Assembly (NCBI GenBank): GCA_977018835.1
Contig: OZ361258.1
Location: forward strand, 4,216,001-4,280,000
Length of the DNA: 64,000 bases
DNA from: Minutocellus sp. GHC0000111
Lineage: Eukaryota
Reading direction: 5' to 3'
A program made the translations under genes and the position numbers. The notes beneath the pieces are model-generated. The model had not been told where the DNA came from and did not search any database. It saw only the letters and a program-made list of their open reading frames with translations. Below, one piece after another: positions 1 through 64,000 of the stretch. Numbering within the stretch: position 1 is the first letter of the stretch; the number at the start of each line of letters is the position of its first letter.

Positions 1-313
1 TGCCAAGGAGGGCGCCAAGTGGGGCGAGTTCGTCGAGATCTTCAAGACCAACCCCATCGTTTCCGCCAACCTCATCGCCTCCGGCCTTTGGTTCTACGGC
101 TACAACGAGCTCGCCACCATGACCCTCAAGAAGACCGGCGCCGTCACCCAGTCCGTCGCCAACACCGCCAAGCGCGTCATCGTCATCGTCGGCGTTGCCA
201 TCGTCCTTGGCGAGTCCCTCGACCCCATCAAGCTCCTTGGCTGTGCCATCGGCATTGGCGGTGTCCTCCTCTACTCCACCATTGACACCCTCCTTGCCAA
301 GAAGGACGAGTAA
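1..313 (+). CDS. Triose-phosphate/phosphate translocator family (DMT) protein, 3' partial view (C-terminal end)
   Basis: Frame continues upstream of ORF 119..313: SGLWFYGYNELATMTLKKTGAVTQSVANTAKRVIVIV..GCAIGIGGVLLYS, the characteristic TPT C-terminus. Strong C-ending codon bias. Confidence 0.85.
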   Translation, partial: AKEGAKWGEFVEIFKTNPIVSANLIASGLWFYGYNELATMTLKKTGAVTQSVANTAKRVIVIVGVAIVLGESLDPIKLLGCAIGIGGVLLYSTIDTLLAKKDE

Positions 314-731
314 ATATTGGGATATTGGAGAATCGAAGACTGTTATATATGTGTGACTCTATGGAAATGCTTTGTGGGTCGGAGATGCATCGCTTCGAGA
401 CTGCCTGTGTTGGGCAATTGGATCGGGACATGTGCGTACCCGCCTGCGGAACTGGATCCTAGCTAATGGTGTTGCGCCCATCTGCTGCATGTGGCGTAAT
501 CCGAAACAAGATGAATTTTGACATATTTGCATTTCAATCCGAGGGGAGATCTATGAGTAGAATACCGCATATTGCTGCTTATAGATATCACAAATTGTTT
601 TGCAACGCAAAGGAATATCTGCATAGTTGATCATACTGTCAAGATATTTGTCACAATGTTTTTAAGAACTATGGGGGCATTGCAGCAAAGAGATCTCCAT
701 AACTCGCGAAAAGAATCAGCCTTCACCTTTC

Positions 732-1585
732 TTACAACTCATCCCGCTCATCCATTCCGCCCTTGGCGGTAAAGACGGCCTTCATGAGATTGAAATTGGA
801 CTCCTTCTTCAGCGTCTTGATCTTCAGATCGAATTCCTCCATAAACTTCTCGTATGCATCCTGCAACTTCTCAATCTCATCCTCCCGCTTCTCCTCGGTA
901 TTGTCAATCTCGGTGATAATCCTGACAATTTCCGCCCTCAATTCATCCGTCGGCATGAGCTGGAATCGCTCGATCGCCGCCTTCTTGTCATCGTCGCAGA
1001 GGTCGATATTGGACGGGCTGCAGCTGGGCTTGAGATTGTCCTTGGCGAAGGCCGCCATGGCCTCGTAATCGCGCTCGCCCTCGTAGTCCTCCAAACCGGC
1101 GGCCGTGTCGCCGAATTTCAGGGTGGGGAATCCCTCGATCCCCTCCTCGTCACACACAATCTCGGTATCCTCCGACGTGCAGTCTACCTCGGCGATGAGG
1201 GCGGAATCGTTGTTGGCATAATCGGCGGCCAACTTCTCCCAATCGCTCGCCATCGATTTGCAGTGTCCGCCTGGGCATTTAGTTGGAAATGGGCAATGAA
1301 ATAATGAGAGAGGTAAGAAGGGGTTGAAAGAACACGAACCTCAGATCCGTCACTTTTATTACTATTACGAGTTCTTATTGATTCCCATCAAAACCACGTG
1401 TAACTTTTGCAGACAAATGCTGAAATATTTGTGCGTCAAATGAATTTATTTGACTCACACCATGGCGCGAAGAATTTGATAAAGACCGGCTTCCCCGCGG
1501 TCAACTCTTCGTAATTTGCATCGGTCAGGCTGAGGACGTCGGCCGAGGCGGCGGTGACAAGGAGCGCAGCGGTAAGGAGCTTCAT
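732..1585 (-). CDS. Protein disulfide isomerase-like thioredoxin, 2 exons (1585-1459, 1270-732)
   Basis: Signal peptide MKLLTAALLVTAASA. Splicing the GTGAGT..CAG intron 1458-1271 rebuilds FFAPWCGHCKS. Also IAEVDCT and GFPTLKFG motifs, and a C-terminal ER retention signal RDEL. Confidence 0.92.
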
Positions 1586-2601
1586 GGTTGCTTGGCTTTG
1601 CTTTTTTTTGCGTTGTTTTGCTTTTCGCATGAATTGCTGCTGCATTCTTTTGGTGGTCTCCGGGTTGTTTCGGCGATGTTGACTGATCCCAGGGGGGGGG
1701 GGCTCGAGGAGAAAGGGGAAGACAAGGGAACGGAAGGGACGGCGTCATGAATTTTTCTCTCCCCCTCTTTTTTTACTGTCGGGTTAATTGTTAATATAAT
1801 TGTAAAACCTGCCAGTAAAACGACAGCCAAAAAAGGTAATTTGTGAGACAATTTGTAATAAATATGATTCTTTTGACGAAACCTTTGTCATTTGTGATGC
1901 GTCTTTTCTTCGTCAGGTTAGAAAAACTGTCCGTCGTTCGTGTAAGGATCGGCAAATTAGCAGCATGAATTTTAAAAACTGCCAGCAAAATCACAATATT
2001 TTTCACCAAGTGTTGAGACAATTATTGAAAATTATTGCTTTTTAATTAGTTCCTTTGCAAATTCCAGTGACGAAGAGGGAGATCTGATCTTTCTTTGTTC
2101 AAGGCACCTTTGCATGTGCTGTCAAGGTGCGGCAAAAAGTGAATGCTTGCGCACTGTGCATTGCATCGCTGCATTTGAATCGCCAATTTGCATCTTTGCG
2201 CATCGAACAGTGTCGTGTATTGGCATGCGAGCGCATTTCATCCCGACGAACGATTGGCGAAGTCTCATCGAACAGGCAGGTGCTGCAACATTTATTTGGG
2301 CACAGCAAGTTCGGGTGCTGTTGCCACTACGTGTTTCGTCAGCCATTGTTTGATTGGCATCACACGGCATCGCACGGATTTCTCTGTTATTACTGACTGA
2401 TTTGATCGTTTGTGTTAGCAGCAATGTCGTTTTCTTATCCCGGGCGAGACATCCAAACACATGCTCTTTCGATGCCTTTCTTTGGGCAGAATCCCATAAC
2501 CAGCACATGGCTCACACCGTGTTGTGACACCAAGAAAGATAAGAAGTGCGGTCCTCGAAGTCATTCCACGAAATGGAGTTGGTTCCAATGGAAGAAATAT
2601 T

Positions 2602-3015
2602 TCATGATTGAGAGTAAACGACGGCATTAATGATTCGACTTTTCCCGGAGCCTCCTGGTCCAGTCATGAACATAATCATTTGCGACTTGCCTTTCATGGA
2701 TCTAAGCTCATTTTTCATTCTTTGCAGTTTGGAACGAGTTCCCGTTCGTCCTGTTTCCGGAGCAGGACCAAACTCTTTTGCATCCTCAATCCATGTCAGA
2801 ACAAAAGAACTAACAATGCATTTGAATGCTGAGGTCTGTTTCTCGTCCATGTGATGTCCTCGTGCCCAAGCTTTCATGGATTCCTTGGAGCCACAAGCAA
2901 TGTCAGGAATCTTAAGCTCATCATCATTTTCGAATTGCCTCTGCTTGTTTCGATAGTCACCTTCTTTTAGCCATAGCGTAACCAGTGTCTCTTTGTGCGT
3001 CTTGCTTCTCCCCAT
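2602..3015 (-). pseudogene. Truncated Helitron RepHel/Pif1-type helicase fragment (Walker A region)
   Basis: DEKQTSAFKCIVSSFVL..LRSMKGKSQMIMFMTGPGGSGKSRIINAVV, truncated immediately after the P-loop. Confidence 0.65.
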
Positions 3016-3079
3016 GAATGTTGGTTCCGATTCCGTTCTCTCTCGGCAGACTCTCTAGAAAAAAATACGGATCCCTTCT

Positions 3080-3821
3080 ATGCATGAACTCATGGTGTTC
3101 AAGAATATCTCTCAAAAACTGCAGAGATTGAAAGCATGTCTTGGTCGCTTGACGACTTCGAGCTCTCTCAGCTAAAATGCCGCTGTGCGTCTTGTTGCAG
3201 AGACAGGTAGACTCAATGCAAAACATTGCTTCTGACTGGAACGTGTCTCATAAAAGACTCACAAGACGGACACTTACAATTGTCTCTGTTATGGCCATTT
3301 GTGTTGTTCAAACACACACACCTAAGACCGGAAATTGCAGTGGTCTGACTCAATTGTCCTAATTGACATCCAGCAATGACCATGCCCTGCAGATGTTGCA
3401 GACTTGCAATGTTTTCATGATGTCTGCTTTCACAACTCAGAAACACATCACGACATTGCCACACCTGCGGTTGTGTGCAAACCCATGCAAGTCAACTTTT
3501 TCCAATTTGGCAAACCCGACGATGAATGGGACCAGACGTTTAACTATGTTCGAATCGACCGACACACCAATCAATCTCAGCATCAAGCAATGTTTGTGCC
3601 CTCCGTGATTTCAGGGCAAAAGGGAAACAAATTGTCCTAACATTGCTAAACTTTTGAAATGTTACAGCACTCATTTGGCGATCAGACACAATGACTAGTG
3701 ACGACACGCATTCGATCATGATCTCTCGAAAGTGTTTGCTAACTTCACAACAACGGACAATGCTCCCTTTCCCGCAAGATGGAAGAAAGGATGCAACAAC
3801 TCCCCAAGCATCGTTGCTCAT
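3080..3821 (-). pseudogene. Disrupted F-box-like protein fragment inside the Helitron-like region
   Basis: NDAWGVVASFLP..IVRCCEVSKHFREIM..VSSLVIVSDRQM..FSNVRTI resembles an F-box plus following region. The continuation is broken by frameshifts and stops, and is Cys/His-rich and Tyr-poor. Confidence 0.45.
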
Positions 3822-4589
3822 GTTCCATGCGAATAAGGTCCAACTTCAACTCGTTTGCAGGACAGAGCCCCCACTTTCCTGAAGACACGGAACAGCTCTT
3901 AATCCAAGGAGATTGCGGCGCGATCAATGCTGCCAACTCGACTCATTCTCTTGTTTTTGCTGAGCTATGTAGCAAAATGGATGGCATGCGGCAGAAGGCC
4001 TCACTCCAACAAGAGTGCATTATTAGCACCAATTTTATAACCTGCCAGTAAAACCACATCTTAAAAATATAGTAATTAAAACGAATGCTACGAAAGGTTT
4101 CGGTTTAGCAAAGGCTGACAGTTAATCTTTTACTCGTCTGTCTTTCGTCCTGCATTACTGGATTAGTACAACAATAAAACCTGCCAGGAAAACCACAGGT
4201 AAAAAGATTAGATTTTCAAACAAACACTAAGAAAGTTTTCGGTTTTATGGAAGTGCCGCCATTGAATATGTCTGTCCTTCTTCAGGATGAACGATAACAA
4301 TAATTCTAAAACCTGCCAGGAAAACCACGAGAAAAAAGACTCATTATTCAAACAAGCGCAAATTAATATTGTGGTATGATGAAGAACTCGCTCAACGCAT
4401 AACGCATTTTCAAAAGCCAAGCAAAGCCGGGGGCTTCAAGAAGTTCAGACCCACAACAATCAATCTCCGAGCCAACACAATACAAGCAACAAAGACGAAT
4501 CCTCAACCGCCGCTGGAAAGAATACAGATACTACCGAAGAAGTCGAGACCAACGACGCTGATAAGTCGACCTCAACAGCCGCCTCAACC

Positions 4590-4870
4590 GCACGCCGAAG
4601 CAGCGGAGGCGGCGAAGGCATGCCGGCGCCCGGACGCACGACCGCACGCCGAAGCAGCGGAGGCGGCGAAGGCATGCCGCCACCCGGACGCACGACCGCA
4701 CGCAATAGCAGTCCAGGCCATACTGGTACCACTCCAAAACGTCAGGTCGCACGCACAAGCAGAGGCGGCGAAGGCATGCCGGCGCCCGGACGCACGACCG
4801 CACGCAATAGCAGTCCAGGCCATACTGGTACCACTCCAAAACGTCAGGTCGCACGCACAAGCAGAGGCGG
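4590..4870 (+). repeat. Nested tandem repeats (54-bp and 102-bp units)
   Basis: GAGGCGGCGAAGGCATGCCG(G/C)C(G/A)CCCGGACGCACGACCGCACGC occurs three times. A 102-bp unit occurs twice (~4657-4758 and 4759-4860). Confidence 0.9.
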
Positions 4871-5765
4871 TCCGCCAATTCCGAAGAAGCATACCAACCT
4901 CCCCCATGTCGACATTGAAATGACCCCGCATAACACTGACTTTGATATCACGAGATTCAAAAACATGACTCACACCGAAGAAATGCCACATGGCGCAATA
5001 GATATTCACTGCAACAACAACATGGTGTCAGCTCTATTCGACATAAATATTGGAGAGCTGCAACGATTCGAGAAATACGACAGTGTGCAGATGAGGCGAC
5101 AGCTTAGCGAGCCTTTCAAGATAGGAGAACTATGGTGGATGTTGGGAATAGAGAAAGAACTTCACTCCGAACCTGATTTGGACTGCAGCGATAATGTTAT
5201 GGATGCGACCAACACGGACAAGAATGACTGTGATGACAGCGATGATGAACCGATGATTGACATTGTCGTCCATCTATTTTGCCTGTCGATCGAATGCGAC
5301 TTCGACCAAGGCCACGGCTATCCAATTCTCATGCCCATCCGCAGAGGAGAAAACATGTTCTCCGCAGAATCTGGCTTGACATTCGGCAACCCAACAAGTT
5401 TCGTCCGCCTACCAGGTTCTATAAATTTCTTCATTGAATCTGGAAGGTCAAATGGAGCTAGAACAATCATTCTCGGAGGAGGAAATGGGCTCATAATGGA
5501 TGGAAAACAGCACTATCCACTTCATGCAACGGTGCTTGAAGACCATCACGACTATGTTCCCGTTGTTAATTCTACTGCAATTAAGGTTGGAGTTGAGTTT
5601 GTAGAAGGAATCCCAACAATCTCAGAGTCATTAGAAGAAAAAGATGACCGAAAAAGATCTGCTGCAAAGAACGAAATAGACGTCAACATAGATGAGGCCA
5701 AATCAAAAGAAGACGGTACGACCAAAAAAAGCAGAAATGAAACACACAACCAATATGAAATGTGA
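4620..5765 (+). CDS. Uncharacterised 381-aa protein within the Helitron-like region (repeat N-terminus, globular central part)
   Basis: Long intact ORF. No family recognised and the start is uncertain. Confidence 0.55.
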   Translation: MPAPGRTTARRSSGGGEGMPPPGRTTARNSSPGHTGTTPKRQVARTSRGGEGMPAPGRTTARNSSPGHTGTTPKRQVARTSRGGPPIPKKHTNLPHVDIEMTPHNTDFDITRFKNMTHTEEMPHGAIDIHCNNNMVSALFDINIGELQRFEKYDSVQMRRQLSEPFKIGELWWMLGIEKELHSEPDLDCSDNVMDATNTDKNDCDDSDDEPMIDIVVHLFCLSIECDFDQGHGYPILMPIRRGENMFSAESGLTFGNPTSFVRLPGSINFFIESGRSNGARTIILGGGNGLIMDGKQHYPLHATVLEDHHDYVPVVNSTAIKVGVEFVEGIPTISESLEEKDDRKRSAAKNEIDVNIDEAKSKEDGTTKKSRNETHNQYEM

Positions 5766-6043
5766 AATACCCTAAGTTATCCAAAATTCACCATGATAGA
5801 CCTATCATAAACTTAAGTTATCCAAACTTCAGTGTACTACATAGCTTTGTGAATGTCTACGTGTAGATAGACCATTAGAGAACCATAGCTCCAGCTCCAG
5901 CGGGAAATACCCTAAGTTATCCAAAATTCACCATGATAGACCTATCATAAACTTAAGTTATCCAAACTTCAGTGTACTACATAGCTTTGTGAATGTCTAC
6001 GTATAGATAGACCATTAGAGAACCATAGCTCCAGCTCCAGCGG
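5764..6043 (+). repeat. 140-bp tandem duplication
   Basis: 5764-5903 equals 5904-6043 except for G5863 versus A6003. Confidence 0.95.
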
Positions 6044-7195
6044 GGGAGCCCGTCGCTCCGCTCCCATATCCCCCCCTCCCCCGCACCCCCTTCCCTCCCT
6101 TTATCTGACACAAAAGAGCGGCAGACTTTCGAAAGCAAGCCGGAATCAACAATTTTTGCAAGAGACCCGGAGACCAACATAAATCAAAGCAACCTCGCCA
6201 GCTCTCTCACCACCTTTTTTCCTTGGTCATTGGCTAAAAAATAATCATTACGCCCGGTTTCGAACCAAAAGTTGATAAAGGCCTTATTTTCTGTGAGGAA
6301 ACATGTGCGATCGGACAACACTTGCACTTTTGGCAGTCATTCCAACGCATGCGCATTTTCGAGTGTTTTAACTGTGAGGGTTAGGGTTGTAATGAATTTT
6401 CGGTCTCGATCGACGAGATGCACGAAGACACCCCAAAAAAGCACATCTTCGACGAACAGTTCCTCAACAAACATGCAACAAAATTCGACCGCACTTGCAC
6501 CCACGAATGCGCAATCATCTAGTCTACCTGCTGTGCAAGTTTCATTGCCATCGGCGACCGCCTTGACAGCCATGTGTGCAAAGTCATCGGTGGTCGCCCT
6601 CATCATAAAAATCTTCATGGCTGAATATTTTGCGAGGCAAAAATTGAAGATAATATACATGGGAAGATTGTCCCGAATCAAACAAAAAAGGGGGTAGCCA
6701 AAATTTCACAGTAAAAGCCTGCCTAAAATGGCGATGCCATCCTCGGCCGGCTTGCTTTTTAGCACCAGAGTCTACATGGCTAACACATGCAACTGAAACA
6801 ATCGTGCAAAATTTTTCGATGCATGCATTTCTTTAAGTAACAACCCTAATGACCCTATGACTTTTGGAGGCAAGGTCCACCAGATCCCCCCTCCACTCCA
6901 CCCCCCACAAATTAATCTTGTTTACACAAGCTAAATTTCTAGTGAGGGCTCGGTTACCTCGAGCCAACTAAATGTCGCCGAACGCGCTGGATGGATTGAC
7001 TTGCTTGCTTGGCGCTTGGAGTTTCTGGGAGAAGCATCATCATCACACACAAAATCTCGTAAAGCAGTTCGCCGGAAAGGCGTGAATCATTCAATCATTC
7101 AAATAATCAGGGCGCAGGCAATTCACCACCACCCAACAAGCCACTTCACGCAAGGAACCATTTCGGTGGCAAGACGAAAGTCCCAGCAGATCGAA

Positions 7196-9222
7196 ATGGA
7201 GGCACCCCATTTTTCGTGGCAACAGCGGCAGCAATATGCGCCGAACAATAATTTCTCCGAAACCACCGGTTGCTTTCCAAGCGTCGGAAACATCGGTAAT
7301 TCGACGGTGGCAGGTCCCGCCTCGGCGCAGGACGACGATGGTGATCTCCCCGACGTCCCCTTGGAAATGCTGCCCAAATTTACCGACCAGGATGCGAAGC
7401 GTGATTTGGCCACCCTCACCATCAACGACATTGTCAAGCTGCAGGCCGATCTTACCGGCATGCAGGCCGGCACGTCGGGCATGTCGGGATTGAACATCGG
7501 CGGCAGTTCCCTCCCAGGTGTCAACGGATTAAATCCTGCACAAAGCAATCAGCTGCTACAAGCTCTTGATCGTGAAATAATGAAATTACCGCCCTCGGCC
7601 ACGGACGCATATCGCCAGGCCCTAGCAAAGTGTCCCGACGAGGTGAGCGCTGAGTGGCGGAAAGTTTTCTTGGAGGGCGAGGAAGGAAACCCTTCTCTCG
7701 CTGCTCGGCGAATGGCAAAATATTGGCAATTTCGACTTGATACATTTGGTCCCGACAAATGCTTTTTGCCCATGACTTTGACTGCTGCGATGGCAGATGA
7801 GTTGATGCCCATGGCCGACAGGCGGGTGTACCAGCTCCTCCCCTGCACTGACGGGGCAGGTCGAGCCATTGTTTACTTGCGATTGGCAAATCGTGATTAT
7901 TCGAGCTACAGTATGGACCAAGAGATTATGTGCTTGTTTTACCTTGTCGAAACGGTCGTAGCAACCAATCGAGGACGAGACCGTGGGTTCGTGCTTCTAA
8001 TTGATGGACGCGACACGAGCCGGAAACATTTGTCGCGAAAATTCCCAAAGTATGTCCATGTCTTTGACAATACTTTTCCCGTTCGGTTGCGAGCATTCCA
8101 CATCTGTCACCCAAACAACGTGATGTTTTATATCATCCATCCGATTGTGAAGCGTTTAATGCCGAAGCATGTTCGGCTTCGAGCGAAGATGCATAATGGA
8201 ACAACGTCCGAGGTACTTCAAAGATTATCAGAATACAACCTCACCCCAGACTGCATTCCGACGGAACTCGGGGGAAACGTAAGTTTGGATATGAACCAAT
8301 TCTTGATGGACAGGATGATGGCGGAAGCAGCTGTTTTTGGCATCCATTTAGAGTCGGCGGGACAAGACGCGGATACTAGCGGTGCTACTGGACTTGCCGA
8401 GGTGGTAGCACCGCCGTCAAAACGCCCACGTAGTGCCGATGGGATGGACATGATGCGCTCAAGTGCATCTCCCCCAGAAATTTCTTCCGCATCATCGGCA
8501 CAATCTCAACCTAGTCCGATCGGAGACGTGATTGGCAGTAGCGTCGCCTCCGTTTCAGTAAAGTCGAAAACGCTTCCCCGAAAAGCCAAGAGGATGGGCC
8601 AGCGCAATGTGGTTGACCCTCGGATGGCCCTTGCGGTCAAGGCGAAGCAGAGCGATCCGGACATGAAGCTCTATGATGCCCTGGTCGCCGGAGGTTTTGT
8701 ATTCACCAACGATCCGGACGAGAGGGAGATGTATGATCAGGATGGTACTAGTTTGACGCAGGTGAGTTTGACAATACATACATATGATGCCGTTATCGTG
8801 ATTGTTCGAAATGCTTTTTCTCTTCAAAAAATAAGCCTCACATTCAATCCCTCGCTCAACCCGCTTCCTTTGAACATGATCAGCGCAAGAACAACCTCTG
8901 TCGTCGGATTCGAATAGAGAAGCAGAAGAAGGGAAAGGAGGCCGGCGAAGGCAAGAAAACACCAGAAGGCAGATCTGCGTCGAAATATGGCGTTGGTGGC
9001 GGAGTTGATGCCTTTTTGGGTGTGGAGTACACGCACAGCGGTGCTCCCGCTCAGCTGGCACCCCAGCCGCAAGCTGTGCCATCTGGCAATGATGCATCTC
9101 TGATTGGGCAAGGGCCTGATGTTCAGCGCAGCGATTTTTTTCTTGAGGAAATTATGGACCTCCCTGACATTGATAACTTTGATGTTGGAGGTGATGATGA
9201 TCTTGGGTTTCTTCAGGATTGA
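7196..9222 (+). CDS. CRAL-TRIO/Sec14-like lipid-binding protein with a C-terminal helical (HTH-like) domain, 2 exons (7196-8761, 8884-9222)
   Basis: AARRMAKYWQFRLDTFG, DGAGRAIV, FPVRLRAFHICHP and IPTELGG are CRAL-TRIO motifs. Removing intron 8762-8883 joins DGTSLTQ to RKNNLCRRIR. Confidence 0.82.
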
Positions 9223-9364
9223 GGAACTACCGTAGTCAAGTGCACAGGCAGCAGGGTGGGGCTTACCGGTACGACTGCTATGTTGTAAAACAGGTGATAG
9301 AAGTGGCTTACTATGTAGCTAGTAGCATTTCGTTCTTGAACTACTTGCACCGGCACCGGTAGTA

Positions 9365-9476
9365 GATCTACCGGGTTGCAGGGAGATGTCATGTAAATAA
9401 TGTACCAATGGTAAACATGATCTACCGGGTTGCAGGGAGATGTCATGTAAATAATGTACCAATGGTAAACATGATC
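9365..9476 (+). repeat. Perfect 54-bp tandem duplication in intergenic DNA
   Basis: GATCTACCGGGTTGCAGGGAGATGTCATGTAAATAATGTACCAATGGTAAACAT occurs twice. Confidence 0.95.
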
Positions 9477-9958
9477 CTCCTTCCTTGTCCGTCCGTCGGT
9501 CCTGTTTTCCCCAGCTTCCAAGTGACGTATCTTTCTGACACAACCACGATCTATGCCCATAAATGACCGCTCCCATGATTTATGCCGCAATAAGATGGTG
9601 CAGACGTCGCTGTGCCGTCGTGACGTTCCTCGCCCTCTCGCCCTCTCCAATCATTCGTCGCAACACCAACGCCGCTTTATTGCCCACAAAGACCCAGTAT
9701 TCTCTGGTCTGACCAATAATAGTTAGCTACATGTAGGCGGCGCAACACCCGTGAATTTGGCCGGTATCTAGTTCGAGCACATAAACGTACTTGCCCATTC
9801 GAAATCAAAAGCAGCCTCGCCGAGCAGCCAGGCATTAATTACTCCGAGGCATCCGACGTCGAGAACTCGAGGCCCAATCGAATATATATTGCCACTAGCT
9901 AGAGTTGCAAAGGTTGACCTGGTTTGCTTCCAAAGCACTGCCTATCAATAATAGATAA

Positions 9959-12900
9959 ATGTCGGAGATTCCCTCGATGAGCCCAAACCGGAGACGGAGG
10001 CGGATGACGTCTTCGGTGAGGAGGCCTAATGATAATTGTTGTGCGGAATCATCCTCCACCGCATCGCCCCCGTCGTCGACTAGCAGTACCGCCGGCATGT
10101 CGTCGCTATGCCTCGGCCTTGCCGTTTTTCTGGCCCTCCCCGCCCTCGTCGGCGGAATGACGGCCAATCCCCGCCCGTTCGTCACGACGCACGGGCCAAT
10201 TGTTGATGAAAGTGAGCCCGACAAGAAGGCTTCGATCACCCTCCGCCTGAATGGCGATCCGACCCACCATTACCTCACCGACCTCGATGGTTTCACCTGC
10301 CTGATGAACGAGGAGACGGAATACTACCACTACGCCGTCCGGGCTTCGTCGATCGACACTGCTCAACAGCACGGCCATCCCGACGAGCTGGTGCCGCACC
10401 CCACGGCCATATGTGGATCTCTCACCAACCCCCTCGAGGAGCTGTAGGGAATTGATGGCAGGAGAATGGTCCCGCCCAAGTCCATCCGATTGGATCAGTG
10501 CGGTCGGTACTGTGCTGATCGGGAGGAGCGGATCGAGAGGAGGGAGCGGGAGCGGGAGCGGCAGCTCTGGGCTCAGGACAAGGGCGAAGTAGAAGAAGAC
10601 AAGGAAAGGAGGATGCTCCGTGGTAGTGATAGTGACAAAGACATGGATGGCAGTCTTGCCCATGTCCCTACCATGATCACCGGCGATCCCCTCCACGTCG
10701 TTCCGGCCGCGTCCCTCGAATCCAGGTCCAACTCTCCCAACCAAGAAGGGGAACCAACCGCCTCCCAGATCCGTGCGTCCATTCAGCACCAGCTCCAAAA
10801 CCAGGTCCGGCACCTGACCGGTTCGTCCGGAACCCTCCGCTGCCTGGTCATACCCTTCAAATTCTCCGACCATACCAACCGCCCCCTCCCCACCAAATCG
10901 GAACTGCATATCATGATGGGACACGACGGCCTCCACCCTAAATACGCCCCCACCGGTTCCGTCAGGTACGCCCTCGACGAATTCTCCTACGGCAACCTCG
11001 ATCTCGATCCCGTCGTTTGGGATTGGGTCACCCTGTCGCAAACCGAGTCCCATTACTCCGGCGTTCAGCAGGGGGGTGGCATGGGACTCGGTACCTACTT
11101 CCACGATGCCCTCCGCGAGGCTCTGGCCATCCACAACAATGCCCGTGCCGACTTTAAGCAGTTCGACGTCAAGGAACACAACGGAGCCGGAGATGGTTGG
11201 ATCGATGCCATCCTCTTTCTCCACTCCGGATACGGTGCCGAGGGAGGCTTCACCGACTGCAACGGTACGCCGATGCAGGCGTTGATTTGGTCTCATGAGT
11301 GGAGCTTTCAGACTCCGTGGACCAGTCACGACAATGTCAAGGTCGGCAAGTATGCCGTGAACAGTGCCGTGTACGGCAGCGGGATGGAAGATCTGGACGG
11401 AGATGGCATTGATGACTGCACCGGCTATCCGTGCTGTGCCAATCCCCCGCCCATTGCTAGGGTGGGCAGTCTGATCCATGAGATTATGCAGTGAGTCATT
11501 AATTGGTGTATACATGCATGTGTTAATCATGCCGATATCCCAATTTGAAGTGCGCCCTGGGTGTTTTATGATTGGATTGTGCCTCACCCATCTCCCCCTT
11601 TCATTATCTAATCCCTCCTCCAATCAATTTCCCCAACAGCTACCTCGACCTGCCCGATCTCTACGACTCCGAGGGTGGGGTGAGATGTCGTTGACATAAA
11701 GTTTGATATCTGATGCATCTTTACCTCCAATGTCTGCTCACCACACTCATGTTATATTGTCCTCAAAACTTCTCCCCCATACTCCGAAAAATTACAGTTT
11801 GGCGCCGGCAGCTGGGCAATCATGGCGAACGCCTGGGGACACGATGACTCCCAGAAGAACTGTCCTCAGCTCAGTCCCTGGTCGAAGTCGGCGTTTGGTT
11901 GGATGAAACAATTACTCGTCACCCAGGAGGGTACCTACGAGATCGACGCCAGCTGGGACACCAACGAGGTGTACCGTATCAACTTCGGCCAGCCCCAGGC
12001 CAATGCCAACGGCCGAGTGGATGAGTATCTGCTCATTGAGAACAAGTGGACCGCCAGCTTCGAGAGCACCATCCCCCAGCCCGGCCTCGTCATCTGGAAC
12101 GTTGATGCCAAGCAGAGGCAGGGCAACGAGAACGAGGGCTACCCCGGCCAGCCGGGCTACCCGGCCAATGGCAATGGGTACATGGTCAGCGTCGTCCAGG
12201 CCGACGGCAAGTACCAATTGGAGAAGGGTATCAACGAGGGTGATGCCTTCGATGTGTTTCACGGGGACTTGGTCGATGAGCTAGTTCCTCCATCCGATCC
12301 GAACAATCCCGCCGGTGGGCCTTTCCCCAACACCGCGTACGTGACCCCCTCCCGTGTGCTCCGAGATACTGGCGTTCGAATTTACGACATCATCAAGGCC
12401 GGGCCGATGATGACCTTCAAGGTTCAATTCAACTACCGCACTCCATCCAGAAACAACCCCTACGGTGAGAGGAAGCTCTATGGTCCGTTCGATGGGAACA
12501 ATAAGAACTCCGGTGTTATGTTTGACATGATGCCGCAGACAGACATGCGCATCACCGGCTTCGACGTTCGTATGTTCTCCACAAAGACCCATCGCTTCGA
12601 GGTGTACTACAAGTACGGCACTCACGTCGGCCATACCAACAAGAAGGAGAGCTGGACGCAGCTTGACGATGGCAATCTCAACGTCCAATCACTCGGACCG
12701 TCCAAGAAGACACCACTTACCGGTTTCCAAGCCGTCCCAGTGAGCAAGAACCAAAAGGTTGCCTTCTTCATCGCTCATACCGAACCAGTGATGAGTCGGG
12801 ATGATCTCTACCTGGCCTATTCCAACGGTCAAATCACCAACGACAACAAGGATACCTGGATGAACCAGGTTTGGTTCCAGAACGAGGATCTAGTCGTTTT

Positions 12901-14197
12901 CCAAGGCACCGGACAAGGTTATCATCACGAATTTATCAACCCAAATACCTTCCCCGCGCGAAATCCCAACGTCGTTGTTCACTATGAATATGGTTTGACG
13001 CAAGCGGAGCCAAGGCCTGTCACTCAACTTACCACTGACTATTGCAAGGCATCACCATGCCAGAATGACGCAACCTGCACCAACAAGCCAAGTGTGCAAC
13101 GTGGTTACGAGTGCCAATGCTCTTCTGGCTGGGGTGGCCCGACTTGTGAGACCGATAATGTCGATGGATGCGTTGGAAGCCCATGTAAAAATGGAGGGCA
13201 GTGCACTGACACATCTTCCGGTCTTGGTTTCTCCTGCTCTTGCCCCCAAGGGTGGGACGGAGACACCTGCGAGGAGGACGCCGATAACGGGTGTGCTAAT
13301 AATCCCTGTGAAAATGGCACATGTGAAGACTAGTCTGAAGGCATCGGCGCCTACAATTGCATTTGTGAGGATGGATGGGGAGGAGACAACTGCGACATCG
13401 ATACAGATAATGGCTGCCAAGGTTCCAATCCTTGCAGCAACGGAGGCACCTGCCAGGATGAGACCGGCCCTGGAGCCTTCGCTTGTATTTGCGCTGCGGG
13501 CTGGGACGGAGACACATGTGAGGAGGACATTTTAGACGGCTGTGCATCAAATCCATGTGTCCAGGGTACCTGTGAAGATACCTCCGATAATGTTGGATAC
13601 AGATGCATCTGCTCGGACGGATATACTGGTGACAATTGTGACGTGGCTCCGCCAACCGAGCCTCCCCCACCACCAAGATCCGACCCAGCCCCTGGTCCAT
13701 CGGCGACCTTTATTTTCAAGACCAGTCTCGACGAAGGCAATAACCAAGCCAAGGGCAACATGTTCGATATCTCGGCCGAAGGCTCCGATCTCTGGCTCAA
13801 GTCGTTTTCAATCCACGTCGATGAGCCCGGTACGCAAGTACCCGTCAAGGTATATGTCAAGGAGGCGTCCTACGTCGGCTCGGAGAATAGCCTCAATGAT
13901 TGGACGTTGATTTGCTCTACTACGCTGACGTCGGCAGGACCACAAGCACCCACCAACATTCCACTCGGTGTCTGTACCGAGCATCAGATCCCACAGAATG
14001 AACGACACGGAGTGTACATTGCTGTTGATGCTGACGCCGACGCTCACATGATCTACACATCAGTGGATCCCTCGCCGAACGGAGTTCATGCTACGACAGA
14101 ACGATTCGTCATCCATGAGGGCATCGGCAAGGGCGAAGATATGGCAAACTCGTACGGCCCGAGTAGACGATGGAACGGAGAGCTATACTATGGATAG
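9959..14197 (+). CDS. M6 (immune inhibitor A-like) metalloprotease with five EGF-like repeats and two beta-rich domains; two in-frame TAG stops (10445, 13331), possibly a pseudogene
   Basis: Removing introns 11491-11639 and 11680-11797 gives HEIMHYLDLPDLYD..GAGSWAIMA. Also DGWIDAILFLHSGYGAE, EYLLIEN and GLVIW motifs. The CxxxPCxNGGxC EGF repeats continue in frame across the TAG at 13331. Confidence 0.85.
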
Positions 14198-14444
14198 ATC
14201 GGATACATATAAATGTTTGATAATAGTATTGTTTGAATAAATATACAAGCTGTAGGGCGGTATCTAGACATAGACCCTTTTGTAACAATAGTATAGGCGA
14301 GGAATTGCTGCTGCTGAATTAATATAAATATTAAAGATATAAAGCGAAATGTGATCATGATCGTACATATTGCATTTGTAGTTGTAGATCTACTATTGTT
14401 GATTATTGGCACCTATCTACCGCAGCAGTGCATCGGCGAAACGG

Positions 14445-15488
14445 TCACTTCTCCCTCATACCGGCAGCCCTCTTTGCTTGAATCTTTTGGCATTTGCCAA
14501 CATGATCAGGATATGCCGCAGCTTGGCATTCGACGCTGCAGTACCGATCGAGGTGACACCCACCACAGCGCTTGGTTGTAACGCCTACCTCTTTGGGACA
14601 GTTCGAATTGGTGCACGGTTTCGCTGACCAGTAGCAGGGGCTGCATAGAAACTTTTTCTTTGGTTTACAAAGAGAGCTTGCGTCAAGACTACTTGAGCAT
14701 GTAAGGACAGAAAGAAGACCACGAGCTACGAACCGAGCCCTTTCTTCATCGAGGCACTGGTAGCAGTAGGATGCGCTGCAAGAGGTGCAGGTTGCGTATG
14801 AGTCGGCATCCTTCCTCATGACTTCCATGGCGGCAGAAATGTCTTCCTCGAACATTGCAATGCCAAATAAGGTGCTTTCGGCGATTTCGATCAGGGCAGA
14901 CATGGAGTGGTGATCCACGGCCGAAGCCACATCGCGACAGGACCCACACCGGCCCTTCGCACAGGAGATACACCTCAGCAACCGAGATACGGGAACATCA
15001 TGAAAGCAGAAGTAGCACTCCATTTCCATGCAGCCATGTCCACCACAACTGGCAAATGGCAATGCATGGTTAGTGAATCGGTCATCATGGCAAATACGCT
15101 CACGAAAGATCCCCAAGGACTCCTTCGAAACAATAACCTTCCCCATGTCGTTGTATGGAACTGTGTCCTTCGGTGAAATCGCTTTCTTCACTGTCCTGCT
15201 GCTGGTGCACTCCTTGCAACGACGCGTTGGATCGACGCAATGCATGCCATTGGGGCACTCGGCAAAGAACTTCCGCTCGCAGCGCCAGCAATACAGGAGC
15301 GAACAGCCAGGACAAGCATGGGCTCTGCTCAGGTCCTTGAGACTTGCAAGGCATCGGAAACACTTTTGCTTCTTGCTACTACTGCCGCTGGCCAGGATAC
15401 CGCCGCCGCCCCCACTATCGCCCAACGTGTCCTTACCACCATTAACTGCGGATGAGGCATTAGATGCCGCTTTGGACTTCTTGCCCAT
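14445..15488 (-). CDS. Cys-rich protein with a C-terminal MYND zinc finger (paralog A)
   Basis: Starts MGKKSKA. Many CxxC motifs. C-terminal RCGGCHLDRYCSVECQAAAYPDHVGKC. Confidence 0.85.
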   Translation of the reverse strand: MGKKSKAASNASSAVNGGKDTLGDSGGGGGILASGSSSKKQKCFRCLASLKDLSRAHACPGCSLLYCWRCERKFFAECPNGMHCVDPTRRCKECTSSRTVKKAISPKDTVPYNDMGKVIVSKESLGIFRERICHDDRFTNHALPFASCGGHGCMEMECYFCFHDVPVSRLLRCISCAKGRCGSCRDVASAVDHHSMSALIEIAESTLFGIAMFEEDISAAMEVMRKDADSYATCTSCSASYCYQCLDEERARFVARGLLSVLTCSSSLDASSLCKPKKKFLCSPCYWSAKPCTNSNCPKEVGVTTKRCGGCHLDRYCSVECQAAAYPDHVGKCQKIQAKRAAGMREK

Positions 15489-15624
15489 GGTATCGTTGGA
15501 GTTGCGTGATCTGCCGATCTGCCGATCTGCCGCCGGTATGCAGGTAGTCATCCAACAGTCAAATATCTTATTTTCGGTATTTTTGAACCATTTTTTCCAC
15601 GCGACCAGCGGCCGACAGCCGACG

Positions 15625-16974
15625 ATGACGCAGGCAGGAGAGCTTGCCGCCATTCCGCTCTCATTCTGTAACGCACCGGCCAGCATGCACTCAACAACAC
15701 CCCTCCGCGTACCCGTACTCACATTTCTCTCACGGTCGCCGTCGGCATCTCGCCAGTCCTTACGACTGCTCGAGAAATTGACCAGCGTCCAACCATTGGA
15801 TGATGACTCATCCTCATCGTCATCATCATCGTCGTCTTCTTCAGCTGCTGCTCAACGAGATGGCCTCGATGCCTCCGTCTTTTCATCGGCGTTGCTGAAG
15901 AACTACAGCTTTGATTCGGTTGCCTCGATATGTCCCAAATCGCAGGTGGTGATTCATTTGGTATCTATAGCAGACGGTCAAACACAATCATCAAATAAGG
16001 ACACCAATCAGGCTACCAGCGGCAACTTCCTCTCGCTGTTGTCGGTGACAGACGATGGCAGTTCATACGACAAAGCAGACAAATCACTGCAGCATTCCAG
16101 AGATTATCTATCCAAAAAAATGAAGGGCGGTGGTGGGATGATGTTGGGTGCTCAGTTGGCCATGCGAATGAGAACGAATGACAAGTATCCCGTCGAGGCG
16201 CATCACTTGCTGGAGGGGGATTTGCCGAAGTTGGATTTGTCTTGTCTTGCGAAATACAAGAACAATGGATCTCCGTCCCAACGTGAATCAGAATCAGAGA
16301 CTGGCATCAGCGCAATCCGTGAGCTGGTGATACCCGCATTTGACAATTTGATCCAATCCCAACTATCGTCGTGCTCGGCTATGACCAGGCCCAAGTTGGG
16401 CCTGTATCTTTGGCCGGGCAATGACTCCAATAATGGCCTCGTCATCCGACCGCTGCCATCGGCCGCCGAGGATAGGGAGCTGTCTCCTCCGTCTATTGTG
16501 TTTCAGTGCGACAACCTCGAATCCTGCGTGGAAACATTGAAAGGGAATGCAGCTGCGGACAATACCAACACTGCTCTGGCCAAGGTTGGATTCTCGGGTT
16601 GTGGTACTGGTGGACAGTACATGATTCGGAATAGTTTGTTGGATGGCCTTGATATTCGACTATGTGACACGACCGAATTGTCGAGTTCCTTTGCCGAGGC
16701 ACAAGAGGCATTGCTTGCGGCCAGTCTGGACGAGTTGCAGTCGGTCAACGTTATGAATGAGGGCAGTAATGATGGGAGAAATACTACTGACAAGGACAGC
16801 GGAAAGTCTCGGGAAGGAGGAAGCGATGCCATGAACGGACTTGGAGATTGCTGGGTGGAATTCCGGGCGAATGTAAAGAAGCCTGGTGGGTTTTTTGGAC
16901 AAAAGGGTGGTATTGCCGGAGGATCACGACGGAAGCCAGAGGTGGCGAAGGCTCCTGATATTCCGTATGAGTAA
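15625..16974 (+). CDS. Uncharacterised protein (start at 15625 or 15685)
   Basis: Long ORF with protein-like composition ending SSSFAEAQEALLAASLDELQS..GDCWVEFRA..PDIPYE. The upstream part of ORF 15028 is antisense overlap with paralog A. Confidence 0.7.
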   Translation: MTQAGELAAIPLSFCNAPASMHSTTPLRVPVLTFLSRSPSASRQSLRLLEKLTSVQPLDDDSSSSSSSSSSSSAAAQRDGLDASVFSSALLKNYSFDSVASICPKSQVVIHLVSIADGQTQSSNKDTNQATSGNFLSLLSVTDDGSSYDKADKSLQHSRDYLSKKMKGGGGMMLGAQLAMRMRTNDKYPVEAHHLLEGDLPKLDLSCLAKYKNNGSPSQRESESETGISAIRELVIPAFDNLIQSQLSSCSAMTRPKLGLYLWPGNDSNNGLVIRPLPSAAEDRELSPPSIVFQCDNLESCVETLKGNAAADNTNTALAKVGFSGCGTGGQYMIRNSLLDGLDIRLCDTTELSSSFAEAQEALLAASLDELQSVNVMNEGSNDGRNTTDKDSGKSREGGSDAMNGLGDCWVEFRANVKKPGGFFGQKGGIAGGSRRKPEVAKAPDIPYE

Positions 16975-17081
16975 CGCATGATTGTAAGAATACAAGTATG
17001 TACATACGCATGCCGCGCTATCGCCATTCGCTATATACATTTTACTCGCCTACTTGGCGAGAAACTTGCACCATTAGAAGT

Positions 17082-18059
17082 CTACTCTTTCCCAGCGGCA
17101 GTCCTCTTCTCCGATATCTTCATGCACCTCCCAACATGGTCAGGATATGCCTCGGCCTGACACTCGACGCTGCAGTACCGATCGATGTGGCACCCGCCGC
17201 ACCTTTTGGTCGGAATACCAACCTCGTTGGGACAGTTAGGGTTGGTGCAGGGCTTGGAGACCCAGTAGCAGCGGCTGCATTGAAATTGTTCGCATTCGTC
17301 TACGCCGTTCCTTAGTCCATTCAGAATGCTTCTTGCCATAATTTGAATGCCCGTGTCGTCCATGCAGGATAAGCAATATCCGATGCCTCAACCGCTGCAC
17401 AGTGCAAGCGTTTTGGGCTGTTGCTCGCGCATAATTGCTGCGGCCTCAACGACAATAGATTTTGATAGAGTCTTGCCGGCAGAACCCAAAAGTTCGGGAA
17501 ATTTCATTGGGATGACAGAATCATAGTAGTCTTTCTCCATGCAATCGAAACAGCGGATACCCGAGCAGACGGAGCAACTCCACATCTTGCCGTTATTAGG
17601 AGCGGCAACGCATCGGTAGCACTCCTGAACCGAGCAGCCGTCGGCCTCGCACTGCTGAAGGGGTATGGAGTCAATGTTGCACTTGCTGCCTTCCTTACAT
17701 AGCTGCAACAGATCCGAACAACTTACTCCCTCATGTTGGATTCCCTCCTCGTCGACACACCTGATCGCTCTGGCAGTGATGCCACTAGAGCAACCGTGGC
17801 ATCGCTTCAGGGGATGCGCGCATGCGCTCCCGTTGGGACACTCCTTGAAGTACTTCCTCTCGCATCTCCAGCAAAACAGCCCGCCCGAGAGCTGATGACA
17901 TCCGTGGCATTCGTGAGCCTTGGTCAGGTCCTTGAGCAGAGTGAGGCAGATGACGCAGCGCTGCTTCTTGACGGTGCCGCCGGTGCCATCGGATACCGGA
18001 GTGCCCGCCGGCGCAGTCGCTGTGGACTTGGTCGCTTTCGCCTTGGACTTCTTCCCCAT
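17082..18059 (-). CDS. MYND zinc finger paralog B with an in-frame TGA at 17390-17388
   Basis: Starts MGKKSKA and is colinear with paralog A. ORFs 17388..18155 and 17082..17363 are in the same frame, separated by CSG*GIGYCLSC. Confidence 0.8.
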
Positions 18060-18315
18060 GGTAGCGGTCGCTGAGAAGGGGTGATGCCCGAGCCGATACG
18101 CCGATATCCCTTGCCGATATTCTGCCTGCTCAATCAGCTCCAGCCATATGGTCATGCGATTTCAAACTAAGAAACCCGGAGAGCTTGCTTCAATCATTTC
18201 GTCGTTCGATCGAAACACATGAGAGAGCTAAAGGGCGCGCATTGCAGCATGCGCAATGGCGGCAAAGTGCGTATGCGCCTCTCGTGCGTCACAGTAGCAC
18301 CCATCATTTGTTCCG

Positions 18316-19761
18316 ATGGTGGTAACCCACCTCTCTTGCCCAGCCAAGACACGAAAGCGAAGAGTATCCGCCGTTGCGTTCCTTGCGCTGGTCACCGCCG
18401 CATCAGTATCCCTCCTCTCCGTGGCCGTCATTTTGGGGCATAAATCCTTGGCCTCGCTGCAACTTCCTCCTCAACTAAGTGCCATACCAGCTTCCTCCCT
18501 CTTCGATACCATCACGCCACAATCAGATAACACCAGAATCAAACCAGGTTTTGCAGGATGTCTTCTGGTGAAGGATGTCAATCACTGGCTGCCGGAATGG
18601 ATTGCCTATCATCATCTGTTCCTCCCCCTCACCGAGTTGATTGTAGCGGTCGATCCGCACAGCATTCAATCGCCACGGCCAATATTGGAACGGCTCAACA
18701 TCACACTGCCCAACTTGCACATTGGCATGTGGTACGATGAAGACTACATATCACCAAATCAACTAAGAAACATGCCCAACTATCCACCCAAGGGAGCCCC
18801 GCCAGACCTGTGGACCGACATGATCCGAGAACGATATCTGTTTCGGCAGAATTGGTTCCTGTCCAAATGTCTTTCGGAAATACAAAAGCGAAATCGAACC
18901 GAATGGGTGCTGCTGCACGATGCCGATGAATTTGCGGTGTTCAATCGCCATGGTAGCAAGGTGTGGAAGAAAGAACTTATGCCGGAATATGGTGAGGGCA
19001 CGTTGTTGGAGTACATATCGGCAACGCAAGATGATGAGGCATCACCCTTTCGTAAACCCGAGACATGCATTCCCATGCCCCGGCTATTGTTTGGGTCGAT
19101 GGAGAGCTCGTCAGCTGAAATCCATGCTAATGTCCCTGCTGGTTTCGATGCACAAAATTTTGCCACACTGCGATATCGCCATCATGTGGACAAGACCGAC
19201 GTGCGTGCCTCCGGCTTTGTCAAGCCATTGATCAACGTTGGTCGATCGCCCACAACGGGAGGATTTCACACCGAACCGGCACGAGATCCGCACTGTCCGT
19301 ATCCCAAACCGGGCATATGTTCCAGCTACAACATTATGCAGCATATCAATTCGGATTGGTCCGTCAACGAATCGCCCCTGGTGATGAATCATTACGTCGG
19401 ATCGTGGGAATCGTTTGCCTTTGGACGCAAGTGGTTCTTGGAGAGGTTCAACGAGACCAAGGATATTTCGGGTGGGGTAAGCGATGAAATACGGCCCTGG
19501 CTCGAGGCGTTTGCGAAACACGTTGGATATGAGAATGCCAAGTATCTACTTCAGGGAAGTGGGGATGTCAATTATGATCATGGGGAGCTGAATGATGCGA
19601 AGCTGGGCATACCATATCAGGAATCAAATGTTCCTCTCGAGAAGGTCATCGCAGAAGTAAATGCGAAGGAAGAGGCAGCTGCGAAACGCTCTGTAAAGCT
19701 TATAACCAAGGGGAACATTGGGGTTGGCGGGTTGAAGAAGCAAATACATATCAATAAATGA
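18316..19761 (+). CDS. Type II membrane glycosyltransferase (GT2-like/GT92-like fold)
   Basis: N-terminal TM segment. GCLLVKD..WLPEWIAYHH, WVLLHDADEF (DxD) and MNHYVGSWESF motifs. Confidence 0.75.
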   Translation: MVVTHLSCPAKTRKRRVSAVAFLALVTAASVSLLSVAVILGHKSLASLQLPPQLSAIPASSLFDTITPQSDNTRIKPGFAGCLLVKDVNHWLPEWIAYHHLFLPLTELIVAVDPHSIQSPRPILERLNITLPNLHIGMWYDEDYISPNQLRNMPNYPPKGAPPDLWTDMIRERYLFRQNWFLSKCLSEIQKRNRTEWVLLHDADEFAVFNRHGSKVWKKELMPEYGEGTLLEYISATQDDEASPFRKPETCIPMPRLLFGSMESSSAEIHANVPAGFDAQNFATLRYRHHVDKTDVRASGFVKPLINVGRSPTTGGFHTEPARDPHCPYPKPGICSSYNIMQHINSDWSVNESPLVMNHYVGSWESFAFGRKWFLERFNETKDISGGVSDEIRPWLEAFAKHVGYENAKYLLQGSGDVNYDHGELNDAKLGIPYQESNVPLEKVIAEVNAKEEAAAKRSVKLITKGNIGVGGLKKQIHINK

Positions 19762-19932
19762 ACTGATGTGATGCCAATTCTAAAATATGCTTTACAGTTA
19801 TGGAACTATTGCGAATCTAATATTACATAGTATCTGGGCGGATCGGAGGAAACTTGAGAGCATGGCTTATGAATCTATAATGTATTATACAGCGTATGAA
19901 AATATAAAATATGAAATATATAATAGACGAAG

Positions 19933-21110
19933 CTAAACAAGGAAGACAGCAGCAATAAGTGAAATCACACCAAGGCCGATCATCGTGTAGCCGTAGGCGG
20001 CCGAGCTGGTGGTAGGCCCTTTATCATCGCTCTTTGTGACGTCCATCACCCAGAGGCAATCGAATGTAGCCTCTCCTTTGCTCTCGAGGTTGGCCATGTT
20101 GACGGCACCGGACAGGCGGACGGCACCAGTGGCGTCGGCGTAAATACCTGTACCGTCCTCAATGTTTTCTTCGCCGGTGCTGGGAATGGCGCCTGTGATG
20201 TGCGTGGCGTCAGGCGAGCCGAATGTCGTGGGCTGAACAGAAGTTTCGCCTGTAGCAGTGAGGGAATTGTCTGGATCAAACTGGAAGACAGTAGTGGCGG
20301 TAACCTGAAGTCCACCGCAATCGTCTGGACCGGCCACGGAGAGGCAGTCAGTTCCAGTACCCATGATTTTTCCGGTAGTAAGGTCGACGAGGGGTACATC
20401 GAACAGCAGGGCAAGGTCTGGCTCTCGTCGAGAGGATTAGGCCGCATCTCGGCAGCAGCTGTGCCCTTCATTTGCAGGACGAGGCGCTGAGTCATGTCGT
20501 CAGCAGTGGCCTTGACGGCTTGACTAACGACCATGTCGGTTCCGTCTCCTAACAAATCATCCATAGGATTGTCCAAGTAGACAACCCACAGACAATCGAA
20601 GGTGACCTCGCCCTTGCTCTCGAGGTTGGCCATGTTGACGGCGCCAGAGAGACGGACGGATCCGCTGGCATTCTCGTAGATGCCGTCGCCAGATACGATG
20701 CTGTTATCACCATCCTGGGTGATGGCACCGGTGATATGAGTTGACTCGGACGAACCAAAGGTCGTGGGCTGAACGGAAGTGAGGCCCTGGAGGGTGATGC
20801 TTCCCTGGTCCAGAGTGAATACGGTTGTAGCAGTCACTTCGAGGCCGTTGCAGCTCTCTTGGTCTTCGGCGACACTTAGACAGTCCGTGCCCATACCGAC
20901 CACATCTCCAGTAACGAGATCATGGAGAGGAATGTCAAAGCAGGGAAGCTCTTGTGTGGGATCGATAGGGTTAGGCCTCATCTCCGCGATCGCCGTTCCC
21001 TTCATTTGGAAAAGATACGTGGGAGCAACAGTTTGGGCTGCGAAGACATGAGCCTGACGTGGAAGGATGACGACGATAACGAAGGTCGCAAGAGAATTGA
21101 TAAGATACAT
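19933..21110 (-). CDS. Secreted, probably GPI-anchored protein with two tandem dirigent/allene-oxide-cyclase-like beta-barrel domains; frameshift near 20402
   Basis: Signal peptide. Two highly similar repeats (QMKGTA..GTDCLS..VTATTVF..VQPTTFGS..HITGAI..G.GIY..A.G.VRLSGAVNM..FDCLWV). Ser/Thr spacer followed by a hydrophobic tail. Confidence 0.65.
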
Positions 21111-22103
21111 GGTGGTCAGTGGTAGTCTGAGCTGATGATGATATGGATTGATTTATCAATCAGAAGAAGTAGAGCAGAAGAAAGTTCCGTGCATCATGCG
21201 CACACATGATTTTTGGTGCCGGAGGGCCTTTTAGTTTTGCGACCGACTCCAGAAATACTGCCCGGGCTGAAAACGTGACGGCACACGATGTCAACGATAC
21301 TTCAATACCGTGTTCGAGCTCATGCATGCGAGGGCCTTTCTCTTCTCGACGTCCAACCGTCTTACTTTCATTGCCGCATGCGCAGTAGCGCAAGCAAGCT
21401 CCCATCATGATGACTGGGAGCTAAAACCTCACGGCCAAACGGGACATCAGAGTCGAGTCGGATGAGGCTAGTAGTAGGTACCTTCTAGCTAGAGGTATTT
21501 CGTGTAGGTGAGACGAGACATTGTACGATCAACATAAGCCCCTCGGTCATTTTTCAACTCTGCATGGAGCGCTTTTCGAGCCCGACGGTCGGACAGAGGC
21601 TGCCTCCCATTGCCGGTTGGCCCGACCGCCATTATTAAGAGGGCGCTGTCCATAACTTTTAGGAAGCCCCCAAAAAGCGTGTTTTGTGCCGTTTTTTCTT
21701 CGCACCATCGCCAAAGTTAGCACTCCAACGTGACAATGGGCTCCTCATCGAAGGCCGCCGCTCTCCACAGTGGCGAAGAGTCATCGACGTTCCTTTCAGC
21801 ATTAAGTCGGAAATTCCTCCAGGAACACTTGGTTCAGAGGAACTTCGATGAATCAACTCTCCCTCAGAAACGCAACAGTCGACGTGCACATCATCGTCGG
21901 GTCGACCGAAGTTAGTCTCGGCCGACGCATGACCAGCATTGGTGGTGCTGGTGGGAAGATGTCTTGAAGTTTTGCTGTTGGGAGGTAAGGGGATATTTGT
22001 TTGGGGCATTTTTGCACGTCTCCCTCATTTGGGGTTCTTTTTGTAAGGCTCTCATCGAAAAGCGTGTCTTGCGCCAGAACCGACACAAAACAAAAAAACA
22101 ACC

Positions 22104-24326
22104 ATGGAAACATCACGTGCTAACGCCAAGGAGGCAATCCTCTCACTCTTGCTCTCATTCCCAGACGACGTCAGATGTGCTTGCTACACCATTGATGAGC
22201 TTGTCCGTGTCTTGATGCGCGGTGGCGTGTCGCCGAGCTTAGAGATCTCTCTTGTTCGATCATCTCTTCAACGCGTCCCAACACGACACGAGGTCAACAT
22301 CCAACGACGACGTCCAGAGAAAATGTCAGGCCTTGACGTTGCAAAGCCCTTCTACCGCTTCTCCAGAATGGCCGATGACGCCAGCCCACGCTCTCAACGC
22401 AATGGCAAGCGATCACTGCCGACCACACCTGAAAATTGCTTCCAGGACGATGAAAAGCATGGGCCCCATCTCAACGCGATGCTGAAACATTGTTCCGACA
22501 AGAGCTCTTCGGGCGGTCGGTCATCTACTCCCACCGCCAACGCTGCCGATCGTCCCAACATCACCGGCGTGCAGCTCAACGGCAAAAGAGTTGTGGTTGA
22601 GATGAAGCAGCTGTGTGATTTCGTGCAGAATCTCCACCGATCGTGCGGCAATCTGTGTCTCTCGGCTGAGCCAGTTCGGCGTGGATTCGGCGTTGCATTT
22701 GAATGGCGATGCGATAGATGCAACCAACCTTTTTCTTTTTGCACTTGGATCGGCCAGAGGTCAGAAGTTGTGTGCCCCGGCAGAAAGCACTCTAGAAGTC
22801 AGGCTGGAATGAACTTGGAGCTGATGGAGGCAGCGGAAGATGAGGCCATGCACGCAAGTCGCTTCATGAATTTCTGCACGAAGGCCGACATCGTCCATCC
22901 GACCGAAAAGAATGCCCGACAGGTGGAAAAGAAATGCAGAGCAGCGGCTGTTGAAGCAGCTGATGAAATCATTGACGAGAGTGGGGCAAAAGCACATGCC
23001 GCTAGCAGCAAGACTGTTGAGTTTGAACAAGGCGGCGAGATGCACACGGCGGCGGTGGTCACGGTGGCCCAAGACGGCAGCGCCCTCAAACGCGACTACG
23101 GCCATTGCTACACTGGCTCTGCTGCAGCGGTGTTTGCCGTAGACAAGGAAACTGGCCTTGTTGTTGACAAGGGAATCTCTCAGGCAAGCTGCCACCATTG
23201 CGTGAGAGCCTGCAATGCAAGATTGAGGGAGAGGCGGGAAGCCGGCAATCCAATGACGCCGAGTGAGCTCAAAAACATGAGCAAGGATGAGATGCTGGCC
23301 CTGTACGACCATGATGGCTTCTGCTATCGCAACTCTTCCTACTCCCCCGGTGTGGCAGAGGAGCATCTGGCCGAGAATGTTGGGAGTTGAAAATTTTAAT
23401 GCCATCCCCCGACCACGCATCAATCGGATGAAACAGGACATTTCGAAGATTACTGATCGGCACAAGCACAGCGTTCTCGATCAGCCCGATGGTGCTGTGT
23501 CCGAGGAGGAAAAACAAAGTCATCTGGCCCTCCTTCAGAAAGAACTCCAGTCCGTCGTTCGTCACCAATGTGGCATTCACACTTTTTGCACCACCAACAC
23601 GTGTGATTGGATATTCGCCTCAGCATTGCTCATCCTGATTGGAGTGATGGCAAGCTCGATGAGGAATGGAGCTCGGGGAATCAATTCGATGGCGACATAT
23701 TGGAGATTAGTGACGACACGATTCGCAAGATGACGCTTGAAATAACCAAGAGAATCAACAAGAATACTGCCGACTCCAACTGCAAGAAGGAATCTACCAC
23801 CGGCGTCGAACAGCTCAACGGGATGGTGACGAAGTTCACGATGGGGAAAAGGCCGAATTTGACTGCTTCAGACGCCTACCCAAATGCAACAAGTAGAGCC
23901 GCTGGCCACAAGTCACTGGGTACGGAATTCAATGAGCGAGTTCTTGGAAAGTTGGGATCGAGGGATTCTCCTACCCGAAAAGATGGATTCGATGCAATTG
24001 ACCGGAAGCTCGAGGGCGACCTTGCGCGTAAGCGCACCGATGAGTACAAAAAGAGCAAGAGCGACAGCAAGCGCCTTCGAGCAGCCTTGCGAAGCAGAAG
24101 CGAGAAAGACGACAAGGACTATGTGTACAAGAAGAACAGGGCCCTAGCTGCTGGTAAGGCGAAACCAGCAAAGCCTGGCCGCAAGAAGAAGATTGACCAG
24201 CAGTGTCAGAAATGCAAGCAGCTTGGCCACACTCGGGCTGAATGTCAATGCGACGATGCTGACGACGTTGTCGTTTACGCCGAAAAGAAGCGCAGAAGCC
24301 CAGGCAGCAACAAGAAATCTGCATGA
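22104..24326 (+). pseudogene. Kolobok/Mutator-like DDE transposase, internally deleted and frameshifted
   Basis: VTVAQDGSALKRDYGHCY (first D), ETGLVVD..SCHHC and HDGFCYRNS..GVAEE motifs. Break at ~23390 where the second-D region is not seen. HQCGIHTFC zinc motif, TTGVEQLNG (putative E) and C-terminal knuckle CQKCKQLGHTRAEC. Confidence 0.8.
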
Positions 24327-24523
24327 AATAATAAGAAAGCTAAGACAAACTTCGGTGTATCGGCAAATGATGTTAGCTCTTGGATGCCGGCGATACTGAG
24401 AGAAAATGGCAGCTTGTAAACACGTGTAAAATATTTTATCACTGTAAATAAAAATGGATTTATTGTGTGCTGTTACTCACGTGCTACGCACATTCTTGTT
24501 ATCTACATGTGTTGAGGTAATGA

Positions 24524-25753
24524 TTATGCATTTTCCTCTTCTTCTTCCTCTTCATCTTGATGACCAGGGATGAATCCAACATATCGTTCACCTTTATCAT
24601 TTGGATAAATGAACCTAATGCAAAAGACTAGACAGGTTGGCAAGGGCTTCCGATCAAGCCAACCTCTCACATGATACACCTCAGTTGCATAGTACCAATA
24701 CAGCATGTTCCTCTTCAAATTATTTGCCATGGCTTCGACTGGCATGGTGGTTGCGTAGTATTTGTCAGCGATATCCTCCAGGTCCTCCTCCGTCGGCACC
24801 AGCATTTCTTCGCAGACGCATTTCTGAAAGAAGAGTGTGCCGTACATTGAGCAGCTTCGGTTGGCGGCAGTGCAGCAAGCAGGGGGTATTGGCGGCCTCT
24901 CTCTGGTCTCGTCCCAATTACCGAATGTGTCTGCCTCCGGCGCTGCCGTCGGATCATCGTCGGCTTCCTCACAAACGGCCGCAACAAGAGCATCCGTGTC
25001 CGATCTGATCGCTGCTGATGGCCCACCATCTACCTGCAGAAGTTGGCCCATTCCAACAATATCAAAATCAACTAGTCCAATCCCAGCAGTAGAGTGTATG
25101 TCATCATATGGAGCCACATGCCATCGGTGGAACTTTGTCAATTTGATCACATGGCCCTGTTGTAGACTTCGGGCCTTTTCGGTAATTGTCAGGGCAACAC
25201 GAGCGACGATAAGCTTTCCGCTTCCATCAAGCAAAGTAAGCGATGTGGTGTTGAAAGGTCGGCCGTGCGCAGCAAGAGCCGATCCAATATCGATCCGTTT
25301 CCCATGAAGTTGAAATATAGGGAAGAATTCAGGTCCGGCGTCAAACATGGGATCTTGCAATTGATCGACGATGCCGACCGTCAGCCTCAACTTCACATCA
25401 GCCACGGACAGGTTGGTAACTACGAGGCCGGGCCGCTCAGCAGCGACATCAATATCATCCCGAACATGATACTTATCAGCGCGAGCCTCGACTGCTTTGA
25501 CAAGATGTTGAAGTGCATGGCCGACGCCGGGATTGTTCCATAATTCTCGTCCTTGTCCGTTCGGGTCGTTCTCCAACGTGACGGCGAGGCCCTCCAGTAT
25601 CTCGGTAACGGCGTCTTTCGCTTTGTCCTCCGCCTTCTCTTTCTTCTTGTCAACAGGCAAAATCGGGCGACCGGAGTTATCTGTCTTGAGTTTCCGCAAC
25701 CGCGTATCTGCGTTGTGGGCCGGGCCGGCACTATTATCAGCGCTGCGCTTCAT
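24524..25753 (-). CDS. KolX-like accessory protein (C-terminal P2X7-ballast/nanor-like motif; central OB-fold-like segment)
   Basis: C-terminal NNLKRNMLYWYY..RKPLPTCLVFCIRFIYP..YVGF follows a Cys cluster. Convergent to the transposase and inside the TIRs. Confidence 0.72.
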   Translation of the reverse strand: MKRSADNSAGPAHNADTRLRKLKTDNSGRPILPVDKKKEKAEDKAKDAVTEILEGLAVTLENDPNGQGRELWNNPGVGHALQHLVKAVEARADKYHVRDDIDVAAERPGLVVTNLSVADVKLRLTVGIVDQLQDPMFDAGPEFFPIFQLHGKRIDIGSALAAHGRPFNTTSLTLLDGSGKLIVARVALTITEKARSLQQGHVIKLTKFHRWHVAPYDDIHSTAGIGLVDFDIVGMGQLLQVDGGPSAAIRSDTDALVAAVCEEADDDPTAAPEADTFGNWDETRERPPIPPACCTAANRSCSMYGTLFFQKCVCEEMLVPTEEDLEDIADKYYATTMPVEAMANNLKRNMLYWYYATEVYHVRGWLDRKPLPTCLVFCIRFIYPNDKGERYVGFIPGHQDEEEEEEENA

Positions 25754-25916
25754 CGTAATGAAGAGGGGGCAGAGCGGCGATTCTCATGGTGGGGTCGAGT
25801 TTTTGTCATGCTTCGCTCGTCATAAGAAATAAGAATAAGGGGGATTAAAAACGGGGAAAATTATGGACAGCGCCCTCTTAATAATCGGCGGATTCTATCT
25901 TGCAAGGGCAAGCAAG

Positions 25917-28900
25917 ATGGCGACCGCCAAGCCTCCGTCGGCGGCGGCCGAGCACCCCCACCCCCTCCCCCACGTCCATGCCGCTCCCACCACTGCCGCG
26001 GCCGATCCCACCTCCTCCCTCCATCCCTCCGCCCAGGATGCTCACTACGGCACCCTGACCGATCGGCTGTACAACGCCGAATTGGTCCGAAGGTCGGTGG
26101 CCCGTGCGGCGTTGCATCTGGGCATCGATCGCATCGAGGGCCAGGCGTTGGATTGTTTGGGCGATGCCTTGTTGGAATATCTGGATCGGGTGAGTTGGAG
26201 TTGCTTTCGTCGTTGCTTTGGGTTTGATATTGGATTGGCCAGTTGTTTGGCAAGAGGGCAAAAAGTTATGTGGCACGATTAGTTTGTGCTGATGCTGCCC
26301 TGATGTGTTATGTCAATGTATGTGTTATTCCACGTATCAGATTTAACTCAATGTCATGATCACATTAAACGAAATGGATACTCAATACATTGCGATATTT
26401 GGGATTCGATGGTGATATCATTGTGATGAAATTTTGCTTGCTCCAGTTCGGAGCCTCGCTGGCCAGTCTGGTGGAATCGTCGAACCGGACGTCGGCCCAT
26501 TGCAACGTCCTCGACGCCCTCCACGCGGCCGAGCGGACCACGGCACGATGCGCCCTGGTGGACTCTTCATCGGGGAATGCGAATGGTGGGAGTGGAGAGA
26601 ATGTGACTACTACCGCTGCTAGTGCGTCCGGTGCCGAAGCAAATGGTGGTGCAGCTGCGGCAGCGGCCGCATCGACCGGAGGAGGACTGCCGGCCCGATC
26701 GTCGGCCTCGACTCCCGTAGCGTCCAACACCACCTCCACCTCCAGTTCCAGCGCATCTTCCAGAGCCCCCACAGCAGCGTCAGTCACCGCCCCGGCCGTA
26801 CGGCAGCAGCCCGATCCACGACCGTGGGAATCGTTGGCGGAATTTCTATTCGGGCCCGACTGGCTGTCCATCCAGCTCCCCGGCGACGAGCTCGAGCCCA
26901 AGCTGGTAAAGGAATACGAGGAACAGCTCAAGGCCGAGGGCAAGTACGTGCCTCCCCAGCGATCGTCGTCGATTACGACAGCGGGTGGGACTTCGGGTGC
27001 AGCAGCATCGGCGGCAACTGGCAAGTCGACCACGGGGTCGACCGACACGGTAAAATCCATCCTGGCCGAGGCGGCGCAGCTCGCGGCCAAGAGCGCCAGC
27101 CGATCGACCACGCCGACGCCCACGGCATCAGCAGCAGGCGCGGCACCGGGACCCGACGCACCGGGAGGCAATGCCAGCGGCAAGTCCGGAGATGCAGCTG
27201 CTGCAGAAGGTGCCAAAGCGGGGGACAATACTAAGACAGCAACAGCAGCGCAGACGGTGGCACCGCCCCTACGCAAGGGCAAGCAGCTCCCGGCCACGGC
27301 CCTCATGCCGGCCAACGCGCCCGCGACGCCGGGTGGGACTGCCAACGCGGTCAACGTCAACACTCCGGGATCGATCGGCAAGACGGCGGGGCCGGGTGGC
27401 AAGGCTTTGACTCCCTCGGGCGGCGGCGGCGGTGCTGGTGCTGCAGCTGCTACTGGAACGGCAGCTGCTTCAGGAGACAAGGCCGGCGATGGCACTCCAA
27501 GCAAAAAGGACGGGGAGACCCCGTCCGGCACCGTCGCGACGAGCCAGGGAGTAAACACATCTGCCGGATTGGGAGGTAAGGCCGTGCCTCAAGACGACAA
27601 GGGTTCTGCCGCCGCAAGAGGCTCTGATGGACAGGAAGACGAAGACAAGGTCGTCCCCACGGCCAGCGTAGGTTGGGACGCGCCCTTCCCCGACGAGATA
27701 CCGCCGTATCCACTCCTTGCGTCACATTCGCACCGAGTCGACGGCAGAGATACCAGCAAGGGACCGGCCAACCCTCACAAATTGCCCTTCGGTGTTCCTC
27801 TTGGGTTGCATTTGGCGCATCTGGTCGGTGCCGAGGAGGCATGTCGCATTGACTACGGCCCCAACGGGCCTCGGAAGCACCTGCACAAGGTCGGAAAGAG
27901 CATGGCAACCCTCAAGGCCGAACGCGAGGAGGAGAGGAAGCGCCGCAAGGCCGAGAGGGCGGCAGGGAACAGCCCCGCCGACAAGCACACGGCGGAATTG
28001 CTCGATGCAGCTCACAAACTCGCCCAAGAGCATGCCGCCGCCAGAGCCAAGGCCAAGGCGGAAGATCAGCTCAAGGAAGTTCCCGAGGCCTACTTCTCAG
28101 CGGCAACTCTAGGCTCATCTTACTGGGGCTCCGTCTCGGCAGCATCGGCTTCTGCTGCTACCTTGACCGTCGGGGATGCCGGCAAAACGTCCACTGACGA
28201 CAAAATGGATATTGATGCAGCAGATACCAAGGCGGCAGCTGCTGCAGCTGAGGGCGCTGACAAAGAAGCTACCGCTGGTAGGAAACGCGCTCGCTTCGAA
28301 GACGAAGGCGAAGGAAGCTCGGCCGCCATGCGAGCCAGGACCGAGTCTGGTGCCGTGCCAGCTACCCCACAGACCACTGCAACTGCCAACGCTGCTGGTC
28401 AGGGCTCCAAGTCGCCAACGTCTGCCGCCGCTGCGACCGCTGCATCGCAACGCCGCAGGCCTGGATACGTCCCACAGTTCCTCCCACCATTCCCACCAGC
28501 TCGGACCTACCTGGGAGGGGCCGATGGGTCTGGAAACGCCGAGCAAGCCGTGGCCGAGCTCCTCCGCAGCGGTGGTACTGCAGGAGGATCGGGTCCAGGT
28601 TCCACGACAGGAGCTGCTGCGGCCGCGTCCGCCGCACGACGAGGAGGAGCAGCCCTCACCCTGGACTCCGACGAGGTCGGCCGATCGCAGGGAGTTCGCA
28701 AGTCGCTCGTCGGCCTTGGCAGCACCCGATCGGCCGTGTCCAGTGCACCCTGGGGTGCCCCCGTCACCACTGCCGGTGGTAGCGTCACCGCCCCAGCCGT
28801 CCTGGACCATGTATCGGTACCTGCCGGACGTCGTCCCGGTCCTCTGGGCTCTGGCCCTTCTGCCGGCGGCAGCAGCAGCGGCAAGAAGAGTCCCACCGCG

Positions 28901-28990
28901 GCTGGTACCGCGGCCGGAATCCAGCCCCTCAGCCGCGCCTCCAACGCCAGAGTTAGCAAGGTTTTGGAGGGCAGCCTGGATGCCAATTAA
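25917..28990 (+). CDS. TAF8-like TFIID subunit (bromodomain-associated histone fold plus TAF8 C motif), 2 exons (25917-26189, 26447-28990)
   Basis: RRSVARAALHLGIDRIEGQALDCLGDALLEYLDR/FG..NRT..NVLDAL histone fold spans the GT-AG intron. PGYVPQFLPPFPPARTY motif. Long Ala/Gly/Ser linkers. Confidence 0.75.
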
Positions 28991-29187
28991 GAGCGTAAGC
29001 GTATAAATAGCTGGCTCTAGTTGAATGCCCTTATGCATGATATATACAACATCATACAATTCTTTGTGACAAGATGTTGTTTCCCTAGTTTATTGTCTAT
29101 TTGCTCGCATGGCATCCGCCGTCGGACGAATCGATTCGTCCTCATGGCAGCACTCTCTACTACATGTAGCTACGTAGCTAGCCTATC

Positions 29188-30114
29188 TCAATCGAGCGAG
29201 ATCCCCGCCGCCTTGAGGGCTATGGCCGCCTCTTTGTCGAGCTTCTTGCAGTTGAGCTTGCGGGTCCACTTCTCCATCTTGTCCAACTCCTTTTCGGTAT
29301 CGGTGCCGGGACCCTCGACCTCGATGAGCTTGGCCTTCTGCTTGGCCAACGCCTTGAGGAGCAGACCCTGCAACTCCTCGCTGGACTTGCGCGCGTAGTT
29401 GGCAAAGGACGGGGCGGTGGACTTATCGCGCTTGTCGACGATCTTGCCGATGGACGCACCCTTGGTGCAGATGTAGACGCCGGGGAATCCGTTGAGGGCA
29501 TCGTAGCCCGCCGGTGGAGAGGCGGGCAGGGTGGACGGATCGGGCCATTCGACGGCATACCACCACCGGCACAGGAAGCGCTGGATGAGCAGACCCTTGT
29601 CGAGCTCGTTGTCGTTCAGGGCGAAGGAGGGGAGGTTGGGACGGTTTGCGCTGGACGAGGACTTGCCGGAGGGTACCGGCGACTTCTTGCCGGATGATTT
29701 CTTCGCGGCGGTCTTCTTCTTCTTGGCCTTGGTATCCGTCTTGGTTTTGGCCTTGGTGGTCTTTTTGGCCGGTGCCTTCTTGGCCGATGAAGCTGCCTTC
29801 TTCTTGGCCGGAGACTTGGCGACTGCCTTCTTCTTCTTGGGACTCTTGAGCTTGGAAAGCGGCACGTCTTCGCTGGAATCCGACGAGTACTACTTGACAT
29901 CAATTTCCTCCTCTTCCTCCTCCTCGTCATCGCCGCCGTCCTCCTCAAAGTCATCGTCATCATCGTCATCTCCGTCGTCAAACTCCTCCTCCTCCGAGGA
30001 CTCGTCCTCCTCCGGGTCGTCGGCCGGCGGAGCAGCGGCGGCGGCGGCGGCTGCCTTCTTCTTCTTCTTGGCGGCCAGCAGGGCCAGCGGCACGTCGGAA
30101 TCGGAATCGGACAT
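29188..30114 (-). CDS. Acidic/Lys-rich putative nuclear protein with a conserved-looking LCRWWY domain; in-frame TAG at 29892-29890
   Basis: MSDSDSDVPL..EEEIDVK*YSSDSSEDVPLSKLK reads through in one frame. C-terminal domain LLIQRFLCRWWYAVEWP..GFPGVYICTKG. Confidence 0.7.
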
Positions 30115-30503
30115 GCTTTTAATGATGTGGGATAGAGGGCGGGGCGATGGCTCTGATGGCTGCCTACTTCTAGTTAGTACGAGAAGCGCGGCGAGCGATA
30201 CGGCCGGTAATGTTTGTGGTCGGCCGTTTTGTGCTGAAATGGGCGAGCGAGAGAAGAGGGGGAAAGGGATCCCCGATCCGCTAAAACTGACAATTGCACG
30301 GAAAAAGCGCGGCTCCAGCTGAACCGTCCTCGACCTGTCCACCTCCAGATGGAGCGATGCCAGCCAGAGCAAGCTTCCCACGCCGTCGCCAGTTGAAGTT
30401 CACCACAAAATCTCGAGCGGATACTACATTTCTCTGCGTCGCAATCAGAATCTCCTCACGCAAGCCAAGAGTCACTTTGGCAAGATCATCCCATGCCTGT
30501 GCA

Positions 30504-32105
30504 ATGACTCATCCCACAATCCACCGTCATCATTGTTGCTGGAAATGGACAGGCATACTCATCCTCCTAGCCCTCCTCCTCTCTACATTCACATCGGCCA
30601 CAGCACAGATTGGTCCTGCCGATGAATCTACCGTGACGCACGACATGCCCCGACCTTCCGGCGACGAAGCGCTGGTAATGGACATGACTGCGACGGTGCT
30701 GTCATCCCGCGAGAAGCATCGGCTGGCAGAAAAGATCCAGCGCTTCGAGGCCAGCATCGACCTGCAGCTGCTCATCGCTCCGAGCGTAGAAGAGGGCAAC
30801 ACGAGGGGCTACACGCCCAAGGAAATTGCCACGCCACTGCTCAACAGGTGGAATATGGGATCTCAACCTCGCAATCCCTCCTTGGCGAGGAACCCAATGG
30901 GTGGTATGTTGGTCGTCCTCGTCATGGATCAGAATCGAATTGAGATTGTATTCAGCGACAGTCTGGGTCATCTCTTCGATGAAGATTGGGTCCACGATTT
31001 GTTGTACACATTATTAATTCCCTACTTCCGAAATGATCGATACGGGGATGGGTTGGCAAGAATTGTTGATGCGACACAGCATCGCTTGGATCAGTTTCAC
31101 GAAGCCATGCGGCAAGGAAAAAGCGTTGAGCCAGCCGGCCTATCGACGGAGCTACATCGCCAACACGGATGGACTTGGGACGCACTCTCTACCGTCCTTG
31201 GTCTTGGTGGCGGTTGGGTACTACACGATATCTTTAAAGGAAACGATCACAATCATCACGGAGGTGACGAGACACCTTTACTTCCTCCATCAGCTCCACC
31301 ACCTTCGCCTGCTCTCCCCAAATTTCAACGAAGCACAGGTGGGCGATATATCTCACCCCGCCCTGCTCCCGCAGTGGTAGATTCTGCTCACCCAGGCAAC
31401 TCGTATTTTTGGAACGATTTAGTACATTTGCTCGGAAGGAACTCGGAATCGAGCCATAACGGACCACCAAAATCTGGCGGCAATAACGTTCACATTCATG
31501 TTGGGTCTAGTCCATCGACACCATACACCCGCATCGAGGAATCTTCATCGTCTGGGAAATTAGCATCGACCACGAAGGTCAATAGCGAGGCTATTCTCAA
31601 CAGTCAGAACTCCCCACAGCCTCCGCCTCCACCGCCTCCTACGATGCAAAAAGTAGATCAAAGGAAGGTCGAACCACAACTGAACACTGCTCCTTCTAAC
31701 CGTGAGATCACTACCGGCGACAAACCGAGTAGCATCCATCAGCCCACATTCTTGCGATCACATCAAAAGCAATCGTTTGGTGTTGTGCCGCCAAAGCACA
31801 CAGCACCACCAACGTCGTCGCAGATCCAAACGACCCAGAAAAAGACCAGCTCTGGCGGAGGAGCCAGTTGGTTTAGCTCATCTTCGAAAACAGGGCCATC
31901 AAAGAGTCAGAAAAGGACAAGCCTCCTTTCCCCTTCTTCTAGGTCATCATCCGGAACCTGTGGAGGAGCTAGTTGGTCCAGCAGTAGCCACAGATCTATT
32001 CCCCGGAGCACCCGTAGTAGCATATCGTCCGCGTCAAGCGCTCGTGGTTCTGGGAGCCGAAACCGCAAGTCGTCCTCATCGAATGGAGGTGGGGCAAGTT
32101 GGTGA
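30504..32105 (+). CDS. TPM-domain (TLP18.3/Psb32/MOLO-1) protein with a Ser-rich tail
   Basis: Signal-like segment, then DMTATVLS..IATPLLNRWNMG..GMLVVLVMDQNRIEI..LIPYFRNDRYGDGL. Three GG(G)ASW motifs in the tail. Confidence 0.78.
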   Translation: MTHPTIHRHHCCWKWTGILILLALLLSTFTSATAQIGPADESTVTHDMPRPSGDEALVMDMTATVLSSREKHRLAEKIQRFEASIDLQLLIAPSVEEGNTRGYTPKEIATPLLNRWNMGSQPRNPSLARNPMGGMLVVLVMDQNRIEIVFSDSLGHLFDEDWVHDLLYTLLIPYFRNDRYGDGLARIVDATQHRLDQFHEAMRQGKSVEPAGLSTELHRQHGWTWDALSTVLGLGGGWVLHDIFKGNDHNHHGGDETPLLPPSAPPPSPALPKFQRSTGGRYISPRPAPAVVDSAHPGNSYFWNDLVHLLGRNSESSHNGPPKSGGNNVHIHVGSSPSTPYTRIEESSSSGKLASTTKVNSEAILNSQNSPQPPPPPPPTMQKVDQRKVEPQLNTAPSNREITTGDKPSSIHQPTFLRSHQKQSFGVVPPKHTAPPTSSQIQTTQKKTSSGGGASWFSSSSKTGPSKSQKRTSLLSPSSRSSSGTCGGASWSSSSHRSIPRSTRSSISSASSARGSGSRNRKSSSSNGGGASW

Positions 32106-32872
32106 TTCTGGTTTTGTGTACCACCTACCAGCGTAGATCTAGCTAGTTAAAAGTAACAGGCAGCGATGCGACGGCCCAAGTCTACGAAGCATGTCAAATC
32201 ATTTTACGCTCGTTTCCGTGTAATGGAAGTTACTGCACACAGTACCGGTATATACAATTGGTATTCAAAATACAGGCCTATGCATGCATACACGCATGGG
32301 TACAGCTGTAGATCTAGACTAATCTAGCTAGATCTAAACAAAATGAATTCAACCTCGACCAGGACCGAGCCTCTTCAATTTAGAGTCAGTCATGCTAGAG
32401 GTACTTGTCCTACTTTCCTCGCCTCTCATCGCCTGATTACCGGTATGTCGATCCTATAAACGTCTATGTAGAAAGTTGTCATACATGTACTGTAGATCTA
32501 CAGTAGACTCTATGCCGAGAAGCAAGAGCAGGAGGAGATGCATGAAGCCGCGGGTTGAGGCAGGGGATTTTTGAAAAGGGGATGACCCCTGAATTCAAAC
32601 TTCCGCGAAGAACGAACAGCAGAACTGGAGGAAGAATATTGCGCCGATGCCGCACATATCTTCGAATCAAATTGAATCTACCGCGTTGTGCGATAGTTCC
32701 TCGGCAACCGAGCTCACTGTATCGTCGCCAAGTCTGGTGCATCACCTTCACGGCACATCTTATTTTGCACTTTTTGTCTGCAGCCATTCAGCGCCATCGT
32801 CTCCCTCATTATTCTCGCATCGAGCATAAGTAGGAATTCCGTTCATTTGGCATTTACAGTGCTAAGTGAAAC

Positions 32873-33700
32873 ATGAAGCTGGTCCACATCACTTTCGCGG
32901 CCGGAGCCATATCGAAATACGATGCGCTGGCATCCTCCCACCCGCACTTGGCGACATCCCTCGTCAGCCTATCGACTTACACCGCAGCGGAGCTTGTGCG
33001 ACAGAGTCTCATGAGCAAAAAATCAAGCCCAACACGATTTCTAAACAACAAGCGCCCTCTTCTGTCGACTCGATTTCCAGAGGCGGAGGTGGGTTGCACT
33101 TACGGCAGGGCCTCACGGGCGTCTTCCTGATGGGTTTGCTTGGCTTTGCCCTCCATGGGCCGTGGATATGCTTTTGGTTTCAATGCCTCGAGTCCATCTT
33201 CCCCCGTCGCAGTCCGAGTGATATTTGCCAAGATTGCCCTGGATCAGGCGGTTGGCTCTCCTATCTACTACGTTCTACTTGGGATGGCCACTGGTCTGGC
33301 AGAAGGACATGGCATTGTAGGAACTGCCCGCCGTGTCCGAAAGGACATGTGGAAGGCAGTCCGTCTAAGTTGGATGGCGTGGCCACTATTGCATGTAATC
33401 AACTTTGCCATTGTTCCATTGGCACGACGAAAGCTGCTCATTCAAGCCGGTGGGTTGGCATGGGCCATCTTCCTATGCAAACTCACGGCCAAGCAGGATG
33501 GAACAATAGTCGATCACATGGAGCTGCTGACCGAGGACTATGAACAGTTGCGAACGGAAACATGCAATCTGTCGCCGGATATACTAGCCCATCAAGATGC
33601 CGGAGGAGAAAATGCAATGGGGATGGATGAGGATGATGATCTAAGTGATGATCAAGGCCCTATGCAAATGAGACGAAGGATTCGGATCCCATCCTCTTGA
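32873..33700 (+). CDS. Mpv17/PMP22 family membrane protein; frameshifts near 33040 and 33205
   Basis: GFALHGPWICFWFQCLE, KIALDQAVGSPIY and WPLLHVINFAIVP..WAIFLC motifs are spread across three frames. Confidence 0.75.
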
Positions 33701-34194
33701 TGTAGCACTGCATATCTTTTGGCTAATTAAGTCGTTCACATTCGTATTCTTTGAGAATACGAAAATATGCAACGAAGCAAAATGTACAAACTATTACAGC
33801 TAGGGCCGATATGAACATAAACAAACTAATCAAACATGATAGTTCTTGAAGAAGATAGTAAACGACTCCTATGTACATAGTGCTTATGATGATAAAAGAG
33901 TTTGGTGACATGCGTATGCGCGCGATGAGTTTATCGCCATCGATATTATGCTTCCACCATAAGAGATTGGTGCCGCTTCCCCTGTTTCCCTTCTGAGGTT
34001 CCAAGGAAGATAAGACACCGCATCTTTTTCCCCAAATTACAGGGAGCTAATGGTTCGTGATAGTATAGTAGCTCCTGCACAGCGTGTGCTGTTTTGTTTT
34101 GTTTTGTTTTGTTCTTCTCGTAGGCAAGGCCTATGTCTTCCGTGCTAGCTAGTATCCATTGCTAGAAAACAGTGCAACAGTGCCAGTATTTTTT

Positions 34195-35184
34195 CTAGGC
34201 TATCCTCGCCGTCGAAGGCTTGCTGGGGATGGGACAGCTCACGCTGACGAACTGGGCACCCTTGAGATGATCGGCGGGATTTGTCGACGTCGAAGCCGAG
34301 CCCAGATGCTGCCGAACCTGGTCGAGGGGGACGGAGAACCCACCCGAATTGGAGAACTGGTACGATGGCGATGCCTGTGTGTTGGTGCTGGTGTCCATGG
34401 ATCGTCGTCGAGCACCAGGTGCGACGGGGCCGGATGGGAGGGGCATGGGAATGCCGGGACCGGCCAGGTTGAGGCTGTGCGACAAGCGGGCAGAGAGGCC
34501 CCCGACGGCTCCAACTCCAGCGGCAGCCTTCTTCTTCTGATCATTGTCCGCGGCAATGGTTATCATGGGAACGTAGGCCGATGAACCTTCTAGGCCTACA
34601 TCTGGGAGAGCAATTGCGGAGGAAATGTTGGACAGATGATTCGGGCTGCTGCCCAGCGACGATGGGCTATTGTTGCCCCCGCTGCCGTCGGACTCGTTGG
34701 AGGAATTGGATCCCCTCCGGGCCATGGGACCGATGTAGGGGTAGGAGCCCGGCGGGGGAGCCATCCTGTACCCGTGGTACATCATCGCCGACGAACCCGT
34801 CGACGCCCGGCGGAACTGCTGTCGCTCGAACTTGGCCTCCTCGCGGAACTGAAGAATGTCCCGCTCGGAGTAGAAGTGTTCGGGAGTTGGGTCGGCCCGG
34901 TATTCCTTGACCTCGGGAGTTTCCGACGAGAAGCTAACGGAGGATCGGCGGCGTTGGTAGTTTCTCTTGGGGTTGCCTTCGTCGTCGGCAGAATCTGGCG
35001 AGGCTGTTGCGGTCTTTTCATTGCCGCATGTCGCCTTGGTATTGCCGTGATGATAATGCTCCGAAATGGTAGGCAGGCTAGTTTGCATCGAGGCCCGGCG
35101 ACGGATCGGCGCCCCGAGGGAACTCCTTCGGAGAGCAGATGGCGGTGGGGCTGGTGTATTGGGTTGGTTCGTCGATACGTTCAT
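34195..35184 (-). CDS. Low-complexity Ser/Arg-rich protein with an SVSF..FYSERDI motif
   Basis: Intact ORF with repeated RRxS sites and an RVxF-like SVSF motif. Start uncertain. Confidence 0.6.
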   Translation of the reverse strand: MNVSTNQPNTPAPPPSALRRSSLGAPIRRRASMQTSLPTISEHYHHGNTKATCGNEKTATASPDSADDEGNPKRNYQRRRSSVSFSSETPEVKEYRADPTPEHFYSERDILQFREEAKFERQQFRRASTGSSAMMYHGYRMAPPPGSYPYIGPMARRGSNSSNESDGSGGNNSPSSLGSSPNHLSNISSAIALPDVGLEGSSAYVPMITIAADNDQKKKAAAGVGAVGGLSARLSHSLNLAGPGIPMPLPSGPVAPGARRRSMDTSTNTQASPSYQFSNSGGFSVPLDQVRQHLGSASTSTNPADHLKGAQFVSVSCPIPSKPSTARIA

Positions 35185-35833
35185 CTTTCTCGTGCTGCAA
35201 TTCTTTGTACCTGAAGCGAACGTAACTCGGTTCGTCATGTATGTATGTGCCAGAATCATTTATCAGCGAAGAAATGGAAAAGGAGCACAAGCGCTGGATG
35301 GGAAAGGACGGCGAGATATCTTTTTGAGAAAGGATATCTTTGGGTGAAGTGAGCGAGAAAGATTACTTCAGAAGAGCCTCCTATCTTGTCTGGCGAGAAC
35401 GCGAACGTGGTTGATCTTATTCGAGATAACTGACCAAGCCAAGATCAGGCATCTCGCATGCAGCAAGGAGCTGGTCGTATTCTCTGCCACTCTCTGCAAG
35501 TGAGTGCTAAACATCCCTCATCGGCGAGGCTTGAAAATGACCATTTTCCTACACAAAAGACACCAAAAGCCATCAACAATTATGGCCCCCATTGCCGGGG
35601 CTGGAGTGTGAGTTTGTGTCGCGATTGTTATGCATAAGAGTCCTCTTTTCCTCGGGGTGTTGCTTTTCTTCGATGAGCCGCCTTGGCAGCTTTGCTCGTG
35701 ACAACCACTCAGCCATCCAGTCCACCAGTCCATTCAAACCGACGATACGAGACTTAAAGTTTTGGAGACGAGTCGGTCCAATTGTCACCCAATACAAACT
35801 CCCAGCAAGTCTCGCCCACAGCCCGCCCCAACC

Positions 35834-36503
35834 ATGGCCGGCCAAACAACAGAAGGAGAAGTCGTTCGCGAAACAACGCTTGCAATCGATGCTCGCTGTG
35901 CCTCCATCGTTGTCGTGCCGAAATCAGGTGAAGCAAACGATGCGAACATGCCGAGAAACCTCCATAATGCGGCGGAGCTTTTCCTACGTGTTGGAATGGT
36001 TGAAAACGCGGAACGAGTCAAGGACAACACCGGTCGGATGCTGGACATGTGTTCCGACAGACAATCCCGACGGCAAAACGAACGTCAAGATTGGGCAGGG
36101 CTGCGTTTGCTGGTCGTGTGGGTTCTGCGGTTTGCCCAAAGGTGGCGGCGAGAGCAAAGTAGCACCGGGAGGGAAGAAGAACAAGATGCCGAAGACACCG
36201 CCAGGACCGTGCGGAAATTGTGGAGAGACAGATCAGATCAACTACGTGCGAGTGACACGAAAAGGCATGGACGATCTTCCGTGGATTGAGGCACCACCGC
36301 TGACCGAGGAAGAAAAGAAGAAAAAGAAGGATGCAGAATTGGCTGCCAAGAGGAGGGAGGTCGAAGAGCAGGTGAAGAAGGCATTGGAAGACAGGAAGAA
36401 AGCTGAAGCGAGTGCTGCACAATGCATGGCGATGCAAGGGAGCTTCATGCCTGGGCAGCAAGCTGGGCAGGGAGTTCCTTGTCTTCCAATGTGTCTGGAT
36501 TGA
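35834..36503 (+). CDS. Uncharacterised protein with a CxxC zinc-ribbon-like domain; frameshift near 36056 and possibly a read-through C-terminus
   Basis: MAGQTTEGEVVRETTL..PRNLHNAAELFLRVGMV, then in a shifted frame CVCWSCGFCGLP..GPCGNCGETDQIN..LPWIE plus a coiled coil. Confidence 0.65.
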
Positions 36504-36714
36504 TTTGTGCCATGTCACATAAAAGGAATATTTTTTAAAACACAACGACATTGTGCCTGCAGCCGGTGGACACCCACCTCTCACTAGTGCTCAAGTTTTT
36601 GGAGCGAGCGCACAGTGATCTATCCATCGAAAGGACGAATGCACTGCGCTTTCAACCCGTTGTCGAGTTGGGTTGTTGGCCACTGTCATTCTGGCGTGGC
36701 GCATCGCGATCGCG

Positions 36715-39506
36715 CACAGCCCCATCTCGTCTTGTTTCGCCGGTCGGATGAAGCGTTTTTCGGCAGAAGACGAACACGTCACGAAGAAACCCACCAAAAC
36801 CCAATCTCGTTCGTCACCCACTCTTTGACCATCCAACACCATGGTGGTCCGTCGGCGTTGCGCCGGCGCACAACTGTGTTTTTGCACCAAACACGCATTC
36901 ATCATCATGTTTGGACATAGTTGAAGCTTGCTGTGTCCTCAGATTGGCCTCCGCTTCGCATCAACGCCACGAACCATCGGCCTGCTTTTCCTCCATCTGT
37001 CGGCCGTTCGTTTCTCTGGGGTGGTGCCATTGCTCCGTCTTTGTGCTCGTCGTGCTCCCGTTGTGATGCCCCAGACCCTCTGGTGCTTTCCCACGTTGTT
37101 GTTGATGACAAACTGCCGGGATTGCGCCGCACCCCCCGTGTGACCGACTCTCGCTGATCCCGACCGATCGCATCCCCACTCGACCTCCCGGAATTCTGCA
37201 ATAATTTTGCGCCCGAGGAGAGACAGATGGCATTGGGATAAGTTTATGCAACAATCAACCCGACAAAGGGACTTTTTGGTCTCTGGGAGACAAATGGGTG
37301 AGTTAAGAAGGACGTGATGTGTTTGTTTGGGTGCACTATTTACTTTTTTGCTCAATCGCGATGCTGTTTGTAAAAGTTGGACCATGCAATTCATTTGTTG
37401 ATGTGTAGCAGCAGTGCAATTTCATTTTCTAATTTTACACATGCCCTGCTCCCATCTCTACATCCTCATCTCCATCGGTGGCCATCATGATCATTTGTTG
37501 GCGCTTGTCATCAGTTTCTGCTTTAACAGCTTCGGTCCTTGTCCTTTTCCTTGTTCTTGCCACCCGAGAGTTTCGCTCCCGCCTCTCCTCGACCTTTGGA
37601 TTGGATGCCCTCTCCTCAGCCTTGAACTGCGCCGTCTGTTGGGCCTCATGTCCCTTGACGCCCTGAGTCCGACGATCTTCCTTAACGCCCTCTTGGTGGG
37701 CTCGCTCTACAAACGATTCGTCGAGCCAATGGATGCCGCCCCATCCATTCTTCACTAGCCAAATGTGTTGGTCCAAGATGTGATCTTCGAGCAAGTGCCA
37801 CTTGGGCGTTATGCTAACGCCGATTGCCCGTGCTTGCTTGAGGGCACTTGCAATCAATGCTTCAAGCTCTCTCACAGCCTTCTTTGCCTCATCATCCCAT
37901 TTCATGCACCATTTCAGAAACCTGGAATGCATTGCGTCAAGAGTGTGGAGCAAATTAGAGCAAGCTTTGCAGAGCTCTTTGATGTCGTCATCCGTCATGC
38001 CATCTTCCTCGCGATTGTGCTCTAGGAGAGTTCCTTTGGTGGAGGTGTTGTGGTGGATGAACTCTGTTGTCCTTGGTTTCTTCTTGTTGTTGCCATCAGA
38101 AATGTTAATAGATGAAGCTCTCCAGCATTCTGCCAGCACTGCCCTTGTTTTACCTGAGTCGGCCGCCTCAATGCCGGCCTTTTTCAGGAAATGGAAGTGA
38201 GGGGCGTCGTCGTCCTCGGCATCATCGACAGCTCCCATCTCTGGCTCGCCATCACCGTGCTTCTGACGATTCTTCTCAAAGTGCTGCTGCATGCATGCTT
38301 CATGTGTAGCGTCCTCTCTTGCAACATCAGCTTCGTCCTCACAACAGCGCACACAGTCCTCGTCTTCGTCGTCATCGTCCTCACTGATCTCGCCGGCCTC
38401 CGTCGTGGTCAGGGTGCCCACCGTCCCAACATCGTCGTCATTGTCCCACCCATCGTCCTGGCCATTACACCCACCAGGGAACTTCTGGGCCTCGAGCAAC
38501 ATCTGCCTGTTGATTTCGTAGTCCATCGCCGCATGTCCCACCGACACATGTGGTGCGACCGACTTGAGGAATGCACCACATGCCTTCGTCAAATTGAGCC
38601 GCGGCGGCGGTGTTTCGAGGCGAAATTGTTGCTCGACCGTGACCATGTCGAAAGCCATCCATCCATCATCATGGAGAGCGTCGGCTGCACGAGGATTGAC
38701 AGAGCCGAGGCGAACAAACATGCTCTTTTTGCATGGGGTTCGCTGAACGTCGTCGGCAAGGCAGTGTCTTGATGCCATTTCATCCCATCCATTCTGGTTG
38801 TCTGTCCTCACAAAAAACACGTCGCAGTCTTCGTGTTTCTTCTTCTTCTTCAAACCCAAGATGCCCGCAGTGCACATGACGGCGCCGCACGTGATGGGAC
38901 TGCATCCCAACACATTCATCAAGGAGTTTATCTCCCAGACCAAAAAGTCCCTTTGTCGGGTTGATTGTTGCATAAACTTATCCCAACACTATCTGTCTCT
39001 CCTCGGGCGCAAAATTGTTGCGGAATTCCGGGAGAGGTCGAGTGGGGATGCGATCGGTCGGGATCAGCGAGAGTCGGTCACACGGGGGGTGCGGCGCAAT
39101 CCCGGCAGTTTATCATCAACAACAAAGTGGGAAAGTTCCAGAGGGTCTGGGGCATCACAACGGGAGCACGACGAGCACAAAGACGGAGCAATGGCACCAC
39201 CCCAGAGAAACGAACGGCCGACAGATGGAGGAAAAGCAGGCCGATGGTTCGTGGCGTTGACACGAAGCGGAGGCCAATCTGAGGATACAGTAAGCTTCAA
39301 CTATATCCAAACATGATAATGAATGCGTATTTGGTACAAAAATATAGTTATACGCCGGCGCAACGCCGACGGACCACCATGGTGTTGGACGGTCAAAGAG
39401 TGGGTGACGAACGAGATTGGGTTTTGGTGGGTTTCTTCGTGACGTGTTCGTCTTCTGCCGAAAAACGCTTCATCCGACCGGCGAAACAAGACGAGATGGG
39501 GCTGTG
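36715..39506. mobile_element. Chapaev/Transib-like (CMC-related) DNA transposon derivative with ~575-bp TIRs and a 4-bp CGCG TSD
   Basis: cgcg|CACAGCCCCATCTCG at 36711-36729 and CGAGATGGGGCTGTG|cgcg at 39492-39510. Inverted identity extends over 36715-~37293 versus ~38928-39506. Confidence 0.88.
37435..38973 (-). pseudogene. Chimeric or deleted ORF ending in a CMC/Transib-type transposase C-terminus
   Basis: SITPKWHLLEDHI..GGIHWLDESFVERAHQEG shows the H-x4-H motif and a putative catalytic E. The N-terminal DD region was not recognised. Only 1 Tyr in 512 aa. Confidence 0.65.
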
Positions 39507-39662
39507 CGCGGGCGGATCCGAAGAGGGTCTGTTCGTCGACCGAGCAAGCAAGAGAGCAAGTGCGAATAAGTGACTGCAACAACCATGATGGAATGATGGA
39601 ATGATTGATCCTCCCGGCACAGCAGGAATTCCTATTGGTAAGCCGCTAATAGCAGTCGCAGC

Positions 39663-41666
39663 ATGACGCTCTCGCCTCTACCGCTCATTCTCTGCCTGTT
39701 ATGTGCCGGAACTCAATCCACGTCTACGATGGCTGCGGAGCCATCTGCCCAATGCAATGACAACGACAATGGTCAGTGCGACAACACATCTGAGTCACCC
39801 AGCGTCTGCGGCCTCTATCTAGCCCGATCGTCAATCCCCAACTCCGGCCTCGGGGTATTTACTGGTATTCCTCACGAGATCGGCGCCGTCATTGCTCCGC
39901 CAGAAATAGCCCACCAGCTCCTCGTTGGGTTCGATGATGCCGATCCTCAGCTCCATGCAAGCTCTGAATATCACAATTCCTTGGTACGGCAGTACGTTTG
40001 GTCGTCGTTTGTTTCGGGAGGCTCGTTCGAGGCGTCAATGGTAGAAAGTCTGATACCAGGAATAGGCATGGCAGCCAACCCCTTTCTCCCTCTCATCAAT
40101 GCAAGGAGTGTGATGGGTTCCATTGATTCGGCTGGAGTTGTCGGACGAGAGCATGGTAGTCCTGGAGCAGGTGCCTTCTCATCCTACCACGATATGACCT
40201 ACGTGGCCGAGATGTCCCTCGAGGCAGGGTCGGAGATCTTTGCTGACTACGGCGACAGCTACTTTCGGGATAGACCTGACACATACGGCTTGATCCCACT
40301 TGTGCAGGAATTTCGACGAGCAGATGAGATCATGAAGGGATTGTGGGAAGCTCTGCCGAACAAGGATGCTCCCATCGGTGAAGAGTGGCAGCCCTTCTGG
40401 AATACCGTCCGCAATTTAGTTGAAGACGAGCGGACGCGAAATGCCCTCCCATCGTCGGTGTCGGAAATCAAGCGGGCGGCTACGAGAGGAACACCCTACA
40501 ATTTTTTACGGGGTGACAATCCGAGGTCATTGGACTGGTTGCAGACCAATGGACTATGCATCGACACGCTAGAGGTGAAGCCATCAGCCATTCCACATGC
40601 AGGTCGAGGTGGCTTTGCAAAGAGGTCCTTTGCGACTGGCGAAACGATTCTACCCATGCCCATGATGCAGATATCTCGAGAAGCACTTCGCATTTACAAG
40701 GGAGAGGGTGAAAATAACTCTGAAATATACAGCCAACAGCAACTCTTGAATTACTGTTTTGGCCAAAAGGACTCATCAATGGTTCTCTTTCCCTACTCTT
40801 CTACGTCGAGTTTTGTCAACCATGGCGGCAAACATGCCAATGCCAAGATAGTCTGGGCAAAGGAAGGGACCGATGTCACTGGATTTCATAGGGATGCGTG
40901 GATGGAAAGAAGCCCCGACGAATTGGTTCGGGAAGGGTATACTGGATTAATGATGATGCTGGTAGCTACTCGACCCATCGTCAAAGGTGAAGAAGTCACT
41001 ATTGATTACGGGCCAGAATGGCAAGCTGCGTGGGAAGATCATTCGGCCCGCTGGTCGAAGAATGACGACTCGTCCGAGACAGATGGCGGTAGTCCCTTGA
41101 GTGCATCGGAATTGAACGAGTCAGAGGATCGCATCCGAACTATGTTTGAAGAATCATACGAGTCTGTTGGGACCGCAGGCCACTATCGTTATGATTCAAG
41201 CGAGGATAACGAGCAGATGGCCATACATGTCGAACCAGGTCAGGAGCTTGATGGACACGAAGCTCTTGGACTCGTTTATGACGAAATAGCTCCAGAACAG
41301 CAGCGTAAATCCTATGTCGCCTACATCGAAGAGAGAGCTACAGTCTGGCGTGACCACGGTGGACGTGCCACTATAAGTGGTGATAATTTCAGGCCTTGTG
41401 CACTTATTGCGAGGAAGGAGGGAGCATCGCCGAACGAGGATCTTTACACAGTGCGGGTATTCAACAGTCAGAATGGAGCTGGGCACAACGAGCAAATCCC
41501 CACACACCGCGAGCACTATGTGAAAGAAGTTCCAAGGAGAGCAATTCTATTTGTTGATTTGCCCTACACCTTGAGTCAGCACAACGAAAGTGCGTTCCGA
41601 CACGAGATTGGGTTCCCTGATGCCAGCGACGATATGTGGCCAGAGGCATGGAAGGATCTTCTTTAG
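39663..41666 (+). CDS. Signal-peptide-bearing protein with two SET-like domains
   Basis: First SET-like block CGLYLARSSIPNSGLGVFTG..GSEIFADYG. Second block VKPSAIPHAGRGGFAKR..FVNH..IVKGEEVTIDYG. Confidence 0.82.
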   Translation: MTLSPLPLILCLLCAGTQSTSTMAAEPSAQCNDNDNGQCDNTSESPSVCGLYLARSSIPNSGLGVFTGIPHEIGAVIAPPEIAHQLLVGFDDADPQLHASSEYHNSLVRQYVWSSFVSGGSFEASMVESLIPGIGMAANPFLPLINARSVMGSIDSAGVVGREHGSPGAGAFSSYHDMTYVAEMSLEAGSEIFADYGDSYFRDRPDTYGLIPLVQEFRRADEIMKGLWEALPNKDAPIGEEWQPFWNTVRNLVEDERTRNALPSSVSEIKRAATRGTPYNFLRGDNPRSLDWLQTNGLCIDTLEVKPSAIPHAGRGGFAKRSFATGETILPMPMMQISREALRIYKGEGENNSEIYSQQQLLNYCFGQKDSSMVLFPYSSTSSFVNHGGKHANAKIVWAKEGTDVTGFHRDAWMERSPDELVREGYTGLMMMLVATRPIVKGEEVTIDYGPEWQAAWEDHSARWSKNDDSSETDGGSPLSASELNESEDRIRTMFEESYESVGTAGHYRYDSSEDNEQMAIHVEPGQELDGHEALGLVYDEIAPEQQRKSYVAYIEERATVWRDHGGRATISGDNFRPCALIARKEGASPNEDLYTVRVFNSQNGAGHNEQIPTHREHYVKEVPRRAILFVDLPYTLSQHNESAFRHEIGFPDASDDMWPEAWKDLL

Positions 41667-42131
41667 TAGAACTAGATCTACCGTAGGGACTTAGCTGGAG
41701 TTATATGACTTAGAATTAGGAAGTGTACGCATGTCTAGCTAGAGCTCTTTTAGATCCATGTTCTCTCTTCAATTGCGTTCGTGTCCACACACTTTATCCT
41801 CCTGCAGGGCTGATGTGTCGTTGCTCTGTGTCAGATGCGACACGGCAACAATGACCATGACCTTACAGTTTGTCACACTACGAGTAAACAACTACGTGTA
41901 CCTAGGTACGAGTAAACAACTTGCAAGCCCAGCCACGCAACCACCGCACAACCCCCACGCAACCACTCACTCACTGCTGTGCACGTGGCCTATCGTCATA
42001 CAGCTGTAGATTGACGAGTCAACTCGATCAACGAACGTTCAAGATACGCCACAGCGCTACTTGTAGATCACCAAGGACTGGGGCGCAACTGATCTCCAAA
42101 TCTCTACTTTGATTCGTCTCAAGGCTCAAGT

Positions 42132-45110
42132 ATGACTTCCCTACTCCTCTTGCCATTGCTACTCTTGCTGGCTGTCGGCAACCAGCGTTGGTGCCGCCTT
42201 CGTCAGCACATCAGGAACCAAAATCCTCGACGAGAACGAAGACGAACTCTTCTTCAGCGGAATCAATTTTGGCAACTGGCTGCTACTTGATGATGGGCGA
42301 CTTCAATTATAGAACCCATTCACAATTCTTCAATGAGCTCTCTTCGGCCTTGGGCGGTGACGACAAGGCCGCCGAATTCGAATACCAGTGGAGGCTCAAC
42401 TACGTGGATGAGGCAGTCATTTATGATCTGAAGAGCCTCGGTTTCAATTCCGTGCGTGTTCCATTCAACTACAAGCTTTTCTACGATGAGGACACTGATC
42501 AGATTATCGACGATGGATTCGAATTCTTTGACCGCCTCATCGGGTGGTGTAGGACCCACAGTATTTACATACTTCTCGATATGCATGCTGCGCCAGGATA
42601 TCAGAACCCAGGTGATCATAGCGACAATGTAGACTCGAATGCAAATCAACCCAGAGATACTGTGAAATTTTGGGACGGCCCGGACAACATTGCTTTGGCG
42701 GCCTTAATATGGAAGCACATCGCTACTCGGTATGCAAACGAACCTATGATCTGGGGTTACGATTTAATTAATGAACCCGTTCCTCAAGGCGGACGCGAGT
42801 ATGAGCTTCTGCCCTCTTATCTTGTCATGCGCAACGCCATTCGAGAGGTTGATAACAACCACATCATTGTAGCCGAGGGCTCGTGGTGGGGGTCGGATTT
42901 AACAAAGATTGATTGGTTTGATTCGCAGGTACAGTCGATTACCGGCATCACAAGTCAGTGGGACGACAAACTCGTCTATCAGATCCATCACTACGGCCCG
43001 GCATCGGGAACGTATGGGCGCGAACAAATCATGAACAACCTCAATATTCCGCTCTTCATCGGTGAGTATGGCGAGACCGACGAGTCAAATCTTGGCGCCA
43101 TCACCGACTGGGCCAAGCAGACGCTGCAGGGGTACTTCCCTTGGAGTTTCAAGAAGATGAGCCATGATAGATGCCTGTGGACGATCCCACCGAATGGTGC
43201 TTACAATCAAGTCAAGGCATACATCAACAATGGTGGATCCCCCCAACACATTTATACAATGATATGATAAGCTTTGCTCAGGTCAACGTAAAAATGACCA
43301 TGAGAGTATCCAATGGCATGCTGGATTCTACAACGCCGTCAAGCCTACCATCACATGCAGCGAGTCTACAGGCTTTGCTATCCCTGGGCTCATTCAGGCC
43401 GAGGACTATTGCGAACACCAAGGCATACAGCTGGAACCAACGTCTGATACAGGTGGAGGAATGAATATTGGGTGGCTCGACTCCGGAGACTTTGCAAAAT
43501 ACCGTGCCAATGTAGCCAAAGGCGGTCAATACCTTTTTGAAGCCCGTGTCGCCTCCGACTGGTCGACCGGGCAGATGGATGTGAAAGTCGACGAAAACAT
43601 CGTCACTTCTTTTTCTATTCCCAATACTGGTGGTTGGCAATCCTGGCAGACTTTATCGTCATCCTTCTACCTCTCCTCCGGCGACCACACCCTTGCGTTA
43701 GCCTTTCCTGGCGGTGGCTTCAACATCAATTGGGTGTCCTTCACAGCCGAAACCAATTCTTCACCAACCGGCATTCCTAGCCCGGCACCTTCACAAGCCC
43801 CGGTTATATCAACGGCCTCTCCGACAAAACTTCCGACGACGGCCTCCCCAACTATTTCTCCAGTTCAAACCACATCCAATCCTACGAAGAACGAAGTTGT
43901 CACACCGGCTCCCTCAGAGGCCCAAATTCAACCAACTGCGTCGCCTTCAAACACCCCAACGAAATATGCATCCACCCCCACTGCACAACCGGCGGGTTCG
44001 TCAGTAGATTGCACCGCCGCGTCTGCTTTCGCTGTACCTGGCTACATCCAGGCCGAACAGTATTGTGATAGTCAAGGCGTCGCATTGGAGCCAACGTCCG
44101 ATCAAGGAGGCGGGCAAAATATCTTCCAAATCGACAATGCTGACTACTCTGAATACAACATTGTTGTGTCATCAAGCAGCCAGTTCACATTTTCAGCTCG
44201 TGTGTTCTCATCTGTCTACTCCGGCCAGATTAATCTGCAGGTTGACGGCATCTCGAAACTTTGGCTTTCGGTCCCTTACACCCATGGTGCCTGGTGGACC
44301 ATATCCGCCAATGTTTGGCTAGATGCCGGTTTTCACCGACTTCGTGTAGCCTACCCTCAAGGCGAATTTAGGCTGAACTACATGTCATTTGGAAGAGGTA
44401 CTAACAACCCACTGCCTCCACCAATCACTGCCTCTTCTCCGCCAACGTCGTCTCCTTCGAGCGGCTCCGTCGTAACTTCATCTCCTACCTTTGCCCCATC
44501 AACATCTAGTCCAGCGAGTCAGTCTCCTACACAAAGCATTCCTACAATATAACCTTCCTCCGTTGCAACAACAAGTACTCCATCTACCGAGGCACCGTCG
44601 AAATCCCCAAGTAGGAATCCGTCTTTCGCGCCGTCTTTGGGGTCGACGCCAGCACCGTCAACATCATCTCCAACCGTATCACCTGTAGTAGCACCAACGA
44701 ACACCCCGGTGGCAGGCTGCAGTATTTTCTCAGTACCTGGCGACCTAGAAGCAGAGCAGTACTGCAGTCAGCAAGGGGTGGAGATCAAAGGTTCGACAGA
44801 CACCGGAGGTGGGCAAATGATATCATCTCTTTCCAACGGAAACTTTGTGGAGTTTGACATTAGTGTTGCGAGCAGCAGCCAGTATACCTTTGCAGCCCGT
44901 GTTACCTCTCCTACGTATTCCGGACAACTAAATTTGCAAATTAATGGCAATGCAGTCTGTGGTTGTCCGTCCCATACACCAGCGGAGGCTGGCAGACCAT
45001 TTCCGCCAACGTTTGGCTCAATGCAGGATCCTATAAGCTTCGAGTGGCGTTCCCACAGGGAGGATACGAAGTGACTTGGTTTGCATTCCGCACCGGGGTC
45101 AATAACCCGC
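42132..45110 (+). pseudogene. GH5 glycoside hydrolase with three CBM6-like modules and Pro/Thr/Ser linkers; several frameshifts and an in-frame TAA (44550)
   Basis: GFNSVRVPFNY, LDMHAAPG, YDLINEP (acid/base) and LFIGEYGE (nucleophile). IQAEDYC/IQAEQYC/LEAEQYC..GGG..TGGWQSW CBM6 motifs. No introns seen. Confidence 0.8.
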
Positions 45111-45345
45111 CATAGAATGCTTCGTCCCATTTTTAATTCAGGATTTGCAAAACATTTTTACCGTCGCCATCGCCAGCGAATTTTGTTAGATTGAACTTTA
45201 TAATTAGATTATTAATACATTTGGAAACGAATACACTCTGTTCTGATATACTTCGGCTCTAGATATGGAAACTACCTCCGGTTAGAATAATTCTGTCTCA
45301 GTTACCAGCAGGTGTTCTTACGTAATAATGTTCACCGACGAGCTT

Positions 45346-46193
45346 CTAAGTGGAAACACGAGAGTTGACGCGCTCATTGAATGTACGGTACTGAGCTTTG
45401 TTTGCAGTCAAATCTTTCTCGTACTTCTTGAACATTTTCTTATCATTCTCGGTGAGTCCAGGGATCTTGTAAATGTCCTTGACCGACTGGTATGGCCCGT
45501 TCGAGGCGATCTTACCCGCGGCGCTGGGATACATTCCCCTGTTCGAGTGGCAAAGGGAAAGTGAGGGAACAAGAAAGGGCACTGACATGAAAAATAAAAG
45601 TGCTGGACGAAGCTGGCCAACCGTGTAGATGCAACCAAGGGTGATGACTTGAGAACCTCATGATGAGGCTCGCTAAGAAGATCTTCGACAAAAAATCTGA
45701 ACTGTATGAAACCCTCATCAATCACTGCTTACCTGAACTGCATGTACTCATTCTAAGGCGGTAAAAGTGTTGGATAGAAATAATACATGATGTGGTAAAT
45801 GGGTGAGGGGAAGAGCCTTTCATCAGAAAGTAAGTCGCATCACCACGACTGCTCGATCACGACATGGAAAAGAGCCGGGCTACATTCCATTGAGCACGAC
45901 CAATTCGACGATTGACCACATAAAGATTCACTCACAATGGCAGCGTTGTTCACATCGACGCGATCACCGGTGGGCTGCTGAGCTGACACCACTTCATCTT
46001 CGATGAAGCCCCAATCAGAACCAATGCCGGCCTGCTTGGCAAGTGCCGGCTGCGCGGCGGCTGTGGCGGCCGCAATACCCAAGAGCACTTCACGACGGGT
46101 AGCCTCGAGCTTGGTGGCTGTGTGGACTGGTTTCTGCAGAGGAGCAAAGGCGGCAATGGTAGGGATGAGGCAGATAATGAGAGAGAGCTTCAT
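45346..46193 (-). CDS. psbU: Photosystem II extrinsic PsbU-like protein, 3 exons (46193-45936, 45752-45733, 45538-45346)
   Basis: IAAFAP plastid presequence, twin-Arg TRRE..ALA lumen signal. Spliced product reads RVDVNNAAINEYMQFRGMYPSAAGKIASNGPY. Confidence 0.85.
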
Positions 46194-46481
46194 GATTGTT
46201 GCTTAGTTTGGTGTTCGTTTGTTGGATAATGATTGCTTTGTGGCCTCTTTGCTCGAGTGATGGCCAGCAGAGAGGCGGAGCCAAAAATATAAAAGATCAA
46301 AAGTGAAAGATCTGCCCTTGACACGCATGTGCCTTCTCTCCGGGTTCCATGATGACACGGCCGAATTTGACGGACGAAAGCAGACGCAATCGATTTCATT
46401 CATCCTGCATGCATGCTTTTGAGCTCATTCTTCTTGACAATGGTCATAGCGTCATAGCCTCCCGCCTGATTAGTTCCAGGC

Positions 46482-47022
46482 ATGGTCCGTAGTGCCGAGG
46501 AGAGCGGCAAGCGAAGAAAAGTTGTGTATTTGGCCGTTTCAGCAGTGGTCCTCGCCATCGCAATTTATGCTGACTTTACCACAAGCTCGAGCAATGATGT
46601 ATTGCTGAGCGAGGAAAGTAACCGAGACCGGCACGTGGGGCATCATTTTTACCCGTCTTTACAACCCCCGTCTTCATTATAATCCTCATAGTTGGTATGT
46701 TTTCGCTCGGTTTTTGAGGGAGAAATGGGCGTCGGAGCATGAGGAGATGGGTGGCGTTTCATCAGCCTACTCGGTTTTCAACGACGGTGGCAAAACAATG
46801 GCGGGAGGGATGACGGCAAAAGAACTGGATGGGCAGCTCAGAGGTGGTCCTGTTGGAGGATACAGCGATGATGCAGGCGGCGATAACAGTCGTAGCAGCA
46901 ATATTGTGCGGCCACTACAACAGAGAAAGCCTTTGGTAGAAACACGAAAAGATGAAGGAGCCATTGATCGACAACGACGCGAACGAGCGGAGGCCGCTAT
47001 GAGGAGAATGAAGCAGTCTTGA
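46482..47022 (+). CDS. Small membrane protein, probably spliced
   Basis: TM segment in 46482..46682 and a hydrophilic C-terminus ending ERAEAAMRRM. Exon junction not resolved. Confidence 0.45.
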
Positions 47023-47265
47023 TCAAGCTTTCACTACACTCGATAGTGTATGATAGGCGATCGCATGGGCCAATGCCTCTAGGTGTTACCTGAAGATTTG
47101 AACCGATTGTATTTCAACTGCCACGTGCATTGCAGAATAGTAATTTGTCTCAAGAGAACCCCAGAACAAATGGCGTTACTACAATTAATTACGAAAACAT
47201 GTCGCTCCATTTTCCGATCCAATAAATTCATCGAAGTATCGAATCATAACTCACAGTTAGAAAGC

Positions 47266-47796
47266 TCACAGCATATCTTTCGTGCTCTTCATCAAGCGCC
47301 GTCTTTGGAATGTAACGTAAGCGAAGAATACTACTGCTGCCAACCCAATCGTCAGAGGTTTTCGAATATTTGTTGTTGCTCTTTCGTATGCGATGTCCCC
47401 TTTACCCACATTTACACCTCTCACCGTACGAGGAAGAGACCCCGGCGCTACCTTTCTCTTTACTTCGTTTCCTTTCAATGCTTTGGCAGTATCAGGAATA
47501 CTTTCCTTTGCTATCGGATCATTTGATTTCGCGCCTGATTTCCCTTCATCCATCGGCTCCAAGGGATCGTCATCATTTGCATTTTTGTCAGTACCAACAT
47601 GCACCGCATGGTTGCCACCCAAGTCTTTGTCGGCGAGTAACTTCTCTCCTTGCTTTCCTTCGGTTTGCACATCGTTTGGGTGCGTATCCTCAACTCGATG
47701 CCAACCTTGATGACTCTCCCATTCGGGGCGCACACCTCGATCTTCGGGAGGGTTCTCACTGATCACTTCGCGTACGAGCTCCTCCTCATCATCCAT
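47266..47796 (-). CDS. Uncharacterised protein with a C-terminal TM anchor (5' end uncertain)
   Basis: Acidic hydrophilic ORF followed by LTIGLAAVVFFAYVTF-QRRR. Confidence 0.55.
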   Translation of the reverse strand: MDDEEELVREVISENPPEDRGVRPEWESHQGWHRVEDTHPNDVQTEGKQGEKLLADKDLGGNHAVHVGTDKNANDDDPLEPMDEGKSGAKSNDPIAKESIPDTAKALKGNEVKRKVAPGSLPRTVRGVNVGKGDIAYERATTNIRKPLTIGLAAVVFFAYVTFQRRRLMKSTKDML

Positions 47797-48068
47797 TTTG
47801 TCGCCTCGCTTTTGTTAAAGAACCATGCGCTCATACGAGTTCCTACTACGAGATTGATATTCACGACTTTATGCACTTGTCTCTTGGCTCTCTCTCTCGG
47901 CTTGAGCGCGCGCTCGCGCCAAGATGCAAAGATGCCATCAAGCCATCAAGAAGTCATGCTCAAGCAAGATGCGATAAAATCTGTCCGTCAACCGGACACA
48001 ACCGATCTGTCCTTCAACCGGAACCACCACAGACTCAGTACGAGTAGGTCATAGGATTCCTATGAACA

Positions 48069-49133
48069 ATGACGAACGAAATTCCAACTACGATGAAGCG
48101 GCTGGTCGTCAAGGCACCAGGGGAAAATGTTGAGACATGCAAAATCGAGGTCGAATCGGTGCCCGTTCCTGAGCCCCGAAGTGGTGAGCTGCTGATCAAG
48201 GTGGTAGCGGCACCCATCAACCCCTCTGACTATGTCGAATGGTACAAATCGAACCCATCCAAGTATCCACTGCCAATGGGCAAGGAGGGTTGTGGCATTA
48301 TCGTCAAAAGAGGCGGTGGCTTGGCGACGTACCGCTTTTCCGTCGGTTCATGCGTTGGCTTTATCGGGCTCAAAGGAAAGCAGGGTTCGTATTCCGAGTA
48401 CATTACGATTGCCGCCACCGGTTGCTTTGCAATGCCCGATGATGTTCCAATTGAAGACTGTGCATCCTTTTTTATTAACCCATATACTGCCATTGGTATT
48501 ATTGACACTGCGAAGAATAAGGAGGGTAGCTCTGCATTCGTCCATACCGCTGCGGCCAGTCAATTGGGACAGATGATTGTGAAGCTAGCCCCACAAGAAG
48601 ATGTTACGGTGATCAATGTCGTGAGGAGAGACGAGCAGGCCGATATATTGAAGCAGCTCGGTGCGGAGCATATCGTCGTCACGGGCTCCAGTACAAATGA
48701 CGAAGACGTTGCCAAGTGGAAGGAGGAACTAAAGTCCAAAATCAAGGAGTTGGGTGCAACCTGTGCGTTTGATGCCGTATCAGGACGCATGACTGGCGAC
48801 CTTCTTGATTGTGTGCCCCCCAAGGGGACCGTATTTACATATGGCGGTCTGGCTGGTTTAGCAGGCAATATTGACCCATCGGATCTGATTTATCGCGAAA
48901 AAAAGCTGAAAGGATTCTTCTTGACGAGCTGGATCCAAGACGGGGGGATGATTAGTATGGTGCCTCGTATGCTCAAGGCATCAAGCAAGGTGAATGCCGG
49001 ATTGAAAGGACCAGATGGCTGGAGCAGTACACAATTCGAAGACACAACTCTGGAGAAGGCGCATGATTCCATCGTGGGCTTGCTGGGGAGCAGCATCACT
49101 GGGAAAAAGCTTCGCATTAGGTTTGACCAGTAG
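48069..49133 (+). CDS. MDR-family NADPH oxidoreductase (quinone/enoyl reductase-like)
   Basis: VVAAPINPSD, MGKEGCG, FFINPYTA, TAAASQLG, INVVRR and FDAVSG motifs. Confidence 0.9.
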   Translation: MTNEIPTTMKRLVVKAPGENVETCKIEVESVPVPEPRSGELLIKVVAAPINPSDYVEWYKSNPSKYPLPMGKEGCGIIVKRGGGLATYRFSVGSCVGFIGLKGKQGSYSEYITIAATGCFAMPDDVPIEDCASFFINPYTAIGIIDTAKNKEGSSAFVHTAAASQLGQMIVKLAPQEDVTVINVVRRDEQADILKQLGAEHIVVTGSSTNDEDVAKWKEELKSKIKELGATCAFDAVSGRMTGDLLDCVPPKGTVFTYGGLAGLAGNIDPSDLIYREKKLKGFFLTSWIQDGGMISMVPRMLKASSKVNAGLKGPDGWSSTQFEDTTLEKAHDSIVGLLGSSITGKKLRIRFDQ

Positions 49134-49294
49134 ATCTAGCTACGTAGCTGGAGCTGCGTGCAGCCTAGGAATTCTAATATCTTGAGGCATGACAATTTTT
49201 AATCTTATGTTCGTACAACGAATACGTAGACAAATTATCACATAGCGCCCTTCAAATTAGCTTTTCCTCTTGGGGGTGTTTCGTACAAGTAACC

Positions 49295-51133
49295 TCACGG
49301 TCCAAAACAGTGCATCTCTTCGTGCCCTCCGGGCAGGATCGGGTGGGGATTCCACACACCAAGAGCCCGCTCCCACAATTTGAGGCTGACGGGCAGGTTG
49401 GGGATATCGCTGGCATCACATGGCTTGCCGCCATTGGACAGCACCACGCAATGCGCCTCGCCCTTGCTCGGATCCTCGCGGATCCGCACCCTGCGGCGGC
49501 CCACGGACGATGCACGCCACGCCTCGTCACCGAAGGGGCCGTCGAGGATCGTATACACCAGCTCGAACGCGTCGCCTTCTGCACGGGCCTCGGCTAGCAT
49601 CCGACGCAGCTCGAGGGCCGGCACCGTGTACCGCACAAAGGGCTCCTCGCCCCGCTCGAAGGCCGGCGGGGGCAAAGCCCACGAGCCAAGGACTCGTCCC
49701 ATAGCAAAGTTGAACTGGCGTCCGGTGTGGTTGGAATCTCGGAGGACCTGGGTCGCCCGTGGAGTGATGACGCTGCTGATCTCGCCGGGGTAGAGGGCAT
49801 TGATGACCGACGACGTCGACGACTCGACGCGGACAATCTCACCGCTTACACGCAGGACGTTGGTCGGTACGAGCAGGTGGTTGCTCCCACCGAGCATCCG
49901 CAGATTGCCATACATGTTGGACGATCCGAGATCCTGGATACCAACTATCGGTCCTGCGAAGGCATGGAACCACGCTAAGGCAACGAGGCACGGCCCCAGG
50001 AGCGAGGAGTAGATCCCGTCCAGATTACTATTCGTAGAGTCTTTGCCCACGGCCTCAGTTTCGTTGCTGGTTGCATTCGTACTAGTAGTAGGCGTGGTTG
50101 GAAACCCCCCAATATCGTACACGAGACCCCGAAGCAGCACAGCGATCATGAGGACAAGAGTCGGGACGCTCCAGTCGAGTCCCCCGACGAACATGATGGA
50201 CATTTGGCCGGCCTCGCCCTCCGACGCCGCGGAACCGCTCCCCCCCGCAGCCGTCGCTCGGGCCGCACTGGACGTGACGGCTGTGGCGACGGCAAGGACG
50301 GCACCCAGTCCCCCGAGTCCTGTTAGACCGCGAGGAAAGCTGGTACTCACCGCCATGGCGTCGGGACTAAGAAATGCCGGCAACCGGGCCGCCATAATGA
50401 CCGAGAAGGCACCAATGTTGTTGGGAGGGGGCGTAACGGCGATGGCCAGGTGGAGGAGGAGGGCCAGGACGACGCCCAGGGGGGCGGCATATCTGCCCCC
50501 GCGGCCGGCCGCCGCCGCTACGAGCGCCAGGCTGAGGATGGCTTCGCCCGCGACTACCAGGACGGGCGCCAACGACACCGCGGCTGCCAAGTGATCTGGC
50601 GCGGCAAAGGCGAGGTCGGCGGGCAGGTAGGCCGCGAGGAGCTGGGCCATGTACGGCGACGTGCACGAGTACCGATGGTCGAGGAAGGACGTGTTGAGCT
50701 TGAAGAAGGCCGCCGACAGGTACCATCCGGCGAGCTGCCACCTCATTACGCGGCTGGTCTCCACGACGACCTCGCGCCGCTGACGGGGGGAAAGCGACAG
50801 CGAAGGTGACGAGATCATCCGAGCCAGGAGCGACAGGAGCAATGCCAGGTCCGTCTGGGCGCACCAGTACAGCGACTCCCACGCGTTCGGGAACACGGCC
50901 GCTGTATTGGCATAGATGCGGCACATGAGCGTAGCACAGAGTGCCAGAGGCCATGCCGCGCCGGTGAGGGCAGTGGCGATCAGGAGCGCCGCCTGCAGCC
51001 GATCGAACGGCGTGGCCAGCTGGGCGTAGGACAGGATGAGACCCTGCTGCAGGCACCAGATGAGCGACAGAGACGCAAGGGCGTCTCGTCCGCGCGGCAT
51101 GCTGCGATAACTAGCTAGCTGCGGCAGCACCAC
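49295..51133 (-). CDS. Polytopic membrane protein with an HTTM-like N-terminal region, GC-rich
   Basis: Many TM helices. YLSAAFFKLNTSFLD..SC and NMYGNLRM.GGSNHLLVPT motifs. Confidence 0.6.
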   Translation of the reverse strand: MVLPQLASYRSMPRGRDALASLSLIWCLQQGLILSYAQLATPFDRLQAALLIATALTGAAWPLALCATLMCRIYANTAAVFPNAWESLYWCAQTDLALLLSLLARMISSPSLSLSPRQRREVVVETSRVMRWQLAGWYLSAAFFKLNTSFLDHRYSCTSPYMAQLLAAYLPADLAFAAPDHLAAAVSLAPVLVVAGEAILSLALVAAAAGRGGRYAAPLGVVLALLLHLAIAVTPPPNNIGAFSVIMAARLPAFLSPDAMAVSTSFPRGLTGLGGLGAVLAVATAVTSSAARATAAGGSGSAASEGEAGQMSIMFVGGLDWSVPTLVLMIAVLLRGLVYDIGGFPTTPTTSTNATSNETEAVGKDSTNSNLDGIYSSLLGPCLVALAWFHAFAGPIVGIQDLGSSNMYGNLRMLGGSNHLLVPTNVLRVSGEIVRVESSTSSVINALYPGEISSVITPRATQVLRDSNHTGRQFNFAMGRVLGSWALPPPAFERGEEPFVRYTVPALELRRMLAEARAEGDAFELVYTILDGPFGDEAWRASSVGRRRVRIREDPSKGEAHCVVLSNGGKPCDASDIPNLPVSLKLWERALGVWNPHPILPGGHEEMHCFGP

Positions 51134-51780
51134 TCCACGATTAGCACTTCGTCAAGTTACTAGGAGGCACTTAGTCCTCCCCAGACACCAGCATGAGCTC
51201 GGCCTACCTCTTCCTCATGGGCTCGCTCTGCGCTCTGCTCCTCATTTTTGTTGAAATGCCGCGAAACGCTCGAATGACCGTCCGTCCGCCGTCCATTGGG
51301 AGGAAAAGGCCTTCCGGATCCACGAAGCCTACCTGCATGCAAGCGATGAGGAGAACATGAGAACGCTTTTGATGGGGGATCATAAAACTGACTGCAAGCA
51401 GACTGCAAGGAAGACACCACCGCGAAAGCAACATTATTATGGCGCGCGAGAATACCAGGTAAGATTATTTGATTCGAAGATATCAGTGGTGACTTGGTAT
51501 GGTGGTACCGCGGTGAAATACAATTGTAGATTCGATTCATGCGTGAACTGCTGTCATAAAGTCAAGCTACATGTAGTCGAAAAGTGCCAGAGAGCGAACG
51601 AAAGTATCAGTCAACTTTGGCCTCCATGTGCAGGATTTGTTCATGGACATTTTTTTGTGCTCACTGCTTACATGCACGTAATATCTGACCGACTCACTCA
51701 TGCTTACTTCTCGTTTCTCATTCGTTTCTCGTTTCTTCTCGTCTCGTTCTCGCTTTCTATTCTCTTTCATTTCTGATTCA

Positions 51781-52492
51781 GAGAATCACGTGCCGGGCTC
51801 GGCTGCACCGGTCTCTACATAATCGCCGCGTTTGGTCTAATTATATCCGCCGTAAGTTATTATATTATGCCTTGGTACATGTATTTGACTTTGCCCGGGC
51901 CCAACCTCCTTCTTATCAACTGGCTTCCTCTTGTTGAACTGTATTGCATGTGCCCAAACAAATGTAAATGCAGACCGTCCTGTGCAACTTTGTCAAGGTG
52001 ACCGGAACAGTAAACAGCGAAGTCGTATCGATTGCTCGCGGCATCTGGAAGGGCCAAGAGTTTGTGGATTCGCCGGGGTGTGCATCGTATTCCTCCATCC
52101 GCCTCGATACCAAGTGGAAATCTTCGCAAGCCATGTCCATCCTGGCCTCCTTCACAGCGATTTTGGCAACCTGGCCACTCGTGTGTGCCCGCGACAGGCA
52201 GCTGACCATGTCGACGGTCCTCAACATCGGTTCGAACTGCACCTGGTCCTGTCTCTGGTCCGGCTTGACACTGCTAATGCTCCGAAGTAACGCCTGCCAG
52301 GCGGCTGATCTGACCGACCCCAAGTGCGAACTTGATACCGGAGCAAAGTGCGCCATTGCCGCTACGGTCCTGTTCTTCATGGCCTCCATGGCGATTTCAT
52401 GTTCCATTGCCGTGGCTACCGTCGTTAAGGTGGCCGAGGCTGAGCAGGAGAAGCAGGCGGCTGCCGGAAAGGACGAGGAACAGGGCAAATAA
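51781..52492 (+). CDS. Claudin/tetraspan-like membrane protein, spliced (5' exons uncertain)
   Basis: DTKWKSSQAMSILA..LTLLMLRSNAC..CELDTGAKCAIAATVLFF. Intron GTAAGT at ~51852 to CAG at 51973. Confidence 0.55.
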
Positions 52493-52725
52493 TAAATGAG
52501 CGCGGAGCACTTTCACCCGCTGACAGAAAGGGAGGAATTGAATACGTGTAGGGATCCCCTGTAATGAAAAAATATGTCTGTTTTATACAATCAGTGCTAG
52601 GTCGTGGTTTTGCTACTTTTATCAAGCGCTTCCGAGAAATATTCGCGAAAAACACGCGCTTAATCACTGCCTAAAACTCAGGTCCGCCCGAATGAATGTG
52701 AAAACCCATCTGTGTTTGCCAGCAT

Positions 52726-53257
52726 CTATTGGTATTCCTCAGGTAACGTGAAGGTGCTCATGGTCTCCTGTCCTCGGCTGTCCTGATGCAATGCGCCGGT
52801 CAGCGGCATGTGATCCCAATGCAACTGCAGCTGGACGTCCTTCCCCCTCAGTTCATCGGCCTGATCGACCAGCGCATACTTGACGAAGAATGTTGTCCTG
52901 CTTCAACACCTTGGCATCGTCGGGGTCAGTCGCCTCCACGATTTTGTCCCACAGAATGATTTGATTCCGCGGATTGGTCTCGGTGGCATACTCGGCCACG
53001 ACATACACGAACAGCTGCTTGATGTTCCAGTGAAAGGCCGGTCGGAGGTCGGCATGAATGTCAAACGAGAGGAGGGCCCGGTCCACTCCGCCGTGCGATT
53101 TGAGCGATCGGAGGGTGTTGAGGCTGAGGTCGTGAATGATGGGCTTGGTCCGGTTGGAGTGGCCGTATTTGCTCAGTGCCGCCAGAATGGACAATCCCAA
53201 CAGGACGGTCAGACCGAAGAACACCACGGCATTTAATCGTACCCAAACAGTGTGCAT
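52726..53257 (-). CDS. SPCS3: Signal peptidase complex subunit 3 (SPC22/23); frameshift near 52888
   Basis: MHTVWVRLNAV..FHWNIKQLFVYVVAEY..NQIILWDKIV, then in a shifted frame FVKYALVDQ..LHWDHMPLTG..FTLPEEYQ*. Confidence 0.88.
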
Positions 53258-53664
53258 TGTATTGTAATTTTTAGCGTGCGTCGGGGGGGGGGGGTTGCGT
53301 TGCGTTGTTGAAGCAGGAGATGCTTGGGTAAACAGAATGGACGTGGTCAGCTGGAAGCGGACACACAGCACTGAGATGATCCGGAGCGTCAATTGATAAA
53401 GCGATGCTGGTTGCAATAGAGCAGGCTACTAGTACAGGTGGCAGCAGCAAACAGTAAACCGCCGCAATCAACATCGCATCGCGGCCATCGTTACTCGTAC
53501 AGGGGTCCCTGTACGAGGTCGTACGTTGCAACGTTTCTCTCAGATGATTCCGACGACGAAAAGACCAGTTCTTTCGTCCGTCCTTCCGTCGCCCTCATCG
53601 AGCCTTTTTGAAGACCAATACTCTCGGCCATAGTCATTTCGATTGCCCCAACACAAAAGCAAAT

Positions 53665-54186
53665 ATGCCGCACACCTGCACCGGAAAGACGCGAACAAGC
53701 CGCCCCGACAGCCGGCCCAACGCCAAGCGCCGAAAGAAGGAGCGAACAGCCGCCATGGAACGAGCCGACGTGCGCGACTTGCGTGCGACATCGATTCCCA
53801 AGCATCAGCAGAAGGAGCGTCGTGTAACGGGCGAATTGAAGAAGGAGCTACCTCCCGATGCCAAGAGGGCGAGACACTTGCAGAAACTTTTGCGGCAGAT
53901 TGAGGCATTGCAAGAGCGGAAGGAAAATGGAGAGAAGTTGGATGCTGCACAGTTGCAAAAGTTGGCGCGGATGGATGAAGTGGTGGCCGAGCTGGAGGAG
54001 TTATTTGGTGTTGATCTCGGAAGTAGCGACGAAGAGGATGAGGATGAGGTAGTGCAACAAAAAGCAGAGCATTCTGACAGCAATAGTGACGATGATGAGT
54101 CTGAATCCGACGGCGAAGAAGCAAACAGGAAGAAGATGATCAAAGTAAAGGAGAGCAAAAAGAAGAAAAAGAGCAAAGCGAAATAG
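53665..54186 (+). CDS. Small basic/acidic protein with a PYM/WIBG-like C-terminal coiled motif
   Basis: KRARHLQKLLRQIEALQERKENGEKLDAAQLQKLAR. Confidence 0.6.
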   Translation: MPHTCTGKTRTSRPDSRPNAKRRKKERTAAMERADVRDLRATSIPKHQQKERRVTGELKKELPPDAKRARHLQKLLRQIEALQERKENGEKLDAAQLQKLARMDEVVAELEELFGVDLGSSDEEDEDEVVQQKAEHSDSNSDDDESESDGEEANRKKMIKVKESKKKKKSKAK

Positions 54187-54245
54187 ATCGAGCTCATTCA
54201 AAGTAGGTTAATCATGTCCTCTATTTCATGTAAGTTCGCTAGATA

Positions 54246-55525
54246 CTAAACATCTAATCTTCGAGCACTCAACGCAGGTCCTTGCGGAGCTTCATCGATT
54301 GAACTCATGGCCTTGTTACTACTTGGCTTGGAGTCTCTTGGAGATTCATCTTCCTCACGTCCAGTGTCAGACAATGGCTTGGAGCCCTTGTCCTCCTTGA
54401 CATCATCGTCAACACTTGGTAGTGTCATTGCTGCATCTGATTCAGGTGTGCCGTATACCGCCCAAAATTCGGAATGGATCTTGTCTTCGTGACCTTTGTT
54501 CCAGGGTTTGTTCGGGCCGGACCAGTGCATGAGACAGACCTCATCGCGAAGTGCACCAGTATCGTCGACATTGACGTATCTCATCTTGACGTTCCAGCTC
54601 TTGGGCAAATGCTCAAAGTGAGTCTTGACGGCCAAGGCCAGCGGTGGTTGCGATCCGGTGTAGTACCAGTTCTGATATCGGTTGGCTAGGGTGATTTCTC
54701 GGATCTTGTCGGTGAGCTGTTGAGCTCTCCATCTGTTTGTTGAAAAGGTGAAGAAATGATGACCATAAAGCGACAGATCGAGACGTATGCTGCGAAAAGA
54801 AGAGCAAAAACTAAAGCACCAGCATCAAACTTACCTGTCCAATTGCATGAGATAAACGCCGGCGTTGAAGCTTATCTCCTCGTCGCCGTATATTCTTCTC
54901 CCACGTCCACTGAGGCCGATGGGATAACCCGTCCGCGGTACCGCCGCGACGGCAGGTAGGTTTAAAATGTCCCCACTGTGTGTTTCCTCCTCATCATTGA
55001 AGGTATTCTTGAATAATTGTACCACGTCGCACTGAACGATCGTGTCGGCGTCGATCCACATGGCCTTTGACTGCTTGGGCAACAACTCATGGACGACGAA
55101 CCGCACGTAGTTGGCCGGCTCCGTGTTCAACTCGGAGTTCTTGCCGGATCGAGCGTATGTAGGGTTCGTAAACTCTTCGAGTTTGTAGCGCTTGACGACC
55201 TGGGACAGCTTGCGGACCGCACCTGGGGCATGTCGTCCATCCCCGGCAGCGGCGTGTCGCCAATGTAGAGGAATTCGACCGGCCCGGATGCGTGCATGAG
55301 AACCGAACGGATGGAGGCCACGATGCCTGGCTGCTGTTCCTTGTCGGACGAGTATACCAGGACCGGACCGTGCCGTTGGGAGATGCTGCCACTGCTGCTG
55401 CCCAGGCCACCGCCTATTAACCTTCCGCTACTACTACGACCAAAGCCTAGGCCGCCATAAAAGAATCCGCCGGTAACACTGGCCACGAACAGGACAGCCC
55501 CGGCGGCTAGCTTTACATACAACAT
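54246..55525 (-). CDS. Glycosyltransferase family 8 protein (type II membrane); intron ~54714-54835 and frameshifts
   Basis: NYVRF..WIDADTIVQCD, SFNAGVYL, YTGSQPPL and LMHWSGPNKPW motifs. Confidence 0.8.
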
Positions 55526-55663
55526 TCGTATGAAATATTCTTTAACAAAAACTACCGTAGCTACATCAGATCCATTTACATGTAGATCTAGTCACTGGAA
55601 CACATCCATCCATCATGTGTCGTCAAAAAGTTTGCTAGATCTAGATCTAGCTAGATCTAGCTA

Positions 55664-57913
55664 TCAAATCATAACAACCACCTCCTCCATATCTTCCTTA
55701 TTGTGGTAAGGATACACCGCGTTGGGTACTGAGTGAGTGTCAACATACAGCTCGCCCTCAAATCCATCTACAGCAGTCATCACGTTGACAACAAATCGGT
55801 CCGATAGAAAGTCCACTTTTAGAAACGTTTGAAAGCTTGCCGACCCTGAGTAGAATATTGGTATGCGCTCCTTTGATTCTTCCTCTTCCCCGACACTATC
55901 CTTCGAAGGAAATTCCGAATTGCCATAGACACCCCGCCTGCAACGAAGTGTGTTGTTTAGGATGGCAATTTTCCTTGGTGCCGGACACAGCTTGCGATCT
56001 GGACTTATATAGGGTTCATGGAACAAGGTGTGTTCTGGAAGATTGTAATCTGAGCTTGCATTTTGCAAATAAAACAGGCTCATCATGCCAGCTTCTGCGT
56101 TGCCCCCACAAGTGCCGGTGCTCCCAGTTATACACTCATCGTATAATTCCGGAGGCAACACTTTGCTGGAGGTGCCGTTTTGGACTTCACTCACATCTGA
56201 GACGTCCGTGATACTTGCATTAGTCGAGTTTCCAATTTCGTCTTCGTAGACGAGGGCAGGGGCCACACATTTGCGCATAAGACATCTATGAGAATGGCCA
56301 GCAAATATGGCCTTCACGTTTCGACCAAGAAGTACCTTTTCCAGTGCACCATTCAAGCCTTGTGCCGCATGAACAAAAAGGATTGTGGTCAAATTTGCTT
56401 CATTTGCAAGAGAGATATGTCGGTCTAGCCAAGCAATGGAAGAGCCAAGGCCGATCCCAGCACTCTCAAAGCCTGGGTAGTAGTGCGTGTGGACAAAATG
56501 ATATCGACCGACCTCCCAACTGTATGCCAAACTCGAAGCGTGGTATCGAGCGATCTTGTCGGGGTCAAATTTCGGTATGATTCCGCATATACCGGATCGA
56601 ATGTAGCCAAGAGAGTGAATTGAATTGCAATAAGGCGTGCCAACCCATTGATCTGAACCATACTTTGCGCCCGAACCGTGTTCTACCTCATGATTCCCAA
56701 GAGCAGGAAAGGACGCGTCTAGGCCGCCAATGTCATGGTAAATGGATTCATACGTGGATCTTTCTTTTGGATGATAGTAGGCTGTAAGATCACCATTCAA
56801 CACCAAGGTTTTCGGGGCGGGACTGTTTGTAGCCTCATCGTTTCCGCTGATTAGTCTTTCCATAGCTATTTTCATTTGCTGATTTGTATGCCTGCCGACC
56901 TTTGCTGTGCACGACGAGCAGCTATCTACTCGTGAACATTCTCGTGGAATTTCCAACTGACCAAGGTCTGGCATCTCTCCATCGAACCAGTCCAATTGCG
57001 CGTCGGAAGCAATAATGTAGGAAAACGAAGCCTCATCATCGCCATCCGGAGTTGCACCACGAGTAGCCCCCGTCCACTTCGCCGACGGCCGGTCAATATC
57101 AATGTTTCCCTGTTGACATTCAGAATATTGACTGTAGCATTTCGGTGTAAATCTCATCGCCTGAACTGACATCATCCGCTTGCCCCGCACATCAATAAGA
57201 GATGCGATGGAGATCGTAAGAACTATCACAATCCCAATGTTCAAAGCAATGAGCATTATGACTCGGCTGTATCTTCGTGTTCGTCTAGGTGTGCTCTCAT
57301 TTTGGACTGCGACGGCAGAATGCTCGTCGTCGAATTCATTTTCCTCCGACATCTCGATGTGCTCTGCTGGTTCTTCTTCATCGACAAAGTCGTACTCATT
57401 ATTGTTTACATCGACACTTGAACCGTCCCCTCTGGCGACTAATACCAACAAGGCAAAGAGCTGGATCAACATGGCGATTGATCCAGCGATTGTCAAGAAC
57501 CACCACAGCGATGAGCTCTTCGCCAATCGATCCGAAGACGTTTCCAACTCTTCACCAGCACCTCGAGCACATTGTAGGTATGGGAATGAGTTGCCAAAAT
57601 GTCCCGGTGCAGTGAGCTTGGTTTCAACATTCGACCATAGCTCGGTATCGCTAGCAACATTCAGTGCACATCTCCACACCGACGTAGAGTCCAGTGTCGA
57701 AAGAAACGTTGTCTGGTGCGGATCGGCCACATTGGACGGGGTGTATTCTATATCTGCATCACCGATCGTGGAGACTTCCCAGAAGCAGAAATCGTTGCAT
57801 TTGCGAGGGTTGGAAAAAGCGTACCATCCCGAGAACCCATCACGAAACCCCGAGTAGCACTTGATGGGATACTGGGAAGACTCCCACACGAGATTATCGG
57901 TGGGGTATCTCAT
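55664..57913 (-). CDS. Membrane-anchored calcineurin-like metallophosphoesterase
   Basis: IASDAQ, VLNGDL, LGNHE and FAGHSH motifs, with two TM helices upstream. Confidence 0.85.
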   Translation of the reverse strand: MRYPTDNLVWESSQYPIKCYSGFRDGFSGWYAFSNPRKCNDFCFWEVSTIGDADIEYTPSNVADPHQTTFLSTLDSTSVWRCALNVASDTELWSNVETKLTAPGHFGNSFPYLQCARGAGEELETSSDRLAKSSSLWWFLTIAGSIAMLIQLFALLVLVARGDGSSVDVNNNEYDFVDEEEPAEHIEMSEENEFDDEHSAVAVQNESTPRRTRRYSRVIMLIALNIGIVIVLTISIASLIDVRGKRMMSVQAMRFTPKCYSQYSECQQGNIDIDRPSAKWTGATRGATPDGDDEASFSYIIASDAQLDWFDGEMPDLGQLEIPRECSRVDSCSSCTAKVGRHTNQQMKIAMERLISGNDEATNSPAPKTLVLNGDLTAYYHPKERSTYESIYHDIGGLDASFPALGNHEVEHGSGAKYGSDQWVGTPYCNSIHSLGYIRSGICGIIPKFDPDKIARYHASSLAYSWEVGRYHFVHTHYYPGFESAGIGLGSSIAWLDRHISLANEANLTTILFVHAAQGLNGALEKVLLGRNVKAIFAGHSHRCLMRKCVAPALVYEDEIGNSTNASITDVSDVSEVQNGTSSKVLPPELYDECITGSTGTCGGNAEAGMMSLFYLQNASSDYNLPEHTLFHEPYISPDRKLCPAPRKIAILNNTLRCRRGVYGNSEFPSKDSVGEEEESKERIPIFYSGSASFQTFLKVDFLSDRFVVNVMTAVDGFEGELYVDTHSVPNAVYPYHNKEDMEEVVVMI

Positions 57914-58251
57914 TTTGTTGCTTCATCGTTGCAAACTGACTTGCTTGGCACACGGCCGATCCCACGAGCAAGGGAGTTTCGATCGAAGTTGGCGGCAGCA
58001 GCAGCAGCTGGATGGCGAATACGAGATTGTATACGTACGTTTGATGTCGCGTCTGAAGCTACGTACGTACAGTATACGTACAGAACGTACGTACTTGGCT
58101 CTACTCTTTCAGGCAGATTTATTGGCGGGTCTTGACACCCCTTCAGCAGAGGCGAGCTCACCAAAGATCGCAAGGCGTTTATCTTGATCCATTACTTATT
58201 GTCGAATCTGTTTCCATCCGTAAAGTCTCCATTTGAACCAAATCCGCCAGC

Positions 58252-59584
58252 ATGAAACTTCGCTGTCTCATTCTTCTTCCAGCCATCAGTCTTCTTGATG
58301 CGCCGAAATCATCAGCCTTCATTTCCCTTCCTGCGACCCGTCCTCGGGCGTCAACGACTCCTCTCTACAGCACTCAAAGTGAAAAAGAGGCCAAAGATAT
58401 CGACGAAAATGCAATCTTTGCCGATGCAGATGCCACGGTCAAGAAGCTGTCCGATGAGCAGCAGGACCGAGAGGTTCGATCGCTCGTCGCCGAAGACGAG
58501 TGGAGCGGCCTTGCGATGGAGATGACGCGTGTAATCGGCAAGGCCATCATCGAAGATGCCAAAAAGAAGAAAGTCAAGCTCAAGACCAAGACCGACACAT
58601 TTATGGGCACCGATGACTACACCACGTCTGATGTGTTGAATGCGTTGGATCAGAAGGTCAAAAGCGAAGTAGCCAATCTTCGCGGCAAAGAAGAGTGTGA
58701 GTAAATGCATACATGTAGATGTAGCCTGTATTTTGTATTACGGTATGGTCACAATATATGTTGTTCTTGCTTTTACGAATTGATCATCCAACATTCAACA
58801 TCCTTGTACCTATTGAATCTATTTTGTCTCCACTTTTCTACCTACAGACGAGATCGGCGACCTCGCTTTGGCTCTTGATGAAATCTCAAAGGATCTGGCC
58901 TGCAAGGTCATTGGCAAGGATGGCGTATACGAATTTGGAGATCTTTCTCGCGAAGTCGACAGCAGGATCAAGAATGTCGTCGCTGGTTATTGTGGAAAGG
59001 ATACATACGAATGTAAGCTGTGTCGATGCAGAGTTTAGTGCACTTCTATTGCGTCTTTCATAATACAGATCACTCATCCTTTATCCTACATTTTAATTTT
59101 AACCACAAAATCACAGTTGGAGATCTCTCAGCTGAAGTAAAAAAGCGAACCAAGGCCCGCGTACTTGATTTCACTGGCAAAGATGAGTGGCACTTTGGAG
59201 ACATTGCCAGGGAGGTGAACAACAGACGTCAAGAATGGGCCAAGGACTATCTTGGAGAGGAAGTATGGGAAAACTACGAGAGCGGAGATTTCACCAAGAA
59301 GGTTCTGAGCGACCTTAAGGCTCTCAAGAATGACTACAGCGTTGGAGATGGTAAGTGCCGGCCTTAGCTTAATGTATTTTGATGAATTAATTTTTGCGTT
59401 TGATTGCGCAACTCTATCGTTCATCCTCACGGTGCTACTTATTGTTTTCTCCTGGGGGTTTCCGCATCCAGCTTCGAAAGATGCAGCGAAGAAGGCCGTT
59501 AAGAAGGCGGCCAAGGCAGCCAAAAATAAGCTCATGTCAAAGATGAAGGGTGCCTTTGGAAGTACCTCCGATCCTTCTCCTTGA
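58252..59584 (+). CDS. Plastid-targeted helical protein with repeated G(K/T)xxY(E)xGD units, 4 exons
   Basis: Signal peptide plus SSAFISL. Repeats YEIGDL, YEFGDL, YEFGDL, WHFGDI, YESGDF and YSVGD are rebuilt across introns at ~58697, ~59013 and ~59351. Confidence 0.7.
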
Positions 59585-60666
59585 GCAGAAAAATGATGCA
59601 CTACACACACGGAGAGATTGATATGATGGGCGGTGAGAGAAATAAAGCAAACTACATTTACAAGAAGAAGAACCAAATGAATAATGATATCACCTGATCC
59701 CCAACCAACCACCAAAGTCAAGAGAATCAACAACAGAATCTAGGAAAAGCGATTTATTTGCCACGACGAATCGAATCAATCAACCTGGATATAGATCTTG
59801 GAGCTGTACCAGGTTATTATACATGTATATATAGATCTAGATCTAGCTCTGCTGTAGCTAGCTAGGCACAAATAAAAGAATAGATGTGCAAACAAGCAGC
59901 CTGTACATTGTAAAATATTGATAGATAGTCAGGACGTGCGTGATGCACAATGACCATCGGGACGGGGGGCGTCTAGCTAGGAATTCCTATTTTACTGACT
60001 TACATGAATGTACCGGTACATGTACTACCTTTCCCGGTAGACCAGAGTTCCTAGGCCTACTTACATACCGGTAGATCTACATGTATGTATCAATTCTACA
60101 TGTATATCAATTTTCTACATGGTCGTTTTATCATGTTGACATACTCAGGCGTTGGAAAGTGGAGAAAGTAGGTTAGAACAAGCAAAACCAGCCGCAAATA
60201 ATTACTCATAGCGCCGTTCAGGTCCACTTCTAAATCCTCTAAACTGCTCGTAGTAACCATATTCTCGACTCGAATGATGACGAGCCGAGAATCCGTCACT
60301 ATCAGAGCACCTACCAGTCTCAAAATGATTCTTTGCCTCCTCAGCGACCCTAGCTGCCTCTACCCTCGAACAAAATGCAATCGTGACCTCTTGTGCAGGG
60401 AGAGACCTCAATTCTACATGTACACGCGCGCTCTCCGCAATCCTTCGGCCTCGCCGCCTTCTTTTCGCGACTTCCTCGTCTTGCTTCGTTCGCGCTCTCG
60501 CACACGTTCGCTCCGTCCGCCGTCGCGTCGCATCGCTCGCATCGCATCGCGCGCTTTCGACATTCGTCATTGGCCTTTGTCATTTATTTGAAGGCAGACA
60601 GCTTGCAAGCTGCTGTCTGCTGCTAACCTGCTGATTACCGTTATTGTTGTCTCTTGTCAGATTCAA

Positions 60667-61400
60667 ATGATGATGAAACGCCTCGTGCTACTGCTGGTCT
60701 ACGCCACAACGTCCTGGCCGCTCGCACTGGCCTTCCAGCAACATCTGCAAAACAGACCACCTCATTTTCATCGCAGCTTTCGGCTTGGTGCCCTCAATAG
60801 CAACAGCAACATGCCGCAGTTTTGCGAACGTTGCGGAACTGCCACGCGCATAGAGATCCCATCCGGTGATGAGAGAGAGCGGAGCATTTGTGGAGATCCC
60901 GAGTGTGGGCACATCACTTATCAAAACCCAAAGGTTGTTGTCGGCGTGGTGGCGACTTACAAGGGCACAGTTTTGTTGTGTGAGCGAAATATTGAGCCCT
61001 GCAAGGGAAAATGGGATTCCTCGAATTGGGAGAGTCATCTCGCCAGGGCGCCGCGAGGGAGGCTTACGAAGAAGCGGGGGTTACCGTTGATCCTGACAAT
61101 GCTCAGTTGCTCGCCCTATTCAATCTCGCCGGAATGCAAGTACAAGTATTATATCGAGCGGAACTTGGGGATGATATGTTTGAGGCCGGCCACGAATCTA
61201 GTGATGTCAAATTCGTCTCTTGGGACGATATTTGGGGATATGATCTGGCTTTTCCAACTGTTGAGTGGGCATTGAAACATGCAGAAGAGATGAGAAATGA
61301 AGAAAAGCCAACTGTACTGGAACGAACAAAATTATTACAGGAAATGGCGAATGAACCTTTGAAGAGGGATAAATCTTTCTTTCGTAATGGTAAGCATTAT
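60667..61400 (+). CDS. Nudix hydrolase with an N-terminal zinc ribbon (NUDT23-like); short deletion/frameshift near 61015, 3' end uncertain
   Basis: FCERCG..RERSICG..CGHITYQNPKVVV and the Nudix box GFLELGESSRQGAAREAYEEAG. Signal peptide plus ALAF presequence. Confidence 0.82.
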
Positions 61401-61472
61401 ATCATACCTGACAATAAACAAAAACTATTATTAATGATGAATATGATATTGGATCCTACGCCTAGCAGAGGT

Positions 61473-62822
61473 CTACTTCTTGATACTAACTGGGAACAAA
61501 TCAGGATCAGTATCCTGGCTCCGGTCACAGCATGGTCGAGAATCAAATGTCTGGGGGAACTGATTCGCCTTCTGACCAACGTGGTGCTCACCATAAATTG
61601 TCTTGCCCTGGTATCCAACTCCCGCTAGCCAACAGCTATACTGACAGTACTGCACGGGCGAGTCCAGCCACCACGATCTCCACGCCACGCCCGTCAGCAG
61701 ATCAGGTGGGAGCTCATTGGAACATCGGTTCGTAAAAGCAAAGGCATAGGTGGCACACTCCTCCCCATTCTCCACCATAAATTGAGTCCTGTGGTTGGTG
61801 CACTCCTGACAACTCTTGCCGTCATCGGGCTTTTGGGCCGAAATGTCACAACATTTCTTTCCAATGTCGTATCCCGTAATCCAGCAGGAGAACTCACAGT
61901 AGCCCTGTCCAGAGGTGCACTCAGTGGGACGGCAGTTTGTACAAGAATCGCAGACCGAGTTCCTAGCCAACATTGTTGGCGATCGGTGGTTGTTGCAGAA
62001 GACGCATCCCGTCTGGTCTTCGGGCTTCTCTACGACTTGGACGGGGGATTTGACATTAGGATCGCACGAGGTGGTTGCTACTTCGCACGTGGTTTGGGCA
62101 TTTTTCTGTGTGAAAGGGAAGAAAAAAGGAACAGTGGGTGAGATGCGAACATGTACCATGGTAGCGACCAGGAATAGATGTACAGCGACATCAACAGTCA
62201 GTATGTGCAAGCACCCCGCCCCTTCATGTATGATATTACTCACCTGCACGGCTCGGAATGGCCTGTTCGGCACTTCTGTTTGCCACCACCGATGTATTGG
62301 ATGGCAACGCACCCCCTTCTGCGCTTGCAAATCTTGCGACACTCCTTGATGTCGACGGCGTTCTTCACAACGACATCCTCCGGGGAGAAGTCACCGTCGC
62401 ACTCGTACCCAGGTATTTTGTCATCCAATAGCGGGCGGGTCTTGACGCTGAACTTCATCCGGGCGTTGGTGCAGTCGTCCCCGACGTCGGAGGCGAACCA
62501 CTTCTTCCCCGGGGTGAGGTTGTCCTCCCGGGAGATGTCGAAGGTACCGGTTGTCTGTGGCCCGACGAGGAGCCAGGCGTTGGAAAAGTCGCAATTCTTG
62601 TAGGCAATCTCGTCGGTGAACTCGTACAGGCTGTGGGCCATTCCGTCTCCTCCCCACTGGACGGTAACTGTTTGGCATTGCAGTTGGTCGTACGGCTTGC
62701 CGCCCTGGGGATGGAATCGCTGCCAGGTGACCACCTCATCGACGGCCATTGCGGTCGGAATGAGAGAACCGATAATGGCAATGGCGAGCAAAGTCACGAT
62801 CGCACCGGACCTTTGGATCATG
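61473..62822 (-). CDS. Secreted Cys-rich protein (cupredoxin-like N-domain, PAN-like segment, CxNHR repeats), spliced
   Basis: Signal peptide. HSLYEF..YKNCDFSNA..WFASDVGDDC, ECRKICKRRRGCVA and CNNHRSPTM/CTNHRTQFM motifs. Intron at ~62232-62105. Confidence 0.6.
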
Positions 62823-64000
62823 GGAAGAATTGCCGTGCTTGGTTGTGCGCCACGGGTGCAAGCAGGTCTACTCCGGAGAGTGGTACTGGTTGTGCCGGCA
62901 TTGTTGGCATGTTGTACCGGGGCTGCGGCTATTGACTGAACAGAAATAGAATCACACATCTTGCGTTGCCGACAGTGCTCTGCGTCTATTGGAGGTTCAC
63001 TCTCGGCGGCCGCGGATTGTCGTCAAAGCGTCCTTTGCCGCCGCCGCCGTTCAGATCCGACAAGATGACCGAGGTGGGGGACGGCCGCTTGGCCGAGCGG
63101 AGGCTCCACGTTTGATTCATGTTGATGCGGTTGCCGACGTACCGGACCTCGAACTCCTCCTCGACGGCGGACGAGGTGGGAAGGGGAGGGGGTGGAGGGG
63201 GTTGAGGAGGAGGCATGATGCGCTCGAAATTTATTTATTTGAAAATGGCCTTGCGGTGGGAAGGTTGCGCAAGTTGCTCGGCAATTCGATCGATGAGATG
63301 CGCTGAAATCAGCCAGATGCCACCAGCCTACGTAGGTGGCTAGCTCTCGACCGATCTGCGGAAGGCAATTCAGTTCCGCTCGAGGAGGCAGAGGATGGGC
63401 CGAGGGGGGGGGTGCCGGAGAGATAGGATGCCCGGTACTGGTATGGCAGCGCAATTTTCTGGCGCAATTTTTGAATTGAATCTTCATTTTTCATGCCGAA
63501 AATTTACGAGCCGGCCCCGCCCGTTCGTCGCTTACCTGCCGGCAGACTCTCTATCTCTTTATTTCTTTTGTTCATCTGTTTCTCTCTTCCTCCCTCCATT
63601 TTCATGTATTTGGGGGGGCATAAGAAAAATCCAGAGAGACATCGAGCGAGCAGGCGAGGGGCGAGAAGATGGCATGGCGATGGCGGCGAACCGGCGAACG
63701 GTGAACGCAAGAGGCTGATCAGAGGCATAAAAATTCCTACGGCAACGGAGGAAAGGGCCAGCCATGCCCAACTTTGCCCGCCAATTCCGTTCCGCCGCGT
63801 CCGAGCAGCAGCAGGGCCGTCCGTCGTCCTCATCGTTCCGCTCCCTCAACGACGAGGACGATGACGAGGACGATTTGCATCTCTCCTCTAACGAAATATC
63901 TGACCATCATCACGATGGATATGCGGCAGCCGAGGACGACCACCCGTTGCCTCCCGATGTCAACGTAGACGACACTTACGACTACCAATTCACCGTCGCT

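Follow-up and report, generated by a model that had tools for sequence, protein, structure and literature searches.

What process leaves the two terminal inverted repeats (TIRs) of one transposon differing chiefly at sites where one copy reads TA and the other CA or TG? The question is posed by an element lying in a 64-kb stretch of DNA (64,000 nucleotides; hereafter, the window) from the diatom Minutocellus sp. GHC0000111. An earlier note on this DNA had proposed a repeat-targeted hypermutation that removes TA, a "reverse RIP" serving genome defence. The features on which the analysis bears are collected in Table 1.

Table 1. Features of the locus and of the other TA-poor stretches, with positions in the window (o/e, observed/expected).
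Feature	Position	Strand	Remarks
Decayed P-loop-coding remnant between short repeats, helicase-like	2001..3800	-	TpA o/e 0.31, CA/TG 1.46
Mutator-like transposon (PF20700), same signature	21900..24300 (approximate)	+	TpA o/e 0.28; 11 Tyr to Cys/His vs P0282
Approximate TA-erased domain	35800..39200		Host-gene start to inside right TIR
Conserved single-copy diatom host gene, TA-erased, broken	35834..36416	+	~193 aa in relatives
Probable 4-bp target-site duplication CGCG, left copy	36711..36714	+	
Non-autonomous DNA transposon, CAC...GTG ends, high-copy family	36715..39506		TpA o/e 0.27 vs 0.65 in rest of window
Left TIR, heavily mutated	36715..37294	+	4 TA remain of ~19
Transposase-derived ORF	37435..38988	-	1 Tyr; most of catalytic core absent
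Right TIR, near family majority	38927..39506	-	16 TA kept
TA-rich TIR patch, 11 TA in 67 bp	39286..39352		TA in family majority; single copies with 5-10 changes
Probable 4-bp target-site duplication CGCG, right copy	39507..39510	+	

The element and its terminal repeats

The two TIRs, 580 bp each, differ at 23 substituted positions and by two 2-bp indels, and their alignment reaches 4 bp further outward through a palindromic CGCG. The counts made by hand in the earlier note (about 23 substitutions, two 2-bp indels, 14 differences of the TA type, 13 with TA on the right) held in this alignment: fourteen differences are single changes between TA and CA or TG, 13 with TA on the right and one with TA on the left (37202). 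Two further sites (36959-60 and 37231-32) have CA in one copy and TG in the other, also as reported, and the remaining differences comprise two transitions at CpG, one transversion, and a pair reading TG/AA where TA was ancestral; transversions make up 2 of the 23 differences. The cluster of ten TA-type differences within 36869-36935 on the left and 39286-39352 on the right was likewise recovered. It had been read as patchiness of the process, but it mostly reflects where the TA targets lie, because 11 of the 16 TA sites of the right TIR (the left has 4) sit in 39286-39352, ten of which are missing from the left counterpart.

A random transition would toggle TA at 18.7% of the positions, so that 14 or more such changes among 23 have a probability of 9e-6; the destruction of a right-TIR TA, open to 5.5% of the positions, gives 6e-10 for 12 or more of 23. 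The load was unequal, the left TIR having lost 15 of 19 TA and the right TIR having taken two transitions (P = 5e-5, one locus). Per base, TA changed at a rate ~48-fold above elsewhere in the TIR pair, a figure that presumes that the TIRs were once identical, since at 39017 only a minority carries TA (29-49% in three runs), and 38987-88, for which a TA majority was not accepted, is a three-way polymorphism.

The element, deleted and non-autonomous, derives from a RAG1/Transib-like family of DNA transposons. In contigs of the public sequencing runs, other copies match up to 39506 and then continue into differing flanks; at this one insertion no 5-bp duplication fits the element ends, and only the 4-bp CGCG pair does. 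Compared with other members of the family, the right TIR is extended, and it takes the place of the family ORF's first ~47 codons: contigs have loose ends inside it at 38927, 39020, 39034 and 39190, and the first 20 codons of the window ORF are TIR read-through, where other copies run into a 47-residue N-terminus (loose ends; P0016). The ORF spans 517 codons from stop to stop and 512 from the first Met, and its single Tyr and abundant Cys and His, already pointed out, were counted as 1, 16 and 22 in 496 residues. The match to the RAG1-like relative P0013 (70%) is confined to residues 299-491 of the 496-aa query and, in P0013, to residues 369-561, the C-terminal ~190 residues of the core.

No Pfam family was found above the cut-off for the element ORF, P0008, P0013, P0045 or 17 of 18 remote relatives, DUF1280 being matched once above the cut-off and once below it among these relatives; PDB sequence searches returned coiled-coil matches only, and the Atlas lead to RAG1 scored 0.88, below the 0.9 line. 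P0013 has 533 remote homologs and conserved Asp, Cys, His and Glu motifs, and the RAG1 core was the best match of its predicted model (pLDDT 82): structural matches included VIA (Z 17.8, rmsd 6.0, 341 aligned), BbRAGL (Z 15.6) and HzTransib (Z 10.2), and the Foldseek matches to RAG1 had E 1.7e-3, with none at 1e-3 or better. The RAG1-type catalytic core fold predicted for P0013 and the CAC...GTG termini of the element are shared with RAG1/Transib-type DDE transposons, whereas the 4-bp duplication, the 580-bp TIRs and an ORF with only the C-terminal part of the core are not. Transib duplicates 5 bp of target, and a 4-bp duplication with CAC ends is known from Chapaev; the element was not filed as Transib because its target duplication is 4 bp.

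The family comprises dozens to >100 copies. The window ORF belongs to clusters that count 23, 57, 30 and 70 proteins encoded on long contigs, and in four runs the main contigs of the element had tens of times the depth of its flanks, a depth that is not copy number. In JGI metagenomes, 585 stretches yielded no locus with DNA copies of the element, and a second scan of 82 stretches gave three loci at 38-55% identity, which were not used.

Direction of change and recurrence

To polarise the changes, contigs of five public sequencing runs were aligned to the window, a comparison in which depth under-counts heavily mutated copies. Among the 40 differences listed, out of 122, 21 element positions departed from the window in about half or more of the depth of run X1: twelve restored TA and none removed it, five restored A before T, two restored CpG and two were transversions. 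Four of the five A-before-T differences can also be read as CpG decay. Over the aligned right-TIR stretch, with all 21 of its differences taken into account, no CA/TG majority was found at the 12 TA-versus-CA/TG sites, and none of the 21 fell at the CA/TG site 36959-60. Within the TA-rich patch, the seven minor variants were all TA>CA or TA>TG (0-16% of the depth), and low-depth contigs carried 5-10 changes per 63-89 bp.

The protein comparison covered 71 family copies plus the window ORF, taken from 82 proteins (at most 15 listed per cluster), and nine outgroup proteins, the N-terminal outgroup states depending on P0008 alone. Variable columns of the family held Tyr/Cys/His, Ile/Met/Thr, Ile/Val or Asn/Asp/Ser, with the Tyr/Cys/His and Ile/Met/Thr triads where the outgroups carry Tyr or Ile. 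Since a Tyr codon can reach either a Cys or a His codon in one step, and Cys and His codons lie two steps apart, TA is the ancestral state. At 12 outgroup-Tyr sites, 431 observations comprised 327 Cys/His, 83 Tyr and 21 Phe; at 17 outgroup-Cys/His sites, Tyr appeared in one of 731.

The direction is therefore loss of TA, by A>G on either strand, and run majorities and outgroup proteins agree with the earlier proposal in this respect, as they do on the conversion of Tyr to Cys/His and on a polarity opposite to that of RIP. A family consensus with CA/TG as the ancestral state, the check that had been named against this direction, was not what appeared: the runs have TA in the majority and the outgroups Tyr or Ile.

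Of the copies, 51 could be scored at a minimum of six out of 14 sites; these showed 49 distinct patterns, and 35 of 61 site pairs had all four Cys/His combinations, which argues for recurrent hits or recombination and not for a single inherited event. The Mutator-like element, compared with its less mutated relative P0282, owes 22 of 60 differences to TA loss, its Tyr count falling from 18 to 7, and across Mutator copies Cys/His occupied 142 of 234 Tyr-site observations, with the reverse (Tyr) in 7 of 303 Cys/His observations. TA erasure is thus recurrent, having struck independent copies in two DNA-transposon families that are unrelated to each other.

These data also bear on the opposite polarity, in which a RIP-like process or CpA-methylation decay would have created the TA of the right TIR on an originally TA-poor element. 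Diatoms do encode DNMT4, related to fungal RID (PMC9998398), and the 7 of 303 Mutator observations with Tyr go in that direction. The polarisation by DNA majority and outgroup proteins nevertheless refutes it and leaves it next to no probability: the family majority is TA, the transposons are TA-poor and not TA-rich, the outgroups have Tyr or Ile where the copies carry both Cys and His or both Met and Thr, a combination that requires an ancestral TA, and Tyr counts are normal in P0008 (15) and P0013 (14).

Target context and extent of the erased domain

All composition figures come from this 64-kb window. TpA o/e was 0.27 in the element, 0.28 in the Mutator-like transposon and 0.31 in the P-loop remnant (whose P-loop matches were sub-threshold only), against 0.65 elsewhere, and 52 one-kb windows elsewhere had a mean of 0.64 and a minimum of 0.42; the concentration on transposons that had been claimed is borne out on this scale. 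In the TA-poor mobile stretches CA/TG o/e rose to 1.26-1.46, versus 1.13, CpG o/e was scarcely lowered (0.83-0.94 versus 0.97), and AA and AT steps were almost the same as elsewhere. GC-biased gene conversion was rejected, G+C being 0.53 versus 0.52 and AA not being lost.

The retention of TA relative to host DNA was 0.15 in RTAY, 0.46-0.47 in RTAR and YTAY, and 0.96 in YTAR, a gradient that matches the expectation for TAY being hit on each strand, and a pyrimidine followed the A in 11 of the 13 left-TIR losses. The preferred target is TAY, best TAT or TAC. A weaker class of A>G changes fell outside TA, at AAT (3.0%, 9 of 20 sites), CAT (1.5%), CAA (1.0%) and GAN (at most 0.2%), with no change at AAA (0/991) or AAG (0/1340). 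A small CpG>TpG class was also present (36831, 37197 and 36883/39338), with 0.68% compared with 0.2% at CC/CT.

This weaker class is where an error-prone, polymerase-eta-like enzyme (WA>WG), copying transposon regions in repair or gene conversion, could be recognised. Polymerase eta prefers WA, and AAT is the strongest context outside TA; in addition, private variants that both TIRs have in common (36883/39338, 37140/39081 and 36821/39400) suggest copying between the TIRs. The unchanged AAA and AAG sites, the undepleted AA steps, the rarity of transversions in the TIRs and the confinement to TpA of the mutations reported from Bigelowiella natans (bioRxiv 10.64898/2026.01.13.699255, main text) speak against such a polymerase, which we regard as an improbable cause.

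The gene on the left side of the element shares 86% identity with a protein of Minutocellus polymorphus, which makes a cymatosiroid diatom the probable host, and the 14 closest homologs of the gene are 91-97% alike. Over the first 75 codons, six of the eight differences from P0117 and P0105 are TA losses and one is A>G at AT; homolog P0083 also has Cys at one of the TA-loss sites. I43M was dropped as a TA loss, runs X2 and X6 carrying ATC (36185). A 4-bp duplication at 36056-36063 shifts the reading frame; it may have been left behind by an element that has since excised and had attracted the mutation to this gene. No stop stands at the homologous place; it was possibly lost by TAA>CAA one codon further on. 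Run X2 has CA in place of TG at one TA site of the gene, and among the differences listed for the public-run contigs none pointed to an unmutated second copy.

Runs X1 and X10 carried the mutated allele of this gene without a single difference, over 765 and 622 bp, which counts against an assembly artefact, as does the presence in X1 of the private letter of the window at 36883 at a depth of 11.3 (flank 11.1). Confirmation is incomplete in that, among the differences listed, no run had the right-TIR letter of the window at 39338 on the right side.

Equally, ADAR-like editing of a hairpin RNA, later written back to DNA, could be imagined for a 580-bp TIR pair able to form double-stranded RNA, and several of the matching runs are labelled RNA. 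However, the left-TIR losses read on one strand comprise 4 A>G and 9 T>C, and the occurrence of both in one TIR indicates a change at the DNA level and not in RNA; the flanking single-copy gene was hit as well; and DNA transposons, of which this is one, move without an RNA step. We consider RNA editing or an artefact very unlikely.

The fraction TA/(TA+TG+CA) was 0.073 in the left flank, 0.085 in the element, 0.179 in the right flank and 0.207 in the rest, and none of 518 sliding windows elsewhere was as TA-poor as the left flank. The right flank with its SET-domain gene (39642-41666) had normal TA (0.179 versus 0.207, P 0.37), whereas on the left the erasure extends ~900 bp into the single-copy host gene. 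Because the TIRs took 15 versus 2 transitions and a single-copy gene was hit equally hard, the target looks like a region and not a repeat pair, and the repeat pairing that "reverse RIP" implies is not supported. At this one locus, the domain appears to end on either side close to where a neighbouring gene starts.

Mechanism and comparison with known systems

What the locus records is A:T>G:C transition at TpA on both strands, at the DNA level, regional and recurrent, and reaching one flanking host gene. As its cause we lean towards an enzyme that deaminates adenine in DNA and is directed to silenced chromatin. Such an enzyme, for which a TadA/ADAT fold would be the candidate, would convert the A of TA, best in TAT or TAC, to inosine, and the inosine would be fixed as G upon replication; the base hit would be A and not its paired T, deamination of A and modification of T giving the same sequence. 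Whole regions of chromatin would be targeted, and their edges would fall close to where genes start. The TA-rich TIR patch is probably kept by selection, as transposing copies would need it, and ORF damage would be carried along in copies mobilised in trans. TA loss makes no new stops, and decay is therefore by missense (Tyr>Cys/His, Ile>Met/Thr/Val and Asn>Asp; four control ORFs that were out of frame, with internal stops, were left out of the codon table), so that mutated copies can still move in trans. Against a deaminase stands the minor A>G class outside TA, the AA-side component of which would suit an error-prone polymerase. Of the genome defence proposed earlier, the loss of TA on transposons stands; the defensive role itself is an inference, the mutation having left the family abundant.

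The same letters could be written by a modified base. Oxidised thymine mispairs with G. Wherever silenced DNA carried a modified base at TpA, that base would be a mutagen in the way that 5mC is for CpG decay, making the erasure a by-product of an epigenetic mark; it could be thymine oxidised by TET/JBP (5-hydroxymethyl- or 5-formyluracil:G, T>C) or N6-methyladenine that undergoes deamination. This fits every sequence result, including the regional spread, and has a parallel in dinoflagellates, whose transposons carry 5hmU made by a TET/JBP enzyme, with a preference for TA and TC steps according to earlier work (PMC11572971). The 5hmU passages of that paper, however, concern silencing and not mutation, diatoms are unmentioned in it, our literature search found no report of 5hmU or TpA 6mA in diatoms, and a 5'-T preference fits ADAR-type deaminases according to Mettrop et al. 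(bioRxiv 10.64898/2026.01.13.699255, main text). We judge a modified base to be unlikely, if a good deal less so than the polymerase.

The deaminase reading can be widened, tentatively and with more doubt than belief: diatoms would have a dedicated chromatin-guided DNA adenine deaminase that edits double-stranded genomic DNA at TAY. It would be a heritable system against transposons, held in common with Rhizaria and so perhaps ancestral in SAR, which would mark regions up to the next active promoter, could wreck neighbouring host genes and would select for transposon ends that keep a TA-rich binding patch. No proven enzyme for natural genomic A>G editing in any genome-defence system was found in our literature search; if the reading is true, the deaminase would be the first natural DNA adenine editor to serve genome defence, and base editing would gain a new source of enzymes. 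The TAY motif can be used to test candidate enzymes, and as diatoms are transformable and editable, the enzyme can be sought directly. Estimates of diatom transposon ages, consensus proteins and GC bias are distorted by TA erasure.

RIP, in Neurospora and other Pezizomycotina, is a dinucleotide-specific transition hypermutation of transposons that acts on both strands and leaks into flanking single-copy DNA; it changes C>T at CpA, so that TpA is gained, mutates both paired repeats, and needs the RID methyltransferase and a sexual cycle. The signature in the window is likewise dinucleotide-specific, on both strands, on transposons and with leakage into a flank. Unlike RIP, it loses TA (by the 327 of 431 against 1 of 731 protein observations) and makes no stops, and its paired TIRs were hit 15 versus 2, with no sign of homology pairing.

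Diatom transposons are also marked with 5mC (DNMT5), which leads to CpG decay (PMC9998398). The passages concerned describe the same target class, transposon islands, and the small CpG>TpG class of the window agrees with them, whereas CpG is hardly depleted here (0.83-0.94 versus 0.97) and TpA is down to 0.27.

TpA hypermutation as such is already described in one unrelated alga. Where the earlier note could name no described pathway, the signature had been reported by Mettrop et al. (bioRxiv 10.64898/2026.01.13.699255), with no enzyme or pathway shown there either: in Bigelowiella natans, integrated viral DNA undergoes TpA>TpG/CpA hypermutation, measured de novo at ~1000x background, the targets being integrated NCLDV and virophage DNA and the activity being confined to some lines; transposon Pfams are enriched among TpA-poor genes, and an ADAT2 homolog is proposed, not shown, as the candidate deaminase. 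This 2026 preprint on viral inserts in a chlorarachniophyte is the one measured precedent. Its main text has no mention of diatoms or stramenopiles, and no description of the signature in either was found in a literature search that covered open papers and the main texts of preprints.

As far as the main text of the preprint goes, both cases have A:T>G:C transitions at TpA on both strands, TpA depletion with an excess of CpA and TpG, and foreign or mobile DNA as the target (TpA o/e 0.27-0.31 in three stretches here, with one adjacent host gene as the exception), and the B. natans process acts on single-copy DNA. To this the window adds polarisation by runs and outgroups and the TIR asymmetry. 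It differs from B. natans in its host, a diatom and thus a stramenopile, and in its copy-by-copy targets in two DNA-transposon families; in a TAY preference with a minor ApT class, the main text of the preprint being without an analysis of flanking bases; and in an erasure that spreads into a host gene, wrecked beside the insertion.

Ends and variant copies of the transposon

The inner edge of the terminal inverted repeat (TIR) of the RAG1/Transib-like transposon differed between family members, falling within 38927-39190, with loose ends of the run contigs at 38927, 39020, 39034 and 39190. Three private variants were common to the left and right TIRs of the window copy, which suggests that one end served as the template for its counterpart. 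In some family copies a short telomere-like repeat stretch was joined to the TIR (loose ends at 39020, sequencing runs X6 and X10), and deletion derivatives without about 210 bp (37367-37579) were detected in three runs.

The adjoining host gene and A>G changes at ApT

A transposon that duplicates 4 bp of its target could have left the 4-bp duplication in this conserved gene as a footprint when it excised. When the run contigs were aligned to the window, one X6 contig showed four gap letters across this stretch and may be without the duplication. At six positions (38206, 38212, 38821, 38891, 39400 and 35928) the window carried G where other copies had A before T, a possible second and weaker A>G class, at ApT; for four of the six, CpG decay within the family is an alternative reading.

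Repeats and genes elsewhere in the window

Features of the window outside the transposon
Feature	Position	Strand	Remark
Cys-rich zinc-finger-like duplicated genes	ORFs 14445-15851 and 17388-18161	-	
Large secreted multidomain gene, metalloprotease-like and EGF-like stretches	9959-14197		Split across several ORFs; named by inspection
4-bp direct duplication	36056-36063		Frameshift in conserved host gene
75-nt repeat, four copies	1803, 4036, 4175, 4307		Around TA-poor P-loop remnant
Tandem repeats	4602-4859		Inside 460-codon ORF
140-nt tandem pair	5764-6043		

A 209-nt stretch of the zinc-finger-like pair (14448-14656 versus 17082-17290) was 75% alike, and TpA was normal in these genes, which represent a repeat without erasure. 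The 75-nt repeats, the tandem repeats and the 140-nt pair all surround the TA-poor P-loop remnant, and this stretch (1800-6050) is possibly one composite mobile element.

Low-tyrosine remote relatives

Tyrosine was very low in two remote relatives of the transposase, P0271 (0.33%) and P0279 (0.64%), and cysteine plus histidine was high, suggesting that the same erasure has acted in other genomes.
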